Part shown: positions 1 through 64,000 of the stretch, in pieces
Layout of the letters: every line of letters begins with the position of its first letter
Position numbering within the stretch: the stretch's first letter is position 1
NCBI GenBank assembly: GCA_021734445.1
Contig: JAIPIY010000001.1
Location: 110,814-174,813 of the forward strand
Length of the DNA stretch: 64,000 nt
Direction of reading: 5' to 3'
DNA from: Minisyncoccota bacterium
GTDB taxonomy: Bacteria; Patescibacteriota; Minisyncoccia; Phycocordibacterales; UBA1006
Notes under the pieces: model-generated
The model's input: the letters and a program-made list of their open reading frames with translations, nothing else
The model's database searches: none
Told to the model about the DNA's origin: nothing
Translations under genes and position numbers: made by a program

Positions 1-860
1 ATACCATCAAAATCAGAACCCAATGCCACATGGTCAATTCCACACAAAGAAATAACATGCTCTATGTGTGCAACAATATCACGAACCGAAGCATCTGTAC
101 CAACGGGATTTAAAAATTCTGGAACAAATGCCACACCAATAACGGCATCTTTTTCTGCCAACAATGCAAACTGGTCATCTTTTAAATTTCGAACATGAGG
201 ATTCAACATATGTGCACAGGTATGAGAATTAATAACCACACCATTAAACAAACGCAGACAATCATAAAACATTGTTTCATTCATGTGCGCTGTATCCAAA
301 GCTATCCCCAGGGATTCCATTTTTTTCAAAAGATGTTCACCTGCAGGTAATAATCCATTTGCAGATAATGTCCCTCCCCCAAAATGATTATCACGATTCC
401 AGACAGGGCCAATAATACGTAAACCTTTTTTATATAATTGCTCCAAATTAGATAGGTCTGCCGCAATCCCCAAAGCATCTTCCAACAACAACACAATACC
501 CAACACACCATCGGTAGTGAATACAAAATCAAGATCTTGTTTCGAAGTGATGATTTTTATTTTTCCATCGCTTTTTTCTGCAAGACCATGATAAAAATCT
601 AATTGTCGTATTGTTTCTTGTTGTGCAAATTCTGGATCAGAGTGAATATCTTTTCCATCAAATGAATAAGGAAAAGTAACACCATATACAATTTTTACAC
701 CCGACCCCGCCAGTCGGACATAATCAACCTGATTTAACTGTTTTTCTGAAAATATTTGAGATGCATCAAATTGATTTTCCATAAAAAAATCCTTGCCCGT
801 TACGTGCAATGTATTAAAAGAAATATCCTGATGGGAATCGATAATCATGTGTTTTTTCAT
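1..860 (-). CDS. Membrane dipeptidase, peptidase M19 (renal dipeptidase) family. Start codon at 858-860; the C-terminal part runs off the window.
   Basis: Uninterrupted minus-strand frame from ATG (cat at 858-860) to position 1, not in the ORF track. My translation MKKHMIIDSHQDISFN...VALGSDFDG shows M19-like D-x-H-x-D and GSDFDG motifs. Confidence 0.6.
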   Translation of the reverse strand, partial: MKKHMIIDSHQDISFNTLHVTGKDFFMENQFDASQIFSEKQLNQVDYVRLAGSGVKIVYGVTFPYSFDGKDIHSDPEFAQQETIRQLDFYHGLAEKSDGKIKIITSKQDLDFVFTTDGVLGIVLLLEDALGIAADLSNLEQLYKKGLRIIGPVWNRDNHFGGGTLSANGLLPAGEHLLKKMESLGIALDTAHMNETMFYDCLRLFNGVVINSHTCAHMLNPHVRNLKDDQFALLAEKDAVIGVAFVPEFLNPVGTDASVRDIVAHIEHVISLCGIDHVALGSDFDG

Positions 861-943
861 ATATATAAACTATACACATAAATAAAGAAAATAAAAAGGG
901 CGCGTTCCATAATGGAAACGCGCCCGATGATACATCACCCTAG

Positions 944-2257
944 TTACTTGTGTACATGAAATAGCTGCTGTATCTTTTCGAAAGACATGGGCATTAATTT
1001 CGTAAGCAGATCTGCTGGTACACGTTCTCCATTCAAAAGATCATATTGACTAAATCCCCTTCTGGATTCAAGCTCAGAAACATATTCTGTGCGAACACTG
1101 ACCATCTTTTGAGACAAGATTTTATTCTGATGAATTAATCCCTGAGGAAAAATAGTGGGATACCGATTTTTAGATTCGGCAATCCTTGTATTCAGAAAAC
1201 CTTTCTCTGTTGATATATCCAGCAACGAACGAACCGAATTTCTCAACTCACGTTCTGCGCAAGATGGAAGAAATCGGAATAATCCCCCTGGAACAATCGT
1301 GTGTCGAAGATGCTTTGGTAACCATGGAAATGTTCCACTGTTTTGCAAAACTTCGAACATCCGAGAAAAGACATTCCGAATTGGTTTACCCTTGAGATAA
1401 TGAATCATGTCAATACCAGAAACGGTGAATGTATCCCCAACCAATACTGAAGGTTCAGCAATTCCCCGTTGCACCTGTTGCCAATAACATGTAATGGCAT
1501 CAAGCATAATCAGGGATTCTTTGATCGGCAAATACCCGCCAATTTCCAATACTACATCTTTTTCGATCATGTATTTGTGACTCTTTTTCATTTCCAAAAA
1601 AGAATCTATCACATCAAAAGACGTAGCTGGTGAAATTTTAGTAACACACCCCATAGGAGAAACAATACGATTAAAAATCCCTGTTTCATACCCCTGCAAG
1701 ATGTATTCCTGATTCGTGATGATAATCTTGAAGAAGTCCCGTACAAATGGAAAATCCAAAAGATCTGCATCAAGAATCACATTTTGATATCCAAGAGCTT
1801 TTTTCTTTGCAATATGGTGCACATGCCCCAGATTGGAACATTGTGCAAATTGTCTGGCCGAAATAAAACCATTGGATAATACTTTTTCGGAACTCAATTG
1901 CAAATATGGAGATAAAACCGCATCATGCTGAATAGCACAATAATGCTTACTGCCACCTTCGAAAATTGTTTCCGGTTCATCAGCGGTATCTCGTACCGAT
2001 TGATTCCCCATGTAATCACAAATGGTGACACCCATGTGTGGATACATGTTATTACTGGGCCAATGAAGCCCAATGTGCGGTGTAGCAAGAATAGACACAC
2101 CTAGAGATGTAAGATGAGAGATATCATCCCCACAAAGCTGGTAAGAGCTACCACCCCAGGGATTTAATCTATCAAAACCAATGATGTGAAATCCAGATTC
2201 CGAAAGAGAAGGATTTTCTTGTTTCCACATTTTCTGCAAAATTTCATGCGTTTTCAT
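944..2257 (-). CDS. Metallophosphoesterase-like protein (calcineurin-type motifs GDDISH ... LGHVHH); function unknown.
   Basis: 437-aa ORF. Motif pattern GDxxH / GNx / GHxHH is read by eye; there is no partner gene in an operon. Confidence 0.4.
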   Translation of the reverse strand: MKTHEILQKMWKQENPSLSESGFHIIGFDRLNPWGGSSYQLCGDDISHLTSLGVSILATPHIGLHWPSNNMYPHMGVTICDYMGNQSVRDTADEPETIFEGGSKHYCAIQHDAVLSPYLQLSSEKVLSNGFISARQFAQCSNLGHVHHIAKKKALGYQNVILDADLLDFPFVRDFFKIIITNQEYILQGYETGIFNRIVSPMGCVTKISPATSFDVIDSFLEMKKSHKYMIEKDVVLEIGGYLPIKESLIMLDAITCYWQQVQRGIAEPSVLVGDTFTVSGIDMIHYLKGKPIRNVFSRMFEVLQNSGTFPWLPKHLRHTIVPGGLFRFLPSCAERELRNSVRSLLDISTEKGFLNTRIAESKNRYPTIFPQGLIHQNKILSQKMVSVRTEYVSELESRRGFSQYDLLNGERVPADLLTKLMPMSFEKIQQLFHVHK

Positions 2258-2513
2258 GATGTTTGAATTTAGGTGATGTTTATGAAATTGTTAAAAAACA
2301 AAAACCAAACCCCAGATTGCTCGGGGGTTTGTTGGTATCAATAAATTTTTTGAGAAATTATATTTTATTCAGACAAACAAAACCCCGAGCGGAAAGCCAG
2401 ATAGGGCGGTACAAGAAACACATGTTTGTGTGAATATGACTATTCATAATATATATACTATAGAAACGAAGTTTTTTGTCAAGAAAAATTAAGACAACAA
2501 AAATCTATCTTAT

Positions 2514-2816
2514 TTATAAAAATACAGAAACAATTAGAAGAACTGTTCCTATAAAAAGCCAGATAGCACCACGAATTGGAGATTCTAAATCAGAACGCGT
2601 TTCAATTTCCTTATATTCACCACCCTCAAACAAAGACATCGCGTCTTGTTTATTTTTAATATTCACCAATAAGCCAACAAAACGATTCCACACAGAAGGT
2701 TTTTTATACAACCATTGCTTTGCAATTAACATGGAAATATCTCCAGATGCAAATGTTATTGAGGCAGCTGATAAACAAAGTGTTCCTATTATAATTATCA
2801 AACTTTGAATATTCAC
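2514..2816 (-). CDS. Small membrane protein, hypothetical.
   Basis: 100-aa ORF with hydrophobic N- and C-terminal segments, co-oriented with its neighbours. The overlapping + strand ORF 2476-2808 is Lys-rich and less plausible. Confidence 0.35.
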   Translation of the reverse strand: MNIQSLIIIIGTLCLSAASITFASGDISMLIAKQWLYKKPSVWNRFVGLLVNIKNKQDAMSLFEGGEYKEIETRSDLESPIRGAIWLFIGTVLLIVSVFL

Positions 2817-2843
2817 AAAAAGAAAAGACTTTAGTTTTAAATT

Positions 2844-3734
2844 TCACGCAGAAGCTGGAGTGCAAACATTAAAACCTGTACCGCCAACACAAGAGATTAT
2901 ACTAAATCCACTATTTATTTCTGTAGACCCAGATTCATTCTCAGCACGAATAATCACCTTATAATTAAAACCTTTTGGTAAAGTAGTTTGAATCTCGTGA
3001 TTTCTACTATTACGTTTTTTAGACTCAAGAGAAGAATATATCTTTGAATCATTACCTTGGTAAATTTTTATAGAACTTTCCGAAGGATAATTTGTTTTCC
3101 AAGAAATTATACATTTTTCTGCATTACAAGAATGATTAACCTCATCAATTTTTAAAGGTGTTTGCTTTGTAGAAAAGGTAACGCGCTCTGTTTTCCAAGA
3201 ATTATCTGCAAGGGCTGTTATATTACCCATATAAGGAATATCACTTTCTAGTCCACCAATATTAACAACGTGATATTTACCAACCCCTTTTTCAGAAAAA
3301 TAAGTATCCCCTTCAATCATTATTTTTGATTCAGAATCTATTGTTGTTTCCCATTTTATTTTTACTGAATACGCTTCGGCATCTGCTTCAATATTCCTAA
3401 TTGAAAGAGTATTTAAATTCGATTCTACTGGCGTTACGTTAGAAGCTACAATAGGGGTAATTATGGGTATAACAGGAGGCTGATAATCTGAAACTAGATT
3501 AATCTTTTTCTCAGTTTCTTTTGATAGAATAGGTGTTTTTTCTTTATCTATAATAACCTTTGATTCCACGGGAGCAACTTCTGCCTCTATCACCACTTCA
3601 TGTTTAGATTCTGAAACCTTTTTATCCTTCTTAAACCAAGAAAATGGGTTCCACCATACGGCAAGTGTTATACTTGGGTAAATTAATACAACTAAAAATA
3701 CAATCAAAATAATCTTTTTATATTCATTTTTCAT
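2844..3734 (-). CDS. Secreted/membrane-anchored hypothetical protein.
   Basis: 296 aa with an N-terminal TM/signal anchor (IILIVFLVVLIYPSITLAVWW). ATG confirmed at 3732-3734. Confidence 0.5.
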   Translation of the reverse strand: MKNEYKKIILIVFLVVLIYPSITLAVWWNPFSWFKKDKKVSESKHEVVIEAEVAPVESKVIIDKEKTPILSKETEKKINLVSDYQPPVIPIITPIVASNVTPVESNLNTLSIRNIEADAEAYSVKIKWETTIDSESKIMIEGDTYFSEKGVGKYHVVNIGGLESDIPYMGNITALADNSWKTERVTFSTKQTPLKIDEVNHSCNAEKCIISWKTNYPSESSIKIYQGNDSKIYSSLESKKRNSRNHEIQTTLPKGFNYKVIIRAENESGSTEINSGFSIISCVGGTGFNVCTPASA

Positions 3735-3764
3735 AATACATTAATTAAACCAATAAACCAGTAG

Positions 3765-3784
3765 TGGGTGACTATCGGGAATCG
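3765..3784. repeat. 20-nt direct copy of the tRNA-His 3' end (identical to 3960-3979), followed by GTCAC.
   Basis: Exact match tgggtgactatcgggaatcg at both positions. The copy begins at T-loop position C56 of the tRNA. Confidence 0.75.
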
Positions 3785-3833
3785 GTCACTCTTGTGGATT
3801 TTCTTTCAGAAAATCTCACGCCATTGACCTCCA
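3785..3833. repeat. Diverged copy of the conserved tRNA-downstream element (GTCAC ... GATTTTCTGAAAGAAAATC hairpin).
   Basis: Starts with gtcac and contains the AATTTTC/GAAAATT-type hairpin, as in the copies at 7309, 10093, 10355 and 15621. Confidence 0.45.
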
Positions 3834-3900
3834 CTCGCCCGCCAGGCTACGCCTGACTTTGTGCGGGCTCGGTTCGATTCCCTCTCGAAAACTTTGTTTT
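3826..3900 (+). other. Degenerate tRNA-like fragment (T-arm consensus GGTTCGATTCC, no complete cloverleaf).
   Basis: ctcggttcgattccctctcg resembles the tRNA-His T-arm, but I cannot build the stems. Confidence 0.25.
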
Positions 3901-3924
3901 CTCGTAGTCACTTTTAGACATAAC

Positions 3925-3952
3925 AAAAACGCAAGCAAAAGCCTGCGTTTTT
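3925..3952. terminator. Bidirectional hairpin terminator (AAAAACGCAAGC aaaa GCCTGCGTTTTT).
   Basis: 12-bp stem with one G.T mismatch and T-runs on both strands, immediately 3' of tRNA-His. Confidence 0.5.
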
Positions 3953-3961
3953 GTTATGCTG

Positions 3962-4034
3962 GGTGACTATCGGGAATCGAACCCGAATCAGAGGCTCCAC
4001 AAACCCCTGTGTTAACCGTTACACCATAGTCACC
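3962..4034 (-). tRNA. tRNA-His (anticodon GTG) with an encoded G-1.
   Basis: Cloverleaf built by hand: acceptor GTGACTA/TAGTCAC with an extra 5' G pairing discriminator C73, anticodon loop TTGTGGA, T-loop TTCGATT. Confidence 0.85.
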
Positions 4035-4105
4035 AATATAAAACACAAGAAAATATCTCTCCTGTGTTGCTTTGTTATACCAAAAAAATCAAATAAAAGC
4101 CAGCC

Positions 4106-5113
4106 CTAGAAAGAAATCTTTTTTCTAGCAATCAGATTTTCCAAATACAACCCTGCGATAGAAGCCAAAATAACAATAGCTAAATACACCAAAAACAATC
4201 CCCAGTATGACCAATTTGATTCTCCTATTTTTACCAAAACAAACATAACATACCATGACACCACTGAAACACTACCAAAAATAAAAACTATCTTTCGCAT
4301 CATTTCAAATGCATGTTTTTCGCCTGTGATATGTGGCTGATCAAAAGGAATTTCCGATAACTGATGACCCACCAATAGATTTACCATGACGCTATTCATA
4401 ATCAACACCAATGTAATAGTCATCACCATTAACATACTACTGGATTCCAATATTGCAGGACCAAATGATGCGTAATATCCGATTCCTACCAAGACAAACA
4501 ATCCCAGGATAAACCACAACAACTGATAGAAAAATCCAATAGTTCCTGCTTCACCTTTTGAAACATGATGATCATGCAATGAACGAAAGAAATACAAATC
4601 TGTCAGGGTCGCAATACCCACACCCAAAGCCAACGCCAACGAATATCCCACAAATAAGATATGTTGATAGGTTGCCAAAATTTCAACCAAACTAAATGGA
4701 AATGAGAACAACGAAATAACAAAAATAAATAATGAAATAGTTGCCGACCCCAAACACCATGAACACCATTCACGCAAAGCAAAAGCCTGGATAGCAACCA
4801 AATACACTGAAAACAACATTGCTAATGTTGTAATGACAATAAATACAAACATCACGCCTGGTGTACCCAAACTAGGCATAATCATGATAGTCGCATATGC
4901 CAAAGCAATCAGAGAATAATAGAAAATTCCCATCCATTCTACTGGTATACCCAAGAAATTTGAAAACCGGCTGTAAATTACCGTATCGCAATTTGCATCC
5001 AAAGGACAAATCATCTTTTCATGTTTTGCTTTTTTGTGTCGAATAAAACTGGCTAAAAAGAATCCTGCAAACGCAAGAAAAACAAGAACAATTTTTGCAA
5101 CTAATGGTGACAT
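4106..5113 (-). CDS. VKOR (vitamin K epoxide reductase) family membrane protein with an extra C-terminal multi-TM domain.
   Basis: Cys pair in the loop (CPLDANCD) and an in-membrane CSWC CxxC motif; many TM segments. Confidence 0.55.
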   Translation of the reverse strand: MSPLVAKIVLVFLAFAGFFLASFIRHKKAKHEKMICPLDANCDTVIYSRFSNFLGIPVEWMGIFYYSLIALAYATIMIMPSLGTPGVMFVFIVITTLAMLFSVYLVAIQAFALREWCSWCLGSATISLFIFVISLFSFPFSLVEILATYQHILFVGYSLALALGVGIATLTDLYFFRSLHDHHVSKGEAGTIGFFYQLLWFILGLFVLVGIGYYASFGPAILESSSMLMVMTITLVLIMNSVMVNLLVGHQLSEIPFDQPHITGEKHAFEMMRKIVFIFGSVSVVSWYVMFVLVKIGESNWSYWGLFLVYLAIVILASIAGLYLENLIARKKISF

Positions 5114-5147
5114 ATGATGAGATTATATACTAAAAACACCTTCAAAG

Positions 5148-7235
5148 CTAGAATTCCGTTACCGGCAAAGGTTCCGTTTCAGTTTCTGTTTCTGTTGGCA
5201 CATTTTCATCATTGCTAACAGATTGTTTTAATTCTGGAAATAAAATTTGAACATCTTCTGGAATAACTGAGACAATTTGATTATTAGCCAACGATGTTAA
5301 TTGCAAAGTATGCTGTACAGACATGGTATCAAAATTACTGGATCCTGAAAAACCATATGGGATAAATGTATTCTCTCGTAGAGATACCAGCCCGGTAAGA
5401 TTTTTTACGGTACGCATAAAATCAGTTTCTAATATTGTTACCATTTCACCAAAAGATTGTATCCTCATAGGATATTGATACATGGGAAGATTCATAACTG
5501 AATGTGACACACCAGGATTTTCTAATACGATAGATTGCAACCCATCTGAAACAGTGTTCACAACACCAGCTATTATTTGAACACTGTCTGGTAATGGTGT
5601 TTCTTCAGGTATGGTATGTATTACCGGTAATCGATACCAAATATCTTTTTGTATATTCAAGTGAGTAAGAATTTCTAGTGATGCTTCTCCGAAAGATACA
5701 TAAGTAAATTCTTGATCAAGTATAAATTTCATACGAACACGCTCCATACCTGATTCACGCGGTATCTCCAACGTAATATTTCCTTCTGATTGTATTCCTG
5801 TATCCCCATTACGTAACCACCCATCCACAGATAACAATGATTCTACAGGTTGTATTACAGGAATTTCTGCGTTCAAATCTTCGGTCACTATTTCTTCTCC
5901 TGCTACTTGCCCTGTTGTAACATCTGAAGATTCTGTTATTTCAACCTCTCCTTGTTCATCATTCATAGGAAAAAACAATGACTGAAATATATCTTTTTCT
6001 GATGTAATACTACCCACATAAGAAAACTGCATTCCTGAATTTGCGGGTAGAATATTTTTCAACGAAGCAAAAGCTTGTTCCGCCAAAGGAACTTCAATCA
6101 CAGTAGTTTCTTCAACAGGCGTTTCTTGATTCAAAAAACCAGAAAACAGCCCCTGTGTATATCCATACAATCCAAAACCAAATATTGCCAACACTAATAA
6201 AATAATAACCGTGATACCTATAATTTTTTGTACAGGATTATGTTTTTTGATAATTACACCATCATCATGTATTTCAGTATCAGGCGTAATTGCCATACCT
6301 CCAAAAGCTGGTGAAGCCTGGGGTGGATTAAAGGATGCCCCTGGATTAACCACAGGAGAAACTGGTTCTGATTTTGTATACCATTCTTGTGCAAAATTTT
6401 GTGCTGGTTTAGGTGCTATCACAGGATCTATAGACTTTGGTGCAATGTTTGATTCAGATGTTTTCATTACCGGTACTGATTCTTTTTCTTGAACCATACC
6501 CACAGGAACGATGGTTGGTTCTGGAATATAAGCCGATGATTGCATTGTATTTTGCATAACCGGCTGCTGTGCCAGTGTTTCTTTTACTGCAATAGATGCG
6601 GGTTGTATACGTGGATCAAAAGAATCAACTGGCTGTACAGGAGGCATCACAACAGGAGTTTTTTCTTCAACAACTGATTGCAAAGGTTCTTCTGCTGGCA
6701 TTTCTTTTACTGGATTTTCAAATGAAATACCTGCAATTTCTTCAGTAGGAGAAGACAAAGAAACATCATTCATTTGTTTTTCATTTAAACTATCAGGAGT
6801 ATTTTGTGTAACAGATTCAATCCCCGCTTGTTCCAAAGAATCATTATCCAAATCTAATACAGTAGACATTTCTTCTTGGGTTTCTGGAATATCTTTCTGT
6901 ACCAATGGAGAATGATCTTTTTCAGAAGAAACAGAAACATCTCCACCTAAATCAACATTTACAACGGGTGCTTGTTCAACCTCTTTGGATTCATACGATG
7001 GTTTTTGTGATGAAATAACTTCATCTTTGTTTTCACCTGTTTTTATTACAGATGATTCCATGGACGCCATAGGGACATCTTGTTCTGAAACACCTACTGA
7101 TTTGAATACTTCATCAACATCATCATGTGTCCATCCACCATATGCGAATAAATCTTTACGAATAATATCAAGGTGATGACCTTTTGCGATACGTAATTGA
7201 ATATAATTTACAAGTTCTGGTGTAATCATACACAC
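5148..7235 (-). CDS. Hypothetical single-TM protein with a long low-complexity (E/P/S/V/Q-rich) linker and a C-terminal extracytoplasmic domain.
   Basis: 695-aa ORF with a central hydrophobic segment IIGITVIILLVLAIFGFGLYGY. Confidence 0.45.
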   Translation of the reverse strand: MCMITPELVNYIQLRIAKGHHLDIIRKDLFAYGGWTHDDVDEVFKSVGVSEQDVPMASMESSVIKTGENKDEVISSQKPSYESKEVEQAPVVNVDLGGDVSVSSEKDHSPLVQKDIPETQEEMSTVLDLDNDSLEQAGIESVTQNTPDSLNEKQMNDVSLSSPTEEIAGISFENPVKEMPAEEPLQSVVEEKTPVVMPPVQPVDSFDPRIQPASIAVKETLAQQPVMQNTMQSSAYIPEPTIVPVGMVQEKESVPVMKTSESNIAPKSIDPVIAPKPAQNFAQEWYTKSEPVSPVVNPGASFNPPQASPAFGGMAITPDTEIHDDGVIIKKHNPVQKIIGITVIILLVLAIFGFGLYGYTQGLFSGFLNQETPVEETTVIEVPLAEQAFASLKNILPANSGMQFSYVGSITSEKDIFQSLFFPMNDEQGEVEITESSDVTTGQVAGEEIVTEDLNAEIPVIQPVESLLSVDGWLRNGDTGIQSEGNITLEIPRESGMERVRMKFILDQEFTYVSFGEASLEILTHLNIQKDIWYRLPVIHTIPEETPLPDSVQIIAGVVNTVSDGLQSIVLENPGVSHSVMNLPMYQYPMRIQSFGEMVTILETDFMRTVKNLTGLVSLRENTFIPYGFSGSSNFDTMSVQHTLQLTSLANNQIVSVIPEDVQILFPELKQSVSNDENVPTETETETEPLPVTEF

Positions 7236-7308
7236 AGTGTACCATATTTATTTTTTATTTTTTACAAAAGGTGTGTAAAAGATTTAAAACAACAAAGGAG
7301 AAGGCTTG

Positions 7309-7358
7309 GTCACAAATAATTTTCCTACAGAAAATTTTCGCGACCCCGCCTCGTCTGC
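7309..7358. repeat. Conserved tRNA-downstream element copy (3' of tRNA-Leu), preceded by a degenerate copy of the tRNA-Leu 3' end (about 7291-7308).
   Basis: gtcacaaataattttcctacagaaaattttcgcgaccccgcctcg, near-identical to the copy at 10355. Anchored to ORF 7306. Confidence 0.6.
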
Positions 7359-7391
7359 CTTGGGCATAACTCCGACCTTCAAGATCCTCAC

Positions 7392-7413
7392 GCGAGCAAA
7401 GCAGTTTGCTCGC
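7392..7413. terminator. Hairpin (GCGAGCAAA gcag TTTGCTCGC) 3' of tRNA-Leu.
   Basis: 9-bp perfect stem. Confidence 0.4.
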
Positions 7414-7438
7414 TTCCTGCGCACAGATGTTCACATTG

Positions 7439-7522
7439 TGCGCAGGAGAGGACTTGAACCTCCACGCCCTTGCGGGCACATCCACCTCAAGGATGCTTGT
7501 CTACCAGTTTCAACACCTGCGC
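7439..7522 (-). tRNA. tRNA-Leu (anticodon GAG), long variable arm.
   Basis: Acceptor GCGCAGG/CCTGCGC, anticodon stem CATCC/GGATG, loop TTGAGGT, variable arm TGCCCGCAAGGGCG, T-loop TTCAAGT. Coordinates anchored via ORF 7306. Confidence 0.85.
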
Positions 7523-7596
7523 AATGTTTTGATTATACATTTTTCGATGATTTTTACAATTTAAAAACCCTGACCATTTCGGGTAGGGTTTTTAAA

Positions 7597-8109
7597 TTAT
7601 TCAGAATCTTTTTGTGTATCTTCTGTTGTTACTACTGGTTCTGATTCTACTGTTGATTCTTCTGGAGCTTCATCAGTTGGTTCATCTTCCGGAAGGATGG
7701 TTGTCAAAAATGGAATAAGATTTCGCATTTTTCGTTTAATATCACGGGCAACCTTGGTTCGAACGTAATATAGTTTAGATCGTCTTACTTTTGATCGACG
7801 TACTACTTCTATTTTTTCAATAGATGGTGAATATAATGGGAAGATACGTTCTACACCTACACCACTGGCTACCTTGCGAACAGTAAAAGTTGCACCAGGT
7901 TCTGTTCCATGTTTTCGCGCGATTAAAAGACCTTCAAAAAGCTGAATACGGGTTTTTCCTTTTTCTTCAATTTTTACATGCACACGAACAGTATCCCCTG
8001 CACGCAGGTCAATATTTTTTCGTTCATGTATTGATACGGGCGTAAAAGCCACAGTTGTACTTGCTGTCATAACGTGAGAAACTATAACATATCCAATTTT
8101 GTTTTGCAA
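7597..8109 (-). CDS. rplS: 50S ribosomal protein L19 with an N-terminal and an acidic C-terminal extension.
   Basis: [31 protein letters not shown]...[21 protein letters not shown] is typical L19. Confidence 0.8.
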
Positions 8110-8822
8110 TAGACCAAAGCATCTTCAAAATCTTTTGGAAAAGGAGCTTCAAAATGGACCCTTTCTCCTGATAAGGTAATAAAATCTATTGCACGCGCAT
8201 GCAATGCCTGACGTTTAAAACCTAACAGATTTGGTCGGTTTGGTGCATATAATGTATCCGCTAACATAGGATGTTGTAGATATTGCATATGCACGCGCAG
8301 TTGGTGGGTTCTTCCTGTTTCTGGCAATAAAACAATATAAGAAACCAAATCATCCTGTAATCGATATTTTGTTCGATAATGAGTTACCGCCTGACGCTCT
8401 TGTCCACGTTTTCCCCTGCCGGCACTATAACGACGAAAATCACGCGGGCTACGCGCAATAGGTGCATCAACGGTCCCTGCATCTTTTTTTACTATACCGT
8501 GCACAAATGCATGATATTCTTTGGTGATCGTATGATTTTGGAATTGTTCTTTGAGATGGAGAAACATTTCAGGAGTTCGTGCAACAATCAAAATTCCCGA
8601 AGTATCTTTATCCAAACGATGCACAATACCAGGACGATCGATAACCGTTCCGTCTTTTAATCTCATGGGTTCTCCTACACCAACAATGTCAGGAAATTGT
8701 TCCACCAAAAAATCCACCAATGTTTTTTCATCGGTGTGTCCATCCGCGTGCACCAACAAACCAGCGGGTTTATTGATGATGAGGAAATGTGGGTCGGTGT
8801 GAAGAATATTTAGATATTTCAT
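8082..8822 (-). CDS. RluA-family pseudouridine synthase.
   Basis: [15 protein letters not shown] catalytic motif. Start moved to the internal ATG MKYLNIL (8822); the ORF-track start at 8984 would overlap the divergent gene. Confidence 0.75.
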
Positions 8823-8844
8823 ATAATATGTTATAGTATACAAT

Positions 8845-9549
8845 ATGAATATAAATTTTGATATAGAAAAATCCCCTATTAAAAAGGAGACTATCAGAAA
8901 ACCTTGGTCTGATGAAAATATTGGGTTTCTCTTAGGAAACATGCACATATTAAAAAACAAAGAGAAAGCGCTCAATGATCCCAATAATTACAGAGAAAAA
9001 AGCATCGAAACATTTAACGAGCTTGATACTTTCCTTAGAGACAATGGGGGCACTCATTATGAAAATATTAATGATTTATATAATCAATATAACAGTACAA
9101 CAAAACCGCTTATTGTAAGAAGAGAAGATCCGATACGTATTGTTAACCTCATAAAAGGTGATTCTATTAAAATGGAATTTGATCCAGAAGTTGTTGGTGA
9201 TAGAGGGGATAAATATGCTAATTCTGCATTATGGCCATATGGACCTATTAATAAAACAAGTGGAATTGCAAATGCATTTCTTGAAGGTCGAGGTGCCGCT
9301 GGACCAATAGTGATCGTTGCTGGATACACACACAACCAAGATCATATGACAATTGAAGACCCTCATGAGCACATGGCAGAAGTTGGGACAATTCAAAGAC
9401 ATGCAATAAAAATCCTTTCAGGAGAAATAGAGACCAAAGATCTAGAATTTCTTATAGTCAGGGCACCAAAAAAGTTTTTTGATCCAACAAAACTAAAACC
9501 AGAAGAACAACATTCAGAGCAAATTTTTAGAGGGTATAAATTTAAATAA
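8845..9549 (+). CDS. Hypothetical protein.
   Basis: 234-aa ORF with no motif I recognise. Confidence 0.4.
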   Translation: MNINFDIEKSPIKKETIRKPWSDENIGFLLGNMHILKNKEKALNDPNNYREKSIETFNELDTFLRDNGGTHYENINDLYNQYNSTTKPLIVRREDPIRIVNLIKGDSIKMEFDPEVVGDRGDKYANSALWPYGPINKTSGIANAFLEGRGAAGPIVIVAGYTHNQDHMTIEDPHEHMAEVGTIQRHAIKILSGEIETKDLEFLIVRAPKKFFDPTKLKPEEQHSEQIFRGYKFK

Positions 9550-9578
9550 AAAAATAGGCTGAAATGATGTAAATCACC

Positions 9579-9923
9579 TCAGCCTTGTTTGTTTTTTGTC
9601 ACTAATACATCAACACAAGAAACGCACGTAAGTGCACCGGGTACCAATCTTAACCTGGCGACCGGTATATCCTGAGAGCATTTTTTACAAATACCATATT
9701 TCCCATCTTTTATAGCATTCAATGCTTCGATGAGAAATGGGGTAACTACCTGTGTTTTTCTTTGTTGATATGGAGTCAAATCTCCTAAAGTAAGAATCTG
9801 CTCTGCAATAAGATCTTTATCATTATAACGATCAATACGAGCTTGAATAATTTCTTTTTGAATTTTTACAAAAGAAGTCCAACCGGGACCATTTCTCACA
9901 AGAATTTCTTCTTTTTCCTCCAT
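9579..9923 (-). CDS. DksA/TraR-family C4 zinc-finger protein.
   Basis: C-terminal CKKCSQDIPVARLRLVPGALTCVSC four-Cys finger; ~114 aa. Confidence 0.6.
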   Translation of the reverse strand: MEEKEEILVRNGPGWTSFVKIQKEIIQARIDRYNDKDLIAEQILTLGDLTPYQQRKTQVVTPFLIEALNAIKDGKYGICKKCSQDIPVARLRLVPGALTCVSCVDVLVTKNKQG

Positions 9924-10039
9924 GGGTGTACAGTTTTTATTCTTTGATATTATACTTTAAAATAATAATAAAGTCAATACCATGCATATTATCTTATTTA
10001 AAACTTATATTTAGAGAAAAACATCATCATGGCAAAAAA

Positions 10040-10059
10040 GCGACCACCTTCGTGGCCGC
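10040..10059. terminator. Hairpin GCGACCAC cttc GTGGCCGC followed by a T-run.
   Basis: 8-bp stem with one mismatch, between the DksA-like gene and the tRNA cluster. Confidence 0.35.
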
Positions 10060-10067
10060 CTTCTTTG

Positions 10068-10092
10068 TTTTATGTGCGCGATGAGGGACTTG
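10068..10092. repeat. 25-nt direct copy of the tRNA-Val 3' end plus 4 trailer nt (identical to 10238-10262), followed by GTCAC.
   Basis: Exact identity confirmed through two overlapping ORF-track frames (10072 and 10215). The copy starts at T-loop C56. Confidence 0.85.
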
Positions 10093-10140
10093 GTCACGAA
10101 TATTTTGCTTTACAAAATTTCTCGACCCCGACTCGGCGAC
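10093..10140. repeat. Conserved tRNA-downstream element copy (3' of tRNA-Val).
   Basis: gtcacgaatattttgctttacaaaatttctcgaccccgactcggcgac. Confidence 0.6.
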
Positions 10141-10244
10141 AATTTTGTAAGACAAAATCGTAAACCGCCTCCGTCTTTCAAGTCCCAATCTCTTGGTAAA
10201 ATACAAAAGCCCGAATGCTTTGCATCCGGACCTTGTATTTTATG

Positions 10245-10317
10245 TGCGCGATGAGGGACTTGAACCCCCGACCTTCTCGGTGTAAACGAGCTGCTCTACC
10301 AACTGAGCTAATCGCGC
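10245..10317 (-). tRNA. tRNA-Val (anticodon TAC).
   Basis: Acceptor GCGCGAT/ATCGCGC, D-arm GCTC AGTTGGTA GAGC, anticodon loop TTTACAC, T-loop TTCAAGT. Confidence 0.85.
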
Positions 10318-10354
10318 TATGTTTTTATTATAAAGAAAAATCTTTACTCCGTGT

Positions 10355-10399
10355 GTCACAAATAATTTTCCTAGCGAAAATTTTCGCGACCCCGACTCG
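10355..10399. repeat. Conserved tRNA-downstream element copy (3' of tRNA-Arg-TCT; the flanking tRNA-end copy is eroded).
   Basis: gtcacaaataattttcctagcgaaaattttcgcgaccccgactcg. Confidence 0.6.
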
Positions 10400-10447
10400 C
10401 CTGTGTTCCAAGTATTCACACTACGGCTCCGTCCGCACACTTCGCTC

Positions 10448-10469
10448 GAATGTAAAGAAATTTACATTC
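10448..10469. terminator. Hairpin GAATGTAAA gaaa TTTACATTC, 3' of tRNA-Arg.
   Basis: 9-bp perfect stem. Confidence 0.4.
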
Positions 10470-10481
10470 TTTACGCTCGTG

Positions 10482-10553
10482 TGCCCCCGCTAGGAATCGA
10501 ACCTAGATTAACGGCTTAGAAGTCCGCAGTTCTATCCATTGAACTACAGGGGC
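10482..10553 (-). tRNA. tRNA-Arg (anticodon TCT).
   Basis: Acceptor GCCCCTG/CGGGGGC, D-arm GTTC AATGGATA GAAC, anticodon loop CTTCTAA (one A.G mismatch at the stem base), T-loop TTCGATT. Confidence 0.7.
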
Positions 10554-10621
10554 ATCTTACCCTATCAGACCGTATACACGGTACCTAAAACGAAGGACCA
10601 ACAAAGTATAGCATATTTCGT

Positions 10622-10933
10622 TTATTGGTCAATATATTCGTTTGCCACCGGACGCATATCATTACGCTCTTCGAGAATTTCCAAAACTTTGTCCAAATTA
10701 TCTTGATGCAACACAGGAACGATCTGATCTGAAATAATTTCTTCTTCTACATGGATACGATCAGATACCACATAATAACGATATACAATTGCTGTAATCC
10801 CGAGGATTATAACGAAGCCAATAAAAAATCCTACTACAGACCATTGCCAAACAATAGTTGGTCGAAATCGTGAACGAATTTTTTTAATCGTTTCCTCAAG
10901 AGTGTTTATTGCTGTATCTGTTTTTATTATCAT
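10622..10933 (-). CDS. Small single-TM protein, first gene downstream of pilO (possible pilus assembly accessory).
   Basis: 103 aa with one TM (WSVVGFFIGFVIILGITAIVY). Confidence 0.4.
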   Translation of the reverse strand: MIIKTDTAINTLEETIKKIRSRFRPTIVWQWSVVGFFIGFVIILGITAIVYRYYVVSDRIHVEEEIISDQIVPVLHQDNLDKVLEILEERNDMRPVANEYIDQ

Positions 10934-10937
10934 ATTT

Positions 10938-11459
10938 TTATATCTGAGGAATAAAACTTGTCATACGACCAGTAATCACCAATCTCCACTGATCAATAAC
11001 TGGATCCTCCCCCTGAAACGGAGCAACAGAAACCTGATCAAGATCAATCACATAGGGTAATACTTCAAAGCGATGCAAGGCACGTGCGATGTTTTCAAAA
11101 TCCCCTCGAAAATCTACCCCCATCAATAAATGTGGTTCTTTTTCCTGTATGATATCCAACTGTGAAAGAGACAACACTACACCTTCTTCTGATGCCAGTG
11201 TTTCTAATTCTTTTATCAAATCAACGATATGCTGTTCTTCGATATGCATATTGTTTAATTGACTTTCAATAGAATCAATATCGCGTGTCATAATTCGTAA
11301 CGATTCAATTTGTTTTGTTTTTTGTTGCTCTTGTGCAAATTGTTTTTGAATTTCTTGGGTTTGTATTACAGTTTCTCGCACTTGTATCACCAAAAAAATA
11401 AACCCTGCAAGGATAAGAAGGCAAAAGATGCTACTGGTAATAAGGAGAGAATGTTTCAT
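10938..11459 (-). CDS. pilO: Type IV pilus assembly protein PilO-like.
   Basis: N-terminal TM plus coiled coil. Position after pilM/pilN. Confidence 0.5.
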   Translation of the reverse strand: MKHSLLITSSIFCLLILAGFIFLVIQVRETVIQTQEIQKQFAQEQQKTKQIESLRIMTRDIDSIESQLNNMHIEEQHIVDLIKELETLASEEGVVLSLSQLDIIQEKEPHLLMGVDFRGDFENIARALHRFEVLPYVIDLDQVSVAPFQGEDPVIDQWRLVITGRMTSFIPQI

Positions 11460-11460
11460 A

Positions 11461-12021
11461 TTATTGTGGTTCAGCTAATATTGCTGATAAAGAAAACGTC
11501 ACATCGTTTCCCGCTACAAAATGTGATACTGGAACAACAACATCAAGAAACGCGGGGTGATTTTTTATCGTTTGTATAAAAAATAATAAATCTTCTCGAG
11601 TCTGTGCAATACCACGCATAAACACAGTACCAGGGTTATCTTCTGTTGATTGAACAATACGTATTTCTTGTAATGCAATTCCTGCTGATGCTTTTTCACC
11701 CAGAACTATAACAATATCTGAAATGGTCGGCTGTTGAAAAGTAACCAAAGCTTTTTTTGTTTTTGTATTCACATCACGGATTCTTTTTACAATATCGCGA
11801 TATTCTTGATTTTCATCTTGATCCAATAACGTTTGCAAAGAAGCTTCTGCAATAGAGTAATTAACCCGTGCATACATATATAATCCCGAAAAAAGAATCC
11901 CCGCACACAACAACAGCGCCATACCCATATACAACACAATCATAACCGAACGTTTTTTCATTTCTCGATCGATTTGTTTTTTGTATTCTGTTGTTAAAAT
12001 ATTAATAGTCATATATTTCAC
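11461..12021 (-). CDS. pilN: Type IV pilus assembly protein PilN-like.
   Basis: Single TM after a short cytoplasmic N-terminus, then a periplasmic coiled coil. Overlaps the pilM stop. Confidence 0.5.
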   Translation of the reverse strand: MKYMTINILTTEYKKQIDREMKKRSVMIVLYMGMALLLCAGILFSGLYMYARVNYSIAEASLQTLLDQDENQEYRDIVKRIRDVNTKTKKALVTFQQPTISDIVIVLGEKASAGIALQEIRIVQSTEDNPGTVFMRGIAQTREDLLFFIQTIKNHPAFLDVVVPVSHFVAGNDVTFSLSAILAEPQ

Positions 12022-13102
12022 CTAATGCCAAACCCAAAGCAGTGGCATATGATAACGATTCTTCTTGGGATAATGCTGGAATATCTTCATCAAAAGACAA
12101 AATATTTTTCCATACCGAAGCTACCGTAACGGGCATATGCATCGTCGATGATAAATATTCTGCAAATCCAGGTAATAACGATCCTCCTCCCACCAAATAC
12201 ATTCCATCAATAGTTCCAGAAACTCCTGGTAATTTACCATGGGCGGTATGCCAATATAGGTAGTGTTTATTTATTTCATCACGCAATGCACTAATATTAT
12301 TAATCACGGTAAAGAAATAATCTTGGTCATCCGTATTGTGTAATAATCCTCGTGATTGTTTTATGGTTTCTGCTTCTTCTTTTGAAATCTGAAAATATTT
12401 TGCGATGGCTTCGGTTAATGAATCAGATCCAATATCCAATGTCGATGTAAACACCGTAGCGCCAGAAACGATAATAGAAAAACCTGATCGATTCTTTCCA
12501 TAGTCAACCAAAATATACGTTCCTGCATCATGTCGAGGAACTGTAACCCGTGATAATGCATGCACCTCTAATTCCCCCACTAATGGACGCAATCCAGCTG
12601 ATAGAAAAGCACGCGTATAGGTTTCAATAATTTCTCGTGGAAATGCAGTAACGCTGATTAATAACGAATCCTCGTGTTCACGAAAAATTTCATATCCAAA
12701 AGAAATATCGGATTCTGGCAAAGGAACATGTTCTTCTATCTGCAAACGAATAGCTTCTTCTAAATGAGGTAAAGCTTTTTTAGGTAACATAATCGAAAAA
12801 ACATACGCATGTTCTTCAGGTAAAGAAAACCGAACCCAACTGGCTTTTGTTTTTTGTTGAATAGAACGCAATGCCGAAGTAAAAGCAGGAATATCATGAA
12901 CAACACCTGAAACAACAATATCTTTTTGGAGAGCATGTTCTCCATATTCTCCTAATTTCAGAGATGTATTTTTTCTTTTCAGGGTAGCAAAACGTAATGT
13001 GTCATCAGAAATATCAATAGACAATGCAGGCATACGTGCAAACGCAGGTGCAGGGAAAAGTTTTTGAATCACGTGAGAAAACTTCATAGATATAGTATAC
13101 AC
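12002..13102 (-). CDS. pilM: Type IV pilus assembly ATPase-fold protein PilM.
   Basis: 366 aa with an actin-like fold signature (LSIDISDDTLRFATLK ... MYLVGGGSLLPGFAEYL). Confidence 0.65.
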   Translation of the reverse strand: MYTISMKFSHVIQKLFPAPAFARMPALSIDISDDTLRFATLKRKNTSLKLGEYGEHALQKDIVVSGVVHDIPAFTSALRSIQQKTKASWVRFSLPEEHAYVFSIMLPKKALPHLEEAIRLQIEEHVPLPESDISFGYEIFREHEDSLLISVTAFPREIIETYTRAFLSAGLRPLVGELEVHALSRVTVPRHDAGTYILVDYGKNRSGFSIIVSGATVFTSTLDIGSDSLTEAIAKYFQISKEEAETIKQSRGLLHNTDDQDYFFTVINNISALRDEINKHYLYWHTAHGKLPGVSGTIDGMYLVGGGSLLPGFAEYLSSTMHMPVTVASVWKNILSFDEDIPALSQEESLSYATALGLALGEIYDY

Positions 13103-13120
13103 GAAATATCTCTCTTGGGT

Positions 13121-13699
13121 CTAGTTTTTTAAAACAAAATAAAGAATTACCATACACACAAATAATATAGTTATCATGCGCAGATGTTTTACATAATGCG
13201 ACAATACGATTCGCGCTCGATCTCCAAATAAAAATACAATATACGCTTCGATATAAAAACGTAATCCACGACCCAACACTGAACCCAAAATAAACGGTAT
13301 CAAAGGGACCTGAAAAAATCCGCCTAAAATGGTAAATAATTTAAACGGAATAGGGGTAAACGCTGTGATAAACATGGTGACAAAAGTAGCTGATGCAAAC
13401 AAATGTGCAATCGTTGTGATATAATTTTTTGTATCATAAAACTGCACCAATGATTCAGCAAAACCTTCAAAAAGAAAAAAACCCAACGCATAACCAGCCA
13501 GCCCGCCCAAGATAGAAGCAACAGTGGTAATACCTGCATATCGCCACCATGCGTGTTTATTAGCAAAAACCATAGGTATCAGTAATATATCAGCTGGAAT
13601 CGGGAAAAAGGAACTTTCTATAAAAGATACAATCGCCAAAACCCATACCGAAGTACGTGATACAAGCCAATTTTGTACTATATGCAACCACCGATTCAT
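13121..13699 (-). CDS. DedA/VTT-domain family membrane protein.
   Basis: FIESSFFPIPADILLIPM ... GRGLRFYIEAYIVFLFGDR are typical DedA motifs. Confidence 0.65.
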   Translation of the reverse strand: MNRWLHIVQNWLVSRTSVWVLAIVSFIESSFFPIPADILLIPMVFANKHAWWRYAGITTVASILGGLAGYALGFFLFEGFAESLVQFYDTKNYITTIAHLFASATFVTMFITAFTPIPFKLFTILGGFFQVPLIPFILGSVLGRGLRFYIEAYIVFLFGDRARIVLSHYVKHLRMITILFVCMVILYFVLKN

Positions 13700-13703
13700 A
13701 TAA

Positions 13704-14051
13704 TTATCGAACCACGGTACCGGGTGCCACAGATGTTTCTGGAACTAAAAATACTGGTTTTCCATCGATACCATCCACCGCCATCAACATACCATTACTG
13801 GTCACACCGCGAATATCACGTGGTTCCAGATTAGTTACATACAATAATTGTTTCCCAACCAATAGTTCATATTCGGGATAATATTCTCGAATTCCAGATA
13901 CAATCTGTCGCAAGACTGAATTCCCTTCGTCATCTTTTTCTCCAAAATCAATCTCACAACGCAATAACTTATCAGACCCCTCGACCGGTTCAACTAATTT
14001 CACAGTACCAATTTGCATGGTTAATTTTTTAAAATCATCGTAGGTAATCAT
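13704..14051 (-). CDS. tRNA-binding domain protein (CsaA/Trbp111/EMAP-like OB fold).
   Basis: LLVGKQLLYVTNLEPRDIRGVTSNGMLMAVDG. Confidence 0.6.
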   Translation of the reverse strand: MITYDDFKKLTMQIGTVKLVEPVEGSDKLLRCEIDFGEKDDEGNSVLRQIVSGIREYYPEYELLVGKQLLYVTNLEPRDIRGVTSNGMLMAVDGIDGKPVFLVPETSVAPGTVVR

Positions 14052-14076
14052 AGGGTTTATAGTAAAGGTTAATCTA

Positions 14077-14493
14077 TTATTTTTGTTTGTCTAAATATCT
14101 TTGTAACATAATCGCAGCTGCTAATGCATCGTCTTCGCCAGTTGGCTTTTTTGCACGACTACGTGACACATTTTTTTCTGGAACCAAAGACTGCAAAGCT
14201 GATCTGGTAGTAAAATCTTCACGTTGAGTATCAATAGGAATCTGCACCAAAAATGACATTTGCCCTATGAAATCTCGCACGTCATCCATAATCGCATTAT
14301 CGTTTCCTTTTGCATCTTTTGATTCTCCTATAATGATTTTTTCTACTCGTTCATCTGATACAATTTTTGCAATCACATGATGAATATCTGCTGTTGTTGG
14401 AATCACTTTGTAAGCAAAAGCCATAGAACCATCATCGTCTGACAATGCTAATCCTATTTTCTTTTTTCCATAATCAATTCCCAAATACCGCAT
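14077..14493 (-). CDS. ruvX: Holliday junction resolvase-like YqgF/RuvX.
   Basis: MRYLGIDYGKKKIGLALSDDDGSMAFAYKVI; 138 aa. Confidence 0.75.
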   Translation of the reverse strand: MRYLGIDYGKKKIGLALSDDDGSMAFAYKVIPTTADIHHVIAKIVSDERVEKIIIGESKDAKGNDNAIMDDVRDFIGQMSFLVQIPIDTQREDFTTRSALQSLVPEKNVSRSRAKKPTGEDDALAAAIMLQRYLDKQK

Positions 14494-14494
14494 A

Positions 14495-15262
14495 TTATTC
14501 AGAAGCTACCGTAATAGGTAACATACATTCATGAGATTGCCCTTCGTCTGGACCAGCAGGATTATTATCAGTAAAAATTAACTGTGCGTTCATATCTGCT
14601 GGAATAGATGATAATGCAGGCACAACCAAAGAGAATGGTTTTGGATTTCCATTCATCCAATCAACAGACAGACTCATCAAAACAGGTCCAGCCAATACGG
14701 TACCCTGCATATCTTTGATCACTACATGACCTGCTTCCCCTTCGAATACAGTCCAATCCTGAGGGTTTGATGTAGGATGAATAAATCCTGAAACTTCTAA
14801 CGGAAAAGAAAGATTTTCTAATGTTGTTGGTTGTGCAATAGCCAACCCTAAACAAGCTTGTGCTTCGTTTTCATTTTCAAATGTGTATTCTGTTTCTTGA
14901 ATTTTCGCATGTAATGCCTGTCTGGTCAGTAGATCCACAATACCAGTTTGTGGTACACCTGCATCCAACTGAAATGCCAACACTGCATCTTCGGTATACG
15001 AATAATAATGCCCGTTTGGTTCCCCATTCAGATATCCATGATCGATAAGAAATTCTTGTAATTTTCGAATCTCTTCGTTGTTCTCCATTCCGTACTGTAA
15101 ATTTTGTGTAAACACAGGAACAAAAGATTCGTCCAATTCTTCGAAATCAACTTCGGAAATAACTTGAACCGGTTCGTCTTTTGATTTTGTATATACTGCG
15201 ATACCAATACCCACGAGAACGATTATAAACAAGCTAAAGAAAAATTTAAATGGTGTTGTCAT
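14495..15262 (-). CDS. Secreted protein with a peptidoglycan-binding (PG_binding_1-like) domain.
   Basis: N-terminal TM/signal; motif YSYTEDAVLAFQLDAGVPQTGIVDLLTRQAL. Confidence 0.5.
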   Translation of the reverse strand: MTTPFKFFFSLFIIVLVGIGIAVYTKSKDEPVQVISEVDFEELDESFVPVFTQNLQYGMENNEEIRKLQEFLIDHGYLNGEPNGHYYSYTEDAVLAFQLDAGVPQTGIVDLLTRQALHAKIQETEYTFENENEAQACLGLAIAQPTTLENLSFPLEVSGFIHPTSNPQDWTVFEGEAGHVVIKDMQGTVLAGPVLMSLSVDWMNGNPKPFSLVVPALSSIPADMNAQLIFTDNNPAGPDEGQSHECMLPITVASE

Positions 15263-15430
15263 ATAAAAAAATAAGTGATAAAAACGGGATTAACCTTGAA
15301 TATAGTATAGCATATATACACTCACCTGAAAAAATTGCAGACTTTTGCTGTATATGATAGGATGCTTTTGTATACATATGTTATACAAAGACCTATCTTA
15401 TAAAGGCAATAATGCTTTTAAAAAGATATT

Positions 15431-15517
15431 GGAGGAGTGGCAGAGAGGTCGATTGCACTTGTCTTGAAAACAAGAGTCTGGGGAACCGGACCGTGAGTTC
15501 GAATCTCACCTCCTCCG
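15431..15517 (+). tRNA. tRNA-Ser (anticodon TGA), type II.
   Basis: Acceptor GGAGGAG/CTCCTCC+G, anticodon stem CTTGT/ACAAG, loop CTTGAAA, long variable arm, T-loop TTCGAAT. Anchored via ORF 15412. Confidence 0.85.
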
Positions 15518-15620
15518 CAACGACCCGAAAGGGTGATGTCTATTACCCGATTGGGTTGTCGGCGCGTGAGAATGTGAGATTCGAAAGACGGAGGCGCGAA
15601 GCCGATTCGCAGAATCGTTG

Positions 15621-15664
15621 CCGAGTCAGGGTCGTGAAATTTTGCGTAGCAAAATATTCCTGAC
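15621..15664. repeat. Conserved tRNA-downstream element copy (3' of tRNA-Ser), ending in CTGAC.
   Basis: ccgagtcagggtcgtgaaattttgcgtagcaaaatattcctgac. Confidence 0.6.
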
Positions 15665-15685
15665 CGAATCTCACCTCCTCCGCAA
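15665..15685. repeat. 21-nt direct copy of the tRNA-Ser 3' end (identical to 15500-15520), beginning at T-loop C56.
   Basis: Exact identity verified through the ORF 15412 frame. Confidence 0.85.
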
Positions 15686-15731
15686 TTAGTATTTAGTATC
15701 GGAGTGACCCAAGAGCTTATAATCAATAAAC

Positions 15732-16148
15732 ATGGCTGAAGACTTTTCTAAAAATTTGGTCAAAGAATACTCGCATTGGAGTATCTATGTGCATGACAAT
15801 CAAGGGTATCTCGGACGATGTGTTATTTGGTGCAAAAGAGAAGATGCTCTCGACATGGTGGATGCAACTGAGGATGAGCAGAGAGAACTCTTTCTAGTAT
15901 TGAGAGATCTCCAAAAAGCTTCCAAAGATTGCTTTAATCCCGACTGGTTCAACTATGCCTTTTTGGGAAACGAAACTCGCCACCTACATGGCCACTTTAT
16001 TCCTCGGTACAAAGAGCCGAAGACTTTTATGGATACTACTTTTGAAGATAAATTATGGGGTCATAACTATAAAACCGACCACTCTTTCATTATTTCAGAC
16101 GAGCTATTGCAAGCGGTTAGAAATAAACTCAAAGCTTCTCTTGGATAG
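15732..16148 (+). CDS. HIT-family (histidine triad) hydrolase-like protein.
   Basis: HLHGHFIPR triad motif; 138 aa. Confidence 0.55.
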   Translation: MAEDFSKNLVKEYSHWSIYVHDNQGYLGRCVIWCKREDALDMVDATEDEQRELFLVLRDLQKASKDCFNPDWFNYAFLGNETRHLHGHFIPRYKEPKTFMDTTFEDKLWGHNYKTDHSFIISDELLQAVRNKLKASLG

Positions 16149-16290
16149 AAATATCTCAACTGACCCGAGTACCTCAAACAAGTCCTCAGAATTACTCTGA
16201 AATACCCTTATGGTGTCTCACCGCTCTGGTACTGAACCCAAGTGGTCCACTATTAACAGATAGCACGACATACCATATGTTAAAGCAAAC

Positions 16291-16316
16291 AAAAAGCACA
16301 AAATTCTGTGCTTTTT
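16291..16316. terminator. Bidirectional hairpin AAAAAGCACA aaattc TGTGCTTTTT between convergent genes.
   Basis: 10-bp stem flanked by A and T runs. Confidence 0.5.
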
Positions 16317-16327
16317 GTTTTACCTAA

Positions 16328-16885
16328 TTATTTGATTATTACCTTGAATTCGTATTCTTGCAAAAATACTGTCTCCATTCCATCACCATACCCGTTTAGT
16401 TTATCTTTCTTGTCTTCTGTATAATGCGGAATCATACGAATTGGAAGAATCTTTAGTCCTTCCAAAACCTGATCGGCATGAGGACTATAAAAGTAAGTGG
16501 AAAATATGTTGGCTCCCGCTGATTCTCCTGCGACAATCTTCTCTTTGAAATAAGAAGACAAATCACCATAAGGCTTGAGCGCCTCTAGTAATTTAGTACT
16601 TACTCCTCCGTGAAAATATATAACATCAGCACCTGCAAGTTGCTTGAGAAAATCATCGTGAGTAGCTACAGTTATATGCAAAATCTTTCCATCAGACACA
16701 ATTTGGAACTCTTTCGAGATTTTTTCTGTGGCAGGGATAATTCTATCCTCATCTTTTGCGAATGGTACAAGAAGAATATTTGTATCATCAGATGCATCTT
16801 TTAGGATCTCAGAATAAAACAGACGATTATCCTCATTTGTTTTGTTTTTATCAAAACCGCCATGGAGAATGAATTTAGTAGCCAT
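16328..16885 (-). CDS. Peptidase S51 (dipeptidase E/cyanophycinase-like) family protein.
   Basis: VIYFHGG ... GESAGANI nucleophile-elbow motif. Confidence 0.5.
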   Translation of the reverse strand: MATKFILHGGFDKNKTNEDNRLFYSEILKDASDDTNILLVPFAKDEDRIIPATEKISKEFQIVSDGKILHITVATHDDFLKQLAGADVIYFHGGVSTKLLEALKPYGDLSSYFKEKIVAGESAGANIFSTYFYSPHADQVLEGLKILPIRMIPHYTEDKKDKLNGYGDGMETVFLQEYEFKVIIK

Positions 16886-16887
16886 AA

Positions 16888-17811
16888 TTAGTTTACTTTG
16901 TTGTTATCAGTTCCTATAGTTAATAAATTGATCATCGATTTGGTGGCCATATCGCTACATAACCTTATCTCTGTTGCCGTATTAAACGCATTCGAAGCAT
17001 TGAAACAATACCAAACTCCCATTGGCAGGTTATTTGATTCTTGGTTATGGATTGGGTGATCAGAAACTCCACGAATACGACCTGTTTTGAGTTCAGCAAG
17101 TAGCGCCTCCTCATCAATAATATTTTCTGCCATAAAAGTCACGAGAAGTGCACCGTCTTTCATTTGTGCCAATTGGTCTTTCCCAAAGAAATTTTTGCCC
17201 GCATCTTTTGAGACACACAAAAATACTATATCGCTATCCTTGAGTAGAGTGTCTAACTCCTTGTATTCAATTTGGGAATCATCGTGTTTATGTTTACTGA
17301 AATATGAAATTGAAGCTGGTCGAAACGGCTGTAGCATTTTTTCAATTTCTTTTCCGATTCTTCCAAGCCCTACGATACCGATATGTTGATTTTCAATCCC
17401 TTTACTCGTCATAAATTTCTTCTCACCGGCACGGCCTAAGTCAAAAACATTTCGATTCATAGCAAGTGCCATGGTCACTGCCCACTCTGCAACAGCATGA
17501 GTTGGAGCATCAGGGGTGTTTGCGATAATAATTCCTTTACTGGTCACATACTCATGATTTGGAATGAAATCCTTGTATCCGATTCCAGTAAACACGATTG
17601 CTTTGAGATTATCAGCTGAATCAATAATCTTATCAGTTAGCGTTTCAATGCCTCCAAGGATATATCCATCTTTTCCCTTAATAGCCTCAATCAACTCTTC
17701 CTCAGTTGCCTGTGGCTTGTCCAAGCGTTCAATCTCAAAACCAGCGTCACGGAGCTTTTCCTCGTGTTCTGAGAGTATGAATAGAGAGTCTGTTATTAGT
17801 ATTGATTTCAT
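16888..17811 (-). CDS. D-isomer-specific 2-hydroxyacid dehydrogenase family, NAD-binding.
   Basis: GIVGLGRIGKEIEKML Rossmann motif; 307 aa. Confidence 0.7.
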   Translation of the reverse strand: MKSILITDSLFILSEHEEKLRDAGFEIERLDKPQATEEELIEAIKGKDGYILGGIETLTDKIIDSADNLKAIVFTGIGYKDFIPNHEYVTSKGIIIANTPDAPTHAVAEWAVTMALAMNRNVFDLGRAGEKKFMTSKGIENQHIGIVGLGRIGKEIEKMLQPFRPASISYFSKHKHDDSQIEYKELDTLLKDSDIVFLCVSKDAGKNFFGKDQLAQMKDGALLVTFMAENIIDEEALLAELKTGRIRGVSDHPIHNQESNNLPMGVWYCFNASNAFNTATEIRLCSDMATKSMINLLTIGTDNNKVN

Positions 17812-17854
17812 AAATCCATTTTAACATTTTTTCAGCTTTTTTTCTATGAGAAAT

Positions 17855-18058
17855 TTATTTTTTATATTCTAAAATATCTCCAGGCTGACAATCTAATGCT
17901 TTGCAAATTGCCTCCAAGGTTCCTAACCGAACAGCTTTTGCCTTTCCATTTTTTAATATAGAAATATTGGCCATGGTTATCCCAACCCTGTCTGCCAGTT
18001 CAGTGACGCTCATTTTTCTTTTTGCCAGCATTACGTCTATGTTGATTATTATTGCCAT
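17855..18058 (-). CDS. XRE-family helix-turn-helix transcriptional regulator.
   Basis: MLAKRKMSVTELADRVGITMANISILKNGKAKAVRLGTLEAICKALDCQPGDIL. Confidence 0.8.
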   Translation of the reverse strand: MAIIINIDVMLAKRKMSVTELADRVGITMANISILKNGKAKAVRLGTLEAICKALDCQPGDILEYKK

Positions 18059-18065
18059 ACTATTT

Positions 18066-18578
18066 TTAAACAGTTAAATCGTTTTCCGACTTTATATCTA
18101 TTGCATGTTGTAATAACCTCTCTAGAATCGCAACAAAAACTGCAACAGTAAATGATGCCCCTACAAAGACAAGCCCAATAACAACAATCCCTGGTGCATC
18201 ATCGGCGTCCGCCAATATAAAGAACTGTGGTAGAGACGCCACATACAAGACACTAATCGTAACAGCACAGTATTTTATTTTTTTCAAAGTCTCTCGGGAA
18301 AATTCCGAAAAAGCGATATTTTTGTCTATACAATTAAGAAGTTTCCAAGCTTGGAACAATGCTATATAAAAAGGAATTGCAGTAAACCAAATAGTAAGAA
18401 CAAGAGGACTAACTAATCGGTCGAAATACGACATATTTCGTATCCCTTCCCCCGCCAAGCCGACAAACATAATAATACACAAGCCCAGCACCATAAGCCC
18501 CAGAACAACGAGAGCCAGCCGGAGAAAAATTGTTGACCCTCGTTTTATAGATAGTATTGATTTATGTTGTATATTCAT
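18066..18578 (-). CDS. Multi-TM membrane protein (DUF2975-like) that usually pairs with short XRE regulators.
   Basis: 170 aa, 4 predicted TM segments, immediately downstream of the XRE gene. Confidence 0.5.
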   Translation of the reverse strand: MNIQHKSILSIKRGSTIFLRLALVVLGLMVLGLCIIMFVGLAGEGIRNMSYFDRLVSPLVLTIWFTAIPFYIALFQAWKLLNCIDKNIAFSEFSRETLKKIKYCAVTISVLYVASLPQFFILADADDAPGIVVIGLVFVGASFTVAVFVAILERLLQHAIDIKSENDLTV

Positions 18579-18783
18579 AGTGCTATCTTAATTTATTATA
18601 TATCGTTTGTCAATATATTATTATTATTATTAAAACAAAAAGTGGTTTTCAAAGAATATTAAGGCAGGAAATGACTGCCAAAAGCTATTGTGCGACATTC
18701 ATAAAACAAGAAAGCGACATTACGGCTTTAATCTTTTATTGTGCGACATTCAAATTCCCTTTCTCTACTTGATCAACATACAA

Positions 18784-19452
18784 TTACGCATCCCCTTCTA
18801 TCTCTTGCCCAACAATATATGTGCACCCTTGGTTGCCTACAATAGCACCGTGCTCAACACCGACAGGAACATCGAATCTTTCCCATTTTGAAACAGTCTT
18901 GTTTATTCCTCCAGAAAAGGTTACCGATCCATCGACAACGAAAAATGATACTCTACCTTGGTGTTTATGGTTTTCATATAGTGTATTTGGTGCGTCGGTC
19001 CATTCGTAGACAATCGGGAAACCTTCAGTTGTCAGAATTTTTTTCAAATACTCATTCCAGATGACAGGTTTATTTTTCCAATACTTTTTTATATGACTAA
19101 ATGATTTTCTTTTGTTGAGATAATCCAAATCAAACATATTATTGTATGCTTCTTGTTCCGTAGAACGTAATAGATATCCCTCCATTCCATATTTACCTTT
19201 TGTGCACAAAATATAAAAATATTCAAAAATATGAAATATCCAACCACCTATAATAAACATTTCTTTTTGTTGGGCAAAGTGAATCAACTCATGATTGATG
19301 AAATAGGGTCTCATCTTTGGGTGGATTTTATTTGTTGTTATAAGAAAAGGATAAAAAGCAGCAGCTTTTGCGTTGCCATGAGTTCCAGTTAATTTGCTGT
19401 ACCAATACAATAATGTATCTGCTTTTATTTCAATATGCCAAATATTTTTCAT
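18784..19452 (-). CDS. Hypothetical protein with an HExxH-type motif (NHELIHFAQQ) and a C-terminal cupin-like region.
   Basis: Motif seen in the translation; function unknown. Confidence 0.4.
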   Translation of the reverse strand: MKNIWHIEIKADTLLYWYSKLTGTHGNAKAAAFYPFLITTNKIHPKMRPYFINHELIHFAQQKEMFIIGGWIFHIFEYFYILCTKGKYGMEGYLLRSTEQEAYNNMFDLDYLNKRKSFSHIKKYWKNKPVIWNEYLKKILTTEGFPIVYEWTDAPNTLYENHKHQGRVSFFVVDGSVTFSGGINKTVSKWERFDVPVGVEHGAIVGNQGCTYIVGQEIEGDA

Positions 19453-20198
19453 ATTTTTTTACAAACAAAAATAAATGTTGCTGGAATCTTATTTGCTTTC
19501 TCTATTGAATAATATTTTTGTGGGTCCCAATATCTTTCTTCATTTGTCTTTGGTTTTGGTTCATAGTACCCAACAACCTCAAAACCAGTCTCTCTAAGTA
19601 ACTTAAACCAGGTTGCGGTTTTGCGATATGTGATATGGGCATCAACACCTCTTTCTTTCCAATTTCTAAGTGTCACTAATTCTTCATCATGATATGAATA
19701 TTCTACAACATATTGACCTTCTTTGTATTGAACATCAGTAAAAATCGTATGATCCCAACTCCAAATAAAAGTCCCACCTGTTTTAAGATAAGCATGAATA
19801 TTTCCAAATGTAACTTTTGGATTTGTTGTCCATCCAATACCATAAACAGAAAATACAACATCTACTGGATCAATATTCAGTTTGTCTTCCATGGCTCCTT
19901 TAAAAACTTCAACTTTCCCAAGTTCTATTCCTTCTTCGTTGAATTTTCGAGCTTCTTCTATTTGAGAGGCCGAGAGATCAAGGGCATGAACTTTTTCAGA
20001 CCCGTTGTCTGTCAGATATTTTATTGAACGACCACTACCACAACCAATTTCAAGAAATCTTTTTCCTTTTATTTCTGGAATTAGATTTAAATCATCACCA
20101 ACTCCAAAAGGGCCCCACACAGGCAAATGACTTGCTTCCATGAAAAGATTTGCTACCACATCCCATGTTTTTTCATTTTCTTGAATGATATGCTTCAT
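19449..20198 (-). CDS. Class I SAM-dependent methyltransferase.
   Basis: FLEIGCGSGRSIKYL motif I; 4-nt overlap with its neighbours. Confidence 0.7.
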   Translation of the reverse strand: MKHIIQENEKTWDVVANLFMEASHLPVWGPFGVGDDLNLIPEIKGKRFLEIGCGSGRSIKYLTDNGSEKVHALDLSASQIEEARKFNEEGIELGKVEVFKGAMEDKLNIDPVDVVFSVYGIGWTTNPKVTFGNIHAYLKTGGTFIWSWDHTIFTDVQYKEGQYVVEYSYHDEELVTLRNWKERGVDAHITYRKTATWFKLLRETGFEVVGYYEPKPKTNEERYWDPQKYYSIEKANKIPATFIFVCKKI

Positions 20199-20632
20199 AA
20201 TTTTTTCTTACGATTAACTCGATCTGCTAATGGTCTATGTTTACGATAATATTTTCTCCACGTTGGATATAATAAAAAGATAACAACTCCAGCCAATGCT
20301 GACCACGCTCCCAATAATACAAAATACCCGAACCAAAGAACTTCTTTTATAAGGAAATTTTGCCCCAGTTTTGAATAACATTCTACGGTAACCGTGTGCA
20401 GTCCATCTCTGATAGCTCTTTCTGCTTCTGCCTCTTGTAGTCTTTCGCTGATGATCGTGTGCTTAAAGGTAAAAAATACTGCTAAAACACCAATCCATTC
20501 TATGGGACCTTTTCCAGCAAAAATACCTACTAGTATCAACGAAATTAATACCACCCCCTCTTCTATGTGGTAGGTGCGAATTTTTGGATGAAGTTTTTTT
20601 ATCCTGTCGATTATTTTTAAAATGAATTTCAT
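20195..20632 (-). CDS. Small membrane protein, hypothetical.
   Basis: 3 TM segments. Start moved to the internal ATG (MKFILKII) to avoid a 65-nt overlap. Confidence 0.4.
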   Translation of the reverse strand: MKFILKIIDRIKKLHPKIRTYHIEEGVVLISLILVGIFAGKGPIEWIGVLAVFFTFKHTIISERLQEAEAERAIRDGLHTVTVECYSKLGQNFLIKEVLWFGYFVLLGAWSALAGVVIFLLYPTWRKYYRKHRPLADRVNRKKKL

Positions 20633-20633
20633 A

Positions 20634-21074
20634 CTATTTTTTCCAAGGCAAAATATACTTTTGACTTGGGTTAGACTCTCTATTGTCGAACAGGGCAAAG
20701 TTTTCTACAGCAACCTTATAAAAACCAGGAATCTCAAGGATTTTTTCATCTTTATTTAATTGATTTTTAAAGAGATGATAAACCTTACTGCCCTTGGTTA
20801 TGTTGTTTAACAATTCAGCACCACCTTCAAAATAAACCCCTCTTACCTTTGACCCCAAAGTGTGCTGAGCGACAATATTACCAGCAACAAATTGATTGCT
20901 CTTTATTTCCTTGCTATGCCGACGATCTAATTTTGAATGAAAATAAATATTCAAATCATCATCATATACAAAATGCACTTCACAAACCCAAGGCTTGTTA
21001 TTTACACATGTTGCAAGAGACATATGACAAATCTCTTTTAAACATTCTCTGATTGCTTTTTCTACATCCAACAT
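20634..21074 (-). CDS. Pyridoxamine 5'-phosphate oxidase-like FMN-binding protein.
   Basis: MSLATCVNNKPWVCEVHFVYDDD ... split-barrel signature. Confidence 0.5.
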   Translation of the reverse strand: MLDVEKAIRECLKEICHMSLATCVNNKPWVCEVHFVYDDDLNIYFHSKLDRRHSKEIKSNQFVAGNIVAQHTLGSKVRGVYFEGGAELLNNITKGSKVYHLFKNQLNKDEKILEIPGFYKVAVENFALFDNRESNPSQKYILPWKK

Positions 21075-21079
21075 ATGTA

Positions 21080-21658
21080 TTATGATTTCAAAATTAATTC
21101 TAATAATTCTGGAAATTCTTTTGTACCTAAATCTGGCTCAGTAAAATGCCCCTTGTCGCTAAATACATGCATGATTATATTGGGTAATTCTTTTTGAATT
21201 CTATCCACTGAATCAAGAATATTTTGTTCATCATCAGTTGAATACATGCAATGCAATTCTATTCTTTCGGACAATGTCGGATCAATAGTAAAATCAAAAT
21301 AATCAGAATCCGGATTTAATCCTTTCAAATACCCTTCAGGATCTAACCATGGTGCAACAAGAATAACCTTCTTTGGTGATAATTCAGAGTGCTCAGATAA
21401 GTAACGTAGCAAAAATCCCCCACCACAACTGTGCCCCGCTAAAATAGTTTCATCTGAAATTTCCATTTGATTCAAAACCTGTTCATGTTCCACATACACA
21501 GGGTCATATGATCGGGGCATTTCCGGGGCCTGAGACAATATACCCTGCTGTGTTAATTGCTGTTGTATCCAAGGAAACCAGTGTGCAGCTGATGACAAGA
21601 TGCCATTCAAAACCTCTTCTTTGTCTGGCAATCCATGAATGAGTATTACTTGTTTCAT
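21080..21658 (-). CDS. Alpha/beta hydrolase (YdeN/RBBP9-like serine hydrolase).
   Basis: GHSCGGGFLLRYL nucleophile elbow; 192 aa. Confidence 0.6.
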   Translation of the reverse strand: MKQVILIHGLPDKEEVLNGILSSAAHWFPWIQQQLTQQGILSQAPEMPRSYDPVYVEHEQVLNQMEISDETILAGHSCGGGFLLRYLSEHSELSPKKVILVAPWLDPEGYLKGLNPDSDYFDFTIDPTLSERIELHCMYSTDDEQNILDSVDRIQKELPNIIMHVFSDKGHFTEPDLGTKEFPELLELILKS

Positions 21659-21661
21659 AAA

Positions 21662-22417
21662 TTATTTCTCATCTCCTACAAAATAATAAACCTTCCACTC
21701 ATCAAAGATATCTTTATATCCTTGCTCAATAAATAATTTTTTAACAGCTTTATAGATTTTTGCTTGTGTTTCAAAATTTCCAGTTCGTGAAATTTCCAGA
21801 TAATCAGCAATAAATTCTTCTACATCAAAAGGTAAAAATTTCAACGGATGATTTTTCAATTCCCATTCAAAATATTTATTATATGGTTTAACTCTTCCTT
21901 CTAATGCATACAAAGCTGCCATAAGAAAAGGCAGAGATTCTACCGCGTCCAGATACCCCGCCATATCTTTTCCATCTCGATAATATTTTGCAGAACGGTA
22001 TACTTCGTTAATGTATGCATCAAGAGAATCTTTAATAACTGACGCTTTTACGTTTTCAGGTAATAACCCCTTTTCTTCCATGATTTTTTCTATTTCTCCT
22101 GTTTTATCAATAATTGGTTTATTGTGTGCAAAATTATATCTATCCCATTCATGACTACCACCCCAAGTTGCGTGATTTTTTAATTCAGTTATATGCATAA
22201 CTCTTATTTCAACCCAACTTGATACATAGCTTTCCATTTTTTCTTTTACTTCTTTTGGTGCTGAATCAGACAAAATCACATAAATATCCATATCTGAATT
22301 TTCTGTGATAAAGTCATCACTTTTCCCCCGTGAACCACCCCAAAACAACCCGATGATATGTTCATTTTCGGTACAATCTTTCAAGACAGATTGATATTTT
22401 TGCTCTAGATTTTCCAT
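21662..22417 (-). CDS. Nucleotidyltransferase-domain protein (ANT/LinB-like).
   Basis: GLFWGGSRGKSDDFITENSDMDIYVIL (GS ... DxD) motif. Confidence 0.5.
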   Translation of the reverse strand: MENLEQKYQSVLKDCTENEHIIGLFWGGSRGKSDDFITENSDMDIYVILSDSAPKEVKEKMESYVSSWVEIRVMHITELKNHATWGGSHEWDRYNFAHNKPIIDKTGEIEKIMEEKGLLPENVKASVIKDSLDAYINEVYRSAKYYRDGKDMAGYLDAVESLPFLMAALYALEGRVKPYNKYFEWELKNHPLKFLPFDVEEFIADYLEISRTGNFETQAKIYKAVKKLFIEQGYKDIFDEWKVYYFVGDEK

Positions 22418-22491
22418 AAATTCATAGTATCATTTTTGCTCTTTTTTTCATAGAAACAATCTCCTTTCCCTTTTATGCAAAATCATTTATA

Positions 22492-22896
22492 GTGTATTTC
22501 ATGAAAAAAGATTCTCTCACCATAACCTTTTTACGAAGCCCAGAAATGGAACAGCGATATTTAGAACAACGAAGATTGCGGACAAAACATCCAGAATTAT
22601 ATCCACCATTTTCTCCTACAGAAAAAGATGCACTAAAAGTTTTTGATTATTGGATAATTATTCCAAATGAATTTCCTTATGATGCAGTGGCAGAACAACA
22701 TGACATGCTATTTACGCGAAGAGTCGTGGCATTTGATTGGGACCTTTTGACCCCCCAAGAATTACATGAACTACAAGAATTAAAGAAATCCTACATAGCA
22801 GATACGTATGATGTATTATATGAAAATCTTCCCCGAGGACGAACCGTTCCCGGTCATTTTCATCTTCATCTCTTGAAATTACGCAGATCTGTATAA
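22492..22896 (+). CDS. HIT-like protein (GHFHLHLL histidine triad).
   Basis: Triad motif near the C-terminus; divergent from the nucleotidyltransferase gene. Confidence 0.45.
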   Translation: MYFMKKDSLTITFLRSPEMEQRYLEQRRLRTKHPELYPPFSPTEKDALKVFDYWIIIPNEFPYDAVAEQHDMLFTRRVVAFDWDLLTPQELHELQELKKSYIADTYDVLYENLPRGRTVPGHFHLHLLKLRRSV

Positions 22897-23103
22897 AAAA
22901 AGCCCCTCCACCTTTACGATGGGGGGCCGAAGCTTGTTCTGGTTTTATTGAAGCCTACCTGGAGGGCCGTTAACCCTCTGTTAGCGAAATGACTGCTTCC
23001 AAGCCAAGCAATCAGGCAGTACCAATACCGAAGAACACCTTTCTGATTGAAAATATACCATATTAATGTATCTTTTTCAACGGATAATTATACAGTCTGA
23101 CTA

Positions 23104-23499
23104 CTATATAAAATCAACTGTAAAATTATACATTCCCATACTACAAAGCCCCTGCATGGTACCCGCCTCGGGAATAGCTAAATCAATAATCTCTTCTCCT
23201 GTTTGGGGTAACATTTTCTGATAACCTATTGATTTTATAACCAAAGCAGAAGAACAATCATATGTTTTATTTGTTTTAACAATTAATTTTGTTGGAATAC
23301 CCGCCTGTGCTATAGATACGCTGGGTGAATACCCTCCTTTTGCATATACGGTGACATATTGAATTCCATCTTTTATTTCAACATTCTCAATAGGTTGATC
23401 ATTACTGAATTCAGGATTATTTTTGGGTTCCATAAAAAAGACAATACCAATTCCGATACAAATAGCAATCGTGATAATAATTGAAGCAGTTTTATTCAT
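23104..23499 (-). CDS. Small secreted/membrane-anchored protein in the copper cluster (putative metal-binding).
   Basis: N-terminal TM (IIITIAICIGIGIVFF). Start moved to MNKTAS. Last gene of the csoR-copA operon. Confidence 0.4.
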   Translation of the reverse strand: MNKTASIIITIAICIGIGIVFFMEPKNNPEFSNDQPIENVEIKDGIQYVTVYAKGGYSPSVSIAQAGIPTKLIVKTNKTYDCSSALVIKSIGYQKMLPQTGEEIIDLAIPEAGTMQGLCSMGMYNFTVDFI

Positions 23500-23506
23500 A
23501 GTGTAA

Positions 23507-24535
23507 TTATATAGTAAATAATGGACTAATAATACCCAACCCCGCAAGACCTGAAAGAAGTGCAAACAATCCCAACCCAATCACGACAATACCCGCTGTT
23601 TTAAAAAACAAAGGAGCATGTTTTCCATGAGCAAACGAAGCTGACCCAAATGACAAAAATGCCAGCATGGGTAATGTTCCCAAAGCAAATGCAAACATAA
23701 TGAAAAATCCTGACGTAAATGACCCACTGCTGATGGCTGACACCTGCATTGATTGTGTAAAACCACATGGCAAGAAAAATGTAGCGAAACCAATAATTAA
23801 TGGTGTCAGTGTTTTATGTTCAATCTTTCTAAAAAAGTTAAACATACCTGAACCGAACGTAAGCTTGTTTTTTGCAAATATTCCCACAAGATTTAATCCC
23901 AGCAACAACATTACCAAAGAAGCAACAATTCCCAATAGAGCTGCCAAAGTAAAATTCATACCAATTACACCACCAATCATTCCCAATACCCCACCCAATA
24001 CTGCAAAACTAACCAATCTTCCTGTATGAAATAATACAAGAGTTTTTGTATCACTAATATCATCCTGTGAAATTTTTGCGGAAAGAGACAAAACCAATCC
24101 ACCAACAATTGCCAGACAGCTTGATACCGATGCAATCAAACCAATAATGAAACTGGTTACCGGAGTTATTTGTTCTCCAATACCAACATTGAGAACACCT
24201 GATTTTTGAAGGAGAAAAAATAACAAGAGAAATCCAAAACCCAAAGGTAAAGCTTTCCATAGTATATCGTTATTTGTCTGTCCCGCAGGCAGATTTTGTT
24301 TTTCTTGTGATTTTTTATCTACTGATACAACATATCCATGAGATTTAATTTTTGTTGTCAGAATTGTTGCAAAATCTTCTGGATTTTGATTGTCACTGGT
24401 TTCAATTTTCAAGGTTTCATTTTTGAGATCAACGTACGCACTTTGAATACCATCTTGTTCTTGTACAATATCTTCGATAAAAATTTTACAAGATGGACAA
24501 TGGGTGCCAGAAACGTGAAATGTGTATGTCTTCAT
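23507..24535 (-). CDS. HMA (heavy-metal-associated) domain fused to a CcdA/DsbD-like transmembrane domain.
   Basis: N-terminal GTHCPSCK metal-binding motif. TM region has SSCLAIVGG and FFLPCGFTQS Cys motifs. Start moved to MKTYTFHV. Confidence 0.5.
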   Translation of the reverse strand: MKTYTFHVSGTHCPSCKIFIEDIVQEQDGIQSAYVDLKNETLKIETSDNQNPEDFATILTTKIKSHGYVVSVDKKSQEKQNLPAGQTNNDILWKALPLGFGFLLLFFLLQKSGVLNVGIGEQITPVTSFIIGLIASVSSCLAIVGGLVLSLSAKISQDDISDTKTLVLFHTGRLVSFAVLGGVLGMIGGVIGMNFTLAALLGIVASLVMLLLGLNLVGIFAKNKLTFGSGMFNFFRKIEHKTLTPLIIGFATFFLPCGFTQSMQVSAISSGSFTSGFFIMFAFALGTLPMLAFLSFGSASFAHGKHAPLFFKTAGIVVIGLGLFALLSGLAGLGIISPLFTI

Positions 24536-24539
24536 ATAA

Positions 24540-26834
24540 TTATAATTTTTTAGACTTAATTCGTAATGAATTACCCACAACAGACACTGACGACATCGCC
24601 ATAGCAAATCCTGCAAAAATTGGATTTAATACCCACCCAAAGATAGGATAAAAAGCTCCCGCTGCAAGAGGAATCCCCACGATGTTATAAATGAATGCCC
24701 AAAAAAGATTTTGTTTGATGCCTCGCATGGTTATGTTCGATAAATTAATTGCCTTGGCAAGCTTTGAAATATCTCCACCCAACAAGGTAATTCCAGCCGA
24801 TTCTATCGCTACATCTGTTCCCGTACCCATAGCAATACCCACATTTGCCTGGGCCAGTGCAGGTGCATCATTTACACCATCTCCAGCCATTGCAACGATT
24901 CGACCCTGTGATTGTAATTCTTTTATTTTTGCTAATTTATCTTGTGGCAATACATGGGCAATCACATCATCAATACCAACCAATGATGCCATATGTTTTG
25001 CGGCTTTTTCATCATCACCTGTAAGCATAATAACCGTGATGCCCAGTTTATGCAGATCAGCGACAGCCTGTTTTGATTCAGGCTTTATTTCATCAGCCAC
25101 CATCACAAAACCAAGAACTGCATCTTTGGTTGCAAGAATAACAGGAGTTTTTCCCTGCATAGTATATTGATCTAACTGCGTAGTATCGAAATTAATCCCA
25201 AGATCTGCAATCAGTTTTGCATTACCTACAAAATATTCAGTATTGTTTATTGTTCCTTTTAATCCCTTGCCCTGGATACCTTCAAAGTTTGAAATTTCTT
25301 TTGCTTCTATATTCTTGCCACTCGCATAATTCACAATAGCGTGCGCAATTGGGTGTTCTGATTTTTTCTCAAGAGATGCTAATACAGAAATCATTTCTTC
25401 GTCTGTTATTGTTGAAAAATTTTGTATATCAACCAGCGTTGGTTTTCCTTTGGTGATTGTTCCTGTTTTATCAACAACGACCGTATTTACCTTGTGAAGT
25501 TTTTCCAGGGTTGCAGCATCTTTTATGAGAATTCCTTCTTTTGCTCCCTTGCCGACACCTACGATAATAGCGGTTGGAGTAGCCAACCCCAAAGCACATG
25601 GACACGCAATAACTAATATTCCAACAAATGACACCAATCCAAACGAAAGAGCTTCAGAAAATCCCAAATACTGCGACCCAACCACAAGCCACACCCCCAG
25701 CGTAAGAAAGGCAAACCCTATCACAATAGGTACAAATACTGCAGAAATTTTATCAGCCAATGCCTGAATAGGAGCCTTGCTACCCTGAGCTTCTTCTACC
25801 ATATGAATAATCTGTGCCAAGAGTGTTTCTAATCCAACTTTTGTTGCTTTGAATACAAATGATCCACTGGTATTCATCGTTCCTGATACAACACTGTCAC
25901 CGATTTTTTTCTGCACAGGCATTGGTTCTCCGGTAACCATGGATTCATCAATAAAAGAATCACCATCAGTAATAACACCATCAACTGGTATTTTTGCACC
26001 CGGTTTCATAATAATCAAATCACCATGTTTGACATCATTCACTGAAATTTCAACCTCTTTACCATCTCGCATCACAAGAGCAGTTTTTGCCTGCAAATTA
26101 AGAAGTTTTTCAATAGCATCTCCTGTTTTTATTTTTGAACGCATTTCAAGATATTTCCCCAAAGCAATAAAAGTAATCACCACAATCGTTACATCGTAAT
26201 ATTGATAGGTCACATTGATAAAAGGTTCTAACAGTTCTTCAAAGGCGCTGACAACAAAACTATAGAGAAAAGCAGCAACTGTCCCAATACCAACCAGTGT
26301 ATCCATGTTCGCCTTGCCATAACGAAGAAATCTATGTAATCCCAGTAAATACGGTTTACCCACAACAAAGAGAATATACGTTGCAAATATTGGTAACAGA
26401 TGATGCATGAATGTAGACACTACAGAACCCATCATCGGAAGGTTTGTAAACTGTGGCAATATTTCCCACACCATAAAAATTACCGAAATAAAAGCAAGGG
26501 GTAATGCTGAAAACACCATTGTACGCATATCGGCTACTTCTGCCAATTTTTCTGCTTTGGATTGATTCAATCCTAAATGCGCAGCGTGTTCATCTTCGCT
26601 CATACCCATTTGACTTGCTGTAGCTGGAATATCCAAAGAATATCCAAGAGGTTCAATGTGTTTGGAAAGATCATGAGGGTTTGTTTTTAATGGATCAAAA
26701 GAAACTTTTGCTTTTTCTGTGCCATAGTTTACTTCTGCCAATTCCACTCCATCAATTTTTTTAAAGGTTTTTTCAATAATCGACGAACAAGAAGCGCAAT
26801 GCATTCCTTTTATGTTATATGTTTGTGTGTGCAT
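24540..26834 (-). CDS. copA: Copper-translocating P1B-type ATPase.
   Basis: N-terminal HMA GMHCASCS, CPC motif ACPCALGLATP, DKTGTIT phosphorylation site, GDGVNDAP hinge. Confidence 0.9.
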   Translation of the reverse strand: MHTQTYNIKGMHCASCSSIIEKTFKKIDGVELAEVNYGTEKAKVSFDPLKTNPHDLSKHIEPLGYSLDIPATASQMGMSEDEHAAHLGLNQSKAEKLAEVADMRTMVFSALPLAFISVIFMVWEILPQFTNLPMMGSVVSTFMHHLLPIFATYILFVVGKPYLLGLHRFLRYGKANMDTLVGIGTVAAFLYSFVVSAFEELLEPFINVTYQYYDVTIVVITFIALGKYLEMRSKIKTGDAIEKLLNLQAKTALVMRDGKEVEISVNDVKHGDLIIMKPGAKIPVDGVITDGDSFIDESMVTGEPMPVQKKIGDSVVSGTMNTSGSFVFKATKVGLETLLAQIIHMVEEAQGSKAPIQALADKISAVFVPIVIGFAFLTLGVWLVVGSQYLGFSEALSFGLVSFVGILVIACPCALGLATPTAIIVGVGKGAKEGILIKDAATLEKLHKVNTVVVDKTGTITKGKPTLVDIQNFSTITDEEMISVLASLEKKSEHPIAHAIVNYASGKNIEAKEISNFEGIQGKGLKGTINNTEYFVGNAKLIADLGINFDTTQLDQYTMQGKTPVILATKDAVLGFVMVADEIKPESKQAVADLHKLGITVIMLTGDDEKAAKHMASLVGIDDVIAHVLPQDKLAKIKELQSQGRIVAMAGDGVNDAPALAQANVGIAMGTGTDVAIESAGITLLGGDISKLAKAINLSNITMRGIKQNLFWAFIYNIVGIPLAAGAFYPIFGWVLNPIFAGFAMAMSSVSVVGNSLRIKSKKL

Positions 26835-26835
26835 A

Positions 26836-27102
26836 TTATTTTCTCTTTAATTTATATACTTTAATAATTTCATCTTTTGCTTTTTGCCCTTGACCCGAAG
26901 TAATCTGATTAATAACACAATGACCAAGATGATTTTCCAAAAGCATATCTTCGACATTAGAGATGCCTTGCTTTACTGCAGATGTTTGTGTAATAACATC
27001 AATACAATAAGTATCATTTTCTACCATCTTTTGTAATCCACGAATTTGACCTTCTATTAATTTTAAACGCCGAATAATGTTTGGTTTGGTGTCATGTTTC
27101 AT
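26836..27102 (-). CDS. csoR: CsoR/RcnR-family metal-sensing repressor.
   Basis: MKHDTKPNIIRRLKLIEGQIRGLQKMVENDTYCIDVITQ ... HLGHCV. The start is moved to MKHD because the ORF-track N-terminal extension covers the operator palindrome. Confidence 0.8.
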   Translation of the reverse strand: MKHDTKPNIIRRLKLIEGQIRGLQKMVENDTYCIDVITQTSAVKQGISNVEDMLLENHLGHCVINQITSGQGQKAKDEIIKVYKLKRK

Positions 27103-27112
27103 ACTGGTAGTA

Positions 27113-27132
27113 TATACCCCCATGGGGGTATA
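27113..27132. promoter_or_regulatory. Perfect 20-bp palindrome TATACCCCCATGGGGGTATA, a putative CsoR operator 10 nt upstream of the csoR start.
   Basis: Self-complementary sequence read directly. It matches the G/C-tract inverted repeat of known CsoR operators. Confidence 0.7.
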
Positions 27133-27234
27133 GTCAAGCATCATCAAATTTATTATAAAATTGTCTATCTGAACAGAATCCCTCGATGTATCTTTTACCC
27201 TTAATCTTTGCTAGAATGCGATTACAAAACACCT

Positions 27235-28500
27235 ATGAATACAAGTACCAAAAACACCATATATGACGTTATTGTTGTCGGAGGCGGAGCATCAGGTATG
27301 ATGGCTGCTGGATCTGCTGGTACCACAGGGAAAAAGGTACTCTTGATCGAGAAAAACAAAAACCTGGGGGAAAAACTGAAAATCACCGGGGGTGGCAGAT
27401 GTAATATCACCAATGCTGAATATGATGAACATGCACTGTTATCACACTATGGCGAGGCAAATCAATATCTGTATTCCCCTTTTTCTCAATTTGGAGTCAA
27501 AGATACGTTTTCATTTTTTAAAAATCTTGATCTTGATATCGTTGTCGAAGCCAGAAAACGCGCATTCCCTGCTACACAAAAAGCTGTTGATGTATACAAT
27601 GCAATGGCAAAATTTGTAGAAAAAAATAATGTTGAAATTACTACTAATTCCCCTATTGTAAAAATCCATACTGAAAATAATTTGATTCAATATATAGAAG
27701 ACAAATATGGTAAACGACACTATGCAAAAAATTACATCTTTGCAACGGGTGGATATTCACGCCCAGAAACAGGATCAACCGGCGATGGATTTCATTGGTT
27801 ATCAGATTTAGGACACACTGTACACAAGCCAACCCCATCTATTGTTCCATTACAAACAAAAGAACCCTGGGTTGCAGATATTTCTGGTGTATCGTTATCA
27901 TTCATGAAAATTACTTTTTTTGTAGATAATAAAAAAGCTTTTGCGAAAAAGGGGAAAATTTTGTTTACCCATTTTGGTCTGTCATCCCCATTAATTCTCA
28001 ATTCCTCGAAACAAGTTGGAGATTTATTGCACACCGGCGAAGTAACTGCAACCATCGACATGTATCCCGATACTGATATTGGATCTTTGGACAAACAACT
28101 GATAAAAACATTTGATCAGAACAAAAATAAATCTTTTAAAAATATCGCAAAAGAAATCACCCCAACGGGCATGCATGCACTGGTTATTAAATTATTATCT
28201 GAACAATTTGATACGGATAAAAAAGTCCACAGCATCACCAAAGAAGAACGCCGAATGATTATCGATTTATTAAAAGGCCTTCAGGTAACCATTGTAGGAT
28301 TAATGGGTTTTGACCGCGCTGTTATTGCAGATGGTGGAATTCCCATGTCAGAAATAGATACACGTACCATGCAATCAAAAAAAATTTCTAATCTATTTTT
28401 AACCGGAGATTTATTGCACGTAAACCGCCCATCGGGTGGATATTCCCTGCAGCTGTGTTGGACAACAGGACATGTCGCCGGAAAATCCGCATCTTTGTAA
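27235..28500 (+). CDS. FAD-dependent flavoprotein, HI0933/BaiN-like family.
   Basis: DVIVVGGGASGMMAAG dinucleotide-binding motif. Start moved to MNTSTKN. Confidence 0.65.
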   Translation: MNTSTKNTIYDVIVVGGGASGMMAAGSAGTTGKKVLLIEKNKNLGEKLKITGGGRCNITNAEYDEHALLSHYGEANQYLYSPFSQFGVKDTFSFFKNLDLDIVVEARKRAFPATQKAVDVYNAMAKFVEKNNVEITTNSPIVKIHTENNLIQYIEDKYGKRHYAKNYIFATGGYSRPETGSTGDGFHWLSDLGHTVHKPTPSIVPLQTKEPWVADISGVSLSFMKITFFVDNKKAFAKKGKILFTHFGLSSPLILNSSKQVGDLLHTGEVTATIDMYPDTDIGSLDKQLIKTFDQNKNKSFKNIAKEITPTGMHALVIKLLSEQFDTDKKVHSITKEERRMIIDLLKGLQVTIVGLMGFDRAVIADGGIPMSEIDTRTMQSKKISNLFLTGDLLHVNRPSGGYSLQLCWTTGHVAGKSASL

Positions 28501-28503
28501 AAA

Positions 28504-28947
28504 CTATTTTTTACTTTCTTTAATTTTTTGATACACTTGAATAATAATCCTCTTGGTATATTCAGGAATGGATATTTTTTCTATTAATCCTATGAAATTT
28601 TCCTGAGGTAAATATCCTTCTATTATGTGATATTTTATTTCATTACTGTCGGGCCCATTATGATGTGCCGTCAAAAAATGATCACACGTAACCAACGATT
28701 CTAATCTGGTAACAATATCACGTGATCGATAATTATCTATACAAACAACCAAATCTTTTTCCAGATCCTGGGTCATGTCATATACTATTTCTAAATCATC
28801 TAAATCTTTTGCTTCAAGTTCAGTTTCTTCTACTATCTTTTTTGCAATATCATTTATTACAAAATGAAAATCTGCCTTGATAACTGGAGGGGTATCAATT
28901 GTGGACTGATCTTTTTTATATTGTTCAAAATTGGGTTTGAATTTCAT
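28504..28947 (-). CDS. Hypothetical protein, downstream partner of the 1144-aa gene.
   Basis: 147-aa ORF separated from the upstream gene by 5 nt. Confidence 0.4.
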   Translation of the reverse strand: MKFKPNFEQYKKDQSTIDTPPVIKADFHFVINDIAKKIVEETELEAKDLDDLEIVYDMTQDLEKDLVVCIDNYRSRDIVTRLESLVTCDHFLTAHHNGPDSNEIKYHIIEGYLPQENFIGLIEKISIPEYTKRIIIQVYQKIKESKK

Positions 28948-28952
28948 ATGTA

Positions 28953-31900
28953 TTATTTTGCGTTATATTCTAACCATTCTTGCGATCTTCTATCTCTTTC
29001 TCGTTCACGGCCTTTTGATTGCAATAATTCCTGCATGTGATTATAAAATTCATTCAATAGAATCTGAGATTTATGTATAATCATTTCTTCTGAAGCTCCC
29101 TGTACATAATAATATCCATCGCCAAGTCTTTTTTGATTATCAAACAAAGAATCTTCAACCCGATTTTCCATAACACCTCCGTATCCTGCATGTTTTTTTG
29201 TATCCAACACTGATTTTGCATTGACTGGACTATTTTCATCCCCCTGAGGTGGTTTCAAAAATATATTATTCACAGCAGTTAATGCATTTACAAAATCGCT
29301 ACGCTGCGAAGAAAATAATGCATCATTGCTAATCATAATAGACTGTTTAAATTCTTCTGATTCGATATTCTTACCTTCAACTAATTTTTTATTTCGAACA
29401 ACATCAACATGTTCAGCAGTATCAATATATTCCCCTTGAGGAGTTAATATATAACCATGAAATTCACTATCAACAAAAGAATTATTATGTTGACCCACAG
29501 CATCAATGGTATCTCTTTTTAATTTCATCCACGCATATACGATATCTCTTTCCTGATCTGAGGCAAAAGATTGTAACAAAGAACCAGTAGTCATTAACAT
29601 TTTTTCAAAATCTTGGGGATTATTTCCTGTTTCACCAAATAAAATAGCCTCCTTACCCAAATATTTATCACACAACTGTATTGCAATTCCCGCATAATGC
29701 GAAGCCATAATAGATTTTTCAAATTGCTCTACGCTGTCAGTTGCCATACCTTTTATCTCACAACGTTCACCAGATTGAATATAATCGGTAAAATTTTCAA
29801 AACTTTTACTATGTATATTTTTTGTATGTATTATTTCCTTTCCGGCAGTTACACCAGTTAATTGTGTCATAGTAAGAAGATTGTTTAAAAAATACATATT
29901 TTCATTCACATGTAATCCATTATCACCCACCAATGACAGATGATATCCCCGAGGAGCATCTTTGTACTGTTTGAAATTTAAATCCATAAACCCCGCTTCT
30001 TGTAATAACCTTACTTCGGCCATCAACATATATGGATTATAGTTTGGTTTTAATGCAATTTCATGAATTGCATCTGCTCCAGTACCGATATTTGTACTCT
30101 CGCTAACCAATTGAATATCTTTTTTATATCCTAAAAAGCTTTCTTCCTTATACATATTTGCAATAGAACCAGTTACTTCATATTCAATACCCATAGAAAC
30201 TTTACACCCATCTGGAATTGCTTCAGGATTATATTGATTCAAAATATTTTCAAATGTATGCATACGACGCGCAAAACCATCAGGATTTTCTGTACCATAT
30301 GCAGTAATTGCCAACGCAATCAAGTGTCTCCCCTTGTCTCCATATTGATTTTCAAATTTTTCTAAAGTGGCCAATATGGGAGTCGGAAGTTTTTCTGGGC
30401 TATTCGTAACCCAAAATGATTCTTGTATGTTTTTCAATCGCGTTTCTTTTATTTGTTGTTCTTGATCTTCTTTTGCATGTAACCGAGAAGCCGAAATAAG
30501 TTTTTCAAAAAGAATATCTTGTATAGAGACATCATCTGTGTATCCCTCTCGTAAAAAAGAAAATCGAGGATTTCCAATAAGGTTTTTCGAAGCGCCATAA
30601 TTCCCTGTTTCTAAAAATACCTGAAAGGCTGATTTTACTTTTTCTACCGCACCAGGTAAAGATAATAATGTTTCAACATCCTTGTACGAGCATACTTGGA
30701 CCGCAAATTCATCATCCCGGGCATTTTGTAATGCGATTTGTAGAAAAGGATTTTTTGCTTCGCTATCTTTATGAAAAAGAACGGTAAGTGCCGTATGGCT
30801 ATTAAGTTCAAATGATTTCTTAATTTTTTCTTCTGCGCCAGACAAATGCAGTAAATTAACGAGAGCTTTTTCTTTTTCAAATACTAAGCCCGTAAAAATG
30901 CCTGGTGAAAGAGTCATTATTGCCCTTTCTTTTAATTCCTTTGTAATCTCTTTTTTTTCTGACAACAATATCGTCTTTGCAATGTTTGGTTTATCGGATA
31001 TTAGGAATTCGACAGAAACCCCAAGAAAATCAGCATACTCAAAAATTTGATCAGCTGATACATTTGGATTCTGAAGAAATTGTTCAACATACTTTTGCTT
31101 TTCTTGCACAGAAAAGTAATTAGGAATTAAAGATATTGGAATAATATAATTGCTCCCCAGAAAGGTGCTTACAAAAGCATTTTCTGAAATTTCTTTTTTC
31201 AAAAGTTTTTCAATCGTATCAGTATTACGTATAATGCTTCGCATCCAAACAGGAATAATGTCCTCACTGTCACTTATCTTATAGCTAGACGCGACACGAA
31301 GAAAATCTAATTTATTTTTAATATCAAAAATCTGTGTATATTGTCCTTCTTGATCAAGTTTTTGTATATATGTTTTAATCTTCTCCATATGCGGAGCCAT
31401 CTCAGATCTACTCAAAGATATTTCTGGATTCTGCTCCCATGCAGATAATATTTCTTCTGCTGAAAAATTCTGCATCTCTACTTCTTTTCCTGTTTTAATT
31501 CTTGCTTGTAATAAAGAGAATATTTTTTCATCAACATCTAATACTGAAATCTTATCATTATATACTTCAATAATCCTATATATATCTATATCTTCATTCT
31601 CAACAGCTGCAGAAAAAATTGATTTTTTTATCAAAATATCATGAAATTCATCCAAAGAATCTAAGACAAAATCTCCATATAATGAATGATTATTTGTTAG
31701 CATATCTAAATCTTTATCGAGATGCATAGACTCTGCAAGTGTTTGTATTTCAGAGAAAATTCTTGATTCCTCTTCATTCGTAGAATGTTCATATTCTACA
31801 TAGGCCAGAAAATCTATACCATAACTGGCAAGACGTTGATTAATTATCTCCCACCCAGAAAGAGTTCTGTTTTTAATTTCTTCGAATTCTTTTCTTATAG

Positions 31901-32387
31901 ATTCTTTATCTTGAATTTCATTAATAGTTTCTTTTTCTAATACAATTTTTGAAATTCCACCATCTTGATCCAATAATGATAATTTTCCTTTTGCTTTTAC
32001 CACCTCTAATTCAGCAAGGCTAACTTTGATTTGATAACCATTCGAATCTTCTTTATTTGATTCTAATTCGGCCAAATTTTTCTCTGCACGATTAAGATTT
32101 TGTTGTAATATGACACGCAATGTTTCTTTTTCTAATTTTTGTGCCTCTGTATGTAATTCATTTATCTTTTTTGTAATCTGTAGTTCTTTTTCTATTTGTT
32201 GTGCAATTTCTGGATTTTTTAGATTGGCAGAACTTACAATTTCTTGGATTTGATTATCTTGGTCTATAAATTCTTTTGTTTTTGCGTGAATTTCTTGTTG
32301 TGTTTTTTTTTGAATTTCAGAAAAAACTTCTTGCTGTGGAGAATTTTCAGATGCTTTTTCTTGATTGTCTTTGTGTTCGATACTCAT
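28953..32387 (-). CDS. Large cytoplasmic protein with an N-terminal coiled coil and, in the C-terminal third, glutamine synthetase-fold amidoligase-like (GCS2/YbdK-like) motifs.
   Basis: 1144 aa with no signal peptide. Motifs VSMGIEYEVTG and RGYHLSLVGDNGLHVNE resemble carboxylate-amine ligase GxExE and GxHxHxG, by eye only. Confidence 0.5.
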   Translation of the reverse strand: MSIEHKDNQEKASENSPQQEVFSEIQKKTQQEIHAKTKEFIDQDNQIQEIVSSANLKNPEIAQQIEKELQITKKINELHTEAQKLEKETLRVILQQNLNRAEKNLAELESNKEDSNGYQIKVSLAELEVVKAKGKLSLLDQDGGISKIVLEKETINEIQDKESIRKEFEEIKNRTLSGWEIINQRLASYGIDFLAYVEYEHSTNEEESRIFSEIQTLAESMHLDKDLDMLTNNHSLYGDFVLDSLDEFHDILIKKSIFSAAVENEDIDIYRIIEVYNDKISVLDVDEKIFSLLQARIKTGKEVEMQNFSAEEILSAWEQNPEISLSRSEMAPHMEKIKTYIQKLDQEGQYTQIFDIKNKLDFLRVASSYKISDSEDIIPVWMRSIIRNTDTIEKLLKKEISENAFVSTFLGSNYIIPISLIPNYFSVQEKQKYVEQFLQNPNVSADQIFEYADFLGVSVEFLISDKPNIAKTILLSEKKEITKELKERAIMTLSPGIFTGLVFEKEKALVNLLHLSGAEEKIKKSFELNSHTALTVLFHKDSEAKNPFLQIALQNARDDEFAVQVCSYKDVETLLSLPGAVEKVKSAFQVFLETGNYGASKNLIGNPRFSFLREGYTDDVSIQDILFEKLISASRLHAKEDQEQQIKETRLKNIQESFWVTNSPEKLPTPILATLEKFENQYGDKGRHLIALAITAYGTENPDGFARRMHTFENILNQYNPEAIPDGCKVSMGIEYEVTGSIANMYKEESFLGYKKDIQLVSESTNIGTGADAIHEIALKPNYNPYMLMAEVRLLQEAGFMDLNFKQYKDAPRGYHLSLVGDNGLHVNENMYFLNNLLTMTQLTGVTAGKEIIHTKNIHSKSFENFTDYIQSGERCEIKGMATDSVEQFEKSIMASHYAGIAIQLCDKYLGKEAILFGETGNNPQDFEKMLMTTGSLLQSFASDQERDIVYAWMKLKRDTIDAVGQHNNSFVDSEFHGYILTPQGEYIDTAEHVDVVRNKKLVEGKNIESEEFKQSIMISNDALFSSQRSDFVNALTAVNNIFLKPPQGDENSPVNAKSVLDTKKHAGYGGVMENRVEDSLFDNQKRLGDGYYYVQGASEEMIIHKSQILLNEFYNHMQELLQSKGRERERDRRSQEWLEYNAK

Positions 32388-32633
32388 GGTTTAGTGGTTT
32401 TTTATATCATTTTGAATCTCTCTTATTTTCTCTGTTTCAATTTTTTCTCGAAACAGCCGAAGGATGCTATTTTTTGCAATCAATAAATTTGAAAATTTTT
32501 GATAAAAGTCTTTTTTTGCAGACTGTATATACTCAATATCTTTTTCACCAGCGGGCAATTGCATATCGCTAGTATATCATTTTTCTTCTTTTTCCTCTAT
32601 GCATCTTGTGTGGCTATGGTATACTGTACACAT

Positions 32634-33116
32634 ATGGAAAAAGAGTCTCGCAAACCAACATTGCTTTCTTGGAAAACTTTGGAACATGTGCACCGACCGC
32701 GTACAAAAGACTGGTACTGGGGTCTAGGTCTGACAACAATCGCTGGGATTGTAATAGCTATCTTGATTGGAAATGCACTGATTGGAGTCATGATTGTTAT
32801 TATTGCATTTACGATATTATTGTATACATTTCATCCCCCTATTACATTGAATATTGCAGTAAACGAAGATGGAATTAAAATCAATAACAAAATGTATCCT
32901 TTTGAAAATGTTCATGCATATGATATCCATGATTACAAAGAAGAAACATCTTTGTTCATTGTTTTAAAAGAAGGTATTTCTCCTTTGATTATTATTCCTA
33001 TCAATAAAGATATTATTGCTCTGGATGATATTCATGAAATATTCCAGGAATTTATTCCCCAGGAACACATGCGGACACCCTTGATTCATCAAATCATGCA
33101 TTATTTGAATATCTAA
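32634..33116 (+). CDS. Small membrane protein, hypothetical.
   Basis: Start moved to the internal ATG (MEKESRKP); 2 TM segments. Confidence 0.4.
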   Translation: MEKESRKPTLLSWKTLEHVHRPRTKDWYWGLGLTTIAGIVIAILIGNALIGVMIVIIAFTILLYTFHPPITLNIAVNEDGIKINNKMYPFENVHAYDIHDYKEETSLFIVLKEGISPLIIIPINKDIIALDDIHEIFQEFIPQEHMRTPLIHQIMHYLNI

Positions 33117-33187
33117 TCTGATATTGCTAAAATTATAAATCAATGCTATAAAATACAGGCATATCCAGGCCTTTTGCAGGATAGATC

Positions 33188-33259
33188 GCTCTCGTCGTTC
33201 AATGGATAGGACATGACTTTGCGGAAGTTAAAATATAGGTTCGATTCCTATCGAGAGCA
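33188..33259 (+). tRNA. tRNA-Arg, anticodon read as GCG (unusual for bacteria).
   Basis: Acceptor GCTCTCG/CGAGAGC+A, D-arm GTTC/GGAC, anticodon stem TGACT/AGTTA, loop TTGCGGA, T-loop TTCGATT. Anchored via ORF 33199. Confidence 0.65.
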
Positions 33260-33266
33260 CATAATA

Positions 33267-33965
33267 TTATAAAACACCCACAGCATAAGAAATCCTTATT
33301 GCCTCTTTTTCTTTTTTTATTTTCCTGATTTTTATTGAGACTATTTGATTCAAATACGCCACATGCGTACCTCCGCAAGGAATACAAAAATCACCATAAA
33401 ACACCGTACGCATAGGTTTCCCATTTTGCAGTTTCGTATCATCAAAAACCAATGTTGTTTTTATATCTCGAGAAATAATAGCATTACATGATTGCTCTAA
33501 TTCGGATAGCAATGTATCAATAGATATATTTTCCATATCGGCCACATATTCAACATAAGATCCCTCTGGGAAATGATATCCTTTTCCCGGCACCCAAGAT
33601 ATTTGCAATTCTTTTAATGCCATATCTATCACATGACCTGCGCTGTGCAGCCGCGAATGTAGTATTCTTTTTTCTTTATCTACAAAACACAATATTTCCA
33701 TACCAACCGATATATCACCCTGTTCTAGTATTCCAATATGATGCACAGCATCGTCTATATACCGAACTTGTTGTACCCGAAATACTACAGCACCATCGGA
33801 TGTTTTTATCACCCCAGTATCATACGGCTGACCACCACCCTGTGGGTAAAAAACCGTTTGATCAAGGATCACAGTAACGCCAATTTCATTTTTTTGTATA
33901 GAGATAATTTTCGCGGAACATTCTGTTTGTTCCATATTTTTCATGTATAAAAGTTCTGTTTTCAT
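33267..33965 (-). CDS. AlaX-like alanyl-tRNA editing protein (tRNA_SAD domain).
   Basis: HSAGHVID ... CGGTHV zinc-binding motifs; 232 aa. Confidence 0.7.
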   Translation of the reverse strand: MKTELLYMKNMEQTECSAKIISIQKNEIGVTVILDQTVFYPQGGGQPYDTGVIKTSDGAVVFRVQQVRYIDDAVHHIGILEQGDISVGMEILCFVDKEKRILHSRLHSAGHVIDMALKELQISWVPGKGYHFPEGSYVEYVADMENISIDTLLSELEQSCNAIISRDIKTTLVFDDTKLQNGKPMRTVFYGDFCIPCGGTHVAYLNQIVSIKIRKIKKEKEAIRISYAVGVL

Positions 33966-34024
33966 ATATCACATAGTATATAAGTTTATAAAAAAGAGGA
34001 AGCTGTACTAGCCCCCTCTTTGCA

Positions 34025-34564
34025 TTAATTCAGCACCGGCATAATTTTGCCATCTCTCTTGAATTCAATTCGTAGTTCGTTCCCCATTTTATAAGGAATA
34101 ATACCCATAATATTATTCCTATCATTATGCAACCGTGGAAGCAGTAGTGGAAATGTTCCACTGGGTAAAGTATTTACATCTTTCTTGATTTCATAACGAG
34201 CAACTTGGGTTGCAAAACCCCCAGCACTGTTACATTCCCAAATTGATACACTATGGATATCTACAGTAGTCTCGAAAAGATTTACGGTATATTCTCGATT
34301 ATACTTACTATACGATAAAGGTTTCAATTCAGGCCCCGCAATAACGCAAAAATTAGCCCGGCAACACATAATTGCATCCATATCGGATATTGTTGCATTA
34401 AATCTTCCCATCTTGATATTGTTTTGTAGACCGAATGCAATATCAGAAACATTTTTAAATGCTGGAAACTTCAATGCAATTACTTCAACCGTCTCCTGGC
34501 TTAATGGGAGAACAAACATGTCTTGATTCATGATTTTATTTTTTAAGTGAACAATCTGATTCAA
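34025..34564 (-). CDS. Hypothetical protein.
   Basis: 179-aa ORF. Confidence 0.35.
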   Translation of the reverse strand: MNQIVHLKNKIMNQDMFVLPLSQETVEVIALKFPAFKNVSDIAFGLQNNIKMGRFNATISDMDAIMCCRANFCVIAGPELKPLSYSKYNREYTVNLFETTVDIHSVSIWECNSAGGFATQVARYEIKKDVNTLPSGTFPLLLPRLHNDRNNIMGIIPYKMGNELRIEFKRDGKIMPVLN

Positions 34565-34651
34565 GTATAGACAAGCGAAAGCAATAAATGAAATTTTATA
34601 TCAAAAGAAACATATTTGTATCTTTTTGTTATATATGATAGATTACAAAAT

Positions 34652-35299
34652 ATGATTAAAATACATGATGTTGTAGAATCTATTTTGTATAAAGACGAAG
34701 AAGCTCTGACTGCCCTGTCTATGGGGTATATGAATCTCTCTCAATATGCAAAGCAAATAAAAAATCAGGTCGAGGATATGACAAAAAAAGATGTTGGCGT
34801 TGCAGGAATTGTTGTTACCCTGTCTCGTATTGCAAAGAAATTAAATGGAAAAAATCCATTAATCCAAGATATCCAAATCAAAAACATAACCACAAAATCC
34901 CCTCTTTCAGAGATTGTATACAGTAAAACCACTGAATCTATTTCCAAATTGGCAAAGATTTATGAAAAGGTAAAAACTGATACTGATGATTTTTTTACTA
35001 TTACTCTTTCCACCACAGAAATTACTGTCATTTGTAGTGATAGAATTAAAATAGAAATAGAAAAAATATTAAAAGAAAAGCCACTTATGGTGGTGAAAAA
35101 TCTGGCATCTATTGGATTGGCATTAGATCCAAAATATTACCCCATGCCCAATATAACCTTTTCTTTAATTCGTAAAATCGCACAAAAAAGAATTCCTTTA
35201 GCAGAAACCATTACCACCCGCACTGAAATAATCTTTATCTTTGAACAAAAATACCTTGCCCAAATGATTGGACTGTACATACCAAAAGATAATGGATAA
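34652..35299 (+). CDS. Hypothetical protein (possibly ACT-like regulatory fold).
   Basis: Start at MIKIHD; the ORF-track start at 34616 is an alternative. Confidence 0.35.
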   Translation: MIKIHDVVESILYKDEEALTALSMGYMNLSQYAKQIKNQVEDMTKKDVGVAGIVVTLSRIAKKLNGKNPLIQDIQIKNITTKSPLSEIVYSKTTESISKLAKIYEKVKTDTDDFFTITLSTTEITVICSDRIKIEIEKILKEKPLMVVKNLASIGLALDPKYYPMPNITFSLIRKIAQKRIPLAETITTRTEIIFIFEQKYLAQMIGLYIPKDNG

Positions 35300-35310
35300 T
35301 ATTAACTTTT

Positions 35311-35568
35311 TTATTTCAATAACTTCTTCTTTACAAAAAAAGAAACACTCATTAACAGTATTCCTAATACAACAGGAAACAATAAAAAGACAAAGAGTTG
35401 ATATGGCCCGCTGCCAAAATTATTATAAGGTGCCGGACCACTTATAATCCATATATAACGTTCATAATTACCATGTATCCACCAATACAATAAAACAGGA
35501 CTAATTAGTAGGATCAAACCTATTCCCAATAGAAGCGATATTAATATATCGAGTAAATATTTTTTCAT
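35311..35568 (-). CDS. Small two-TM membrane protein.
   Basis: 85 aa, hydrophobic. Confidence 0.4.
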   Translation of the reverse strand: MKKYLLDILISLLLGIGLILLISPVLLYWWIHGNYERYIWIISGPAPYNNFGSGPYQLFVFLLFPVVLGILLMSVSFFVKKKLLK

Positions 35569-35618
35569 ATTAAATTAAAAATATTACCACAATAGTAATT
35601 TGAACAACATATAGAAAG

Positions 35619-36242
35619 CTAGTCTTTCTTAAACTGAATAAAACCATTTTTCTGCAACCACGACCACAATATATCAGCGCTTCGACCTTCTTTGATTTCT
35701 CTTTGTGAAAGCTTTTCAAAAATCTCTTCTGCGGACAAAATAACTGTTTCAATATCACCCTGTTCATATTCTTCTAATTCTTGTTCTCCAATATCAGCAT
35801 TTTTTACAAGATAATAATGCAAATCCCATTCTACAGAGGCTCCTGCTTTTGAAACTTCCATAGGAATAAATTCACCACCAGAAATTCCCGCTTCTTCTTT
35901 TCCTTCTTTTTTTGCAGCTATTTCTGCCAAGGGTTCAATAGAATTACCTGATTCTCGATGCTGATCTAATTCGCCCAATGAATCAAACACCTTTCCACCA
36001 GGCAGACGAAAATCAAATCCATTTGCTTCGCGACGGATTTCACGGGTCATAAGAAGAGCTTTTCTGCCGTCTTTTTCTGTTTCGATGATTAATCTCACTC
36101 CGGGTGCACGAACTGCGGCTTCGAATGTTACCCCTGGTTTTCCTTCCCAGGTGACAATTTCAAACATCTTGCCCCGGTATGCAATCTCAAATTTTGGCTT
36201 CATGGTTAGTGTATTTTTACCTGCATGAGATATAGGTTCCAT
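35619..36242 (-). CDS. NUDIX hydrolase.
   Basis: Nudix box GGKVFDSLGELDQHRESGNSIEPLAEIAAKKEGKEEAGI. Confidence 0.6.
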   Translation of the reverse strand: MEPISHAGKNTLTMKPKFEIAYRGKMFEIVTWEGKPGVTFEAAVRAPGVRLIIETEKDGRKALLMTREIRREANGFDFRLPGGKVFDSLGELDQHRESGNSIEPLAEIAAKKEGKEEAGISGGEFIPMEVSKAGASVEWDLHYYLVKNADIGEQELEEYEQGDIETVILSAEEIFEKLSQREIKEGRSADILWSWLQKNGFIQFKKD

Positions 36243-36327
36243 TTTTTCATCATATCATGTTGTAATTATTTTATCTATTTTTTTATGATATAATATAATT
36301 CAATCACTTATTAGTAAGATTTTATAT

Positions 36328-37038
36328 ATGGAACCAGAAACACAAAAACAAGCATTCACCATAAATACACCCACTGCGGTTATTATAGGTAGTATTATTA
36401 TCGCAGTTGCAGTATTCTTTTCAAACGGAGGATCTTTTAAAAAAGAACTAACACCCGAAGAGCTTCATGAAAAACAAGTATCAGCAATGCTACAAATCCA
36501 AGAAGATGATTATGTACGTGGAAACAAAGATGCAGAAATCATTGTCTACGAATATTCTGACATTGATTGCCCTTATTGCCGTGAATTCCACAAAACAATG
36601 AACGAAGCTATGGAGCAAAATGATAACGTAGCTTGGGTATACCGTCATTTCCCATTAGATTCATTGCACCCATTAGCACGCCAAAAAGCAGAAGCTGTAG
36701 AATGTATCGGCAGTATCGGTGGAGAGGATGCATTTTGGGGAGTATTAGATACATTATTCGAAGATGAATCTTTTCATAATGTTTTTGATATTGAAAAAAT
36801 ATCAGCTCTTGGAGAAACATTTGGAGTATCAAAAGATGCATTACAACAATGTATTTCTGATAACACTTTTGCAGAAAAAATTATGGCCCAGCAAAACCAA
36901 GCAACAGATGCCGGAGCCCAAGGAACCCCTTATTCAGTATTGGGAGATAAAGAAGGTAATTTTCTTCTAGAGCTACCTGGATATGTAGATACGGCAACCA
37001 TGAATCAAATACTTAGTAACCCTAACGCATTACAATAA
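36328..37038 (+). CDS. DsbA-family thiol:disulfide oxidoreductase (secreted, CPYC active site).
   Basis: N-terminal TM, YSDIDCPYCREFH thioredoxin-fold motif. Confidence 0.7.
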   Translation: MEPETQKQAFTINTPTAVIIGSIIIAVAVFFSNGGSFKKELTPEELHEKQVSAMLQIQEDDYVRGNKDAEIIVYEYSDIDCPYCREFHKTMNEAMEQNDNVAWVYRHFPLDSLHPLARQKAEAVECIGSIGGEDAFWGVLDTLFEDESFHNVFDIEKISALGETFGVSKDALQQCISDNTFAEKIMAQQNQATDAGAQGTPYSVLGDKEGNFLLELPGYVDTATMNQILSNPNALQ

Positions 37039-37040
37039 TC

Positions 37041-37502
37041 ATGAAATTTTCAACAAATACATCTTTAATTATTATCGTACTATTAGTTGTTGGTGCGGGG
37101 TTTGGAATCTGGTCAGCAGTTAAAAACGCTGATGCTGAAGCAGAATTAACACCCTTTGCACAATGTCTTGGTGAAACTGATACTAAATTCTATGGGGCAT
37201 TCTGGTGTCCACATTGCCAAAGCCAAAAAGAACTATTTGGAAAAGCTAAAAAAGACCTTCCGTATATAGAATGTTCAACAGCTAGTCGATCTCAAAAACA
37301 AGAATGTACTGATGCAGGAATAGAAAGCTACCCTACATGGGTTTTTGCAGATGAATCAGTATTAACTGGTGAAATCTCATTAGAGACACTTTCTGAAAAA
37401 ACAGGATGTATATTACCAGGACAAGAAGAATCTATGACCGAGATTGAAGTTGAAATTGAAACACCTGTCGCAGAAGGTGAAATAATCAAAACAGAAGAAT
37501 AA
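37041..37502 (+). CDS. Thioredoxin-like membrane-anchored protein (CPHC), of the kind often found with VKOR/DsbB.
   Basis: N-terminal TM, GAFWCPHCQSQKELF. Confidence 0.55.
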   Translation: MKFSTNTSLIIIVLLVVGAGFGIWSAVKNADAEAELTPFAQCLGETDTKFYGAFWCPHCQSQKELFGKAKKDLPYIECSTASRSQKQECTDAGIESYPTWVFADESVLTGEISLETLSEKTGCILPGQEESMTEIEVEIETPVAEGEIIKTEE

Positions 37503-37503
37503 T

Positions 37504-38028
37504 ATGTACCCTGTATTTGATACCATTATGGGCTCAGGAATACTGGTATTAGGTATACTGTCCATAATTATATTAGTTCTCTATTTTGTTTCACCAAAAT
37601 ATGCAATCATTTTATGGATACAGAATAATATTTTGATTGTAGGATTTGTTATTGCGTTAGGTGGTGTAATGGGATCTCTTATCTATTCAGAGATTATTGG
37701 ATTCGAACCATGTCGCCTGTGTTGGTATCAAAGAGTTGCATTATTCCCTATTGCACTATTGTCTGGAATAGCAATCATCAAAAAACACTCGTGGATAACC
37801 CTGTATGGATTGGTATTGTCCATTATTGGCGGAATTATCGCCATATATCATATTATTCTAGAAAAAAATATATTTGGTGATGCGGTAAATCTACCCTGTG
37901 CAGCAGATGCGGTATCTTGTACTGTCCAATACGTCTATGTGTTTGATGGTCTGATTACCATCCCATCTATGTCTTTTGTCGTGTTCTTTGCCCTGTTTAC
38001 GGTATTCTTTATTGGTTCAAAAAAATAA
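37504..38028 (+). CDS. Disulfide bond formation protein B (DsbB/BdbC family).
   Basis: EPCRLCWYQR motif plus a second Cys pair (CAADAVSC); 4 TM segments. Confidence 0.7.
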   Translation: MYPVFDTIMGSGILVLGILSIIILVLYFVSPKYAIILWIQNNILIVGFVIALGGVMGSLIYSEIIGFEPCRLCWYQRVALFPIALLSGIAIIKKHSWITLYGLVLSIIGGIIAIYHIILEKNIFGDAVNLPCAADAVSCTVQYVYVFDGLITIPSMSFVVFFALFTVFFIGSKK

Positions 38029-38104
38029 AAACCAGACAATCAAAAATCCCCCATCTGATGATGGGGGATTTTTGCGTCTATTACCAATAAGTGCTATGTA
38101 GTAG

Positions 38105-38731
38105 TTAAACCGAAACAGTGAAAATATTATCCATGGTACGCATTACTTTCTGCGCATAATCAGGGACAATTGATGGTGGATTATACGTTTGCAAAATTTG
38201 AAACGTATCTTTGTCTTTATAATATCGAGAGGTAGAAGGAACATGACCACCTAAATGTTGAGAGATTCTGTCGATTGCTTCTTCATAACTTGAAAAAGAA
38301 ATCTTACATGACCCCCAGCCAAAAGCGGCATACGTTGCCTTTTTACAAGCGAACTTGCCTCCTGTAGATTCAATGAATCCAATAGAAGCCAATAGTCGCC
38401 AATCGATGCCAGAAGCGTCAGCAGCGCGTACAAAGTGAATTCCATATCCAGCCAAAGGAAGATTCCCTTTGCGGATAAAAAAGTCATCAATATATGCAGC
38501 CCGTTCTTCTTCTGTTAGACCATCTACAAGATGTAGATCCTCTGAACCATCTTTTCGTGTTTCGGACACTATGACCATTGCATCATCCGGCGCCAAAGCG
38601 GCAGTTGCATGCAACCCGATTCCCATAGCAAGGAAAAAGATTGCAACAACCAATACATAAGCCGGAGATACAAATCGTATATGCAATTGATAAGGCATAA
38701 CTAGCGATATGAGCTTCGCAAAACTATCCAT
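38105..38731 (-). CDS. Secreted hypothetical protein (possible cell-wall hydrolase-like).
   Basis: N-terminal TM/signal; motif WRLLASIGFIESTGG. Function not established. Confidence 0.35.
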   Translation of the reverse strand: MDSFAKLISLVMPYQLHIRFVSPAYVLVVAIFFLAMGIGLHATAALAPDDAMVIVSETRKDGSEDLHLVDGLTEEERAAYIDDFFIRKGNLPLAGYGIHFVRAADASGIDWRLLASIGFIESTGGKFACKKATYAAFGWGSCKISFSSYEEAIDRISQHLGGHVPSTSRYYKDKDTFQILQTYNPPSIVPDYAQKVMRTMDNIFTVSV

Positions 38732-38952
38732 ACAGGCAGCAGATATCTTTTTTTGAAATGGGTTTCTCTCTTTTGCACGTAGAGATACTTTTCATTCCAA
38801 TAAAAAAGACCTGCATTACAGGACTTCGGAACTGCTATAAGTGTAGCATATTGCAAGAGAAAAGTCAAGCTACTACAACATAATTAATATTATGTCAAAT
38901 CATCCTCTACCCTCAAAAAAGTCTTGTAAATAAAGGGTTTTTCTACAAAAAA

Positions 38953-38972
38953 AGACCCCGGTGAAGGGGCCT
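38953..38972. terminator. Hairpin plus T-run immediately after the rplE stop (end of the ribosomal operon in this locus).
   Basis: AGACCCCGG tgaa GGGGCCT with flanking A/T runs. Confidence 0.5.
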
Positions 38973-38978
38973 TTTTTA

Positions 38979-39557
38979 TTATTTTTTCTTTTTAACAACT
39001 TTCTTTTTCTTTTCGTCTTCTTTTTTAAATGGAACACCTAGGTATTCAAAATATGCCATAGCTTCGGCTCGATTTTTTGCAGTAGTTCCCACAGTAATTG
39101 ATAGACCAAATACATCTTTGATTTCTTCGTCAGGGGTTTCTGGGAAGATAGTGTGTTCGCGAATACCCAATGTCATGTTTCCGATTTCGTCCACGCTTGA
39201 TCGATTTACTCCACGAAAGTCTTTTGTCCGAGGTAATGCAATATGTACTAATTTATCAAAAAAAGATTTCATTCGTGCTCCACGCAAGGTAACCATAACA
39301 CCAACAGGATCTCCCGTACGAATTTTAAATGTCGCAATAGATTTTTTTGCACCACGAATAGAACCTTTTTGACCAGTGATTTTTCCTAATCTATCAACAA
39401 CCAACTGATTGCGATTTTTGTCAGATTTCATACCACGACCTGTACCCACAGACACAACAATCTTTGTTACGTGTGGTACTTGTAATGCATTTTTATACCC
39501 AAATTTTTCTTTTAGGACAGCGAATGCGTTTTTTTGTTTTTGTGTTAATGATTCCAT
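38979..39557 (-). CDS. rplE: 50S ribosomal protein L5 with a Lys-rich C-terminal tail.
   Basis: Classic L5 sequence; ends KKEDEKKKKVVKKKK. Confidence 0.9.
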   Translation of the reverse strand: MESLTQKQKNAFAVLKEKFGYKNALQVPHVTKIVVSVGTGRGMKSDKNRNQLVVDRLGKITGQKGSIRGAKKSIATFKIRTGDPVGVMVTLRGARMKSFFDKLVHIALPRTKDFRGVNRSSVDEIGNMTLGIREHTIFPETPDEEIKDVFGLSITVGTTAKNRAEAMAYFEYLGVPFKKEDEKKKKVVKKKK

Positions 39558-39580
39558 ACTCTGTGCAAACGAATAAATTA

Positions 39581-39886
39581 CTAAATTTCTTGACCGCTTT
39601 TACGTGCAATACGAACGTATGAGTCTCCGACTTTTTTCTTTCCAATACGAGAAGCTTTTTTGGTTTTTGGATCAACGATCATTACATTTGAAACATGCAT
39701 TGGTTTTGCTATTTCAATAACGCCCCCATCTTTGTTCGCAGATGTTTTCTTTACATGTTTTTTCACCTTGTTAAGACCATCTACGATAACTTGATCTGTA
39801 GTAGGAAAAACTTTGGCAATAATACCTGTTTTGCCTTTTTCTTTACCTGTTCGCACTATTACATTGTCTCCTTTTTTTATTTTCAT
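39581..39886 (-). CDS. rplX: 50S ribosomal protein L24.
   Basis: MKIKKGDNVIVRTGKEKGKTGII KOW motif. Confidence 0.85.
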   Translation of the reverse strand: MKIKKGDNVIVRTGKEKGKTGIIAKVFPTTDQVIVDGLNKVKKHVKKTSANKDGGVIEIAKPMHVSNVMIVDPKTKKASRIGKKKVGDSYVRIARKSGQEI

Positions 39887-39891
39887 ATGCA

Positions 39892-40260
39892 TTAAATTAC
39901 TTCTGGTGCTGATGAAGCTATTTTTTGATATCCACGTTCAGCTATCTCTCTTGGGATAGGACCAAACACACGACCACCTCGAGGTTCTTTTTTTGCGTCA
40001 ATCAATACTACTGCATTGTCATCAAAACGAATATATGAACCATCTTTACGTCGAAAAGCTTTTCGTTGACGAACCACAACACCTTTTACTACGTCTTTTT
40101 TCTTTACTCCTTTTCGAGGTTCTGCAACCTTTACAGACAACACAACAACATCACCCAATTCAGCATATCGGCGCTTTGAACCACCAAGGATTTTAAAAAC
40201 CTTTCCTACTTTTCCTCCCGAGTTATCGGTTATTTTTACAACAGTTTCTACTTGAATCAT
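39892..40260 (-). CDS. rplN: 50S ribosomal protein L14.
   Basis: MIQVETVVKITDNSGGK ... ; 122 aa. Confidence 0.9.
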   Translation of the reverse strand: MIQVETVVKITDNSGGKVGKVFKILGGSKRRYAELGDVVVLSVKVAEPRKGVKKKDVVKGVVVRQRKAFRRKDGSYIRFDDNAVVLIDAKKEPRGGRVFGPIPREIAERGYQKIASSAPEVI

Positions 40261-40264
40261 AAGC

Positions 40265-40528
40265 CTATGCGTTTTTTACAATAAATTTTTTATCTTTCGA
40301 ATACGGTCGTGTTTCCTCGATAGAAACATTATCACCCACTTTGAAGGCATTTACCTCGTCATGAGCTTTGTATCGTTTATCGCGCTTGTAATACTTGCCA
40401 TATTTAGGGTGCTTCACAAACTGAGTTACTTTTACAACAACGGTTTTATCCATAGCATCAGAAACCACAACACCTTTGAATGTCTTTTTTAGTGGTTGTT
40501 TTAAATTTTCTTGTGTTTCTTTTTTCAT
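40265..40528 (-). CDS. rpsQ: 30S ribosomal protein S17.
   Basis: [16 protein letters not shown] ... 87 aa. Confidence 0.85.
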
Positions 40529-40547
40529 ATGTTGTAATAATAAGGTG

Positions 40548-40742
40548 TTATGCTTGTGTTTCTTTTTGTGATTGTTGCAATGTCAGTATCCGTGCAATAT
40601 CTTTCTTTAAATTTCGAATCGCTTTTGTATTTGATCCTTTGCTTCCTGATATATCAAATCGTATTTTTTGCAATTCTTTTCTTTTTTCGCCCAAGATTGC
40701 AACCAATTCTTCTTTTTTCTTTTTTAGTAGGTCTTTCATCAT
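40548..40742 (-). CDS. rpmC: 50S ribosomal protein L29.
   Basis: 64 aa, helical, [12 protein letters not shown]; position between L16 and S17. Confidence 0.75.
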
Positions 40743-40746
40743 AGGC

Positions 40747-41169
40747 TTATACTTCGCGAGAAACGATTTTTGTTTTTACTGGTAATTTTGCTCCTGCTTT
40801 TCGTAGTGCTTCGTAAGCAATTTCCTTACTTACTCCATCTACTTCAAACAAAATACGGCCTGGTCGAACTTCGAAACAAAATCCATCTGGATCTCCCTTA
40901 CCTTTACCCATGGGAACTTCGGCAGCTTTTGATGTAATTGGTCGATCTGGGAAGATACGAATCCAATAACGTCCAATTTTGTTCACCATACGTGTAACTG
41001 CTTTTCGGGCAGATTCGATCTGATTAGAACGAATACGCGCTGCAGTCATGGCTTTGAGACCATATGATCCATAAGCCAAGGTAACACCTCGTGTATCAGG
41101 AGTCAACAGTGCCACATCCTTTCGGTGTCTTTGCCATTTTCTGTGTTTTACTTTTTTTGGGAATAACAT
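40747..41169 (-). CDS. rplP: 50S ribosomal protein L16.
   Basis: [16 protein letters not shown] ... typical L16. Confidence 0.9.
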
Positions 41170-41178
41170 AAGCCAATA

Positions 41179-41850
41179 TTACGCGTTATCTTCTTTCTTT
41201 TCTAGAGAATCACCCTTATAAATCCAAACCTTGATTCCAATATCGCCGTATGGAAGATGAGCTTTTTCTGTCGTATAATCAACATCACCTCGTAAAAACT
41301 GCAGCGGGGTTGATCCTCGTTTGATCTTTTCAACTCGAGCCATTTCAGCACCACCTAATCTTCCTGATAAGGTCATTTTGAAACCTTGCACACCTCGGAC
41401 GCCCATAACTTTTTCAGCTGTTTGTTTCATTACCCGTCGAAATGGCATTCTTTTTTCCAAAGCTTCTGCCGACATTTGTGCAACAATAGCTGCATTAGCA
41501 TCAGGTTCTTTTACTTCGATGATATCAATATTGAATTCTTCTGGAATAGGAAGTTTTTTACGCTTCATTTCTTTCATGATATCGCTTTTTAGGCGAATCA
41601 TGTTTTCTCCACTACGTCCGATTACCATACCAGGACGAGATGTTGCAATAGCAACACGCATTGATTTTCGACTACGTTCAATATCAATAGAAGCAACATA
41701 ATTACCTCGAAGTCGTTTGTGTAAAAATTCTCGCAACAGAACATCACCTCGAAGAAAATCTCGGTATTTTTTACCTACTGCAAACCATCGTGATTTCCAA
41801 TCGCGAAGGATGATAAGACGTTGTGAATAAGGGTGTGATACTTGTGACAT
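41179..41850 (-). CDS. rpsC: 30S ribosomal protein S3.
   Basis: KH plus S3-C domains; 223 aa. Confidence 0.9.
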   Translation of the reverse strand: MSQVSHPYSQRLIILRDWKSRWFAVGKKYRDFLRGDVLLREFLHKRLRGNYVASIDIERSRKSMRVAIATSRPGMVIGRSGENMIRLKSDIMKEMKRKKLPIPEEFNIDIIEVKEPDANAAIVAQMSAEALEKRMPFRRVMKQTAEKVMGVRGVQGFKMTLSGRLGGAEMARVEKIKRGSTPLQFLRGDVDYTTEKAHLPYGDIGIKVWIYKGDSLEKKEDNA

Positions 41851-41855
41851 AAGCG

Positions 41856-42311
41856 TTATGATTCTTTGGTAACTTTTTTAGTAGTTTTTTTCGACGTTGT
41901 TTTCTTTGGTGCAGAAACTTTTTCTGGTTCTGGAGTTTCTTTCTTTGCTACCGGTGTTGATTTTTCTTTTGGTGTAACTGCATCAGAACCAGCAACGCCT
42001 AGAACCAACGTTACATGACTACTTCTTTTTAAAATTTGTGCTGCACGACCACGAGCACGAGCACGCCATCGTTTTATCACAGGTGCTTCGTTTACTTCGA
42101 TAGAAGAAACAATAAGACCACGAGATACACCGTTATTTTGAGCCGCATTTGCAACAGCTGATTGTAATAGTTTAATCAATGCAGAAGATGCTCGTTTTGA
42201 GACGAATGAAAGTTGTACCATTGCGTCATCTACTTTTTTACCTCGAATAAGGTCAGCGATAAGGCGGACTTTACGTGGTGATTGTCGATAATTTTTTAGA
42301 ATTGCTTTCAT
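41856..42311 (-). CDS. rplV: 50S ribosomal protein L22 with a Lys/Thr-rich C-terminal extension.
   Basis: MKAILKNYRQSPRKVRLIADLIRGKKV ... tail KKTTSKKTTKKVTKES. Confidence 0.85.
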   Translation of the reverse strand: MKAILKNYRQSPRKVRLIADLIRGKKVDDAMVQLSFVSKRASSALIKLLQSAVANAAQNNGVSRGLIVSSIEVNEAPVIKRWRARARGRAAQILKRSSHVTLVLGVAGSDAVTPKEKSTPVAKKETPEPEKVSAPKKTTSKKTTKKVTKES

Positions 42312-42314
42312 ATA

Positions 42315-42659
42315 CTATTTCTTTTTAGAATCCCCACTTGATTTTGCTGCTTTTGCTGCTGCGATATCTGATTCACGTTTCTTTTGTTCAAGTTCTTTTT
42401 GCATTTTACCTCCGTGTCGTACGAATACTTTTGAAGGTGCAAATTCTCCTAATCGGTGACCAATCATATCTTCTTCTACAAGAACTTCGATATGTTTTTT
42501 ACCGTTATGAACACCAAAAGTAAATCCAACCATTTCCGGAGAAATCATTGAACTACGTGCCCAAGTTTTAACAACCCCTGTTTCTAAGGGTTTTTTTCCT
42601 TCTATTTTTGATAGAAGTTTTGCATCAATATATGGTCCTTTTTTTAAGCTTCGTGACAT
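42315..42659 (-). CDS. rpsS: 30S ribosomal protein S19 with a Lys-rich C-terminal tail.
   Basis: [12 protein letters not shown] ... [10 protein letters not shown]. Start at the internal ATG (42657-42659 confirmed). Confidence 0.85.
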
Positions 42660-42772
42660 AATGTGTATCAAAATAAAGCAAGCTCTGTATGAGCTCGCAT
42701 GTGCATAGTATCAGACTGAAAGAAAATGTCAACAGATAACCTCTGGAAAACCAAAATAGACCACAGGAATAT

Positions 42773-45700
42773 CTATTCATCAATACTGTTATTAGATTCT
42801 GCACCACTATCCTGATCTGCATCACCGGATTCCGAAGAAGAATCTGATTCGGTATTCTGTTCAGGTGATGATTCTGTTGGCGCATCATCTTGCGTCGACT
42901 GGTCTTCTGATGGGAATTCGTCAATAGTTGCATCATTAGTGTCTCCATCAGCTTCTTCTTCAATAATTAGTTCAGATTCAGAAGAATCGTTATTCTCTTC
43001 TTCTCCTTCGTCATCAGGCAACTCATCAATAATTAGTTCATCTGTATCGCCAGAATCATTTTGATTATTATTATTTGATGTATAGATAACCTGTTTTGTA
43101 GATCCATTCATCACTGATTCTAATTCGTCCCCTGTTACGCAAAAATCAGTTCCATCAGATTTTGCAACACAAATTTCTTCTGTATAAATTTCTTTTGCAA
43201 AGAATTTTTGTATCCCATTCCCCGCATCAGCAAACCAATTTCGTATACGTGAAAGAAGTGTTTCATCTGAAAGAGTTTGAATATCCATGAGTTTCAAATC
43301 CATTTCTTTAATTGCTTGTGTAATAACTGCAGTCATCTGAGCATAGTACACTGCTTTGTATCCATCTTCTCTTTCAATTACTAATTCAGGGAAATATTGT
43401 TCTAAATCTTGAGCAATGAACCCGATACGAGTTTTATTTGATTGATCACTGTTGAGAGTATATGAAACTGTTCTTACATTCAAAAGTTTAGAAAGAACAC
43501 CTGAAGATAGGTCGTTAACATTTGATTTTAATTGTTCGTCAGATGCAATAGAAGCAGAATCATACCAAGCTAAAACACCTGAACCATTTGTACCTAACAC
43601 ATAATCCATAGCACCATCTGTTGTTGGCCAATACCAATTTGTAGTACTTGATCCATCATTGTTTGTTAATATCAAACCACTCTCTTGCGCCCTAATACCA
43701 GCAGAACTATTGAGTGAAGGATCTGACCAACTTAATTGTGCATAATTACTAGCAGTAACAATAGCAGAATCTGTATTTGCACCAGCATAACTCATTGATG
43801 CAAAACCACTGTACACACCAATATTCGAAGAAAGACCACCGGGTTCGTCATATCTTAATATGGAACCACTTGAGTCTAAGAGTAACCGCCGAATATCTCC
43901 GCCTCCAAAATCAACAATACCAGAAATTGTATCATTTAAATTATTAACACTAAAACGAGTATCATCTCCAGTATAAAAAATACTATCATCATTATTCCAT
44001 GTGAAAGAATTACTTTGTGCGAGTACTCCGCCATCACCTACAAATAAAATGCTATTTGCATTAGCACTCCCAATTGTATCACCAATAGAGAGAGACCCTC
44101 CTCCACCCGGCACCCAAGTCATTATTCCTTCATCAGTAGAAGAAAGGAAATATCCACTTGCTACTGGATATGCAGTTGGCAATGTATATGTATCTCCTTG
44201 GAATTTCCATTTTGTAATTACATCAGGAATTGCAAATTCGTTTGAAACCGCTATTGCACCTGCACCAAGAGCAATTGCGTCTGAAGCAAACCATTCACCT
44301 ATGTCTGCACCTGCTCCTATTATTGTATTACCAGAACCAGAAACAAGACCAGCTCCTGCCGAATATCCATATGCAGTATTCGAACTTCCAATAGTATTAT
44401 TATATCCAGAATTATAACCAGTAAACACGTTATTAGAGCCTTCTGTATTAAAGAAACCAGCAGAAGGGCCAGAAAAGATATTATTAGAACCTTCTGTGTT
44501 TGCATAGCCAGAATGAGATCCAGAGAAGATGTTACTAGAACCAGTGGTATTTGCATTACCGGCGTTAATACCAGAAAAAATGTTCTCTGTACCTGTAGTG
44601 TTTGAATAACCCGCGTTAGTACCTAAAAAGATGTTATTAGCACTAGATGTATTTGAATGCCCAGCATTATATCCTATAAATATATTATAGTCTCCCCCGG
44701 CATTACTGTATCCCGCTTCGTAACCTTGAAAAATATTGTGACTACCTGTTGTATTCGCAGTTCCTGTATAATTTCCCAAAAAAATATTATGTACTCCCGT
44801 ATCATTTAATACCCCTGCGCCAGTTCCTACAAAAAAGTTACCGACTCCGGTCATAGTCTCATTACCAGATCGATTGTCGAATAAGTTCGTACCGAGAAGT
44901 GTAAATAAACTACCCCCACCTCCCGCTGGAGTTTCCCATGTCAAATTTCCAGAACCATCATTCGTCAGAACTTCTCCTGCACCACCCTGAGCATCTGGCA
45001 TGATCCAGTTGACACCTCGCATATTGAACTGAGTATAAGCTGGTCCAATTAAAAATTGATTTGATGCAGTATTGGTTGCTTGATATCCTAAACCGATACT
45101 GTTCGAATATCCTCCGGTTGAAGTATCATCACCAATTAATATTGAAGTGCCGATACTAGTATTATCAACAGAATCATTCAGCCCTGCATTTTCACCAATA
45201 AAAATACTATTGGCAGCATTTACTGCAGAATTACCTGCATCATATCCAATGAAAATTGACCGAAATGCAGAATACGCGGAATTACCCGCATTATATCCAA
45301 TGAAATTTGACAAATGAGCCCCTTCGGCATATTGGCCTGAACCAGCTCCTAGAAAATTAGAACCATACGCATTTTCTGCCTGATATCCTGCATATTGCCC
45401 GAGGAAGTTTGAACTTGAAGCATTCGTTGCACTGTTCCCTGCATAGACACCTAAAAAGTTTGAGTTGTTTGCGTTAGTTGCATTTTGACCAGATTGTTGT
45501 CCAAAGAAATTGGAATAAGTAGCATCAGTTGCGCCAAGACCAGCAGACCTACCAAAGAAGTTTGAGAATGACGCATTTGTTGCATCACGACCTGTTTGAT
45601 ATCCCAAAAAAACTGAATCTTGTGCGTCAGAATTTAATCCTGCTTCTAATTCTCCACCTGAAAACAAACCAAATATATTAACAAGTGAAATTGCAGATGA

Positions 45701-46741
45701 TCCTCCACCAGAAACTGCCTCCCAAGTTAAATTCCCTGAACCATCATTAGTTAAAACTGTATTAGATCCACCTTGAGTATCTGTCCAATCATAGCTCACA
45801 CCATTAATATAATGTAAATTACCAACTCCAAGATTACCTGGAACACCAACAACTCCTAATGGGTATTGACCGTAAGAGCCTAAGACAGAAAAAAGTGGAC
45901 TATCTCCATTTCCAGAATCAAGAATATTAAAAGCACTAGCATTACTTGCCCAGAAATTCATTTGCCCTCCCGAGTTAATCTGAAACAAATTACCTCCGCT
46001 AGAATTTTGTATCAATAATGGATCTACATCTTCATATGTATCAGACGTTCCTGGAACTTCTGGTGTCCCTTCGGCAAATGTTAACATATAGAAATTATCT
46101 TCGGGTTGTCCTCCAGCATCTATAACAATAGGTGAGTGTCCTGTACCGCTTGCAAAGGTAACAAAGATACCAGAAAAATCAAGATCGACGAGAGGCATGG
46201 GAACACCCGGAGTAATTTCTATCACATCATCAGGAATATCTAATCCACCACAGTTTCCTCCATAGGCAATACGATCATTAGCAAACCCATTATCTGGTGC
46301 TGTATCCCAAATACCGAAAATTAACATACAACCTTCTGGTCCATCGTATTCTCCTGAGAATGTCGCGTCTTGAAGCCCCGCACCAGTATAGTCGACACTG
46401 GCAACAGAACCTGGTGTGCCCGGAATCGTAGGAGTCCCCGGTACAAGAACCTGACCTGTTTGAATGTGTAATTGCGCCAATGGGGAATCTATACCAATAC
46501 CAACCAACCCTTCATCAAAAAATATATCAGTATCATTTGATGCAAAAGACCAAAGAGAACCACCGTCACCAATATCAATAATACAATCTGGATCAGCTGG
46601 TCCTGTACATAAATTATCTCCTACGGGATCTAAAGTTTCTCCTGGTGTAATAGCTGAAACAACAATACCTCCGTAGAGAGTAAGAGCAATGAGAAGAAAG
46701 AAAAAAATGGCGTGTTTTTTTAATGTTGTGAGTAGTTGCAT
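42773..46741 (-). CDS. Giant secreted repeat protein, paralog 1 (~1320 aa). Signal peptide; Cys-containing N-terminal motif AITPGETLDP; two blocks of 17-residue Gly/Asn-rich tandem repeats; C-terminal peptidase S74 intramolecular-chaperone autoprocessing domain; polyacidic tail.
   Basis: S74 signature ASDEQLKSNV ... IGFIAQDLEQYFPELV ... AVYYAQMTAV encoded near 43300-43546. Repeats such as SNFLGVYAGNSATNASS x7 and NNIFLGTNAGYSNTTGT x9. Start set at MQLLTTLKK (46741); the alternative ATG is at 46759. Confidence 0.8.
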   Translation of the reverse strand: MQLLTTLKKHAIFFFLLIALTLYGGIVVSAITPGETLDPVGDNLCTGPADPDCIIDIGDGGSLWSFASNDTDIFFDEGLVGIGIDSPLAQLHIQTGQVLVPGTPTIPGTPGSVASVDYTGAGLQDATFSGEYDGPEGCMLIFGIWDTAPDNGFANDRIAYGGNCGGLDIPDDVIEITPGVPMPLVDLDFSGIFVTFASGTGHSPIVIDAGGQPEDNFYMLTFAEGTPEVPGTSDTYEDVDPLLIQNSSGGNLFQINSGGQMNFWASNASAFNILDSGNGDSPLFSVLGSYGQYPLGVVGVPGNLGVGNLHYINGVSYDWTDTQGGSNTVLTNDGSGNLTWEAVSGGGSSAISLVNIFGLFSGGELEAGLNSDAQDSVFLGYQTGRDATNASFSNFFGRSAGLGATDATYSNFFGQQSGQNATNANNSNFLGVYAGNSATNASSSNFLGQYAGYQAENAYGSNFLGAGSGQYAEGAHLSNFIGYNAGNSAYSAFRSIFIGYDAGNSAVNAANSIFIGENAGLNDSVDNTSIGTSILIGDDTSTGGYSNSIGLGYQATNTASNQFLIGPAYTQFNMRGVNWIMPDAQGGAGEVLTNDGSGNLTWETPAGGGGSLFTLLGTNLFDNRSGNETMTGVGNFFVGTGAGVLNDTGVHNIFLGNYTGTANTTGSHNIFQGYEAGYSNAGGDYNIFIGYNAGHSNTSSANNIFLGTNAGYSNTTGTENIFSGINAGNANTTGSSNIFSGSHSGYANTEGSNNIFSGPSAGFFNTEGSNNVFTGYNSGYNNTIGSSNTAYGYSAGAGLVSGSGNTIIGAGADIGEWFASDAIALGAGAIAVSNEFAIPDVITKWKFQGDTYTLPTAYPVASGYFLSSTDEGIMTWVPGGGGSLSIGDTIGSANANSILFVGDGGVLAQSNSFTWNNDDSIFYTGDDTRFSVNNLNDTISGIVDFGGGDIRRLLLDSSGSILRYDEPGGLSSNIGVYSGFASMSYAGANTDSAIVTASNYAQLSWSDPSLNSSAGIRAQESGLILTNNDGSSTTNWYWPTTDGAMDYVLGTNGSGVLAWYDSASIASDEQLKSNVNDLSSGVLSKLLNVRTVSYTLNSDQSNKTRIGFIAQDLEQYFPELVIEREDGYKAVYYAQMTAVITQAIKEMDLKLMDIQTLSDETLLSRIRNWFADAGNGIQKFFAKEIYTEEICVAKSDGTDFCVTGDELESVMNGSTKQVIYTSNNNNQNDSGDTDELIIDELPDDEGEEENNDSSESELIIEEEADGDTNDATIDEFPSEDQSTQDDAPTESSPEQNTESDSSSESGDADQDSGAESNNSIDE
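44290..44820 (-). repeat. Coding tandem repeat: 51-bp units encoding the 17-aa xNIFxGxxAGxxNTxGS repeats (about 9 units).
   Basis: Periodicity read from the translation. Coordinates are approximate. Confidence 0.6.
45150..45600 (-). repeat. Coding tandem repeat: 51-bp units encoding the 17-aa xSNFxGxxAGxxATNAx repeats (about 7 units).
   Basis: Verified by back-translating 45160-45300 to IGYNAGNSAYSAFRSIFIGYDAGNSAVNAANSIFIGENAG. Confidence 0.6.
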
Positions 46742-46767
46742 ATGGTTGTAGTATAGCATGTTACTAT

Positions 46768-46801
46768 AAAAAGAAAATCCCCTATAGGGGATTTTCTTTT
46801 T
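46768..46801. terminator. Perfect hairpin AAAAAGAAAATCCCC tata GGGGATTTTCTTTTT between the rplB stop and the giant gene 1 start.
   Basis: 15-bp stem. It ends 9 nt before ATG 46759. Confidence 0.6.
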
Positions 46802-46805
46802 ATAT

Positions 46806-47642
46806 TTATCGTTTACCAGTTTTTCTTCGAGAAACAATATTTTTATTTGAGTATTTTTTAGGAGTTCTTGTTTTAACACCGTATGCTAATTTCCCATGAC
46901 GAGTTTTTGGACCACGACGTAAACCGATACCTTGACGTCCTTCTCCACCTCCGTGCGGGTGATCAACAGGGTTCATCGCAGATCCACGCACAGTAGGTCG
47001 AATACCTAACCATCGTGAACGACCAGCTTTTCCAAGATTTCGTAATTTATGTGATTCATTTGAAACTTCTCCGATAGATGCATATGATTTATCAGATACT
47101 TTTCGAATTTCAGTTGATGGCATTTTCAAGTGAGCGTACCCACGATCATGTGCAACTACCTGAGCATAGGTTCCAGCAGAACGAGCTAATTTCGAACCTC
47201 CTTGCGGTTTTAATTCAATGTTATATACAAAAGTACCTACAGAGATTTTTTCCAACGGAAGACGGTTACCTACGGTTACCGGAGCATCTTCGCTAACGAT
47301 AAATGTATCACCTACTTTCATTTTTTGTGGAATAATAACATACCGTCGTTCTCCATCGTGGTAACATACCAAAGCGATAAATGATGAACGGTTGGGATCA
47401 TATTCAACAGTTTCTATTTTTGCAGGAATATTGTGTTTATTGTACAAGAAATCAATTTCTCGATATTTTCTTTTGTGTCCACCCCCTTTGTGTGGGGTAG
47501 TAATGCGTCCTTGATTATTTCTTCCCACATGTCGTTTACCACCTTTTGTCAAAGCTTTGTGTGGTGTACGTGTTGTTAATTCGCTGTAACTTACAGTAAC
47601 TAATTGTCGACGTGATGGGGTTGTTGGTTTATATTTTTTCAT
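46806..47642 (-). CDS. rplB: 50S ribosomal protein L2.
   Basis: 278 aa, GRNNQGRITTPHKGGGHKRKYR ... SAMNPVDHPHGGGEGR. Confidence 0.95.
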   Translation of the reverse strand: MKKYKPTTPSRRQLVTVSYSELTTRTPHKALTKGGKRHVGRNNQGRITTPHKGGGHKRKYREIDFLYNKHNIPAKIETVEYDPNRSSFIALVCYHDGERRYVIIPQKMKVGDTFIVSEDAPVTVGNRLPLEKISVGTFVYNIELKPQGGSKLARSAGTYAQVVAHDRGYAHLKMPSTEIRKVSDKSYASIGEVSNESHKLRNLGKAGRSRWLGIRPTVRGSAMNPVDHPHGGGEGRQGIGLRRGPKTRHGKLAYGVKTRTPKKYSNKNIVSRRKTGKR

Positions 47643-47650
47643 ACCTATGG

Positions 47651-47983
47651 TTATACAAATTCAATAACAGATCCTTCTGCAAGATATACGACTGCTTTTT
47701 TGCCACCAGATTTTGTTCCTTTGATTCCTCTTCGTGCAACTGCCTTAGAAGGAATTTGTGTTACGGAAACTTTGATTGGTGAAACCTTGTAGATTTGTTC
47801 AATAGCCTGAACGATATCTCGTTTTGTAGACCGAGGACTTACCACAAAAGTATACGCACGTCCTTCTGACAATCGAGCAGTTTTTTCAGTAATTCGTGGA
47901 TTTCGTAATACCCAAGAAAGATCTCGAGTTGATTCCACGATTTCTTTTGCTTTTTTATTTTTTCCTGATTGAAATAATGCCAT
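47651..47983 (-). CDS. rplW: 50S ribosomal protein L23.
   Basis: 110 aa; position between L4 and L2; VLRNPRITEKT. Confidence 0.85.
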   Translation of the reverse strand: MALFQSGKNKKAKEIVESTRDLSWVLRNPRITEKTARLSEGRAYTFVVSPRSTKRDIVQAIEQIYKVSPIKVSVTQIPSKAVARRGIKGTKSGGKKAVVYLAEGSVIEFV

Positions 47984-47987
47984 ATAT

Positions 47988-48689
47988 TTATGCTTCTACA
48001 GCGGTTTTCTTTTTCGACTGAGCTACTTTTTTCTCTAACACAGCAATGGTATCTTTCGGTTGCACGAATACTATATACTGATGTGCCGCAACATCCAAAG
48101 CATTAATCTTTGAAAGAGTACGCACAGACAATTTAGGAATATTTCGCATACTTTTTCGAACATTTTCAGCTAATTCTGGACATACCACCAATGTGCTTTT
48201 TCGTTTTTCACCAGAAAGACCAGTGAATCCATCCAAAGAAGACAATGATGTTAATACAGAAGAAGCATCTTTTGTTTTTATTGCAGGAAACCGTAGGTCT
48301 TCTACAAACAAAATCATTCCCGCTTTTAGCTTATCAGACAATACATGGAAAAGTGCTTTTCGGCGAACTTTTTCGTTGATTTTTTTGTCATAATTTTTAT
48401 CAGCGCGTGGACCGTGCGTAATACCTCCACCAATCCAAATTGGCGAACGATTAGATCCATGACGAGCTCGTCCTGTACCTTTTTGTTTCCATGGTTTTTT
48501 ACCACCACCACTGACTTCGGCTTTGTTTTTTGTATGAGCTGTTCCAGCACGAGCATTTGATTGCAAAGAAACAATTACTTGGTGCACAAGGTCGGTATTT
48601 TTTCGAAGACCAAATACTGATTCAGGAAGAGTTACTTTTCCTGCAGGTTTTGCATCTTGCGTATATACATTTGAGGTAAGAGAAGTCAT
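47988..48689 (-). CDS. rplD: 50S ribosomal protein L4.
   Basis: 233 aa; GGGKKPWKQKGTGRARHGS. Confidence 0.9.
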   Translation of the reverse strand: MTSLTSNVYTQDAKPAGKVTLPESVFGLRKNTDLVHQVIVSLQSNARAGTAHTKNKAEVSGGGKKPWKQKGTGRARHGSNRSPIWIGGGITHGPRADKNYDKKINEKVRRKALFHVLSDKLKAGMILFVEDLRFPAIKTKDASSVLTSLSSLDGFTGLSGEKRKSTLVVCPELAENVRKSMRNIPKLSVRTLSKINALDVAAHQYIVFVQPKDTIAVLEKKVAQSKKKTAVEA

Positions 48690-48693
48690 ATAA

Positions 48694-49314
48694 TTATGCA
48701 GTTGCAGTGATTTCTAGTAATGTTCCTCGACGACCTGGCACTGCACCTCCTAGCAATAATTCGCCAGAAGCAGAATCAATAGAAAGAACTTTTAGGTTTT
48801 TTACCGTAATACGATTACCACCCATTCTTCCTGCCATTCGTGTACCTTTCAATACTCGTTGGATACCTCCGGCTCCGATAGAACCTGGTTCACGTTCCGA
48901 GTGTTTTTGACCATGACTACGACGTCCACCGTGGAAACCATGTCGTTTTACACCTCCTTGGAAACCTTTACCTTTTGAAATACCTGAAACGGTAATCATA
49001 TCACCAGCAATGAAATTTTCTAGCAAAATTTCATCACCCACTTTGTAGCTATCTATTTCTTCAGGAGAAACTCGAAATTCTTTTACGTATTTGAAATCTC
49101 CTAAATCTTTGATATGCCCAATGAAAGGTTTTTTCATTCTATCTTTTTTTTGTACACCAAATCCTACTTGAACTGCGGTATAACCGTCGTTTTCAATAGT
49201 TTTGACTTGCGTAACAACAACTTTTCCAACAAAAATACGTGTTGCAGGATGCACCGTACCAGTGGCATCGAAAAATTGCGTCATTTCTTTTTTTTCTCCA
49301 ATTATAAACTTCAT
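48694..49314 (-). CDS. rplC: 50S ribosomal protein L3.
   Basis: 206 aa; GISKGKGFQGGVKRHGFHGG. Confidence 0.9.
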   Translation of the reverse strand: MKFIIGEKKEMTQFFDATGTVHPATRIFVGKVVVTQVKTIENDGYTAVQVGFGVQKKDRMKKPFIGHIKDLGDFKYVKEFRVSPEEIDSYKVGDEILLENFIAGDMITVSGISKGKGFQGGVKRHGFHGGRRSHGQKHSEREPGSIGAGGIQRVLKGTRMAGRMGGNRITVKNLKVLSIDSASGELLLGGAVPGRRGTLLEITATA

Positions 49315-49336
49315 AAGCAGGACATTACTGAATGTA

Positions 49337-49687
49337 TTACATCATTTTGACATCAATTTCAACACCTGAAGGCAAATTTACGTTCGTGAGTGATTCGATC
49401 ACTTTTGGTGATGGGTTGATAATATCGATCAAGCGTTTATGTACTCGTATTTCAAATTGCTCTCGTGCATTTTTGTATACGAACGATGCTCGGTTTACAG
49501 TATACTTCTTTATTTCTGTAGGAAGTGGAACTGGGCCACGCACTTCTGCGTCATGACGCAAAGCAATATCCATAATTTGTTTTACAGAAGTATCAAGAAT
49601 TTTATTCTCGTACGCTCGAACACGAATGCGCAAACGTACTGCAGTTTCTTGTGAATCTCCTTTTTTTGTTTTTGATACTGTCTTCAT
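49337..49687 (-). CDS. rpsJ: 30S ribosomal protein S10.
   Basis: RIRVRAYENKILDTS ... PLPTEIKKYTVNRASFVYK. Confidence 0.9.
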   Translation of the reverse strand: MKTVSKTKKGDSQETAVRLRIRVRAYENKILDTSVKQIMDIALRHDAEVRGPVPLPTEIKKYTVNRASFVYKNAREQFEIRVHKRLIDIINPSPKVIESLTNVNLPSGVEIDVKMM

Positions 49688-49720
49688 ATGACGCTTGTTA
49701 GATATCGTTAGATCAAAATA

Positions 49721-50920
49721 TTAAGCAATAATTTTTGTACAAACACCGGCACCAACGGTTCGACCTCCTTCACGAATAGCGAAGCGTTGTTGTTCTTCTA
49801 GGGCAACTGGCACTAATAGTTTCACTTTCAATTTAACTGTATCTCCTGGCATAACCATTTCTGCACCTTCTGGAAGTGTTACTTCACCAGTTACGTCAGT
49901 TGTACGGATATAAAATTGAGGTTTATATCCTTTAAAGAAAGGAGTGTGTCGTCCACCTTCATCTTTTTTCAAGATGTACACTTCACATTCGAATTCTGTA
50001 TGAGGAGTCAAAGTACCTGGTTTTGACAATACTTGTCCACGTGTGATGTCTTCTTTTTTAAGACCTCGCAATAGAATACCAGCGTTGTCTCCAGCCATAC
50101 CTTCTTGTAATTGTTTATTGAACATTTCAACTCCAGTTACGGTAGTTTTTTGTGTAGCAGCCATTCCAACGATTTCGATTTCTTCACCAACTTTGATGAT
50201 TCCTCGTTCGATTTTACCAGTTACTACGGTTCCACGACCTTCGATAGAGAAGATATCTTCTACAGGCATCAAGAAAGGCTTGTCAGTTTCACGAACTGGC
50301 ATTGGAATATAAGAATCCAAAGTTTCAGCCAATTCGATAATTTTCTTAGCCCATTCATCATCCGCAGATGTTGCATCAAGAGCTTTCAAACCTGAACCTT
50401 TAATAACAGGAGCATTAGCACCATCAAATTCGTATTTTGTAAGCAATTCACGAACCTCTTCTTCAACTAATTCGATCAAATCTGGATCGTCAACCATATC
50501 ACATTTGTTCAAGAAAACGATGATTTTAGGTACACCAACCTGTCGAGCCAACAAAATGTGTTCTCGAGTTTGTGGCATTACACCATCTGTTGCAGCAACT
50601 ACGATGATAGCACCGTCCATCTGAGCCGCACCAGTAATCATGTTTTTAATGTAGTCAGCGTGACCAGGAGCGTCAATGTGAGCATAGTGACGATTTGGTG
50701 TTTCGTATTCATTATGAGAAAGCGCGATAGTAATTCCACGTGCTTTTTCTTCAGGAGCCGAGTCGATTTGACTTACGTCCTTGATTTTTGATGAATAACC
50801 ATTACCTGCAAGGTTAAGAACGTGCAGGATAGCCGCTGTTAATGTTGTTTTTCCGTGGTCAACGTGTCCAATAGTACCTACGTTAACGTGTGGTTTTGAT
50901 CGATCAAATATTTCTGCCAT
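49721..50920 (-). CDS. tuf: Elongation factor Tu.
   Basis: [27 protein letters not shown] ... Start at ATG 50918-50920 confirmed. Confidence 0.97.
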
Positions 50921-51063
50921 GATAATTTGCACTCAGAGGTTCAAAGAGAACATGAGTTAATTAATGAATAATTATAATAAAAACGATTTTTTCGTTTGAG
51001 GTTCGCTTCTTGGATTACAAAAAGTAACACAATGTGCGATAAAACGCATCTTATACTAAAATG

Positions 51064-51096
51064 AAAAAAGAGTCAAGGGGTCTTGACTCTTTTTTG
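51064..51096. terminator. Bidirectional hairpin AGAGTCAAG gggt CTTGACTCT with A-run/T-run flanks, between the 223-aa hypothetical gene and tuf.
   Basis: 9-bp perfect stem. Confidence 0.6.
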
Positions 51097-51114
51097 CATA
51101 GTATTTAGTTTAAA

Positions 51115-51786
51115 TTAATAACCCCTACCACCATTTGGTAATTTGTTTGCATTAAGATGTGGATTTTGATGTGTCGTTGACTGATTCGTTACACCAGCAG
51201 AAGCTTTGCGCCCTTTCTCATTTCCAACTACAGTTAAAACAGTACCTGTTAGGTTTAAGGCACTTCCAGTAATTAATGCAGCATTTTGAACTTTTGGATC
51301 TTTGGAAGCTATACCAATTGCAGTTGCTATTCCACCAGCTATCTGAGTATACGTTCCAGCGGTTTTTAAGTCTTGACCAGTTTTAAGGTCTTTTTGTCTT
51401 TTTTGTTCTGCTGTCCATTGTTCTGGTGTCATTTGTACCGTATTACCAGAAGTATTAGCAGTAGACCCAGCAAATTGCCAAGAGCCATTCACCTTTACCC
51501 ACTGACCCTGAGATTGTGCTGAAGCATCTTCAATATTCCCCATAAGAGTCAATAAACCCATAAATACAGGCAAAACGATTTTTGCTCGTGATGCTAATTC
51601 TGGTGAGAATTTCAAGTTTTCAACATTTTCTCCCAATGAATCAAATTGTGATTGTAATTTTCCAAACAAAGATTGCATACTTTCTAATTTACCACCAATA
51701 AAATCTTGGATTGTTTCCATCTTATTTATAGGTATATTTTCTTGAGCTGTCTTTGGAGTTTGTTTTTTAAAGGGGTTTTCAAACAT
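51115..51786 (-). CDS. Hypothetical protein inserted between fusA and tuf (central hydrophobic segment, Gly-rich C-terminal half).
   Basis: 223-aa ORF with its own downstream terminator. Confidence 0.5.
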   Translation of the reverse strand: MFENPFKKQTPKTAQENIPINKMETIQDFIGGKLESMQSLFGKLQSQFDSLGENVENLKFSPELASRAKIVLPVFMGLLTLMGNIEDASAQSQGQWVKVNGSWQFAGSTANTSGNTVQMTPEQWTAEQKRQKDLKTGQDLKTAGTYTQIAGGIATAIGIASKDPKVQNAALITGSALNLTGTVLTVVGNEKGRKASAGVTNQSTTHQNPHLNANKLPNGGRGY

Positions 51787-51807
51787 GGTAGTGTAGATAT
51801 TAAATTA

Positions 51808-51951
51808 TTAAACAGATTGTTCAGCTATTTCTTCTGATACTTGATCGAGAACGCTGGTAACTTCGTTAATAAATTGTTCTTTGTCTTGTTCAGATACGTT
51901 TTCTCCTGATGCAATACGGTCTGCAAGAGCTTGTAATTCTTCGTTATTCAT
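51808..51951 (-). CDS. Small acidic 47-aa ORF (MNNEELQALADRIASGENVSEQDKEQFINEVTSVLDQVSEEIAEQSV), immediately upstream of the 223-aa gene.
   Basis: Translated by hand. It is below the ORF-track size cut-off and is supported only by its position in a tight gene pair. Confidence 0.3.
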   Translation of the reverse strand: MNNEELQALADRIASGENVSEQDKEQFINEVTSVLDQVSEEIAEQSV

Positions 51952-52017
51952 GGTCTAATTTTAGCACACATTATACTCAAAAGTCAAGTCTTTTTATTCA
52001 GCTGCTGTGTATAACAC

Positions 52018-52046
52018 AAAAATCGCCTGTATTACAGACGATTTTT
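52018..52046. terminator. Hairpin AAAAATCG ... CGATTTTT after the fusA stop.
   Basis: 8-bp stem with a 13-nt loop; a weak terminator. Confidence 0.3.
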
Positions 52047-52066
52047 GGTAGATATAAAATTTTCTT

Positions 52067-54220
52067 TTATCTTCGTCCAGCTCGAGATCCTGCAATATCA
52101 GCAGCAATATTCGATGGAACAACATCATATCGAGAAAATTCCATAGTAAATGAACCACGCCCTGATGTCATAGATCGAAGACTGTTCATATATCCGAACA
52201 TTTCTGACAATGGAACGGTTGCGCGAATAGCCTGAACCATACCGCGATCTTCTGAACCTTCGATTAATCCTCGCTTAGAAGAAATATCTCCTGTTACATC
52301 ACCAACGAAATCTGGCGGAACTACTACTTCGACACGCATCATAGGTTCGAGAATTACGGGACGAGCTTGTTTTGCAGCATCTTGAAATGCCTGAGAAGCA
52401 GCGATTTTAAAGGCAATTTCAGAAGAGTCTACATCATGATATGAACCATCATACAATTCAACAGAAATATCGGTCATTTGATATCCAGCAGAAACCCCTC
52501 GTTGCATTCCTTCTTTGATACCTTTTTCAACAGCAGGAATATATTCCAATGGAACAACCCCTCCTTTGATATTGTTAATGAATTCAAATCCTTCACTTCG
52601 TTTTACGTTCTTTGGTATTTTTTCCATATCAACATCTTTTTCAAGAGGTTTGATTCTGATTTTTACGTGTCCATATTGACCACGACCACCTGATTGTTTT
52701 ACATATTTATGTTCAACATCGGCATTTCCTGTAATAGTTTCTCGATACGCAACCTGTGGTTTTCCAACTGTTGCTTCTACACCAAATTCTCGCTTCATAC
52801 GATCAACCAAAATTTCAAGATGTAATTCACCCATACCTGCAATAATAGTATCCATAGTCTCTGTATCTGTTGAAACTTTGAATGTTGGATCTTCAGCAGA
52901 CAATCGAGATAATGCCATACCCATTTTTTCTTGATCTGCCTTTGTTTTTGGTTCAATCTTTAATTGTACTACTGGTTCTGGAAAATCAATACCTTCTAGT
53001 GTTACTACATGATCTTCATCACACAATGTATCTCCCGTAGTTACATCTTTTAATCCAACCGCAGCAGCAATTTCACCAGCAAATACTTGTTTTACTTCTT
53101 CTCGTTCGTTTGCATGCATACGCAAAATACGTCCGATACGTTCACGTTGTTCTGTACGAGGATTGTACACATATGAACCCGCTTCAAGAATACCAGAATA
53201 TACACGGATATAGGTTAACTGACCAACAAATGGATCTGTTTGTAATTTAAATGCTAATGCAGCAAAAGGCGCAGTATCGTCAGATGGACGTTCTACTTCT
53301 TCTTTTGTTTCTGGGTTTACCCCTTTGATTGGTGGAACATCAATAGGTGATGGAAGATAATCAATAACACCATCCAATACCAACTGTACTCCCTTGTTTT
53401 TTAGTGCTGTTCCACAGAACACAGGAACCAACTGGTTTGCAATAACAGCTTTTCGAGCAGTAGTTTTCAATTCATCCACAGTTATTTCTCCACCTTCAAG
53501 ATAACGATTCATTAATGCTTCGTCATTTTCAACGATTTTTTCAACCAATTCAGAACGATACATATCAGATTCTTCTTTGTATTCTGCAGGAATTTCGTGT
53601 TCTACAATTTGAGAACCCATTTCACCTTCAAAGGTGTATGCCTTCATGCGAATAAAATCAATTACTCCTTTCATGTTTTCTTCTTCTCCCCAAGGCATTT
53701 GAAAACGGACAGCATTTTGGGTAAGACGTTGAAGAATGGATTTGTACGCTTTTTCAAAAGAAGCTCCTGTTCGGTCTAATTTGTTAATAAAACACATACG
53801 AGGAACTTTGTATTTGTCTGCTTGACGCCAAACAGTTTCAGACTGAGGCTCCACACCAGCAACACCATCAAACACAGTTACCGCACCATCCAGAACCTTT
53901 AACGACCGTTCTACCTCTACAGTAAAGTCCACGTGACCAGGGGTGTCAATAATATTGAAACGGTGTTCTCGGTCTTTTGTTCCTGAAGTATCATATGAGG
54001 GTTTCCAGAAACAAGTAGTAGCAGCAGAAGTAATAGTAATACCTCGCTCTTGTTCTTGTTCCATCCAGTCCATGACAGCTGCACCGTCATGCACTTCACC
54101 AATTTTATGTGATACACCTGTGTAAAATAGTACACGTTCTGATGTTGTTGTTTTACCCGCATCGATGTGGGCAATAATTCCAAAGTTTCTTACTTTTTGT
54201 AGTGGATAATCTCGCTTCAT
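52067..54220 (-). CDS. fusA: Elongation factor G.
   Basis: 717 aa; [24 protein letters not shown] ... full five-domain EF-G. Confidence 0.97.
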
Positions 54221-54369
54221 AATGTATGTTCTGTTTTATGTGTTATGTTGTGTGAATAAAAAGAGCGTTCCAGCCGATACAGCGTGCATCAGAAAAGATA
54301 TCATCTTTTTGGAGCGCCCAGATAGGGTTACTATACTATATTTAGATTTTTTTGCAATCGTGTGCAAAA

Positions 54370-56787
54370 TTATTCAATACTGTCCGATTGCTCTTCTGGT
54401 GTTTCAACTGTTTCTTCTGGATCTTCGGATTCAATTTCATCTACTATTTCAGATTGTTCAACCTCATCTTCTGATTCTAAAACTTCTAGGATTTCAATTG
54501 TTGATTCTTCTTCGATCAGAGGAATATCTTCATCTGATATAGATTCTTCGTCTACAACAACATTTTCATCATTAATTATCACATCTCCTTCTTCCAAATC
54601 ATCAGAATCAGTAATAACACCTGTATGAATTAATCGTTTTAACATTTCAGCTTCTTCTTTGTCAAAACACACATTCTCTACACACAACTCTTCGGTCGTA
54701 ATCTTCTTTGCAAAGATGTTTTGAATACCGTTACCTACGTCAGCAAGGAAATCTTTAGCTAAAGTAGTTAATAATGCTAATGAAAATCCACCAGATGCAA
54801 TGGTTTGAGATTCTAAGATGGAAACCTTGAGATCTAACTCTCTAACCGCCTCTACTAATATTGGAGCCATTTGTGCATAATACACGGATTTAAATCCTTC
54901 TTCATTGGTTGCAACCAGCTCTGGGAAATATTGTTCAAGATTTTGAGCAAGAAAACCAATTTGCGGATGTGTTTCGGGTTTGTCATTCCAGTTATAGGTA
55001 ACGGTACGGAGCTGAAGAACTTTATCAAGTATGTTTGACATATCTACAATATTTGTTTTTAATCTTTCGTCAGATGAACATGCAATACCAGTGCCTGTAG
55101 TAATAATACAGTTAGTAGTAGCTGCTTGAATACGTACAGATTCAATTGAACCTGTAGCCAGGGTTGAACCAATCATGAATTGATTTGTAGCAGTGTTGGT
55201 TGCCCCTTTACCAATGGCAATGGAGTTAGAAAATCCTCCAGTAGAGGTTTCATCTCCAATGAGAATAGATGTGAAGTTTGCTGTTGAATTATTTAGTGCA
55301 AGATCTCCTGCTTGAGATCCCGCACTATTTCCAATGAAAATTGAGTTATTTGAATTAGCAGAACCAGCAACACCCACACTAAAAAAACCTGCTTTGGAAC
55401 CAATAAAAGTTGAGTTATAAGCATTAGTCGCACCTTGACCAGCTGAATTACCAAAGAAATTAGAATGCGCAGCATTAGTTGCGCTATTTCCAGCTGTGCG
55501 ACCCAAAAAATTAGAATTACTAGCATTGGTTGCACTATCACCTGCTGAGGCACCAAGGAAGTTTGAACCATTCGCGTTTGAAGCGTTTATACCTGCATTT
55601 GCACCGAAGAAGTTTGAAGAAGAAGCACTTGTTGCACTAGCTCCAGCACCAACTCCAAAGAAGTTTGATTGATATGCGTTTGTTGCATCTTGTCCTGCAC
55701 CATTACCTAGGAAGTTTGACTCAGTAGCATCTACTGCATTTTGACCAGCACCACCTCCCAAGAAGTTTACTGAGTAAACATTTGTTGCACCATTACCAGC
55801 ATTATCTCCTAAGATTATATTTCCACCACCACCTATTGTTCTTCCTTGCCCTGTACCAGAAAGTCCTGATGAATATAGAGTGTCTCCAGATGCACCAATC
55901 GTAATTGATGAAGACCCCCCAGAAACAGTAGCCCAAGAAAGTTGACCATTGCCATCTGTTTGTAATACCTGACCAAGAGCTCCATCAGCTATAGGAAAAG
56001 TATACCAATCTCCACTGAAATCAAAAGTAATACCACTATCATCCAAAGATATACTTTGGGCTCCCGTAATAGTATCTACATATAATTGTGCATATTCACT
56101 GGAAAGAGATAATTCTGATCTATCATTAGCGCCTGTATCTTCATATCTAAAAGAAGCCTCTGTTGCATCAAGTTCCATTGTTGATTCTTTATTGATTACC
56201 AGGTCAGAAAATTGAGATGCAAAACTTGTATCAGTGACATTAAATCCTGTTCGGATATTTCCTCCATCACTCAAAAGAAAGAGTGAAGCTCTTTGAGGAG
56301 CAAATAACATTGTAGAGCTTTCACCACTAGCACCTCCATAACCTACAATTGTCACATGCTCACCAAGACCAAATGCCGTCCCATCACCAACCGCAACAAA
56401 ATTTGATTCGTCAGTAGTCTCATCAACATGAACCATATTAGCACCAGGAATTGTACCATTTGCACTAATTCCCATAATAGTTAAAAAATCAGGAGCCACA
56501 CTATCAGACACCATCATAATTTCACCATTATCAAAATCATAAGTAAAACCTTCAGCAGTTGAAAGTTCACCTGCATTATTTAAAAATAAAACACTATTTG
56601 GATCTAATCCATCATACGGATTAATAGCACATCCAGAATCAGTTGGTCCAGAACACACATTGTTGTGTGTATTTACCGGATCCAATGTTTCCCCTGGCGC
56701 AATAGCAAACACAGCAAATGCAGTAAATGCGATAGAAGAGATGAGTGCACCCAGTATAGACACCTTGTAGTGTGTAGTATAAGACAT
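54370..56787 (-). CDS. Giant secreted repeat protein, paralog 2 (~805 aa). Signal peptide; AIAPGETLDP/CSGPTDSGC N-terminal motif; 17-aa xSNFxGxxAGxxATNAx repeats; peptidase S74 intramolecular-chaperone domain (CSSDERLKTNI); polyacidic tail.
   Basis: S74 signature SSDERLKTNIVDMSNILDKVLQLRTVTYNW ... IGFLAQNLEQYFPELV ... SVYYAQMAP encoded around 55053-55080. Start set at MSYTTHYK (56787); the alternative ATG is at 56805. Confidence 0.8.
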   Translation of the reverse strand: MSYTTHYKVSILGALISSIAFTAFAVFAIAPGETLDPVNTHNNVCSGPTDSGCAINPYDGLDPNSVLFLNNAGELSTAEGFTYDFDNGEIMMVSDSVAPDFLTIMGISANGTIPGANMVHVDETTDESNFVAVGDGTAFGLGEHVTIVGYGGASGESSTMLFAPQRASLFLLSDGGNIRTGFNVTDTSFASQFSDLVINKESTMELDATEASFRYEDTGANDRSELSLSSEYAQLYVDTITGAQSISLDDSGITFDFSGDWYTFPIADGALGQVLQTDGNGQLSWATVSGGSSSITIGASGDTLYSSGLSGTGQGRTIGGGGNIILGDNAGNGATNVYSVNFLGGGAGQNAVDATESNFLGNGAGQDATNAYQSNFFGVGAGASATSASSSNFFGANAGINASNANGSNFLGASAGDSATNASNSNFLGRTAGNSATNAAHSNFFGNSAGQGATNAYNSTFIGSKAGFFSVGVAGSANSNNSIFIGNSAGSQAGDLALNNSTANFTSILIGDETSTGGFSNSIAIGKGATNTATNQFMIGSTLATGSIESVRIQAATTNCIITTGTGIACSSDERLKTNIVDMSNILDKVLQLRTVTYNWNDKPETHPQIGFLAQNLEQYFPELVATNEEGFKSVYYAQMAPILVEAVRELDLKVSILESQTIASGGFSLALLTTLAKDFLADVGNGIQNIFAKKITTEELCVENVCFDKEEAEMLKRLIHTGVITDSDDLEEGDVIINDENVVVDEESISDEDIPLIEEESTIEILEVLESEDEVEQSEIVDEIESEDPEETVETPEEQSDSIE
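55370..55800 (-). repeat. Coding tandem repeat: 51-bp units encoding the 17-aa SNF/GAG/ATNA repeats (about 8 units).
   Basis: Back-translation of 55381-55440 gives GQGATNAYNSTFIGSKAGFF. Confidence 0.6.
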
Positions 56788-56816
56788 ATGAGAATAGTAT
56801 AGCATGATATCCAAAT

Positions 56817-56845
56817 AAAAAAATCCCCACTCGGGGGATTTTTTT
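56817..56845. terminator. Perfect hairpin AAAAAAATCCCC actcg GGGGATTTTTTT between the rpsG stop and the giant gene 2 start.
   Basis: 12-bp stem; same GGGGAT core as the hairpin at 46768. Confidence 0.6.
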
Positions 56846-56864
56846 ATTTGGAGTATTAATTTTC

Positions 56865-57335
56865 TTACCAAGCAAAGTGTGCAAATGCTTTGTTTGCTTC
56901 TGCCATTTTCAAAGTGTTTTCTTTTCGTTTTACTGCTTCACCTTCGTTTTTACTAGCCAAGATAATTTCATCAGACAATTTGATGTACATTGGTTGCCCT
57001 TTTTTCTTTCGAGCAGCTTCCATGATCCATCGCATAGCCAAAGCCAATCGTCGTTCTGGTCGAACTTCTCGTGGAACTTGGTAGTTTGCACCCCCAACAC
57101 GTCGTGATCGAACTTCTAGTGCAGGGCCTGCATTTTTAAAAGCCAAATCAACAACTTCTAGTGGGTTTGGGTTTTCAGATTCTTTTTTGATTCGTTCCAA
57201 AGCTTGATAGACAACAGCACGAGCTGTTTCTTTTCGCCCATCCAACATAACATAGTTAATAAGACGACCTATTTTCTGAGAATTATAGATTGAATCTGGC
57301 CCTGGAATATTTCGATTTTTTACTGGTCTTCGCAT
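56865..57335 (-). CDS. rpsG: 30S ribosomal protein S7.
   Basis: MRRPVKNRNIPGPDSIYNSQKIGRLINYVMLDGRKETARAVVYQALERI. Confidence 0.9.
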   Translation of the reverse strand: MRRPVKNRNIPGPDSIYNSQKIGRLINYVMLDGRKETARAVVYQALERIKKESENPNPLEVVDLAFKNAGPALEVRSRRVGGANYQVPREVRPERRLALAMRWIMEAARKKKGQPMYIKLSDEIILASKNEGEAVKRKENTLKMAEANKAFAHFAW

Positions 57336-57371
57336 AATGAGAAACTAAATAAGAGATAATGAATAGATTAA

Positions 57372-57788
57372 TTATGATTCTTTTGGTCGTTTACGTCCGT
57401 ATTTACTACGAGATTGTCGTCGTTTGTCTACACCCTGAGCATCCAACACACCACGAACGATGTGATATCGTACCCCGATCAAGTCTTTTACACGACCTCC
57501 TCGCAACATTACTACCGAGTGTTCCTGCAGGTTGTGACCCATACCTGGGATGTATGCGGTAACTTCCATACCATTCGTAAGACGTACACGAGCGATTTTT
57601 CGCAAAGCCGAGTTAGGTTTTTTAGGGGTTGTTGTAGATACTTTTGTACACACACCTCGTTTAAAAGGAGAGTTGTGATATACAGGCTTGTTTTTAAGCG
57701 TATTAAAAGAATACGTCATAGCAACAGCCTTTGTTTTTTTAGAGACTTTTGTTCTTGGTTTTCTTCGTAATTGATTGATTGTTGACAT
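57372..57788 (-). CDS. rpsL: 30S ribosomal protein S12.
   Basis: [12 protein letters not shown] ... [22 protein letters not shown] 57786-57788 confirmed. Confidence 0.95.
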
Positions 57789-57865
57789 AATTTTTATGAT
57801 TTGAAAAAAGAGCATACATTGCTCTTTTACATGAACAAAAACAGTATACAGAAAAGTTTTAAAAA

Positions 57866-57910
57866 AGCAAGCCCCTCTACGGAAGAATATTCTCGTAGAG
57901 GGGCTTTGCT
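57866..57910. terminator. Long hairpin AGCAAGCCCCTCTACG ... CGTAGAGGGGCTTTGCT after the 663-aa gene, upstream of the rpsL promoter region.
   Basis: ~16-bp stem with a one-nt bulge. Confidence 0.55.
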
Positions 57911-57922
57911 TATCACTAAAGA

Positions 57923-59914
57923 TTAAGAGACCGTGAAATTCTGATTAATCACACCCTTTGTGGCTTTGAATGGTTGCGAAGTATACACATGTGCATAGGT
58001 ACCATCAGCGTTTTTGCGTTCAATTGTTACATAGTATTCACCCTTTTGCACCAAACAGTAATATTTTCCATCAGCATCGGAAACTTTGTGAGCGACTTCT
58101 TTTTGCAATCGTGCATTAAAGATACGCATAATCGCAAAAGACAAAGGATACCCTGCGCTGTCGGTCAAAATACCATGTGGTTTTGGATGTAATCCAACGA
58201 TATACAAGAACAACATAACAATATACAAACCAACGATAATACCATTAAATATTGACTGAGAAGAAAAGAATGCCAACAACGAAGTAACGAAACCAACTAC
58301 ATACAAAATATTAATAACCCGAATCAACAAAGCATCATGTTTTTTAAAGAAGTTAGCTACCTTCATTTCTTTTTTCGCCTGTTCGTTCCAATCGACCCCT
58401 TCGGCGTCCATAGGAATATTTTTTGTAATCACCTGTCCTTGCTCTGTTACGGAAATTGGTTCACCAAAATAAAGATTTGGATATAATTCATCAGTGGTTC
58501 GCCCTGATAATTTTAATGAAGGAAATGTATAATGAGTTTTCCCTACGGTAATAGTATACAAACCTGGCGCCACAGGAAATCCAAAACGACCATCAAGATC
58601 AGTAATAGAGCTGGCTACTTCTTTACCTGATGCATCCAACAACGAAACGTATGCAGGATCCAACGGTTGTTTTGTTGCAGAATCAAATACCACACCCCAC
58701 GGTTTGTATCTTCGACGAATTCCCAAGAATGACAATAGAATATTCCAAATTCGCAGGAAAGAAGGAATCATTCCCGCCAATCCCGAAGCCAAAGCAACAG
58801 TAGATATCAATTGCAATGTATTCATTGGAGTCTCTTGTGCAAAATATTTTTTCACATTTTGAACTGTTTCATTTGCTAGGAAAGAATCAATCATATCTGA
58901 CGCACCAGAAAAAATTTCAGACGTAGGGGCATCTGTCCCCGGCGTTCCTGTTGGGCCCGTTGGCGTATCAGGTGGTGATGGCGGTAGAGGAGGTTCTTCA
59001 GGTGGCAATGGGGGTTCTTCTGGCGGCAATGGAGTTACCGGTAAAATACAATCCCCATTCTCATCTACAACAAGATTATTGGGAATGGATGTTTGATTTC
59101 CTGAAATATTAGGGCACATATCAGTGCTGTCAGCGATACACTGACCACCATCCATTGAATATCCTATAGGGACAGATGCTTGTATTCCTGATAGATTTGG
59201 ACAAACATCAGTAGTATCAGCAACACAATTTCCTAAATTATCATAAGAAAATCCTGTTGGCATACTGGATTGTGCCCCGACAATATTGGGGCAAACATCA
59301 ATTAAAATACATGCACTACCCACCAACATATATCCAGATGGTACAGATGATTGATTACCATCAATATTCAAACATACATCAGGTGTAGGTGGAGGAACAA
59401 AAACACCCCCACCACCTGGTGTACTGCCGCCATCATCTGTACATTGAAAATCAGTAACCACACATGCAGATCCTGGACAAGAAAATTCTAACCAACCATT
59501 TGAACCAGACCATGCGTATCCATCAAATTCTCCGTCATCGTTCATGGTTACACCGCCACCCTGTGGTGAAAAGTTTACCCAACCAATTTGACTTCCCCAT
59601 GCGTACCCAGACAATGCACCAGTATCACCTGTACATTGCAAAACAACCCCTGTGCTAGTCGGGTCAAGATTAATCCATCCAGCAACATCACCCCATGCAT
59701 ATCCATTAAATTCCCCTGTAGTGTCATCGATATCGACATTGCCACCTGTTGGATTGAAATTTACCGAACCTTGTTCAGATTCTGTAAATTCAGCACAAGA
59801 ATCATTGGTAGAACAGTTTGTACTGGTACCAATGGTTGCTGCATACACCGTTACAGAAACAAAGCTGACAAGTACGATTAAAAAGCGCAATGATATTTTT
59901 TTTAGTATAAACAT
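57923..59914 (-). CDS. Multi-domain cell-surface protein with internal repeats (3 x GYAW ... GW ~35-aa repeats; 4 x DVCPNIxGxQSSxP ~28-aa Cys repeats), a PLPPEEP proline-rich linker, TM segments and a C-terminal CarboxypepD_reg-like beta-sandwich.
   Basis: Repeats read in the translation; [28 protein letters not shown] motif. Confidence 0.5.
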
Positions 59915-59923
59915 ATGAAATTA

Positions 59924-60604
59924 TTATAACACAAGAAATGACAAAGGAATAAGATTCCCAGCAATAAGTGTGTATAAAAATACTACGACCGGCAAAAGAA
60001 GATCCCATAAAAAGAAAACAAAGAAAATCAGCATGAACATCCAGTATTTTTCAAAAAATATTCGGACCGCATTCCAATGTCTTGGAAACAATGCAAACAT
60101 AATATGGTGTCCGTCCAACGGTGGTATCGGAACCAAATTAAATACAGCCAGAACCGTATTTACAATAATAATAATTCCTGCAATTTTTAGTTCTGGAGAA
60201 ACAAAAATCTCTCCAGTCATCGAAACGGAAACAGGATCTACAATCCCGATTGCGATACCAGCATGAGCAATTAATGAAACAAAAATAGCAATTAAAATGT
60301 TAGAAACCGGCCCAGCCAATGCAACCAATGCAGGTCCATATTTTTTATTATCCAATTGATGCAAATTAAAAGGGACTGGTTTTGCCCAACCAATCAGAAA
60401 ACCAGCCTTGGTAACCACTAGTAACAAGGGAATAATAATAGAACCCCAAAGATCCAAATGTTTTATAGGGTTCAACGTCAAACGTCCCGCCATACGTGGA
60501 GTTGGGTCACCCATTGCTTCGGCTGCGTATCCATGAGACAGTTCGTGTAAAATTACTGAAAATAATAATATGAGAATGTAAAAAATGATATCAATTCCTG
60601 CCAT
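59924..60604 (-). CDS. Site-2 protease-type zinc metalloprotease (peptidase M50 family).
   Basis: ILHELSHGYAAEA HExxH plus NLVPIPPLDGHH LDG motif; 226 aa, polytopic. Confidence 0.75.
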   Translation of the reverse strand: MAGIDIIFYILILLFSVILHELSHGYAAEAMGDPTPRMAGRLTLNPIKHLDLWGSIIIPLLLVVTKAGFLIGWAKPVPFNLHQLDNKKYGPALVALAGPVSNILIAIFVSLIAHAGIAIGIVDPVSVSMTGEIFVSPELKIAGIIIIVNTVLAVFNLVPIPPLDGHHIMFALFPRHWNAVRIFFEKYWMFMLIFFVFFLWDLLLPVVVFLYTLIAGNLIPLSFLVL

Positions 60605-60705
60605 GATGAAACCAGTATACCAAAAGGTATGATGAATTACTAATACAAAATACTAATACAAACAAAAAACCACCCTCGGGTGGTTTTTTGTTTGTATTAA
60701 TTTAT

Positions 60706-62214
60706 TTAGATATTCAATCGAATAACATCTCCCCATTCACTTTCTCCCAAACTATAGCCCTGGTTAGTTTGAGTATCGACATAATCAATATCCTCGATAC
60801 CAATGACGAAACTTAGATCATACGCGATATTGTATGAGGCAACCCCATTAAATATATCTTCTGCAATTACCAAGAAATCTAATACCTCTCCATCTTCCAG
60901 TTCGTATCCTGCATTATTGTTGATGTCAAAACTAAATCCTAGTTTAGCTGGTGCACCGTTCCACCCTGGAGATACATTAACCTCTTCTTCCTCGGCAAGG
61001 ATAGTATTACCACCTGTTTCTTTCATTATTAACTCACCAAAGTGTGGAGTATTCCACAAGCTTAGGACCCCGAAATCAATTGACTCAATCTCAACCTCAT
61101 CACCACAATCATTTTCAATAGTGAATCTACCGAGAACAGGCTCACTACTATTCATAATCCATTCTGTCGCACTATTTTGATTTGAAATATGAGTAACCTC
61201 TAGACATTCATTATCCATAGAAGAATTTTGTGATGCATTGATGGTGAACCTACTATCTGAGTAATCATCAACTGCACCATATTGCAAACCAGTATCAATA
61301 TCTATTACTTGTATCTGATATTCTTTTAATCCTGAAGGATATGGAAATGTTGAATTCCAAATATTAGTTGCAGGCAAAGTAATCACTGCTACTCCATTAT
61401 TTACTGGTATTGGATTTGAATTTAACCAACCTGTGGTCATATTCCCCGGAGCCACCGTATTACTATTTGGGGTTTCTTGAATAACAGATACTGGAATATA
61501 CACAAGCTGTATTGCAACACGATGATTTGCTAGCACATTACAATTTGTCCACTTTACTGTAACCTGCTGGCCTGCAGTATATGTTTCCCCACCATTTGGA
61601 GAAGTAACTTTTATCCGAGGAGCTGAATTTGGTAAACAAAGAGTTTGTGGCAAGACAGGTTGAATAGTAATTCCTCCACCTACCGGCATTGAAGGTGCTG
61701 TGGATGTAGTGGTAGTAGTGGTAGTAGTACCACCTGATTTAGTATAACCCGATTCCCCCCAAGATGTTCCCCAGCTATTATTCATCACACTGATTGTATT
61801 TTTTCCTAACAAACCATCTGCATGAAGTTTATGTGCTGTTTGAAATTGAGAAACAGCCAAAAAGGTAGCCTTGTCATATGTTCCTGGCATATATGATCCG
61901 GATTTAAGAAATCCTAACTTCTCGAGCAATTTTTGTGCTCCAGCTACTTCTACTCCCACAGTATCAGGGCGTAATGTTGCTGAAATAGACAAAGGTTTTA
62001 TCTCTGACGCAGTAGTTACCGATGCTTGTGTTGTAGCTGTAGTATTTACTGTAGTCGCTGATCGTGAAGCTAAACCAGCTAACTGAGTACGAATACTTTC
62101 GATTTGATTAATGATGTTTTGTAATAGTGACGTATCTGTGTTTGCTGAAGCAAATGATATTCCTGAGAAGATGAACGTGAATACGAGAACAGAGGTGATA
62201 AGATATTTTTTCAT
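60706..62214 (-). CDS. Secreted protein with a peptidoglycan-binding domain, a poly-Thr linker and a C-terminal beta-rich domain.
   Basis: Signal peptide; QKLLEKLGFLKSGSYMPGTYDKATFLAVSQFQTAHKLHADGLLG; TTTTTTTTST linker. Confidence 0.5.
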   Translation of the reverse strand: MKKYLITSVLVFTFIFSGISFASANTDTSLLQNIINQIESIRTQLAGLASRSATTVNTTATTQASVTTASEIKPLSISATLRPDTVGVEVAGAQKLLEKLGFLKSGSYMPGTYDKATFLAVSQFQTAHKLHADGLLGKNTISVMNNSWGTSWGESGYTKSGGTTTTTTTTSTAPSMPVGGGITIQPVLPQTLCLPNSAPRIKVTSPNGGETYTAGQQVTVKWTNCNVLANHRVAIQLVYIPVSVIQETPNSNTVAPGNMTTGWLNSNPIPVNNGVAVITLPATNIWNSTFPYPSGLKEYQIQVIDIDTGLQYGAVDDYSDSRFTINASQNSSMDNECLEVTHISNQNSATEWIMNSSEPVLGRFTIENDCGDEVEIESIDFGVLSLWNTPHFGELIMKETGGNTILAEEEEVNVSPGWNGAPAKLGFSFDINNNAGYELEDGEVLDFLVIAEDIFNGVASYNIAYDLSFVIGIEDIDYVDTQTNQGYSLGESEWGDVIRLNI

Positions 62215-62332
62215 AAAAATAATGCGTATATTAATAAATGGGAACTTTAATTATATTGTACCCTCTCCCGAGGTGAGTTGTAAAGGTGAAAGTCTTGCAT
62301 TCTATTGAAATACGTGATAGTATCGTATGCAT

Positions 62333-62578
62333 ATGGCAAAACAATGTCCAATCACAGGAAAATCAAGTATTGTTGCGGGTGGGTATTCCAACCGTATTCG
62401 TGCTACCAAATTTAACCCAACAGGTCTACGACGAACACATGCAAATCTTCAGAAAAAGAAGGTATTTGTTCCAGAAACGGGTCAAACTTTGTCTTTGACA
62501 ATTTCTACTCGTGGAATGAAGACTTTGAAGAAAAACGGTGCATACCAAACTCTTCGAAAAGCTGGATTGATTGCTTAA
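62333..62578 (+). CDS. rpmB: 50S ribosomal protein L28.
   Basis: MAKQCPITGKSSIVAGGYSNRIRATKFNPTGLRRTHANLQKKKVF. Confidence 0.8.
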   Translation: MAKQCPITGKSSIVAGGYSNRIRATKFNPTGLRRTHANLQKKKVFVPETGQTLSLTISTRGMKTLKKNGAYQTLRKAGLIA

Positions 62579-62622
62579 TCTTTTCCAAACATAAAAACAG
62601 TCACCATTGCGGTGGCTGTTTT

Positions 62623-63489
62623 TTATTTACCTAACCAAACATCTTTACCATTACCATACATAGTAACGGTACCCATTTCACAGGTAGACAATATAATAAC
62701 ATCTTCACTGGCCAAATTTTTTGTAACTGTCGGGTGTGGATGACCATACCGATTATCACAACCATACGACAACACCGCAAATTGTGGATCAACCCTTTTT
62801 ACAAATTCCAAACCGGTTGATGTTCCCGATCCATGATGGCCTACTTTTAAAATATCTGAATCCAATGTCCCCGTTTCTGAAACTAATATCTGTTCATTTT
62901 CTAATTCTACATCCCCTGTTAATAAAATTTCATTTTCTCCGTACACTAATCGAAAAACCAAAGACGCAGAATTTCTATCGCCACCCCGTTCGACAGATTC
63001 TGGTAATAATGTTTCTAAAAAGATTCCACGTTTTGCATCTAAAATAAAACGCATACCACGACGTGCAACAATATACGGTATATTTTTTTCTTGCACCAAA
63101 TCAACAAGAGCCTGATCGATATTAGTATCAGCCCGCATGCCATTATCAACAAAAGTGCCAACAGAATATTGTTCGATTACAGGTATCAATCCGGTAATAT
63201 GATCCGCATCCGCATGGGTCGCGATAATCATATCAATATGACGGTCAGAAAAATGCATAAATGCACCCAATTCAGATAATACATTTCTTCCTGGTCCACC
63301 ATCAACCAAAATCTGATTTCCACTGGGAGTTTCAATAAATATTGCATCCCCTTGCCCTACATCAAGAAAAGATACGATCATGGGTTTTGGCTGAAAAAAA
63401 TTCCATCCAACATACCCCAACATACCGATCCCGACAGTAAACGAGAAAACAAAAAAACAAAATCGTGATATACTGATATCATTACTCAT
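62623..63489 (-). CDS. MBL-fold metallo-hydrolase, ComEC C-terminal domain-like.
   Basis: IATHADADHITG (HxHxDH) motif; N-terminal TM. The ORF-track start at 63507 is a TTG; the internal ATG is at 63489. Confidence 0.55.
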   Translation of the reverse strand: MSNDISISRFCFFVFSFTVGIGMLGYVGWNFFQPKPMIVSFLDVGQGDAIFIETPSGNQILVDGGPGRNVLSELGAFMHFSDRHIDMIIATHADADHITGLIPVIEQYSVGTFVDNGMRADTNIDQALVDLVQEKNIPYIVARRGMRFILDAKRGIFLETLLPESVERGGDRNSASLVFRLVYGENEILLTGDVELENEQILVSETGTLDSDILKVGHHGSGTSTGLEFVKRVDPQFAVLSYGCDNRYGHPHPTVTKNLASEDVIILSTCEMGTVTMYGNGKDVWLGK

Positions 63490-63510
63490 ACTAATTACAG
63501 TATACAAAAT

Positions 63511-64000
63511 ATGTCATCATATATTCAACATAATTTTTCACTTCCTAAATTAACAGGTATCTCTGAAAAAACAAATGAAGAACACCTAAAATTGTACGCA
63601 GGGTATGTAAAAAACACAAACGAAATACTAGGGTCAATAAAAGATCTCAGCATTGATCCAGCAAAAAATGCATACGTATTAGGTGAATTATCTCGACGAT
63701 TTGCCTTTGAATTTAATGGCATGAAAAACCATGAATATTATTTTCATTCATTCGAAGGCGGTCACACCGAACCAAATATCGAAAGTAATTTATATAAAGC
63801 AATCGTACAAACATGGGGATCATTTGATGCGTGGATGGAATCTTTTATCCTGTTGGCAAAAACCCGCGGTGTAGGTTGGGCAATTTTATATTACGACAAA
63901 GATACTAATCAATTATTAAACACCTGGGTAGATGAACAACATTTAGGTCATTTAAATTCTTGTCAATATATTGTAGGTATCGATATGTGGGAACACGCAT
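63511..64000 (+). CDS. Fe/Mn superoxide dismutase-like protein, 3' end beyond the window.
   Basis: FSLPKL N-terminus, conserved GIDMWEHA (D ... WEH metal ligands). The HHxKHH block is diverged to EEHLKLY. Confidence 0.5.
   Translation, partial: MSSYIQHNFSLPKLTGISEKTNEEHLKLYAGYVKNTNEILGSIKDLSIDPAKNAYVLGELSRRFAFEFNGMKNHEYYFHSFEGGHTEPNIESNLYKAIVQTWGSFDAWMESFILLAKTRGVGWAILYYDKDTNQLLNTWVDEQHLGHLNSCQYIVGIDMWEHA

Follow-up and report, generated by a model that had tools for sequence, protein, structure and literature searches.

Tyrosine-integrase elements, and the integrase-less CIMEs mobilised in trans, leave direct repeats of a gene's 3′ part whose starting point is the T-loop or the extreme 3′ end, supply a 3′ end that keeps the target functional, use tmRNA as a target too and form arrays by repeated integration. 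Williams is said to have catalogued, in 2002, the T-loop and the extreme 3′ end among the integration sublocations of tRNA and tmRNA genes. Phage 21 and e14 at icd carry a replacement 3′ end with synonymous differences. The modules described here share all of these features but measure 130-200 nt rather than kilobases, and carry neither integrase gene nor cargo. A single core family is found at nearly all tRNA identities, the site is apparently set by pairing to an internal segment, and the conserved part is a covarying single-strand fold. The PATEs of the IS200/IS605 family and REPINs are likewise small, protein-less and hairpin-rich, have one active strand, recognise their site through an internal guide adjoining a hairpin and lack a short target-site duplication of fixed length; the geometry that strand exchange at the three-way junction of the modules would have resembles IS200/IS605 guide-to-cleavage-site pairing. 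Unlike these elements, the modules have a variable, target-derived left arm and a three-way-junction core instead of two similar end hairpins; they carry a new 3′ end for the target, which is not a constant tetra- or pentanucleotide.

Two further systems offer partial parallels. Group I introns occur in tRNA genes of the same phylum, Patescibacteria (PMC13011429). As in their P1/P10 pairing, the module guide spans the left junction, pairing with the bases on either side of it, or else pairs with the bases immediately 3′ of the right junction; the two junctions come together at the core. In contrast, the module core has about 90 nt rather than at least 200 and matches no Rfam intron; the left junction lacks a U.G pair, a terminal G is missing, the module stands after a complete tRNA rather than inside it, the tRNA functions without module excision, and split tRNAs were not found. 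IS110/IS1111 bridge (seek) RNAs are also structured non-coding RNAs inside a mobile element that specify the target by reprogrammable base pairing. The modules differ in having no DEDD recombinase ORF in or near them, a single contiguous guide of 8-20 nt instead of split guides in two internal loops, and a long target duplication instead of a 2-nt core.

In the window, the whole 64-kb stretch of DNA analysed, ARAGORN and Rfam identify six tRNA genes, and five of them have a module behind them:

3961-4033, minus strand: tRNA-His, module present
7438-7522, minus strand: tRNA-Leu-GAG, module present
10244-10317, minus strand: tRNA-Val-TAC, module present
10481-10553, minus strand: tRNA-Arg-TCT, module present
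15431-15518, plus strand: tRNA-Ser-TGA, module present
33188-33260, plus strand: tRNA-Arg-GCG, without module

Exact direct repeats of at least 20 nt within 400 nt occur in the entire window only as the His (20 nt, 3765-3784 = 3960-3979), Val (25 nt, 10068-10092 = 10238-10262) and Ser (21 nt, 15665-15685 = 15500-15520) pairs. The first base of each downstream copy is T-loop C56, directly 3′ of ...(G/C)TGAC. A module comprises a conserved fold of ~90-110 nt and a variable 5′ arm, 130-200 nt in all; those behind the window's five tRNA genes measure roughly 100-190 nt. The window holds two core types, A (Leu, Arg, Val and Ser) and B (His). Directly 5′ of the core lies a segment, DR′, that is complementary to the tRNA across the junction, and junctions fall into two classes, U55|C56 and G71|C72. 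DR′ had gone unmentioned in an earlier sequence-only reading of this DNA. The His and Leu modules are laid out as follows:

3960-3979, minus strand: His upstream copy, the 3′ part of the functional tRNA-His
3919-3958, minus strand: His SL0, terminator-like hairpin between tRNA and guide
3873-3911, minus strand: His guide (DR′), in two parts, read from the sequence
3905-3911, minus strand: His guide part GTGACTA, complement of the acceptor 3′ strand
3883-3904, minus strand: small hairpin between both His guide parts
3873-3882, minus strand: His guide part GGGAATCGAA, complement of U54-C63
3785-3872, minus strand: His module, type B core; CGAG...CGAG helix with P2 hairpin, then P3
P3 of the His module, minus strand: long hairpin GGTCAATGG..TGAGAT..ATCCACAAGAGTGAC; the module terminates in GAC at 3785
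3765-3784, minus strand: His downstream copy, tRNA nt 56-76, 20 nt exact
7378-7425, minus strand: Leu guide region, two complementary stretches around a hairpin
7415-7425, minus strand: Leu guide part TGTGCGCAGGA, complement of the acceptor 3′ strand
7392-7413, minus strand: Leu conserved hairpin GCGAGCAAACTGCTTTGCTCGC between the guide parts
7378-7389, minus strand: Leu guide part GAGGATCTTGAA, complementary to T-loop and T-stem 3′ strand but for one extra base
7309-7377, minus strand: Leu module, type A core; covariance-model match 7297-7389, E 1.5e-15
7293-7308, minus strand: Leu downstream copy, degenerate, CAAGCCTTCTCCTTTG vs tRNA CAAGTCCTCTCCTGCG

Each His guide part is able to pair with the upstream as well as the downstream tRNA 3′ end, and we read the downstream copy as the displaced original 3′ end. 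The empty orthologous His site of L121 lacks an SL0-type hairpin. Type B cores, in His a predicted three-way junction (fold z -3.7), also occur at L121-Val, L121-Leu, L123-His and L124-His, with a further ~24 metagenome copies 3′ of tRNAs. The remaining modules are of type A:

10435-10440, minus strand: Arg guide GTGTGC, complements GCACAC (tRNA nt 71-74 and 2 trailer nt)
10355-10434, minus strand: Arg-TCT module, type A core; covariance-model match 10343-10446, E 1.2e-12
10318-10354, minus strand: Arg downstream copy, degenerate ACAC with trailer and hairpin, by comparison with the empty site in L123
10195-10237, minus strand: Val SL0, terminator-like hairpin with TAAAA/TTTTA arms at its flanks
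10177-10186, minus strand: Val guide GGGACTTGAA, complement of U54-C63
10093-10176, minus strand: Val module, type A core; covariance-model match 10081-10188, E 9e-16
10068-10092, minus strand: Val downstream copy, 25 nt exact, nt 56-76 and TAAAA
15574-15585, plus strand: Ser guide GTGAGATTCGAA, complement of U54-C65
15586-15664, plus strand: Ser module, type A core; covariance-model match 15574-15676, E 5e-16
15665-15685, plus strand: Ser downstream copy, 21 nt exact

The Val core is a predicted three-way junction (fold z -4.7), and the Ser core has a fold z of -3.4; the Ser guide continues in degenerate form further upstream, over the acceptor strand. The Val orthologue in L123 has the guide GGGGCTTG paired with an altered downstream copy, CAAGCCCC. 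The sequence-only reading had given the same repeat lengths and the start at position 56, had rightly called the Leu copy degenerate, and had placed a conserved element where the covariance model now matches in Ser, Val, Leu and Arg and where His carries the diverged type B. Its description of the Arg copy as eroded does not hold: the guide GTGTGC defines the second junction class, G71|C72, the copy begins at C72-A73-C74, and ~38 nt of trailer and hairpin are duplicated in degenerate form, as far as tRNA-Val. The ~45-nt element that it described is indeed conserved, but makes up no more than the 3′ half of a three-helix fold of ~90-110 nt.

The guide and the junction keep a fixed register. The left edge of the copy is always C56 or C72, and its right edge varies: the duplicated piece can extend over trailer and terminator, as in the exact 65-nt repeat of L123, or take in ~30 codons of a protein gene. 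Pairing of DR′ with the upstream tRNA begins at U54 or N70, with a mean contiguous length of 9.0 bp and 10.4 bp, respectively, and is longer than pairing with the downstream copy in 69 of 71 modules. The insertion point is 2 nt from the 3′ end of the internal complementary segment, and in tmRNA as in tRNA it falls at U55|C56 or G71|C72. Where G71|C72 modules have a 2-nt spacer, it is the exact complement of tRNA nt 70-71 in 21 of 21 cases, with five different dinucleotides; the near-identical modules L030 (Lys) and L056 (Arg) have CG and CT. At L001, L026 and L057, DR′ is a perfect complement of 15-18 nt of trailer particular to the locus. A pre-existing guide is insufficient there; either a palindrome was extended on a template, or the element brought the trailer and tandem remnants are present. 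Long palindromes that take in the tRNA end but have no core, which count against guide-directed insertion as well, are seen in the first unit of L068 and at the empty Val site of L124. In L007, L049 and L089 the upstream tRNA carries C55 through gene conversion between the two copies, which makes it harder to tell which of them is the original.

A covariance model built from relatives has Ser, Val, Leu and Arg as its only matches in the window, with E values of 1e-12 to 1e-16. When 45 copies are folded together with RNAalifold, the result is a three-way junction that shows strong covariation (18 of 31 pairs compensated). In 132 model matches, aligned by fitting to the covariance model itself, 96.3% of cells are paired versus 73.8% when shuffled, and 29 of 31 pairs show both-sided changes. 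The covariation score is 0.474 against 0.142 for shuffled alignments, a value reached by 0 of 500 shuffles, and slid controls score 0.05-0.08. Because the core has an invariant G.U pair and a GC/GU pair, the fold belongs to the tRNA-sense strand. Rfam contains no family matching the core and our literature search found no description of these modules, which the sequence-only reading had not recognised as a described element either; they look like an undescribed kind of miniature mobile element across Patescibacteria.

We call the modules mobile on comparative evidence. Empty orthologous sites stand against filled ones for Arg (L123), Val (L124) and His (L121), the Val tRNAs of the window and of L121 carry different core types, and syntenic relatives have independent insertions of different variants at one tRNA. 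The window's Val site holds nested remains of an earlier module, tandem arrays occur, and older truncated ends lie downstream of newer copies. The empty sites have a single tRNA and so contradict the idea of ancestral full tandem tRNA genes, of which the copies would be remnants with coincidental junctions. An old event, a pseudo-tRNA-Ser upstream of an intact tRNA-Ser (L023, L097 and L101), has that appearance; whatever the tRNA identity, however, the same conserved core adjoins the copy, the junction is 55|56 or 71|72 without exception, and no 5′ tRNA parts lie beside the copies. This reading is already contradicted, and we give it almost no credence.

The modules could instead serve the host as tRNA 3′-trailer RNA, co-transcribed with the tRNA as a cis processing, stability or termination element or as a tRNA-like decoy or spare part, and spread by duplication and recombination since it benefits the cell. 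They share the orientation of the tRNA and have no promoter of their own, their fold is RNA-like, five of the window's six tRNAs and most orthologous tRNAs of relatives carry one, P1 and the downstream copy together can resemble an acceptor/T minihelix (His, L029), and orthologous Val modules show one compensated change in P1. We nonetheless find this account unlikely: in close relatives the same tRNA stands without a module and with nothing visible in its place, different core types occupy one tRNA, downstream copies are often degenerate, cores decay (L124-Arg at 27.8 bits and 33% GC; L121-Arg with P3 lost), and tandem, nested and ectopic copies occur. A processing or termination role, which the sequence-only reading had offered, could be a side effect; it leaves polymorphism, arrays, decay and ectopic sites unexplained.

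Ectopic copies are rare. Guide-matching examples lie at a topA site, CACAAAAAC, used by two different module variants (L004 and L104), at the rplL end (L037), at GCG|CAC inside the pseudo-tRNA-Ser and antisense to 5S rRNA. At the 3′ ends of topA and rplL the gene has a replacement tail, intact upstream of the module, and the displaced tail downstream differs mainly synonymously. No locus was found whose tRNA becomes intact only upon module removal, and hence there is no sign of fresh heterologous insertion or of a need for splicing.

We hold with modest confidence, from comparison of the sequences, that these are miniature, non-coding, guide-directed mobile modules specific to Patescibacteria, target-restoring and either non-autonomous or possibly self-acting. 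In tRNA sense each consists of an upstream 3′ part, read as a replacement, DR′, a three-way-junction core ending in GAC and a downstream 3′ part, read as the displaced original. The replacement, which probably comes with the element, runs from C56 or C72 to the end of the gene or transcript, often with a hairpin, and DR′ complements the target's 3′ part and 2 nt left of the junction. Pairing of DR′ with either copy places the left (NN|C...) and right (GAC|C...) junctions at the three-way junction, a geometry that would fit strand exchange there. Given this geometry and the match of site to guide, the guide probably directs insertion to where it pairs, and the gene hit stays intact; the module later decays or is pushed downstream by newer insertions. 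The reaction probably acts on single-stranded sense-strand nucleic acid, with RNA or single-stranded DNA as candidate intermediates and, as candidate catalysts, the RNA itself or an enzyme that acts in trans from a gene elsewhere in the genome. A terminator-like hairpin often stands before the module, which makes its transcription uncertain.

The type A motif occurs at no fewer than 119 genome loci; all named ones are from Patescibacteria except one labelled Bdellovibrionales, and viral contigs gave 0 matches. At about three-quarters of the loci with enough upstream sequence, a same-strand tRNA of one of at least 16 isotypes ends 63-190 nt upstream of the core; four loci lie behind tmRNA. No ORF recurs around the 119 loci, no mobility-related Pfam family was found among the window's ORFs, no module copy is split by an ORF, and neither the window nor the surroundings of the 119 loci hold an associated recombinase, transposase or reverse transcriptase gene. 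The sequence-only reading had already noted that the window lacks a recombinase gene, and its suggestion of miniature or decayed elements inserting at a T-loop position survives in large part: presence and absence, variants, arrays and the many loci support a miniature family. A small, non-coding module with a conserved covarying fold is not a decayed large island, and the insertion point, at ectopic sites too, follows the complementary segment rather than the T-loop as such. That the repeats are tyrosine-integrase scars, attL/attR of deleted islands or CIMEs, we regard as distinctly improbable. Repeat starts, tmRNA targets and replacement 3′ ends agree with it; the short cargo-less segment, the absence of an integrase gene and one core at so many tRNA identities, even within a single genome, do not. 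Base-pair covariation on one strand is not expected of a double-stranded protein-binding site, and with identity starting at C56, 2 of 7 T-loop positions differ between sites.

The guide-directed reading has a more specific version that names catalyst and intermediate: a non-autonomous single-stranded-DNA transposon in the manner of PATEs or REPINs, with a transposase, of Y1/HUH type or another, that would cut and join the sense strand and have a single gene elsewhere in the genome. Small protein-less elements that fold on one strand only and tolerate G.T, a long imperfect hairpin at the right end, a nearby base, R, that co-varies with a mismatch in the base of this hairpin, and an internal guide that, as in IS608, reaches across the left junction to pair outside the element would suit it. 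So would the terminal loops, which are GNA triloops, GCGAAGC mini-hairpins and GACG/AGCA loops, with one GNRA and no UNCG RNA tetraloop among ~200. We think this version doubtful, since the left-end hairpin varies with the target and does not resemble the right-end one, no fixed 4-5-nt target motif exists, no Y1 transposase lies in the window or near any locus, and one guide subclass has tandem G.A pairs (..GGAUGAGAA against CGAGUCC), typical of RNA motifs. At L121-Val, a different module has as its SL0 the terminator GGCGGCCACGAAGGTGGTCGC that follows the window's Val downstream copy, and the Leu hairpin sequence recurs at many unrelated loci.

Five of the six tRNA genes in the window (His, Leu-GAG, Arg-TCT, Val-TAC and Ser-TGA) are followed in tRNA sense by the same arrangement, a non-coding insertion of about 130-200 nt that we call the module; the sixth, tRNA-Arg-GCG (33188-33260), is without one. 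A sequence-only reading had described exact repeats of the tRNA 3′ end at three of these genes, all running from T-loop position C56 after ...TGAC, and a repeat scan of the 64-kb window confirmed the observation. The His, Val and Ser repeats are the sole exact direct repeats of at least 20 nt within 400 nt in the whole window, and each of the three copies starts at C56, immediately 3′ of ...TGAC.

Exact direct repeats of tRNA 3′ ends in the window
3765-3784 = 3960-3979, tRNA-His, starting at T-loop C56
10068-10092 = 10238-10262, tRNA-Val, starting at T-loop C56
15665-15685 = 15500-15520, tRNA-Ser, starting at T-loop C56

Remnants of tandem tRNA pseudogenes were rejected as a candidate: no second tRNA and no 5′ part stands beside the 3′ fragment, and shared foreign sequence is present.

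In tRNA sense, each locus runs from the tRNA through SL0 (a hairpin), DR′ (a guide-like segment complementary to the 3′ part of the tRNA), (A)AG-N-CGGAG, P2 (a variable hairpin), CGAG-N′-C-R-GG and P3 to the copy of the tRNA 3′ part. SL0 is a true terminator at some loci and the conserved sequence GCGAGCAAACTGCTTTGCTCGC at others; P3 is a long imperfect hairpin, GUCGNGAAAWUUU...AAAWUAUUYNUGAC. The conserved element of about 45 nt recognized earlier is present as described but forms only part of this anatomy, which also includes SL0, DR′, P2 and P3, and the reading of it as a miniature element was largely right, if incomplete. Two junction classes exist: the terminal GAC is followed either by tRNA sequence from C56 or by C72-A73-C74 plus a few trailer bases. 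The Arg-TCT copy, previously taken to be eroded, is instead a member of the second class. Copies have a constant left edge and a right edge that ranges from the tRNA end to far past it. The window tRNA genes (for example, 3960-3961, 7437-7438 and 10243-10244) and most fetched loci have no encoded CCA; very often C-A comes right after the discriminator (...A-CA), and with this C-A the short copy of the G71|C72 class also begins.

Analysis with RNAalifold of 45 copies, aligned with MAFFT, a check of the kind that the sequence-only reading had proposed for element plus copy, yielded a three-way junction closed by DR′:copy pairing with compensatory changes in 18 of 31 pairs. A covariance model from this alignment found 132 copies in 98 sources. 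In the 132-copy alignment, paired cells reach 96.3% (73.8% in shuffles), two-sided changes occur in 29 of 31 pairs and the covariation score is 0.474 (0.142 shuffled; reached by 0 of 500 shuffles), pair counts that are somewhat inflated by fitting to the model and with which the MAFFT-based 45-copy result agrees. Control structures slid by 1-3 columns scored 0.05-0.08. Within the fold, one contiguous guide forms the helix P1, N and N′ co-vary, tandem G.A pairs adjoin the N/N′ pair, and GGUC, at the foot of P3, pairs through its first G with the opening nucleotide of the copy. P3, which forms the right hairpin, is conserved; the left hairpin is target sequence that differs at every tRNA. One pair is invariantly G.U, a second alternates between G-C and G.U, and A.C combinations are rare, which places the fold on the tRNA-sense strand. 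The window copies, each folded as a single sequence, give the same junction (z = -4.7 for Val, -3.7 for His, -3.4 for Ser, -2.95 for Leu and -1.6 for Arg).

DR′ adjoins the core, the three-helix fold of about 90-110 nt, and its complementarity to the tRNA begins 2 nt left of the junction, at U54 or N70. It pairs contiguously with the upstream tRNA over 9.0 bp on average in the T-loop class and over 10.4 bp in the 3′-end class, and in 69 of 71 modules this pairing is longer than that with the downstream copy; these lengths somewhat favour the upstream partner because more start positions were tried for it, yet the start positions are nearly constant. In the 3′-end class, the 2-nt spacer between GTG and the core is the exact complement of tRNA nucleotides 70-71 in 21 of 21 modules that have such a spacer, and these together use five different dinucleotides. 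Two near-identical modules, at a tRNA-Lys (L030) and a tRNA-Arg (L056), carry the spacers CG and CT, respectively, each as its own tRNA requires. Whichever copy DR′ pairs with, the NN|C and GAC|C junctions both lie at the three-way junction.

Such a guide could have arisen by templated fold-back, and DR′ of locus L001 fits this origin. One DR′ subclass, however, has UGAG instead of the Watson-Crick complement of the T loop, which against CGAG gives U.G plus tandem G.A pairs, so that DR′ is not simply a copied strand; this subclass and modules at ectopic sites contradict a fold-back origin. In L001, L026 and L057, 15-18 nt of locus-specific trailer have a perfect complement in DR′, and long palindromes including the tRNA end occur without a core. 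For both, template switching that extended a palindrome is one possible source and truncated tandem copies are another.

A few modules lie away from tRNA ends, at topA, rplL, a pseudo-tRNA-Ser and antisense to 5S. Two different module variants (L004 and L104) sit at the 3′ end of topA, encoding topoisomerase I, where the site CACAAAAAC matches their DR′ (..GTTTTTGTG); the same DR′ is found at tRNAs with a trailer beginning CACAAAAAC. Upstream of the module topA has its complete tail, stop codon and terminator, and a second tail follows downstream, which in L104 is still open over 30 codons and differs from the upstream tail mostly at synonymous positions. At rplL (L037) the last five codons and the stop are duplicated with three synonymous differences. 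Three loci (L023, L097 and L101) share an old insertion at GCG|CAC inside a pseudo-tRNA-Ser, beside an intact copy, and the L038 module is antisense to a 5S rRNA gene. These ectopic cases indicate that the guide sets where a module lands and that a working replacement of the interrupted gene end arrives with it. The synonymous divergence indicates that the two tails evolved separately as coding sequence, and they would fit an incoming, element-borne tail and a displaced native one.

Three syntenic relatives of the window (L121, L123 and L124) were fetched through homologues of a neighbouring 695-aa protein (64-68% amino-acid identity). Empty orthologous tRNA sites, which the sequence-only reading had singled out as informative, were found among them for Arg, Val and His.

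Occupancy of orthologous tRNA sites
Arg-TCT site: filled in the window, L121 and L124; empty in L123 (51-nt gap to tRNA-Val)
Val site: filled in the window and L123 (same module) and in L121 (type B module); empty in L124
His site: filled in the window, L123 and L124; empty in L121

The sequence 3′ of the window Val copy is the SL0 terminator of an L121-type module, and this apparent remnant indicates successive insertions at one Val site. Tandem units occur in L064, L068 and L070, with assembly gaps inside the arrays; truncated older module ends lie 3′ of newer modules in L025, L030, L043 and L053, and the Arg cores of L124 and L121 are visibly decaying. We found no tRNA that is intact only after removal of its module. 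We consider it likely that the modules are mobile insertion modules.

U55, as pseudouridine 55, is nearly universal in tRNA. The upstream tRNAs of L007, L049 and L089 (Ile, Asp and His) have C55 instead, matching the terminal C of the module, which points to gene conversion between the two copies as their probable origin. The tRNA-Met of L008 has G55, and its module ends in GAT. At the ‘empty’ Val site of L124, CACA of the tRNA and a matching TGTG fall within the arms of a long palindrome (1287-1340), which may represent either the state before insertion or a solo remnant. A 23S_rRNA_IVP family gene lies between RuvX and a tRNA_bind gene in L121 (1344-1709), and the window and L123 lack it there.

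The window His copy represents a second core type, B, also found at Val and Leu in L121 and at His in L123 and L124. Of about 24 type B copies in metagenomes, all those with upstream sequence at hand sit 3′ of a tRNA, and nearly all then carry the sequence of their own tRNA from C56 onward. The type A core motif, the type of the other window modules, occurs in at least 119 stretches of a species-level genome collection. Where a locus extends far enough upstream, a tRNA on the same strand ends 63-190 nt ahead of the motif in around three-quarters of cases; these tRNAs represent at least 16 isotypes, and four further copies follow tmRNA genes. Among the matches listed, named records are all Patescibacteria except one labelled Bdellovibrionales, with unclassified bins also present; their taxa are Nomura-, Moranii-, Taylor-, Adler-, Kaiser-, Yonath- and Niyogibacteria, Paceibacterota, Saccharibacteria and Minisyncoccia. 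The exception, L092 (CAZBFG010000031.1, ‘uncultured Bdellovibrionales’), has a typical module behind tRNA-Leu and is probably a mis-binned or mislabelled Patescibacteria contig. A viral contig collection gave no match to the core motif.

The modules do not travel with a recognizable gene. Clustering of ORFs of at least 90 aa across 119 loci recovered only housekeeping families near modules, with no recurrent ORF and no autonomous version, and no ORF divides the core halves of any copy examined. Promoter-like sites were located 5′ of the tRNAs and none inside modules. Neither the 64-kb window nor the 8-20-kb loci encode a Y1/HUH transposase, and Pfam assigned no recombinase, transposase or reverse transcriptase family to the window ORFs. 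The earlier statement that the window lacks a recombinase holds for Pfam families; five ORFs have no family, and the window therefore cannot be called entirely free of unknown enzymes.

Window ORFs without a Pfam family at E ≤ 0.001
944-2257 (-), 437 aa
2844-3734 (-), 296 aa
8845-9549 (+), 234 aa
28953-32387 (-), 1144 aa
51115-51786 (-), 223 aa

Elsewhere in the window, 62623-63507 (-) encodes a 294-aa metallo-beta-lactamase-fold protein of about the size of RNase Z. Two further ORFs, 42773-46879 (-, 1368 aa) and 54370-56871 (-, 833 aa), each have a Peptidase_S74 ‘chaperone of endosialidase’ domain, typical of phage tail fibres or spikes, and are located among ribosomal protein and EF-Tu/EF-G genes.

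Compared with known systems, the module shares with tRNA-targeting integrative elements the restoration of the target and, with tyrosine-integrase elements and CIMEs, flanking direct repeats of the tRNA 3′ part from the T loop or 3′ end. Unlike these, it has no integrase, and no related full-length element with the same att flank was seen in the window ORFs, the 119 loci or the viral contigs; att sites are double-stranded and protein-binding, whereas the covariation of the module is strand-specific. Like IS200/IS605 ends, it has an internal guide reading bases outside the element. PATEs and REPINs of that family, however, have similar subterminal hairpins at both ends, in contrast to a conserved P3 and a target-derived left hairpin, and IS200/IS605 targets are a constant 4-5 nt, whereas the module has no constant motif but complementarity of the 2 nt left of the junction in 21 of 21 cases. 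IS110/IS1111 bridge or seek RNAs carry split guides in two internal loops; the module has one contiguous guide, no such loops and no DEDD recombinase ORF beside it.

Use of one internal guide for both junctions recalls P1/P10 of group I introns, a resemblance only: the core of about 90 nt has no match to the catalytic P3-P9 (Rfam, E ≤ 1, 3000-17000), and where group I introns have U.G at the 5′ splice site and a terminal G, U55 here pairs with A and the end is GAC. Compared with class C group II introns, which target terminators, the module is too small, without an Rfam match or domains I-VI, and its AG-N-C position varies and co-varies, unlike the domain V catalytic triad. An Rfam 15 search gave no match to hammerhead, twister, twister-sister, hatchet, pistol, HDV-like or hairpin ribozymes, and by eye the junction strands differ from those of hammerhead and other small ribozyme cores. 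Rfam at E ≤ 1 over 3000-17000 returned no family matching the module, and at gathering thresholds 18 loci matched tRNA, tmRNA and rRNA only. Other candidates were also rejected: a TnpB/Cas12k-type guide RNA (copy as guide, GGTT as PAM), because the copy has an internal complement as its pairing partner and no effector gene is present; TnpB/Cas12-type RNAs including type V-K tRNA-homing crRNAs, which have a free 16-20-nt 3′ guide, as the G71|C72 copy is only 3-7 nt; and retron msr-msd, primer-binding site and T-box, with no reverse transcriptase gene, CCA complement or T-box motifs. Because it fails at least one defining test of each compared system and matches no Rfam ribozyme or intron, we rate the module as outside known kinds, unless a known transposase family acts on it in trans. 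A full-text literature search found the element undescribed in the papers retrieved; the nearest work reports that Patescibacteria tRNAs have group I introns at position 35/36 and that group II introns are absent from Patescibacteria (PMC13011429).

We lean slightly towards a guide-directed, target-restoring account in which base pairing of DR′ would target a miniature mobile module, the module would carry a replacement of the 3′ part of its target, and the original 3′ copy would be displaced downstream. The strand-specific fold and the meeting of both junctions at the three-way junction favour a single-stranded, sense-strand intermediate. A DNA strand would suit the terminal loops (GACG, AGCA/AGUA, GNA triloops and GCGAAGC mini-hairpins), among about 200 of which there are one GNRA tetraloop and no UNCG, and the one copy antisense to 5S rRNA; tandem G.A motifs, the orientation of the module in the direction of transcription and an exact repeat of 65 nt in L123 (12218 and 12424) that ends 7 nt past an intrinsic terminator stem argue for RNA. 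The GCGAAGC heptamer forms an unusually stable DNA mini-hairpin; it and its relatives GCGNAGC are frequent at P2/P3 tips (for example, window 15596-15602, L121, L123, L029 and L116). The right edge of the copy would fit the 3′ end of a terminated transcript at L123-His, L030 and L104 (the latter two judged by eye), and truncated tandem copies explain it equally. We regard as improbable that the core is a minimal, protein-independent catalytic RNA, a ‘mini-intron’ of about 100 nt that would align both junctions at the three-way junction through DR′ and could excise itself from, or enter, the 3′ parts of tRNA and other transcripts, with cDNA or recombination fixing new genomic copies; it would then constitute a new ribozyme class, self-mobile and programmable in its target.

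If the guide-directed account is true, Patescibacteria, whose genomes are among the smallest in bacteria, contain a very abundant, previously undescribed type of mobile element without a gene of its own, which has a conserved fold of about 100 nt, in which a guide sets the landing place by base pairing and a replacement gene end lets even essential single-copy tRNA genes survive insertion. It would enlarge the small set of insertion systems guided by nucleic acid (group II introns, IS200/IS605, IS110 bridge RNAs and CRISPR-associated transposons), and a new trans-acting enzyme or a new ribozyme would have to exist. The small size of guide plus core makes the unit interesting as a tool for programmable insertion.

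In practice, modules break assemblies at tRNA loci, and the tRNA fragments confuse annotation. N runs separate the tandem units in L064 and L070, and L120, the only other contig with the window's 103-aa protein, has the same sequence as the window and breaks off shortly past the Arg module, inside tRNA-Val.

Follow-up and report, generated by a model that had tools for sequence, protein, structure and literature searches.

What lies behind the tRNA-His gene of this genome, the remains of a second tRNA or a copy of something that recurs elsewhere? The genomes of Patescibacteria are tiny and hold very little non-coding DNA. Nevertheless, one structured element of about 110 nt, which is highly conserved, is found again and again behind tRNA genes of this group. 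In the window (the whole stretch of 64,000 nucleotides that was analysed), the initial annotation described the tRNA-His locus as a tRNA, a hairpin, a decayed tRNA-like piece, a diverged element copy and a duplicate of the tRNA 3' end. We examined how these parts are related.

Anatomy of the tRNA-His locus

The features of the locus are listed below, with the evidence for each in brackets; the H-type subfamily is described in the next section.

3961-4034, minus strand: tRNA-His (GTG) (ARAGORN, Rfam tRNA model, sequence)
3920-3957, minus strand: intrinsic-terminator-like hairpin (sequence, MFE fold)
3905-3911, minus strand: X'a, GTGACTA, reverse complement of the acceptor 3' strand TAGTCAC of tRNA-His
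3883-3904, minus strand: P0, small hairpin GAAAAC/GUUUUC (sequence, fold)
3871-3882, minus strand: X'b, GGGAATCGAACC, reverse complement of tRNA-His positions 52-63
3784-3870, minus strand: H-type core, a three-way junction (models R2 and R1, MFE fold, covariation)
3765-3784, minus strand: X2, exact direct copy of the tRNA-His 3' end (sequence)

The tRNA-His with an encoded G-1 that had been annotated is confirmed. ARAGORN placed the gene at 3961-4033 (minus strand), the Rfam tRNA model scored it at 60.2 bits, and the G at 4034 is the genome-encoded G-1, opposite C73. The discriminator C is followed by CA and not CCA. Positions 57-76 of this tRNA are called segment X. The hairpin directly 3' of the gene had been noted at 3925-3952; it is indeed there, spanning 3920-3957 as a strong stem of 18-20 bp that has A- and T-tracts and is GC-rich at its top. 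It is absent from the list of a simple terminator scan because its T-run lies inside the extended stem. In the MFE fold this hairpin is the tip of a long fold-back between X and the inverted arm X', and a homologous hairpin is found behind tRNA-His in L064 and L093.

The module behind the gene is one unit, consisting of X' (the inverted arm), the three-way-junction core and X2 (the direct arm). The inverted copy is divided by P0 into an acceptor part and a T-arm part, an arrangement which is also present in the Leu module of the window, in L036 and in L044. In the fold, X'a pairs with the 3' strand of tRNA-His, while X'b is the 5' strand of helix P1 according to the sequence, the fold and the cmsearch alignment. 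The core then follows in the order CCGAG, P2 (3837-3868), junction GAGUGGA, P3 (3784-3829) and the end GUGACC, with an MFE fold of z = -3.7. X2 spans C56/G57 to the CA past the discriminator, and helix P1 takes its 3' strand from the first 7 nt of this copy.

The 20-nt copy of the tRNA-His end that had been reported at 3765-3784 is exact, being identical to 3960-3979. With up to 3 mismatches allowed, these are the only two sites in the window, compared with a chance expectation of 0.01. The two repeats are separated by 175 nt, in which no ORF was found. The fold of 3760-3985 has -102 kcal/mol (z = -10) with X' paired with X. X' has two possible partners sharing one strand, X or X2, in mutually exclusive helices.

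A family of structured elements behind tRNA genes

The element family comprises a canonical subfamily and a distinct, intact H-type subfamily, to which the His module belongs. Each copy contains X', an inverted 3' part of the tRNA; a core ending in GACC; and X2, which repeats this part of the tRNA in direct orientation and begins at position 57 of the T-loop or, in another type of copy, at the 3' end. The canonical model features helices P1, P2 and P3 in this order, ending in GACC and then the tRNA tail. The covariance models of the canonical (R1) and H-type (R2) subfamilies each detect the other subfamily. R1 was trained without the His copy, and it matched the His module over its full length at 3774-3885 (minus strand, model positions 1-108, 17.9 bits, E = 0.009), which is a full-length match to a model made from other copies and the only untrained R1 match below E = 0.1. 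We account for the weakness of this match by the copy belonging to the sister subfamily. A diverged copy of the conserved element had thus been recognized correctly in the initial annotation, although the span given, 3785-3833, covers only a part of it. R2 scored the His module at 112.8 bits, this copy being in its training set, and the independent orthologue L123 reached 82.5 bits with the H-type model. The H-type hallmark GAGUGGAGGUCAAUGG..UGAGAU is present in the His module as an exact 24-nt junction, together with covarying P2 and P3 and arms that match the upstream tRNA.

Both structures are supported by covariation. In the canonical subfamily 91.8% of the cells are paired, compared with 31-51% in slid controls, with A-U/C-G swaps in P2 and A-U/U-A swaps in P3; for the 21 H-type copies the value is 93.4% compared with 30-48%. 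The junction nucleotides are nearly invariant across the phylum. Candidate partners for a tertiary pair are the base following GAGKC and the one within UCG-N-GAAA.

The core pattern was found at no fewer than 119 genome loci, nearly all from Patescibacteria. A tRNA gene on the same strand is located 43-142 nt upstream in 85 of the 123 matches (about 70%), representing 31 anticodons, and a strong canonical copy stands behind 5 of 87 unselected tRNAs. Five of the six tRNAs in the window carry a module, tRNA-Arg(GCG) being the one without. Besides the His module these are:

7298-7390, minus strand: canonical module behind tRNA-Leu(GAG) (R1, 70.8 bits; X2 decayed)
10068-10189, minus strand: canonical module behind tRNA-Val(TAC) (R1, 88.2 bits; direct repeat of 24-25 nt)
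10344-10447, minus strand: canonical module behind tRNA-Arg(TCT), 3'-end type (R1, 70.6 bits; X2 only CACAC)
15573-15685, plus strand: canonical module behind tRNA-Ser(TGA) (R1, 88 bits; direct repeat of 21 nt, family D14)

The context downstream of the modules varies and may be a gene start, a terminator or another tRNA.

When 3700-15800 was searched against Rfam 15 by cmscan, no family was reported for the element, whether the gathering score or E <= 10 was applied; ribozymes, omega-RNAs, introns and Y-RNA-like families were among those covered. A full-text search of the literature returned no description of it; group I introns in Patescibacteria tRNAs and TIGR-Tas, which the literature does describe, are unrelated. 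A small folded element behind tRNA genes throughout Patescibacteria has apparently not been described yet.

The stretch behind tRNA-His is an intact copy

The piece at about 3826-3900 had been read on the plus strand as a degenerate tRNA or pseudogene with a GGTTCGATTCC T-arm, which could form a second, decayed attachment site beside an old module, the most eroded one of the window. The string itself is real, and what speaks for a pseudogene is a perfect 12-nt T-arm string, GGTTCGATTCCC, on the plus strand, with TAGTCAC 22 nt further. However, reverse-complementing the adjoining tRNA-His yields both strings exactly (GGTTCGATTCCC at 3871-3882 corresponds to positions 52-63), and both belong to a conserved module architecture that is present behind many tRNAs. 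The apparent T-arm results from reading the module's left arm on the opposite strand, and the supposed second attachment site consists of this inverted arm together with helix P2 of the module. ARAGORN called six true tRNAs only in the window and nothing in 3826-3911, and the Rfam tRNA model (RF00005) gave no match to 3826-3911 on either strand at E <= 10.

The proposal of an eroded, older insertion has to be dropped as well. The score of 112.8 bits with the H-type model, the intact and covarying helices and the perfect 20-nt repeat argue against it, and it is in the Leu and Arg(TCT) modules of the window, unlike the His module, that the repeats have decayed. From ARAGORN, Rfam, the H-type covariation and the H-type score, a tRNA pseudogene or eroded copy is ruled out, and we give this reading next to no credence. 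The stretch behind tRNA-His is an intact copy of a structured element and not an eroded relic or the remains of a tRNA.

Arms copied from the resident tRNA

The arms differ with each tRNA, and duplications between about 5 and 64 nt long are found. X' extends 3-5 nt upstream of the junction (positions 52-56), and these nucleotides are missing from X2. The non-palindromic loop TTCAAGT of tRNA-Val appears in X' as ACTTGAA, i.e. as its reverse complement, and in L123 a T-loop change, G57A, recurs in X' as well as in X2. Of 24 sites at which X2 no longer agrees with the tRNA, 19 have kept an X' base that pairs with the tRNA. We saw no compensatory change that would point to selection on P1; the arms look templated and then decaying. 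The core is the portable part, and both arms are copied from the resident tRNA gene and then decay.

Comparison with relatives

In L120, the closest relative, whose flanking VKOR protein is 93% identical, the tRNA-His site is empty, and when compared with L120 the Val module of the window is a clean insertion of 163 nt with a duplication of 24 nt. This agrees with the initial annotation, in which the His module was one of several insertion-like modules behind tRNA genes, each with the common element and a duplicate of the tRNA 3' end. In L120 itself, an H-type element of about 140 nt is found at both tRNA-Val and tRNA-Leu with 1 mismatch between the copies, and X2 is specific to the locus in each of them; the near-identity of the copies at two loci indicates recent spread. 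Three different modules stand in tandem behind tRNA-Leu in L126, each closed by an intact 19-nt tRNA end, and tandem units of 201 nt are found in L140 and L131. The genes downstream of tRNA-His and tRNA-Val also differ between relatives. Close relatives differ from one another by gains and losses of copies, by replacement and by tandem stacking.

No recurrent neighbouring protein was found when the 898 ORFs within 4 kb of modules were clustered, only housekeeping families (BipA, RluD, L19, IscS-like, PolA and others), the commonest of which is present at no more than 12 of 119 loci. Among the window ORFs, including the large unannotated ones, Pfam and NCBIfam searches recognized no reverse transcriptase, recombinase or nuclease. 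The scans of 2.9 million viral contigs gave no true copy, with one false match in a coding region and zero H-type matches; on these scans a phage origin was rejected.

Possible origin and function

On balance, we consider that 3765-3911 is probably an intact H-type copy of a gene-less, mobile, structured cassette of about 110-150 nt with arms copied from the local tRNA. The element sits directly behind tRNA genes and on the same strand as they do. As a single strand, X' could pair with the tRNA-derived segment to give a duplex imitating the 3' end of the tRNA gene and closed by the core. Recombination of this site with a tRNA gene would produce the layout tRNA - spacer - X' - core - X2, and the enzyme would have to be encoded elsewhere in the genome. 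The layout matches that of single-strand hairpin integration, comparable to that at CTX phage attP or integron attC, and the same arrangement would also be reached by recombination through 20-60-nt identity or by template-switch copying at the terminator hairpin.

The likeness to CTX-phage attP(+) (XerCD) and attC is one of anatomy. In all of them, inverted and direct copies flank a centre and one strand can be folded into a target-like duplex; the CTX-type order of target, rest, inverted copy, centre and target appears in all type-A and H-type copies, and the tandem modules of L126 resemble an integron cassette array. On the other hand, the target here is a tRNA gene and not dif or attI, and the centre is a conserved structured core and not a variable spacer. 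With MITEs, REP/BIME and IS200/IS605 PATEs the module shares being a short, gene-less, hairpin-rich intergenic repeat with many copies per genome and the protein in trans. It differs from them in having arms copied from the target instead of element-specific inverted repeats, a duplication that varies in length instead of a fixed short one, and a strict position and orientation at tRNA 3' ends. It therefore lacks the element-specific TIRs and fixed-length duplication of a MITE, and the absence of an Rfam match and of a TnpB-like neighbour, together with the presence of a duplication, separates it from IS200/IS605 PATEs and TnpB omega-RNAs. Neither MITEs nor IS200/IS605 PATEs and omega-RNAs have such a layout.

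Several observations count against a mobile cassette. The element could be linked neither to a recombinase nor to a reverse transcriptase or nuclease, no free circular form of it was observed, and junction nucleotides so constant throughout a phylum are unusual for a purely selfish repeat and would fit a functional RNA equally well. For about 30% of the modules the closest relative sits behind the same tRNA in another genome, which could be vertical inheritance instead of spread. In L120-Val the module comes after the terminator and no second terminator copy follows X2, so a simple single-crossover model needs an extra deletion.

If the modules are instead a functional non-coding RNA tied to tRNA expression, which we regard as possible but unlikely, they might act as a switch or quality control of read-through, a processing signal, a decoy, or a self-cleaving ribozyme cutting GACC|R57. 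Transcription would come from tRNA read-through or an own start, and the duplication would supply the pairing partners of X'. The conserved, covarying helices with their nearly invariant unpaired junction point in this direction, as do the placement always on the tRNA strand, the thermodynamically strong alternative pairings of the predicted folds, tandem G.A motifs recognized by eye, which are typical of protein-binding RNA, and an invariant G.U pair with an excess of G.T over A.C mismatches on the tRNA-sense strand, which is clear in the canonical subfamily only. Against this, an intrinsic-terminator-like hairpin is usually located between tRNA and module. The distribution is sporadic, with the low count among unselected tRNAs and none at tRNA-Arg(GCG); presence or absence, replacement and tandem stacking distinguish close relatives; and P1 shows little compensatory evolution, its arms simply decaying. 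Mutually exclusive helices are predicted here as in a riboswitch or attenuator, but the module has neither a constant position upstream of a regulated gene nor a universal association with its target. With hammerhead, twister-sister and retrozyme or viroid-like repeats it has in common a three-helix junction with conserved nucleotides, a closing helix made with the flanking "substrate" and tandem units of about 150-200 nt. Unlike these, its core has no match to the hammerhead, twister, pistol, hatchet, hairpin or HDV models in Rfam at E <= 10, and the cmscan of 3700-15800 contained no known self-cleaving ribozyme class or group I/II intron at that threshold. By-eye likenesses to the hammerhead (CUGAUGA-like), twister (AAGCC...GUGGAGG) and the sarcin-ricin loop were dropped, as no model backed them.

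An orphan guide RNA would have the core as scaffold, X2 as a 20-nt 3' guide, the T-loop TTC as a PAM/TAM-like motif and its effector elsewhere. As in TnpB omega-RNAs, Cas12 guides and the homing crRNA of type V-K CAST, a structured scaffold is followed by about 20 nt that are identical to a segment of a tRNA gene behind a T-rich motif (TTC), the type-A duplicate starting exactly after TTC, and retargeting follows sequence similarity (the Leu-to-Val copy of L120 keeps a Leu-matched X'). No TnpB/IscB/Cas12-like ORF is found in the window or in the module neighbourhoods, though, and no omega-RNA family in Rfam matches. Moreover, the guide-like segment would be sequestered by an internal antisense arm, X2 often decays beyond 8 nt, and in the 3'-end type it is only 4-6 nt and not preceded by TTC. 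We find this reading improbable, and still more so the one in which the modules are attL/attR scars of integrase islands or prophages in the tRNA 3' end, later deleted to about 150 nt. In the sublocation classes of Williams 2002, a direct repeat from the T-loop or 3' end of a tRNA to just past the gene is reportedly the classical integrase-site signature. Like the tRNA-targeting integrative elements (phage/ICE attP x attB), the modules show an intact tRNA followed by such a direct repeat, tandem stacking at one site and variable adjoining genes. Unlike them, the insert is only about 110-200 nt with no integrase, cargo or phage attP, it has an extra inverted target copy and a covarying three-way junction, and the same structured core of about 100 nt, which is absent from viral contigs, stands behind at least 31 tRNA species. 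Independent deletions would not yield the same GACC|R57 junction and helices each time, and near-identical 140-nt copies at two loci also speak against scars.

A bolder and doubtful reading would make the element a nucleic-acid parasite of a new class, self-propagating and retargetable, that lives on tRNA genes. This would be a hypothetical single-stranded hairpin or rod of about 150-200 nt, possibly circular and possibly RNA, with no transposase of its own and with the junction acting as a ribozyme or as a recombination or priming site. It might be rebuilt at each new tRNA, the tail being copied in both orientations by a fold-back that runs from the terminator hairpin as far as the T-loop, and C56|R57 would be the point of entry.

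If the cassette is mobile, it is a gene-less one whose tRNA tails are portable attachment sites and whose target is copied in both orientations, and it would explain the variable regions adjoining tRNA genes in these genomes. If the element acts as a functional RNA, Rfam lacks a phylum-wide family whose members are coupled, physically and in sequence, to individual tRNAs. Either way, the element is a target for transcript-end mapping and ribozyme assays and a marker of strain-level variation. Annotators should treat such loci with caution, because the module arms imitate tRNA fragments and att sites.

The tRNA-His locus

The tRNA-His locus is a well-preserved member of a phylum-wide, apparently undescribed family of cassettes at tRNA tails. 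Its features are as follows.

3961-4033, minus: tRNA-His(GTG) (ARAGORN; Rfam tRNA model, 60.2 bits)
3920-3957, minus: long hairpin with a GC-rich top and an A-tract and a T-tract on its flanks (from the sequence)
3911-3905, minus: GTGACTA, reverse complement of the tRNA-His acceptor 3' strand
3904-3883, minus: small hairpin
3882-3871, minus: GGGAATCGAACC, reverse complement of tRNA-His positions 52-63
3870-3784, minus: core of about 87 nt with two more helices and GUGACC at its end
3783-3765, minus: GATTCCCGATAGTCACCCA, which with the preceding last C of GACC repeats the tRNA-His end (3960-3979) exactly over 20 nt

Since base 4034 is a G able to pair with discriminator C73, the G-1 of tRNA-His is genome-encoded. 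The initial annotation of this locus was largely correct. The exact copy of the tRNA-His end that it reported is the only second site in the window at up to 3 mismatches, against 0.01 expected by chance. Its diverged copy of a conserved element was recovered at full length at 3774-3885 (minus; 17.9 bits, E = 0.009) by a covariance model of the canonical subfamily (that behind the Leu, Arg(TCT), Val and Ser tRNAs), built without the His copy; this was the sole untrained match in the window below E = 0.1. What it took for a tRNA-like fragment on the plus strand with a "GGTTCGATTCC T-arm" is a misread inverted arm: GTGACTA and GGGAATCGAACC are reverse complements of tRNA-His, and therefore the T-arm is an inverted copy of the adjoining tRNA and not a second tRNA. 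No tRNA is called there by ARAGORN, nor by the Rfam tRNA model even at E <= 10. The suggestion of an eroded, older insertion was wrong: the helices are intact, the 20-nt repeat is perfect, the copy scores 112.8 bits with the model of its own subfamily (H-type), and both the Leu and the Arg module of the window are less well preserved. The tRNA-His region folds at -102 kcal/mol (z = -10).

A common layout behind tRNA genes

The same four-part layout, on the tRNA's own strand, is found behind tRNA-Leu, tRNA-Arg(TCT), tRNA-Val and tRNA-Ser.

Part 1: spacer containing a hairpin
Part 2: left arm X', a short antisense of the tRNA's T-loop and T-stem 3' strand
Part 3: core, consisting of GACGGAG, a variable hairpin, CGAGUCGGGGUCG-N-GAAA, a hairpin and AUUyNUGACC
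Part 4: right arm X2, a direct repeat of the tRNA sequence that starts at its position 57

X2 has 21 nt at Ser and 24-25 nt at Val, and is decayed at Leu. The Arg(TCT) module is of a 3'-end type, its arms matching the very 3' end of the tRNA (X' GUGUGC, X2 CACAC), and tRNA-Arg(GCG) (33188-33260) is without a module. A three-way junction is formed in all 5 window copies, with helix P1 (X' paired with X2) closing helices P2 and P3.

In all six tRNA genes of the window, CA stands straight after the discriminator (3959-3961, 7436-7438, 10242-10244, 10479-10481, 15518-15520 and 33260-33262) and none encodes CCA; many tRNAs at related loci end in GCACA. The CA may act as a signal for processing or belong to the target of the element. 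A mechanical listing also gave ORFs of 92-112 codons spanning tRNA genes and modules (7306-7644 and 10215-10493, plus; 15418-15726, minus), which are almost certainly artefacts that could lead automatic annotation astray.

The His copy belongs to this element family, within the sister subfamily H-type. Exact matches to its junction string GAGTGGAGGTCAATGGNNTGAGAT were found at 22 metagenome loci and in the closest relative of the window. The 19 matches with a same-strand tRNA upstream (Ile, Glu, Leu, Gln, Val, Asp or Arg) have the order tRNA, trailer, terminator, X', core, X2. The H-type model detects canonical Val (33 bits, E = 5e-7) as well as canonical Ser, and thus both subfamilies are homologous.

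Distribution

With a 21-nt degenerate core pattern, at least 119 genome stretches were found in a species-representative genome set. Among the matches listed the family is confined to Patescibacteria: nearly all belong to Saccharibacteria, Paceibacterota, Nomurabacteria, Moraniibacteriota and relatives, and two, in Flavobacterium and Pyrinomonadaceae, are chance matches. A same-strand tRNA lies 43-142 nt ahead of the core in 85 of the 123 matches listed, covering at least 31 anticodon species. When only tRNAs that had not selected the loci are counted, 5 of 87 are followed by a strong canonical copy. Some near-identical P2 hairpins stand behind different tRNAs in different genomes, and nearest-neighbour modules share the tRNA amino acid in about 30% of cases vs 8% by chance.

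No Rfam 15 family matches the element at gathering score or at E <= 10, full-text literature searches turned up no description, and no copies were found on viral contigs. No cargo or linked protein was found: the 898 clustered neighbouring ORFs include housekeeping genes only and no recurrent partner, and Pfam and NCBIfam scans of the window gave no nuclease, recombinase or reverse transcriptase.

Structure and origin of the arms

In 48 canonical copies, 91.8% of the P1/P2/P3 cells are paired vs 31-51% in controls with the partners shifted by 1-3 columns, with a covariation score of 0.416 vs at most 0.10 in these controls. Clean swaps occur in the outer P2 pair (C-G in 23, A-U in 21) and in one P3 pair (A-U in 30, U-A in 18). 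P3 also has a single invariant G.U pair; G.T mismatches exceed A.C ones even when it is left out (54 vs 23). This points to the tRNA-sense strand as the folding one, as RNA or single-stranded DNA. The base after GAGKC covaries with that in UCG-N-GAAA (G-C 19, A-U 11, C-G 4, unpaired 13), a possible tertiary pair. In the H-type (21 copies), 93.4% of cells are paired vs 30-48% in slid controls, and P2 is heavily covarying. By eye, the 3' strand of the H-type P3 internal loop (CCACGAGAGUGACC; window 3784-3800, all H-type copies) resembles the sarcin-ricin loop consensus (ACGAGAGGACC), and tandem G.A motifs are repeated in P2 and P3; judged by eye alone, these may be protein-binding sites.

The arms that form P1 are copied from the local tRNA gene. 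X' runs 3-5 nt past the junction, where it is complementary to positions 52-56; X2 lacks these nucleotides, and the template of X' was therefore the tRNA copy itself. Complementarity to the acceptor strand, and even to the trailer, follows in X' of many H-type copies, so that tRNA tail, terminator and X' make one long imperfect palindrome. The non-palindromic T-loop TTCAAGT of tRNA-Val appears in X' as ACTTGAA, and X' is therefore a true inverted copy. At tRNA-His of the relative L123, A57 replaces G57, with the matching change in both arms. In 35 modules with X2 starting at position 57, X2 and the tRNA differ at 24 P1 positions. Of these, the X' base pairs with the tRNA at 19 and with X2 at 11; pairing with X2 but not with the tRNA is seen at just 4. 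The P1 "covariation" is thus the outcome of arms templated on different tRNAs that then decayed, and not of compensatory selection.

Turnover between relatives

Relatives were located through a flanking VKOR protein with 93% (L120), 88% and 83% identity. In L120 the tRNA-His gene is identical and the next gene follows directly, with no hairpin, module or repeat there; L123 has one orthologous H-type module and L126 two in tandem. At tRNA-Val, L120 reads tRNA, TAAAA, CAAAG... and terminator, and the window has exactly this sequence split by 139 nt (spacer, X', core) and a 24-nt duplicate of AAGTCCCTCATCGCGCACATAAAA. The window module is a clean insertion relative to L120, where an H-type module stands after the terminator. 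This L120 copy and that at its tRNA-Leu have about 140 nt in common, running from the T-tract to GACCAAGUCC with 1 mismatch; X2 is specific to each locus, and X' of both fits Leu best, which points to a recent jump between the two tRNAs, whose T-arms are alike.

At tRNA-Leu, the module is canonical in the window and H-type in L120, with the same downstream DNA. In L126 three unlike modules stand in tandem there (an odd type with GTTC at its end, one H-type and one canonical module). An intact 19-nt AAGTCCTCTCCTGCGCACA closes every one of them, with the ancestral trailer and terminator after the last. The odd type (L126 5160-5300) has the antisense arm GCGGACUUGAA, ends in GTTC followed by AAGTCC instead of GACC, and is matched by neither covariance model. 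Other loci show duplications of up to 51-64 nt, terminator included, and 201-nt units in tandem.

A second small repeat is the 22-nt GC-rich palindrome CCTGCCTRCCGGCAAAGGCAGG (L120 3860-3881 and 7466-7560; X2 regions of L137 and L141). It splits the P3 hairpin in the Arg(TCT) module of L120, recurs several times in a decayed tRNA-Leu 5'-half copy upstream of the real tRNA-Leu, and lies inside X2 at two metagenome loci. Genes just downstream of tRNA-His are unrelated among close relatives (window 944-3734 vs L120 11193-13145, L123 11428-14590 and L126 8965-10976; first ORFs, BLASTP E = 1.1), as are those downstream of tRNA-Val, and tRNA 3' ends therefore mark variable regions in this lineage.

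Mobile cassette or functional RNA

The portable unit is the conserved structured core, and the arms derive from the target. The right junction is fixed (GACC followed by R57, or the 3' end), the left side and the duplication length vary, and modules are gained, lost, replaced and stacked over short evolutionary distances. We infer that the element enters the tRNA tail as an integrating cassette, and three routes would give the observed layout. A hairpin-forming single strand, with X' paired to the tRNA-derived segment, may recombine with the tRNA gene, a route alike in anatomy to CTX-phage attP and integron attC. DNA uptake may be followed by recombination through 20-60 nt of identity. Serial template switching may also occur, in which fold-back at the terminator hairpin would copy the tail to the T-loop, the donor core would be copied, and re-entry would take place at position 57.

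The main rival is a functional RNA, which might sense read-through, act in processing or, as a ribozyme, cut between GACC and R57. It would account for the unpaired junction nucleotides being so extremely conserved, but a terminator lies ahead of the module, the distribution is sporadic and modules turn over between relatives. The mobile-cassette and functional-RNA readings are compatible, because a selfish element may need the RNA activity of its own core.

Repetitive ORFs elsewhere in the window

Degenerate arrays of a 51-nt (17-codon) repeat, at 45213-45616 and 55298-55821, each lie in a very large ORF on the minus strand (42773-46879 and 54370-56871). Neither ORF has a Pfam or NCBIfam match, and both probably encode repetitive surface proteins. 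The two ORFs share at their upstream ends a 61-nt repeat with 72% identity (CATATG..TAGTATAGCATG...; 46739-46799 and 56785-56845) and a terminator-like hairpin at its end, which suggests a duplicated gene cassette.

Follow-up and report, generated by a model that had tools for sequence, protein, structure and literature searches.

The conserved element found 3' of tRNA genes in this contig is a structured RNA family that occurs across Patescibacteria (CPR). Each copy is part of a module framed by three locus-specific segments, all related to the host gene: its 3' end (X), a complement of this end inside the module (anti-X) and a direct copy of it (X'). Patescibacteria genomes are among the smallest and densest in bacteria; the window (the whole 64-kb stretch of DNA that was analysed) nonetheless devotes 100–190 nt to such a module behind five of its six tRNA genes. 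We infer, with a probability of about 0.4, that the module is a 3'-trailer RNA that acts by strand exchange and was installed by an insertion regenerating the tRNA end; its transcription, the switch and any biochemical activity are all presumed in this reading. The framing by anti-X and X' suggests a mode of insertion into tRNA genes, or of action on them, that is unfamiliar.

Modules in the window

ARAGORN and Rfam both called the two minus-strand tRNA genes, Arg(TCT) and Val, of the original prediction, with lower coordinates 1 nt apart (10481/10482-10553 for tRNA-Arg(tct) and 10244/10245-10317 for tRNA-Val(tac)). The 25-nt duplicate of the tRNA-Val end that had been proposed at 10068-10092 was borne out by the alignment with 25/25 identity: the segment read from 10092 to 10068 (CAAGTCCCTCATCGCGCACATAAAA) equals that from 10262 to 10238 without a mismatch. 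The duplicated stretch extends from C56 in the T-loop of tRNA-Val to A73 and includes 7 nt of trailer, and by our own arithmetic chance alone would produce about 2e-6 exact repeats of 25 nt in 64 kb. The two element copies described at 10093-10140 and 10355-10399 are present and constitute the 3' two-thirds of a larger conserved unit, and RNAfold recovered both of the proposed hairpins (H1 in Table 1). Near the Arg element, the suggested copy of the tRNA-Arg trailer was found as well: ACACGGAGTAAAGA (10354 to 10341) aligns with ACACGAGCGTAAAGA at the tRNA-Arg end at 13/16 positions with one gap, so that this copy is imperfect. As noted originally, the peptide MCAMRDL occurs in two plus-strand ORFs (10072-10254 and 10215-10493), because the reverse complements of the tRNA-Val end and of its copy are both translated. 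These overlapping ORFs are antisense to the tRNA genes and were rightly considered spurious.

Table 1. Positions of the tRNA genes, module segments and neighbouring signals in the window
Feature	Position	Strand	Basis
tRNA-Arg(TCT) gene, CCA not encoded	10481..10553	-	ARAGORN; Rfam tRNA, 64.6 bits
tRNA-Val(TAC) gene, CCA not encoded	10244..10317	-	ARAGORN; Rfam, 68.6 bits
Promoter-like site (TTGACC, 16 nt, TATACT) 5' of tRNA-Arg	10605..10632	-	Consensus scan; putative promoter role
X, Arg module: GCACAC, last tRNA bases and first trailer bases; predicted to pair with anti-X	10479..10484	-	Sequence; fold
H1 hairpin, Arg module, directly 3' of tRNA	10441..10478	-	RNAfold
anti-X, Arg module: GUGUGC, complement of tRNA-Arg end	10435..10440	-	Sequence; fold
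Core, Arg module: P2 (GAC GGAG ... CGAG UC) and P3 (GGUCGCGAAAAUUUU ... AAAAUUAUUUGUGAC)	10355..10433	-	R1; consensus structure
X', Arg module: imperfect copy of tRNA-Arg end and trailer (ACACGGAGTAAAGA)	10341..10354	-	Alignment
X, Val module: tRNA-Val C56 to A73 and 7 nt of trailer	10238..10262	-	Alignment, 25/25
H1 hairpin, Val module; terminator-like (GC stem, U-rich run)	10197..10242	-	RNAfold; terminator scan, site 10234-10206
anti-X, Val module (GGGACUUG), complement of CAAGUCCC in X and X'	10179..10186	-	Sequence; P1 in folds
Core, Val module: P2 and P3 of predicted three-way junction	10093..10175	-	R1
X', Val module: exact 25-nt copy of tRNA-Val 3' part and trailer	10068..10092	-	Sequence; alignment
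Canonical intrinsic terminator (GGCGGCCACGAAGGUGGUCGC UUUUUU) 3' of Val module	10032..10060	-	Sequence; putative function
Module after tRNA-Leu(GAG) (tRNA 7438-7522): H1 with CUGC loop, core, decayed X'	7297..7437	-	R1; sequence
Module after tRNA-Ser(TGA) (tRNA 15431-15518): anti-X 15574-15583, core, X' 15665-15685	15519..15685	+	R1; repeat; sequence
Divergent module after tRNA-His (tRNA 3961-4033): terminator-like H1, variant core	3765..3960	-	Sequence; fold

The recurring layout that had been proposed (tRNA, hairpin, conserved element, tRNA-end copy) was supported across the window. We built a covariance model of the element in this analysis (R1), which matches four copies: those of the Val module (10081-10188 on the minus strand, 79.5 bits), the Arg module (10343-10446 on the minus strand, 69.7 bits), the Leu module (7297-7389, 69.4 bits) and the Ser module (15574-15676, 76.9 bits), the last with an X' that is a 21/21 copy of the tRNA end. 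The fifth module, 3' of tRNA-His, is divergent and yielded no match in the R1 search of the window; it presents a full antisense copy (GUGACUA ... GGGAAUCG) and an X' (3765-3784) that is a 20/20 copy. The copies of the window are mutually 60–80% identical and no ORFs were found within the 100–190-nt inserts. The window proteins scanned near the modules are L19, a pseudouridine synthase, PilM/PilO and a DksA-like protein. Synteny of the DksA-like neighbour was uninformative on the module: it was available for a single relative, 89% identical, with a different upstream gene.

A structured RNA family of CPR genomes

Beyond the window, R1 matched 59 sequences in genome loci and a further 41 in metagenome and viral loci, which amounts to about 100 matches in CPR contigs. 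A motif scan of species-representative genomes returned low-GC matches confined to lineages of Patescibacteria, namely Saccharibacteria, Nomura-, Paceibacterota, Morani-, Zambryskii-, Adler-, Niyogi-, Kaiserbacteria and Minisyncoccia; the window is itself from a Candidatus Pacebacteria MAG. The same approach on viral contigs produced 10 loci and no convincing R1 match among them, and a phage origin was rejected. The element could not be assigned to any Rfam 15 family: at gathering scores, tRNAs were the only matches in the whole window, and permissive searches returned nothing relevant over 10000-10600 at E<=10, nor at E<=1 over the His module and one family-2 module. We found no description of the element in the literature searched on CPR tRNA-linked motifs, small RNAs and repeats.

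The core (~85 nt) is predicted to form a three-way junction with compensatory changes and an invariant G.U pair. In this consensus structure, helix P2 presents a conserved GNA/GA internal loop, P3 is AU-rich and contains the G.U pair (invariant in 58/59 sequences), and the closing helix P1 is formed by anti-X, just 5' of the core, with X', just 3' of it. Paired cells reached 91.5% in the consensus structure relative to 38–51% with slid partners, and double-sided changes were observed at 22/27 pairs. A GC/GU pair also assigns the structure to the strand that is in sense with the tRNA. The nucleotides of the junction and of the internal loop are highly conserved, and the differences between orthologous tRNA-Lys modules of different genomes are compensatory changes. 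We rejected the covariation of P1 as independent proof of RNA-level selection, since both of its strands come from host sequence. The R1 model defines a concrete RNA family that can be tested in those few CPR species now amenable to culture and genetic manipulation.

Module classes, host genes and empty sites

The segments of the frame are specific to their locus. Exact X' copies of 15 nt or more were found in 19% of own-module pairings compared to 0.04% of cross pairings, and a P1 of at least 7 bp was found in 58% and 10% of these pairings, respectively. We distinguished two classes of modules, which recur according to tRNA type. X begins at C56 of the T-loop in class A (Val, Ser, His and others) and consists of the last few tRNA bases and the trailer in class B (Arg, Lys, Glu, Ile). 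In class B, the last 4–9 nt of the tRNA and the trailer constitute the 5' strand of a long hairpin, whose 3' strand precedes the core; next comes a short copy that opens with CACA and continues with trailer. This layout is found at the Arg, Lys, Glu and Ile tRNAs of many CPR genomes, with the core motif uniformly 81–83 nt past the tRNA. The Arg copy is a member of this conserved second class and not a deleted module; the original suggestion that it derives from a complete module by deletion is therefore not supported.

Across modules, the boundary of X' is fixed at its 5' side and variable in its 3' extent, with duplications ranging from 4 to 25 nt, and X' is decayed in many copies although the core is kept. 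The same core was found beside more than 15 tRNA types, and the other hosts of the element are tmRNA and the ends of protein genes. Several distinct cores were found within the same frame, one locus (L118) contains tandem doublets with a separate X' for each, and stand-alone copies with their own promoter-like sequence and no upstream gene are present in two others (L008 and L090). The original prediction had included neither the internal antisense copy of each module nor the CPR-wide RNA family, nor the positions 3' of tmRNA and protein-coding genes.

A possible polymorphism of the modules had also been raised, and presence and absence at orthologous sites were indeed found at the between-genome level. 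Orthologous tRNA-Val/rluA-like loci are empty in L139 and L140 and filled in L160 and L195, and the filled and empty sites differ by a 114-nt unit whose edges are an 18–19-nt repeat. Similarly, tRNA-Val to tRNA-Arg pairs have a module between them in some loci and none in others. The insertion/deletion unit is discrete and consists of the module together with a single copy of X: the tRNA is intact and a second copy of its end lies downstream. The difference between sites may reflect gain of the unit at filled ones or its loss, between X and X', at empty ones. The nearest relatives of a module belong to other genomes and frequently share its tRNA type; the copies are old, diverged and inherited along with the tRNA type. 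The module is dispensable, since no frame signal was found in 59/101 loci with an identical tRNA-Val 3' half and only 35/82 tRNAs of module-bearing loci carry a module.

Possible function and origin of the modules

If the module acts by strand exchange, it would belong to the 3' trailer of the tRNA transcript. Pairing of anti-X with the real 3' part of the tRNA would extend H1 and keep the acceptor/T-arm from forming, whereas pairing with the decoy X' would close the junction and free the tRNA. These exclusive pairings would tie how the upstream RNA folds, how its 3' end is processed or how stable it is to the folding of the conserved junction, which may bind a protein or a ligand or may self-cleave. 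In the predicted minimum-free-energy folds of the Val and His transcripts, X' completes the tRNA and anti-X holds the first copy; that of the Ser transcript presents the tRNA and a closed junction. Among 25 modules with a diverged X', anti-X is still complementary to the real tRNA segment in 21, although better pairing with X than with X' is equally expected if X' decays neutrally. H1 is terminator-like in 20/54 modules (about 37%), including the Val module, relative to 4/54 random controls, which suggests that the core is perhaps transcribed by read-through only. The stand-alone copies argue against a switch, as they have no upstream gene as a target. In addition, the exact 25/25 and 21/21 copies include bases without a pairing partner, for which a DNA-level event is an easier explanation than RNA-level selection. 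Hairpins containing G.T pairs in single-stranded DNA may represent an alternative form of the module. We also considered that modules mark the ends of transcription units before a terminator, but a terminator-like site within 110 nt was found in just 13/54 and this idea was dropped as a general rule.

It is possible, though rather doubtful, that the modules are either a new class of RNA device with the X/anti-X/X' frame as its working part, in which a conserved junction sensor or ribozyme in the 3' trailer would decide through strand exchange with a decoy end whether the upstream tRNA or mRNA end folds and matures, or a mobile "pseudo-intron", an RNA element that would invade tRNA T-loops and supply a replacement 3' end and a terminator so that splicing is unneeded. 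Many protein regulators are missing from Patescibacteria. Should the maturation or stability of tRNAs be a target of the RNA, this would constitute a new RNA-only layer of control over stable-RNA output. If the element is mobile, it would represent a new mode of living in an essential gene without splicing, via a regenerated gene end, and would account for tRNA-end duplications that annotation pipelines turn into spurious ORFs.

A tentative alternative to the trailer RNA is a selfish non-autonomous mobile element, with a folded RNA or single-stranded DNA form that benefits nothing but its own spread. Such an element would enter the T-loop or 3' end of a tRNA with a replacement 3' end, so that the tRNA survives as with a pseudo-intron without splicing; entry might occur through single-crossover recombination of a small circular form within the 3' segment of the tRNA, or through template switching at the T-loop, whose sequence all tRNAs share. 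The X/X' repeat would then be the footprint of entry and anti-X the target-recognising segment. The exact boundaries and direct repeat of the filled and empty sites are consistent with such entry, as are the tandem doublets, the different cores within one frame, the range of targets (tRNA T-loops and 3' ends, tmRNA, protein-gene ends), the one-sided boundary of X' and the extension of exact copies into unpaired bases and trailer. Moreover, T-loops are alike across tRNAs, and an 8-nt guide needs 1–2 changes to switch tRNA type. However, near-identical copies within a genome are absent, which gives no sign of recent movement, and the nearest relatives lie in other genomes at the same tRNA type. 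The modules examined have no transposase, integrase or reverse transcriptase inside or beside them. RAYT-like genes were found in L040 and L105, and that of L040 has a different flanking palindrome. No copies were found in viral contigs. Compensatory change keeps the structure between orthologues over long divergence, which is unexpected for a dead element, and empty sites are obtainable by simple loss between direct repeats. Like the module, REP/REPIN, Correia (NEMIS) and other miniature palindromic repeats are small, non-coding, hairpin-rich and downstream of genes in sense orientation, with a presence that varies between genomes; in known cases they are co-transcribed, and Correia elements are cleavable by RNase III. 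Their terminal repeats are encoded by the element and equal in all copies, with short fixed target duplications and many near-identical copies in each genome, whereas the terminal inverted segments of the module are host-derived, its duplications span 4–25 nt and its copies are old and diverged. A MITE was rejected on similar grounds. Its inverted repeats would be common to all copies, its target duplication short and constant in length, and near-identical copies numerous within a genome; in the module, anti-X and X' vary from locus to locus in agreement with the host tRNA, and the copies of the window reach only 60–80% identity. For REP/REPIN with RAYT, the RAYT-like gene of L040 is flanked by TACAAAGGTCGAACCTTTGTA palindromes and the module is not its flank; no RAYT-like motif was found in the window.

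Three further origins appear far less probable. That the modules are remnants of integrase-mediated integration, with X and X' as attL and attR of an island shrunk to about 100 nt, is very unlikely. The inserts are flanked by direct repeats of the tRNA 3' segment (Val 25/25, Ser 21/21, His 20/20), and their positions match the classic sublocations of integrase crossover, reportedly given by Williams in 2002 as the T-loop, the 3' end of tRNA genes and tmRNA. Integrative elements likewise regenerate the tRNA or tmRNA and leave a copy of ~18–25 nt downstream. However, an island would be expected to be of kilobase size and to carry an integrase, whereas the insert is ~100–190 nt long and no integrase gene was detected in it or in the scanned neighbours. 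Covariation marks the insert as a conserved structured unit rather than random remnant DNA, and within it lies an antisense copy of the repeat. The same core at so many tRNA types is not what independent deletions would produce, the GUGAC just upstream of X' is unlike the 5' strand of the T-stem, contrary to the core arm of an attP, and class B repeats go down to 4 nt. By analogy with the HDV-like "theta" ribozymes, which have reportedly been found 3' of phage tRNAs, the element could be a self-cleaving ribozyme that trims the tRNA 3' trailer; its site directly 3' of tRNAs without encoded CCA, its highly conserved junction and internal-loop nucleotides and its size, typical of small ribozymes, would fit, but we consider this improbable. 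No Rfam ribozyme family, HDV-like, hammerhead, twister, pistol and hatchet included, gave a match at E<=10, the topology departs from the hammerhead and HDV consensus by inspection, the long H1 hairpin separates the tRNA end from the core, and the element is also found 3' of protein genes and alone. Similarly, by-eye fits of the core to hammerhead, HDV-like, kink-turn/box C/D and H/ACA RNAs were unconvincing. There is equally little reason to favor a scaffold-plus-guide RNA, similar to TnpB/IscB omega-RNAs or to TIGR-Tas/Nop-domain systems, with the core as scaffold and X' or anti-X as a guide against the tRNA gene or the tRNA. The core is directly joined to a locus-specific 18–25-nt segment identical to the tRNA 3' part, stand-alone copies have their own promoter-like sequence, and CPR bacteria were reported to have Nop-domain Tas proteins (PMC12045711). 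On the other hand, omega-RNA-type Rfam families gave no match at E<=10, and neither the scanned proteins of the window nor the surroundings of the inspected modules revealed a TnpB-, IscB- or Tas-like gene. The "guides" of class B are as short as 4–8 nt, X' decays in many copies while the core stays, and the "guide" is predicted to be paired with anti-X. TIGR-Tas guide arrays are tandem 36-nt units (PMC12045711), unlike the modules, which are dispersed and 100 nt long.

Other known systems share some properties with the module. Omega-RNAs and other scaffold-plus-guide RNAs also join a folded scaffold to a variable segment matching neighbouring DNA; the module differs by the absence of a nuclease gene and of an Rfam match, and by a variable segment that is paired internally and often short or decayed. 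No tnpB/iscB ORF was found beside the five modules of the window or in the multi-module loci inspected. A group I tRNA intron would interrupt the tRNA, usually at the anticodon loop, with a group I core of about 200 nt or more. It was rejected, as the tRNAs are intact (ARAGORN, Rfam) and no Intron_gpI match was found; in Patescibacteria, group I tRNA introns insert at position 35/36 (PMC13011429). A LAGLIDADG gene was found near modules in L102 only, without any pattern. In the 3' external transcribed spacers of tRNA operons and in dicistronic tRNA-snoRNA genes, a functional or structured RNA likewise occupies the tRNA 3' trailer, from which tRNA-processing enzymes release it; these examples differ in having no duplication of the tRNA end, no anti-tRNA segment and no three-way junction common to many loci. 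Finally, three-way-junction riboswitch aptamers resemble the predicted fold of the module in their conserved junction and loop nucleotides and in a P1 strand with an exclusive alternative partner. The module differs in lying 3' of its candidate target, and the competing partner of its P1 strand is supplied by a tRNA or ORF end instead of by a terminator or ribosome-binding site.

Module layout at the tRNA genes of the window

The tRNA-Arg(TCT) and tRNA-Val(TAC) genes of the window, neither of which encodes CCA, are each followed on the minus strand by a hairpin, a conserved element and a repeat of the tRNA's own end. ARAGORN, Rfam and pairwise alignment bore out every detail of the original prediction regarding the tRNA pair, the hairpins, the two element copies and the 25-nt Val duplicate: the alignment gave 25/25 identity, and the repeated segment starts at T-loop position C56, includes A73 and ends with 7 nt of trailer. 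The trailer copy predicted beside the Arg element is present though imperfect, matching the last tRNA bases and trailer at 13/16 positions with one gap. Two overlapping ORFs, both reading MCAMRDL, arise where the Val end and its copy are read in reverse complement and are therefore antisense artefacts over tRNA genes, spurious as had been proposed. GUGACA, at the end of the Arg module, and a TATAAT box located 9 nt upstream of tRNA-Val have a -35/-10-like spacing, and the 3' end of this module may also serve in the tRNA-Val promoter.

The conserved element is larger than originally described, and the same layout recurs at further tRNAs of the window. The only window tRNA that lacks a module is tRNA-Arg(GCG), and a convergent ORF terminates 6 nt past it. 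Immediately 5' of its conserved part, every module has a complement to the first part of the duplicated segment (GGGACUUG for Val, GUGAGAUUCG for Ser, and GGGAAUCG for His, with GUGACUA further upstream pairing with the acceptor 3' strand). We call the 3' segment of the host gene X, its internal complement anti-X and its downstream direct copy X'; a module consists of a hairpin (H1), anti-X, a conserved core and X'.

Coordinates of modules and neighboring features (window positions, or positions in loci from motif scans, L-numbers)
Feature	Position	Strand	Remark
tRNA-Arg(TCT)	10481-10553	minus	ARAGORN; Rfam tRNA, 64.6 bits
Hairpin after tRNA-Arg(TCT)	10441-10478	minus	
tRNA-Val(TAC)	10244-10317	minus	ARAGORN; Rfam tRNA, 68.6 bits
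Hairpin after tRNA-Val(TAC)	10197-10242	minus	
Val repeat	10092->10068	minus	exact copy of 10262->10238
MCAMRDL ORFs	10072-10254; 10215-10493	plus	
Arg module end and TATAAT box	10321-10360	minus	
tRNA-Leu	7438-7522		followed by module
tRNA-Ser	15431-15518		followed by module; 21/21 copy of tRNA end at 15665-15685
tRNA-His	3961-4033		followed by divergent module; 20/20 copy at 3765-3784
tRNA-Arg(GCG)	33188		
tmRNA module, L039	about 5540-5900	plus	
rpsI-like host, L070	1144-1245	minus	module match
rplL-like host, L078	3219-3330	minus	module match
Stand-alone unit, L008	about 150-320	plus	
Stand-alone unit, L090	about 290-436	plus	
Module upstream of tRNA-Ser(GGA), L021; L043	166-356; 2015-2244	plus	
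LAGLIDADG-type gene, L102	6572-7216	minus	
RAYT-like gene, L040	98-757	minus	
RAYT-like gene, L105	7313-8002	plus	
Large ORFs	42773-46879; 54370-56871	minus	1368 aa; 833 aa
51-nt repeat runs (D1/D2)	45213-45616; 55298-55821		
61-nt stretches	46739-46799; 56785-56845		

Distribution and structure of the core

A core-motif scan of one genome per species returned at least 120 loci. High-GC matches and a few low-GC matches inside genes are due to chance, several lying in Walker-A coding sequence; the remaining low-GC matches, among those listed, all belong to Patescibacteria (Saccharibacteria, Nomurabacteria, Paceibacterota, Moranii-, Zambryskii-, Adler-, Niyogi- and Kaiserbacteria, Minisyncoccia). 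The window itself derives from a Candidatus Pacebacteria MAG and encodes, among other products, type IV pilus proteins, L19 and an RluA-type synthase. R1, a covariance model built from 35 cores, detected 4 copies in the window (69-80 bits), 59 in 64 low-GC genome loci and 41 more in metagenome and viral loci, with no convincing match in the viral loci themselves. The module is a Patescibacteria-wide family. No Rfam 15 family matched it, even at E<=10, and no description of it was found in the literature searched.

The core folds as a three-way junction of helices P1, P2 and P3. The base of P2 is GCC/GGC or GAC/GUC; the rest comprises a conserved 5'-GNA-3'/5'-GA-3' internal loop, a covarying helix of 3-4 bp and a variable hairpin, for which AGCA is a frequent cap. 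P3 has the form GGUCGNGAAA(A)UUUU ... AAAAU(U)AUUYSUGAC, and P1 is the closing helix of anti-X with X'. Across a 59-sequence alignment, standard pairs occupy 91.5% of cells, against 38-51% with slid partners, and 22 of the 27 pairs have changed on both sides. One G.U pair occurs in 58/59 sequences and another pair alternates between GC and GU, from which it follows that the folded strand is the tRNA-sense strand. Between genomes, orthologous tRNA-Lys modules differ by compensatory changes in P2. Because both strands of P1 derive from host sequence, its apparent covariation is not independent evidence, and these sequence comparisons argue for a selected fold through P2 and P3.

Host classes and variant arrangements

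The tRNA type determines to which of two classes a module belongs. Modules of class A (Val, Ser, His, Gly, Tyr, Asp, Ala, Met, Cys, Leu and tmRNA) have an X that extends from C56 of the T-loop to the tRNA end; X' is full-length and exact in many loci and 8-12 nt long in others, its 5' boundary never varying. In class B (Arg, Lys, Glu, Ile), the 5' strand of H1 comes from the last 4-9 tRNA bases and the trailer; this hairpin is long and almost perfect, frequently has a CUGC loop and A- and U-tracts, and terminates in anti-X on its 3' strand. The core motif starts uniformly 81-83 nt past the tRNA and X' begins with CACA. tRNA-Val was class A at all loci examined (more than 12), and the tRNA-Arg modules seen were class B. 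The original proposal that the Arg copy is a complete module with a deletion is therefore unsupported, since its layout is the conserved class B form.

Hosts of the same core and frame are not limited to tRNAs. Behind a tmRNA gene (L039), anti-X is GUGGGAAUUG and X' copies the tmRNA 3' end over 16 nt exactly, and two modules lie directly past the stop codons of rpsI-like and rplL-like genes, with the stop codon inside H1 and X' an imperfect copy of the ORF end. Stand-alone units in two different CPR lineages (L008, L090) are preceded by a conserved promoter-like sequence, AAAAAGTTCGCGCAAA .. TA(G/T)AAT, which suggests that independent action of the RNA is also possible. Tandem doublets occur at L118, L102 and L008, where the stand-alone unit has two cores.

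Other cores occupy the same X/anti-X/X' frame on contigs whose tRNA-Val 3' half is identical. One of them, 'family 2', ends in ...CGAAAGGUGUAC (GGUGUAC) and then a 4-bp hairpin (UGUAAG loop) that abuts X'. It follows tRNAs at L146, L148/L242, L147, L164, L126, L155, L229 and L105, and tRNA-Leu(TAA) at L040, and has no Rfam match. Because it has the AA linker and the GAG/CGA loop of P2 in common with the main core, it looks like a distant structural relative. A full-length antisense copy (UGUGCGCGAUGAGGGACUUG) is found in some modules of this set of contigs.

Other arrangements were observed as well. At L021 and L043, a copy of the 5' part of a class-II tRNA (acceptor and D-arm) precedes the module and an anticodon-arm-like CUACCUUGGAAAGG follows it; here the anticodon region may serve as a third insertion site. 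At L169, L189, L205, L214, L191 and L228, tRNA-Val with an encoded CCA is followed by a terminator, a full T-arm reverse complement (GAGGGACUUGAACCC) and further sequence; at L205 and L214 the tRNA end and terminator then recur as a long direct copy. This arrangement differs from the module, and the genomes may not be CPR. A LAGLIDADG-type endonuclease gene lies about 150 nt or less from the three-module cluster of L102. Two CPR contigs encode IS200-like Y1 (RAYT-like) transposases, and at L040 TACAAAGGTCGAACCTTTGTA palindromes on both flanks of the gene constitute a REP-like family of their own, with no relation to the module.

Age and possible working of the module

Exact matches to the 3' half of tRNA-Val were sought in metagenomes, where 101 loci had enough downstream sequence: anti-X and/or X' signals were present in 42 and absent from 59. 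Four loci have the same downstream rluA-like gene, two being empty (L139, L140) and two filled (L160, L195). The alleles differ by a 114-nt unit between direct repeats (CAAGTCCCTCATCGCGCAC), and the sequence after X' in filled alleles continues as the flank directly 3' of the tRNA in empty ones. Pairs of tRNA-Val and tRNA-Arg(TCT) likewise occur both with and without an intervening module. The polymorphism raised by the original prediction exists as presence/absence between genomes, and either insertion or loss would account for it because X/X' recombination would yield exactly the empty allele. For nearly all modules the closest core comes from a different genome and frequently from a gene of the same tRNA type (Lys with Lys, 84-93% identical; Ser, Tyr and tmRNA as a group), and the four window copies are only 60-80% alike. 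Core similarity gave no sign of recent within-genome bursts. Judging from these sequences, modules look old, passed on with their tRNA genes and occasionally lost.

We class the module as a small, structured insertion unit of tRNA 3' ends. The best reading of how it works, to which we assign a probability of roughly 0.4, is a cis-acting 3'-trailer domain working by strand exchange. Anti-X would sequester the 3' end of the host RNA; alternatively, the decoy X' would capture anti-X, upon which the conserved junction would close and could bind a factor or self-cleave. Whole-transcript folds predict real competition between these pairings: in the predicted minimum-energy folds for Val and His, X' completes the tRNA and anti-X holds the first 3' copy, the predicted Ser fold has a normal tRNA and a junction closed on X', and in that for Arg the last tRNA bases are paired by anti-X. 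Among modules with a diverged X', anti-X pairs better with the host segment in 21/25 (mean -13.8 vs -10.3 kcal/mol for X'), a preference also expected from neutral X' decay. Against simple co-transcription, H1 is terminator-like in 20/54 modules, only 13/54 have a terminator-like site within 110 nt past the core (random controls, 4/54), and only 35 of the 82 tRNAs in module-bearing loci have a module.

The main rival, to which we give somewhat less weight, is a selfish insertion element whose fold would serve its own spread, the tRNA end being regenerated rather than spliced. Far less weight goes to shrunken integrase islands, a scaffold-plus-guide RNA or a trailer-trimming ribozyme. Integrative islands have tRNA-end direct repeats and insertion positions in common with the module, REP and Correia elements its small size and post-gene location, omega-RNAs its scaffold-plus-variable-segment look, and riboswitches its junction-plus-alternative-helix logic. 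It fails defining tests of the islands, of the REP and Correia elements and of the omega-RNAs. For the host-derived antisense/sense frame, the literature searched contained no described counterpart. The module matters in being widespread and conserved in minimal genomes, unannotated and open to direct testing.

Elsewhere in the window, two very large ORFs contain long runs of a 51-nt (17-aa) repeat and probably encode repetitive surface proteins. Upstream of both genes lies a 61-nt stretch with 72% identity between copies, made up of CATATG..TAGTATAGCATG.. and then a AAAATCCCC...GGGGATTTT hairpin, which looks like a promoter/terminator cassette common to the two.
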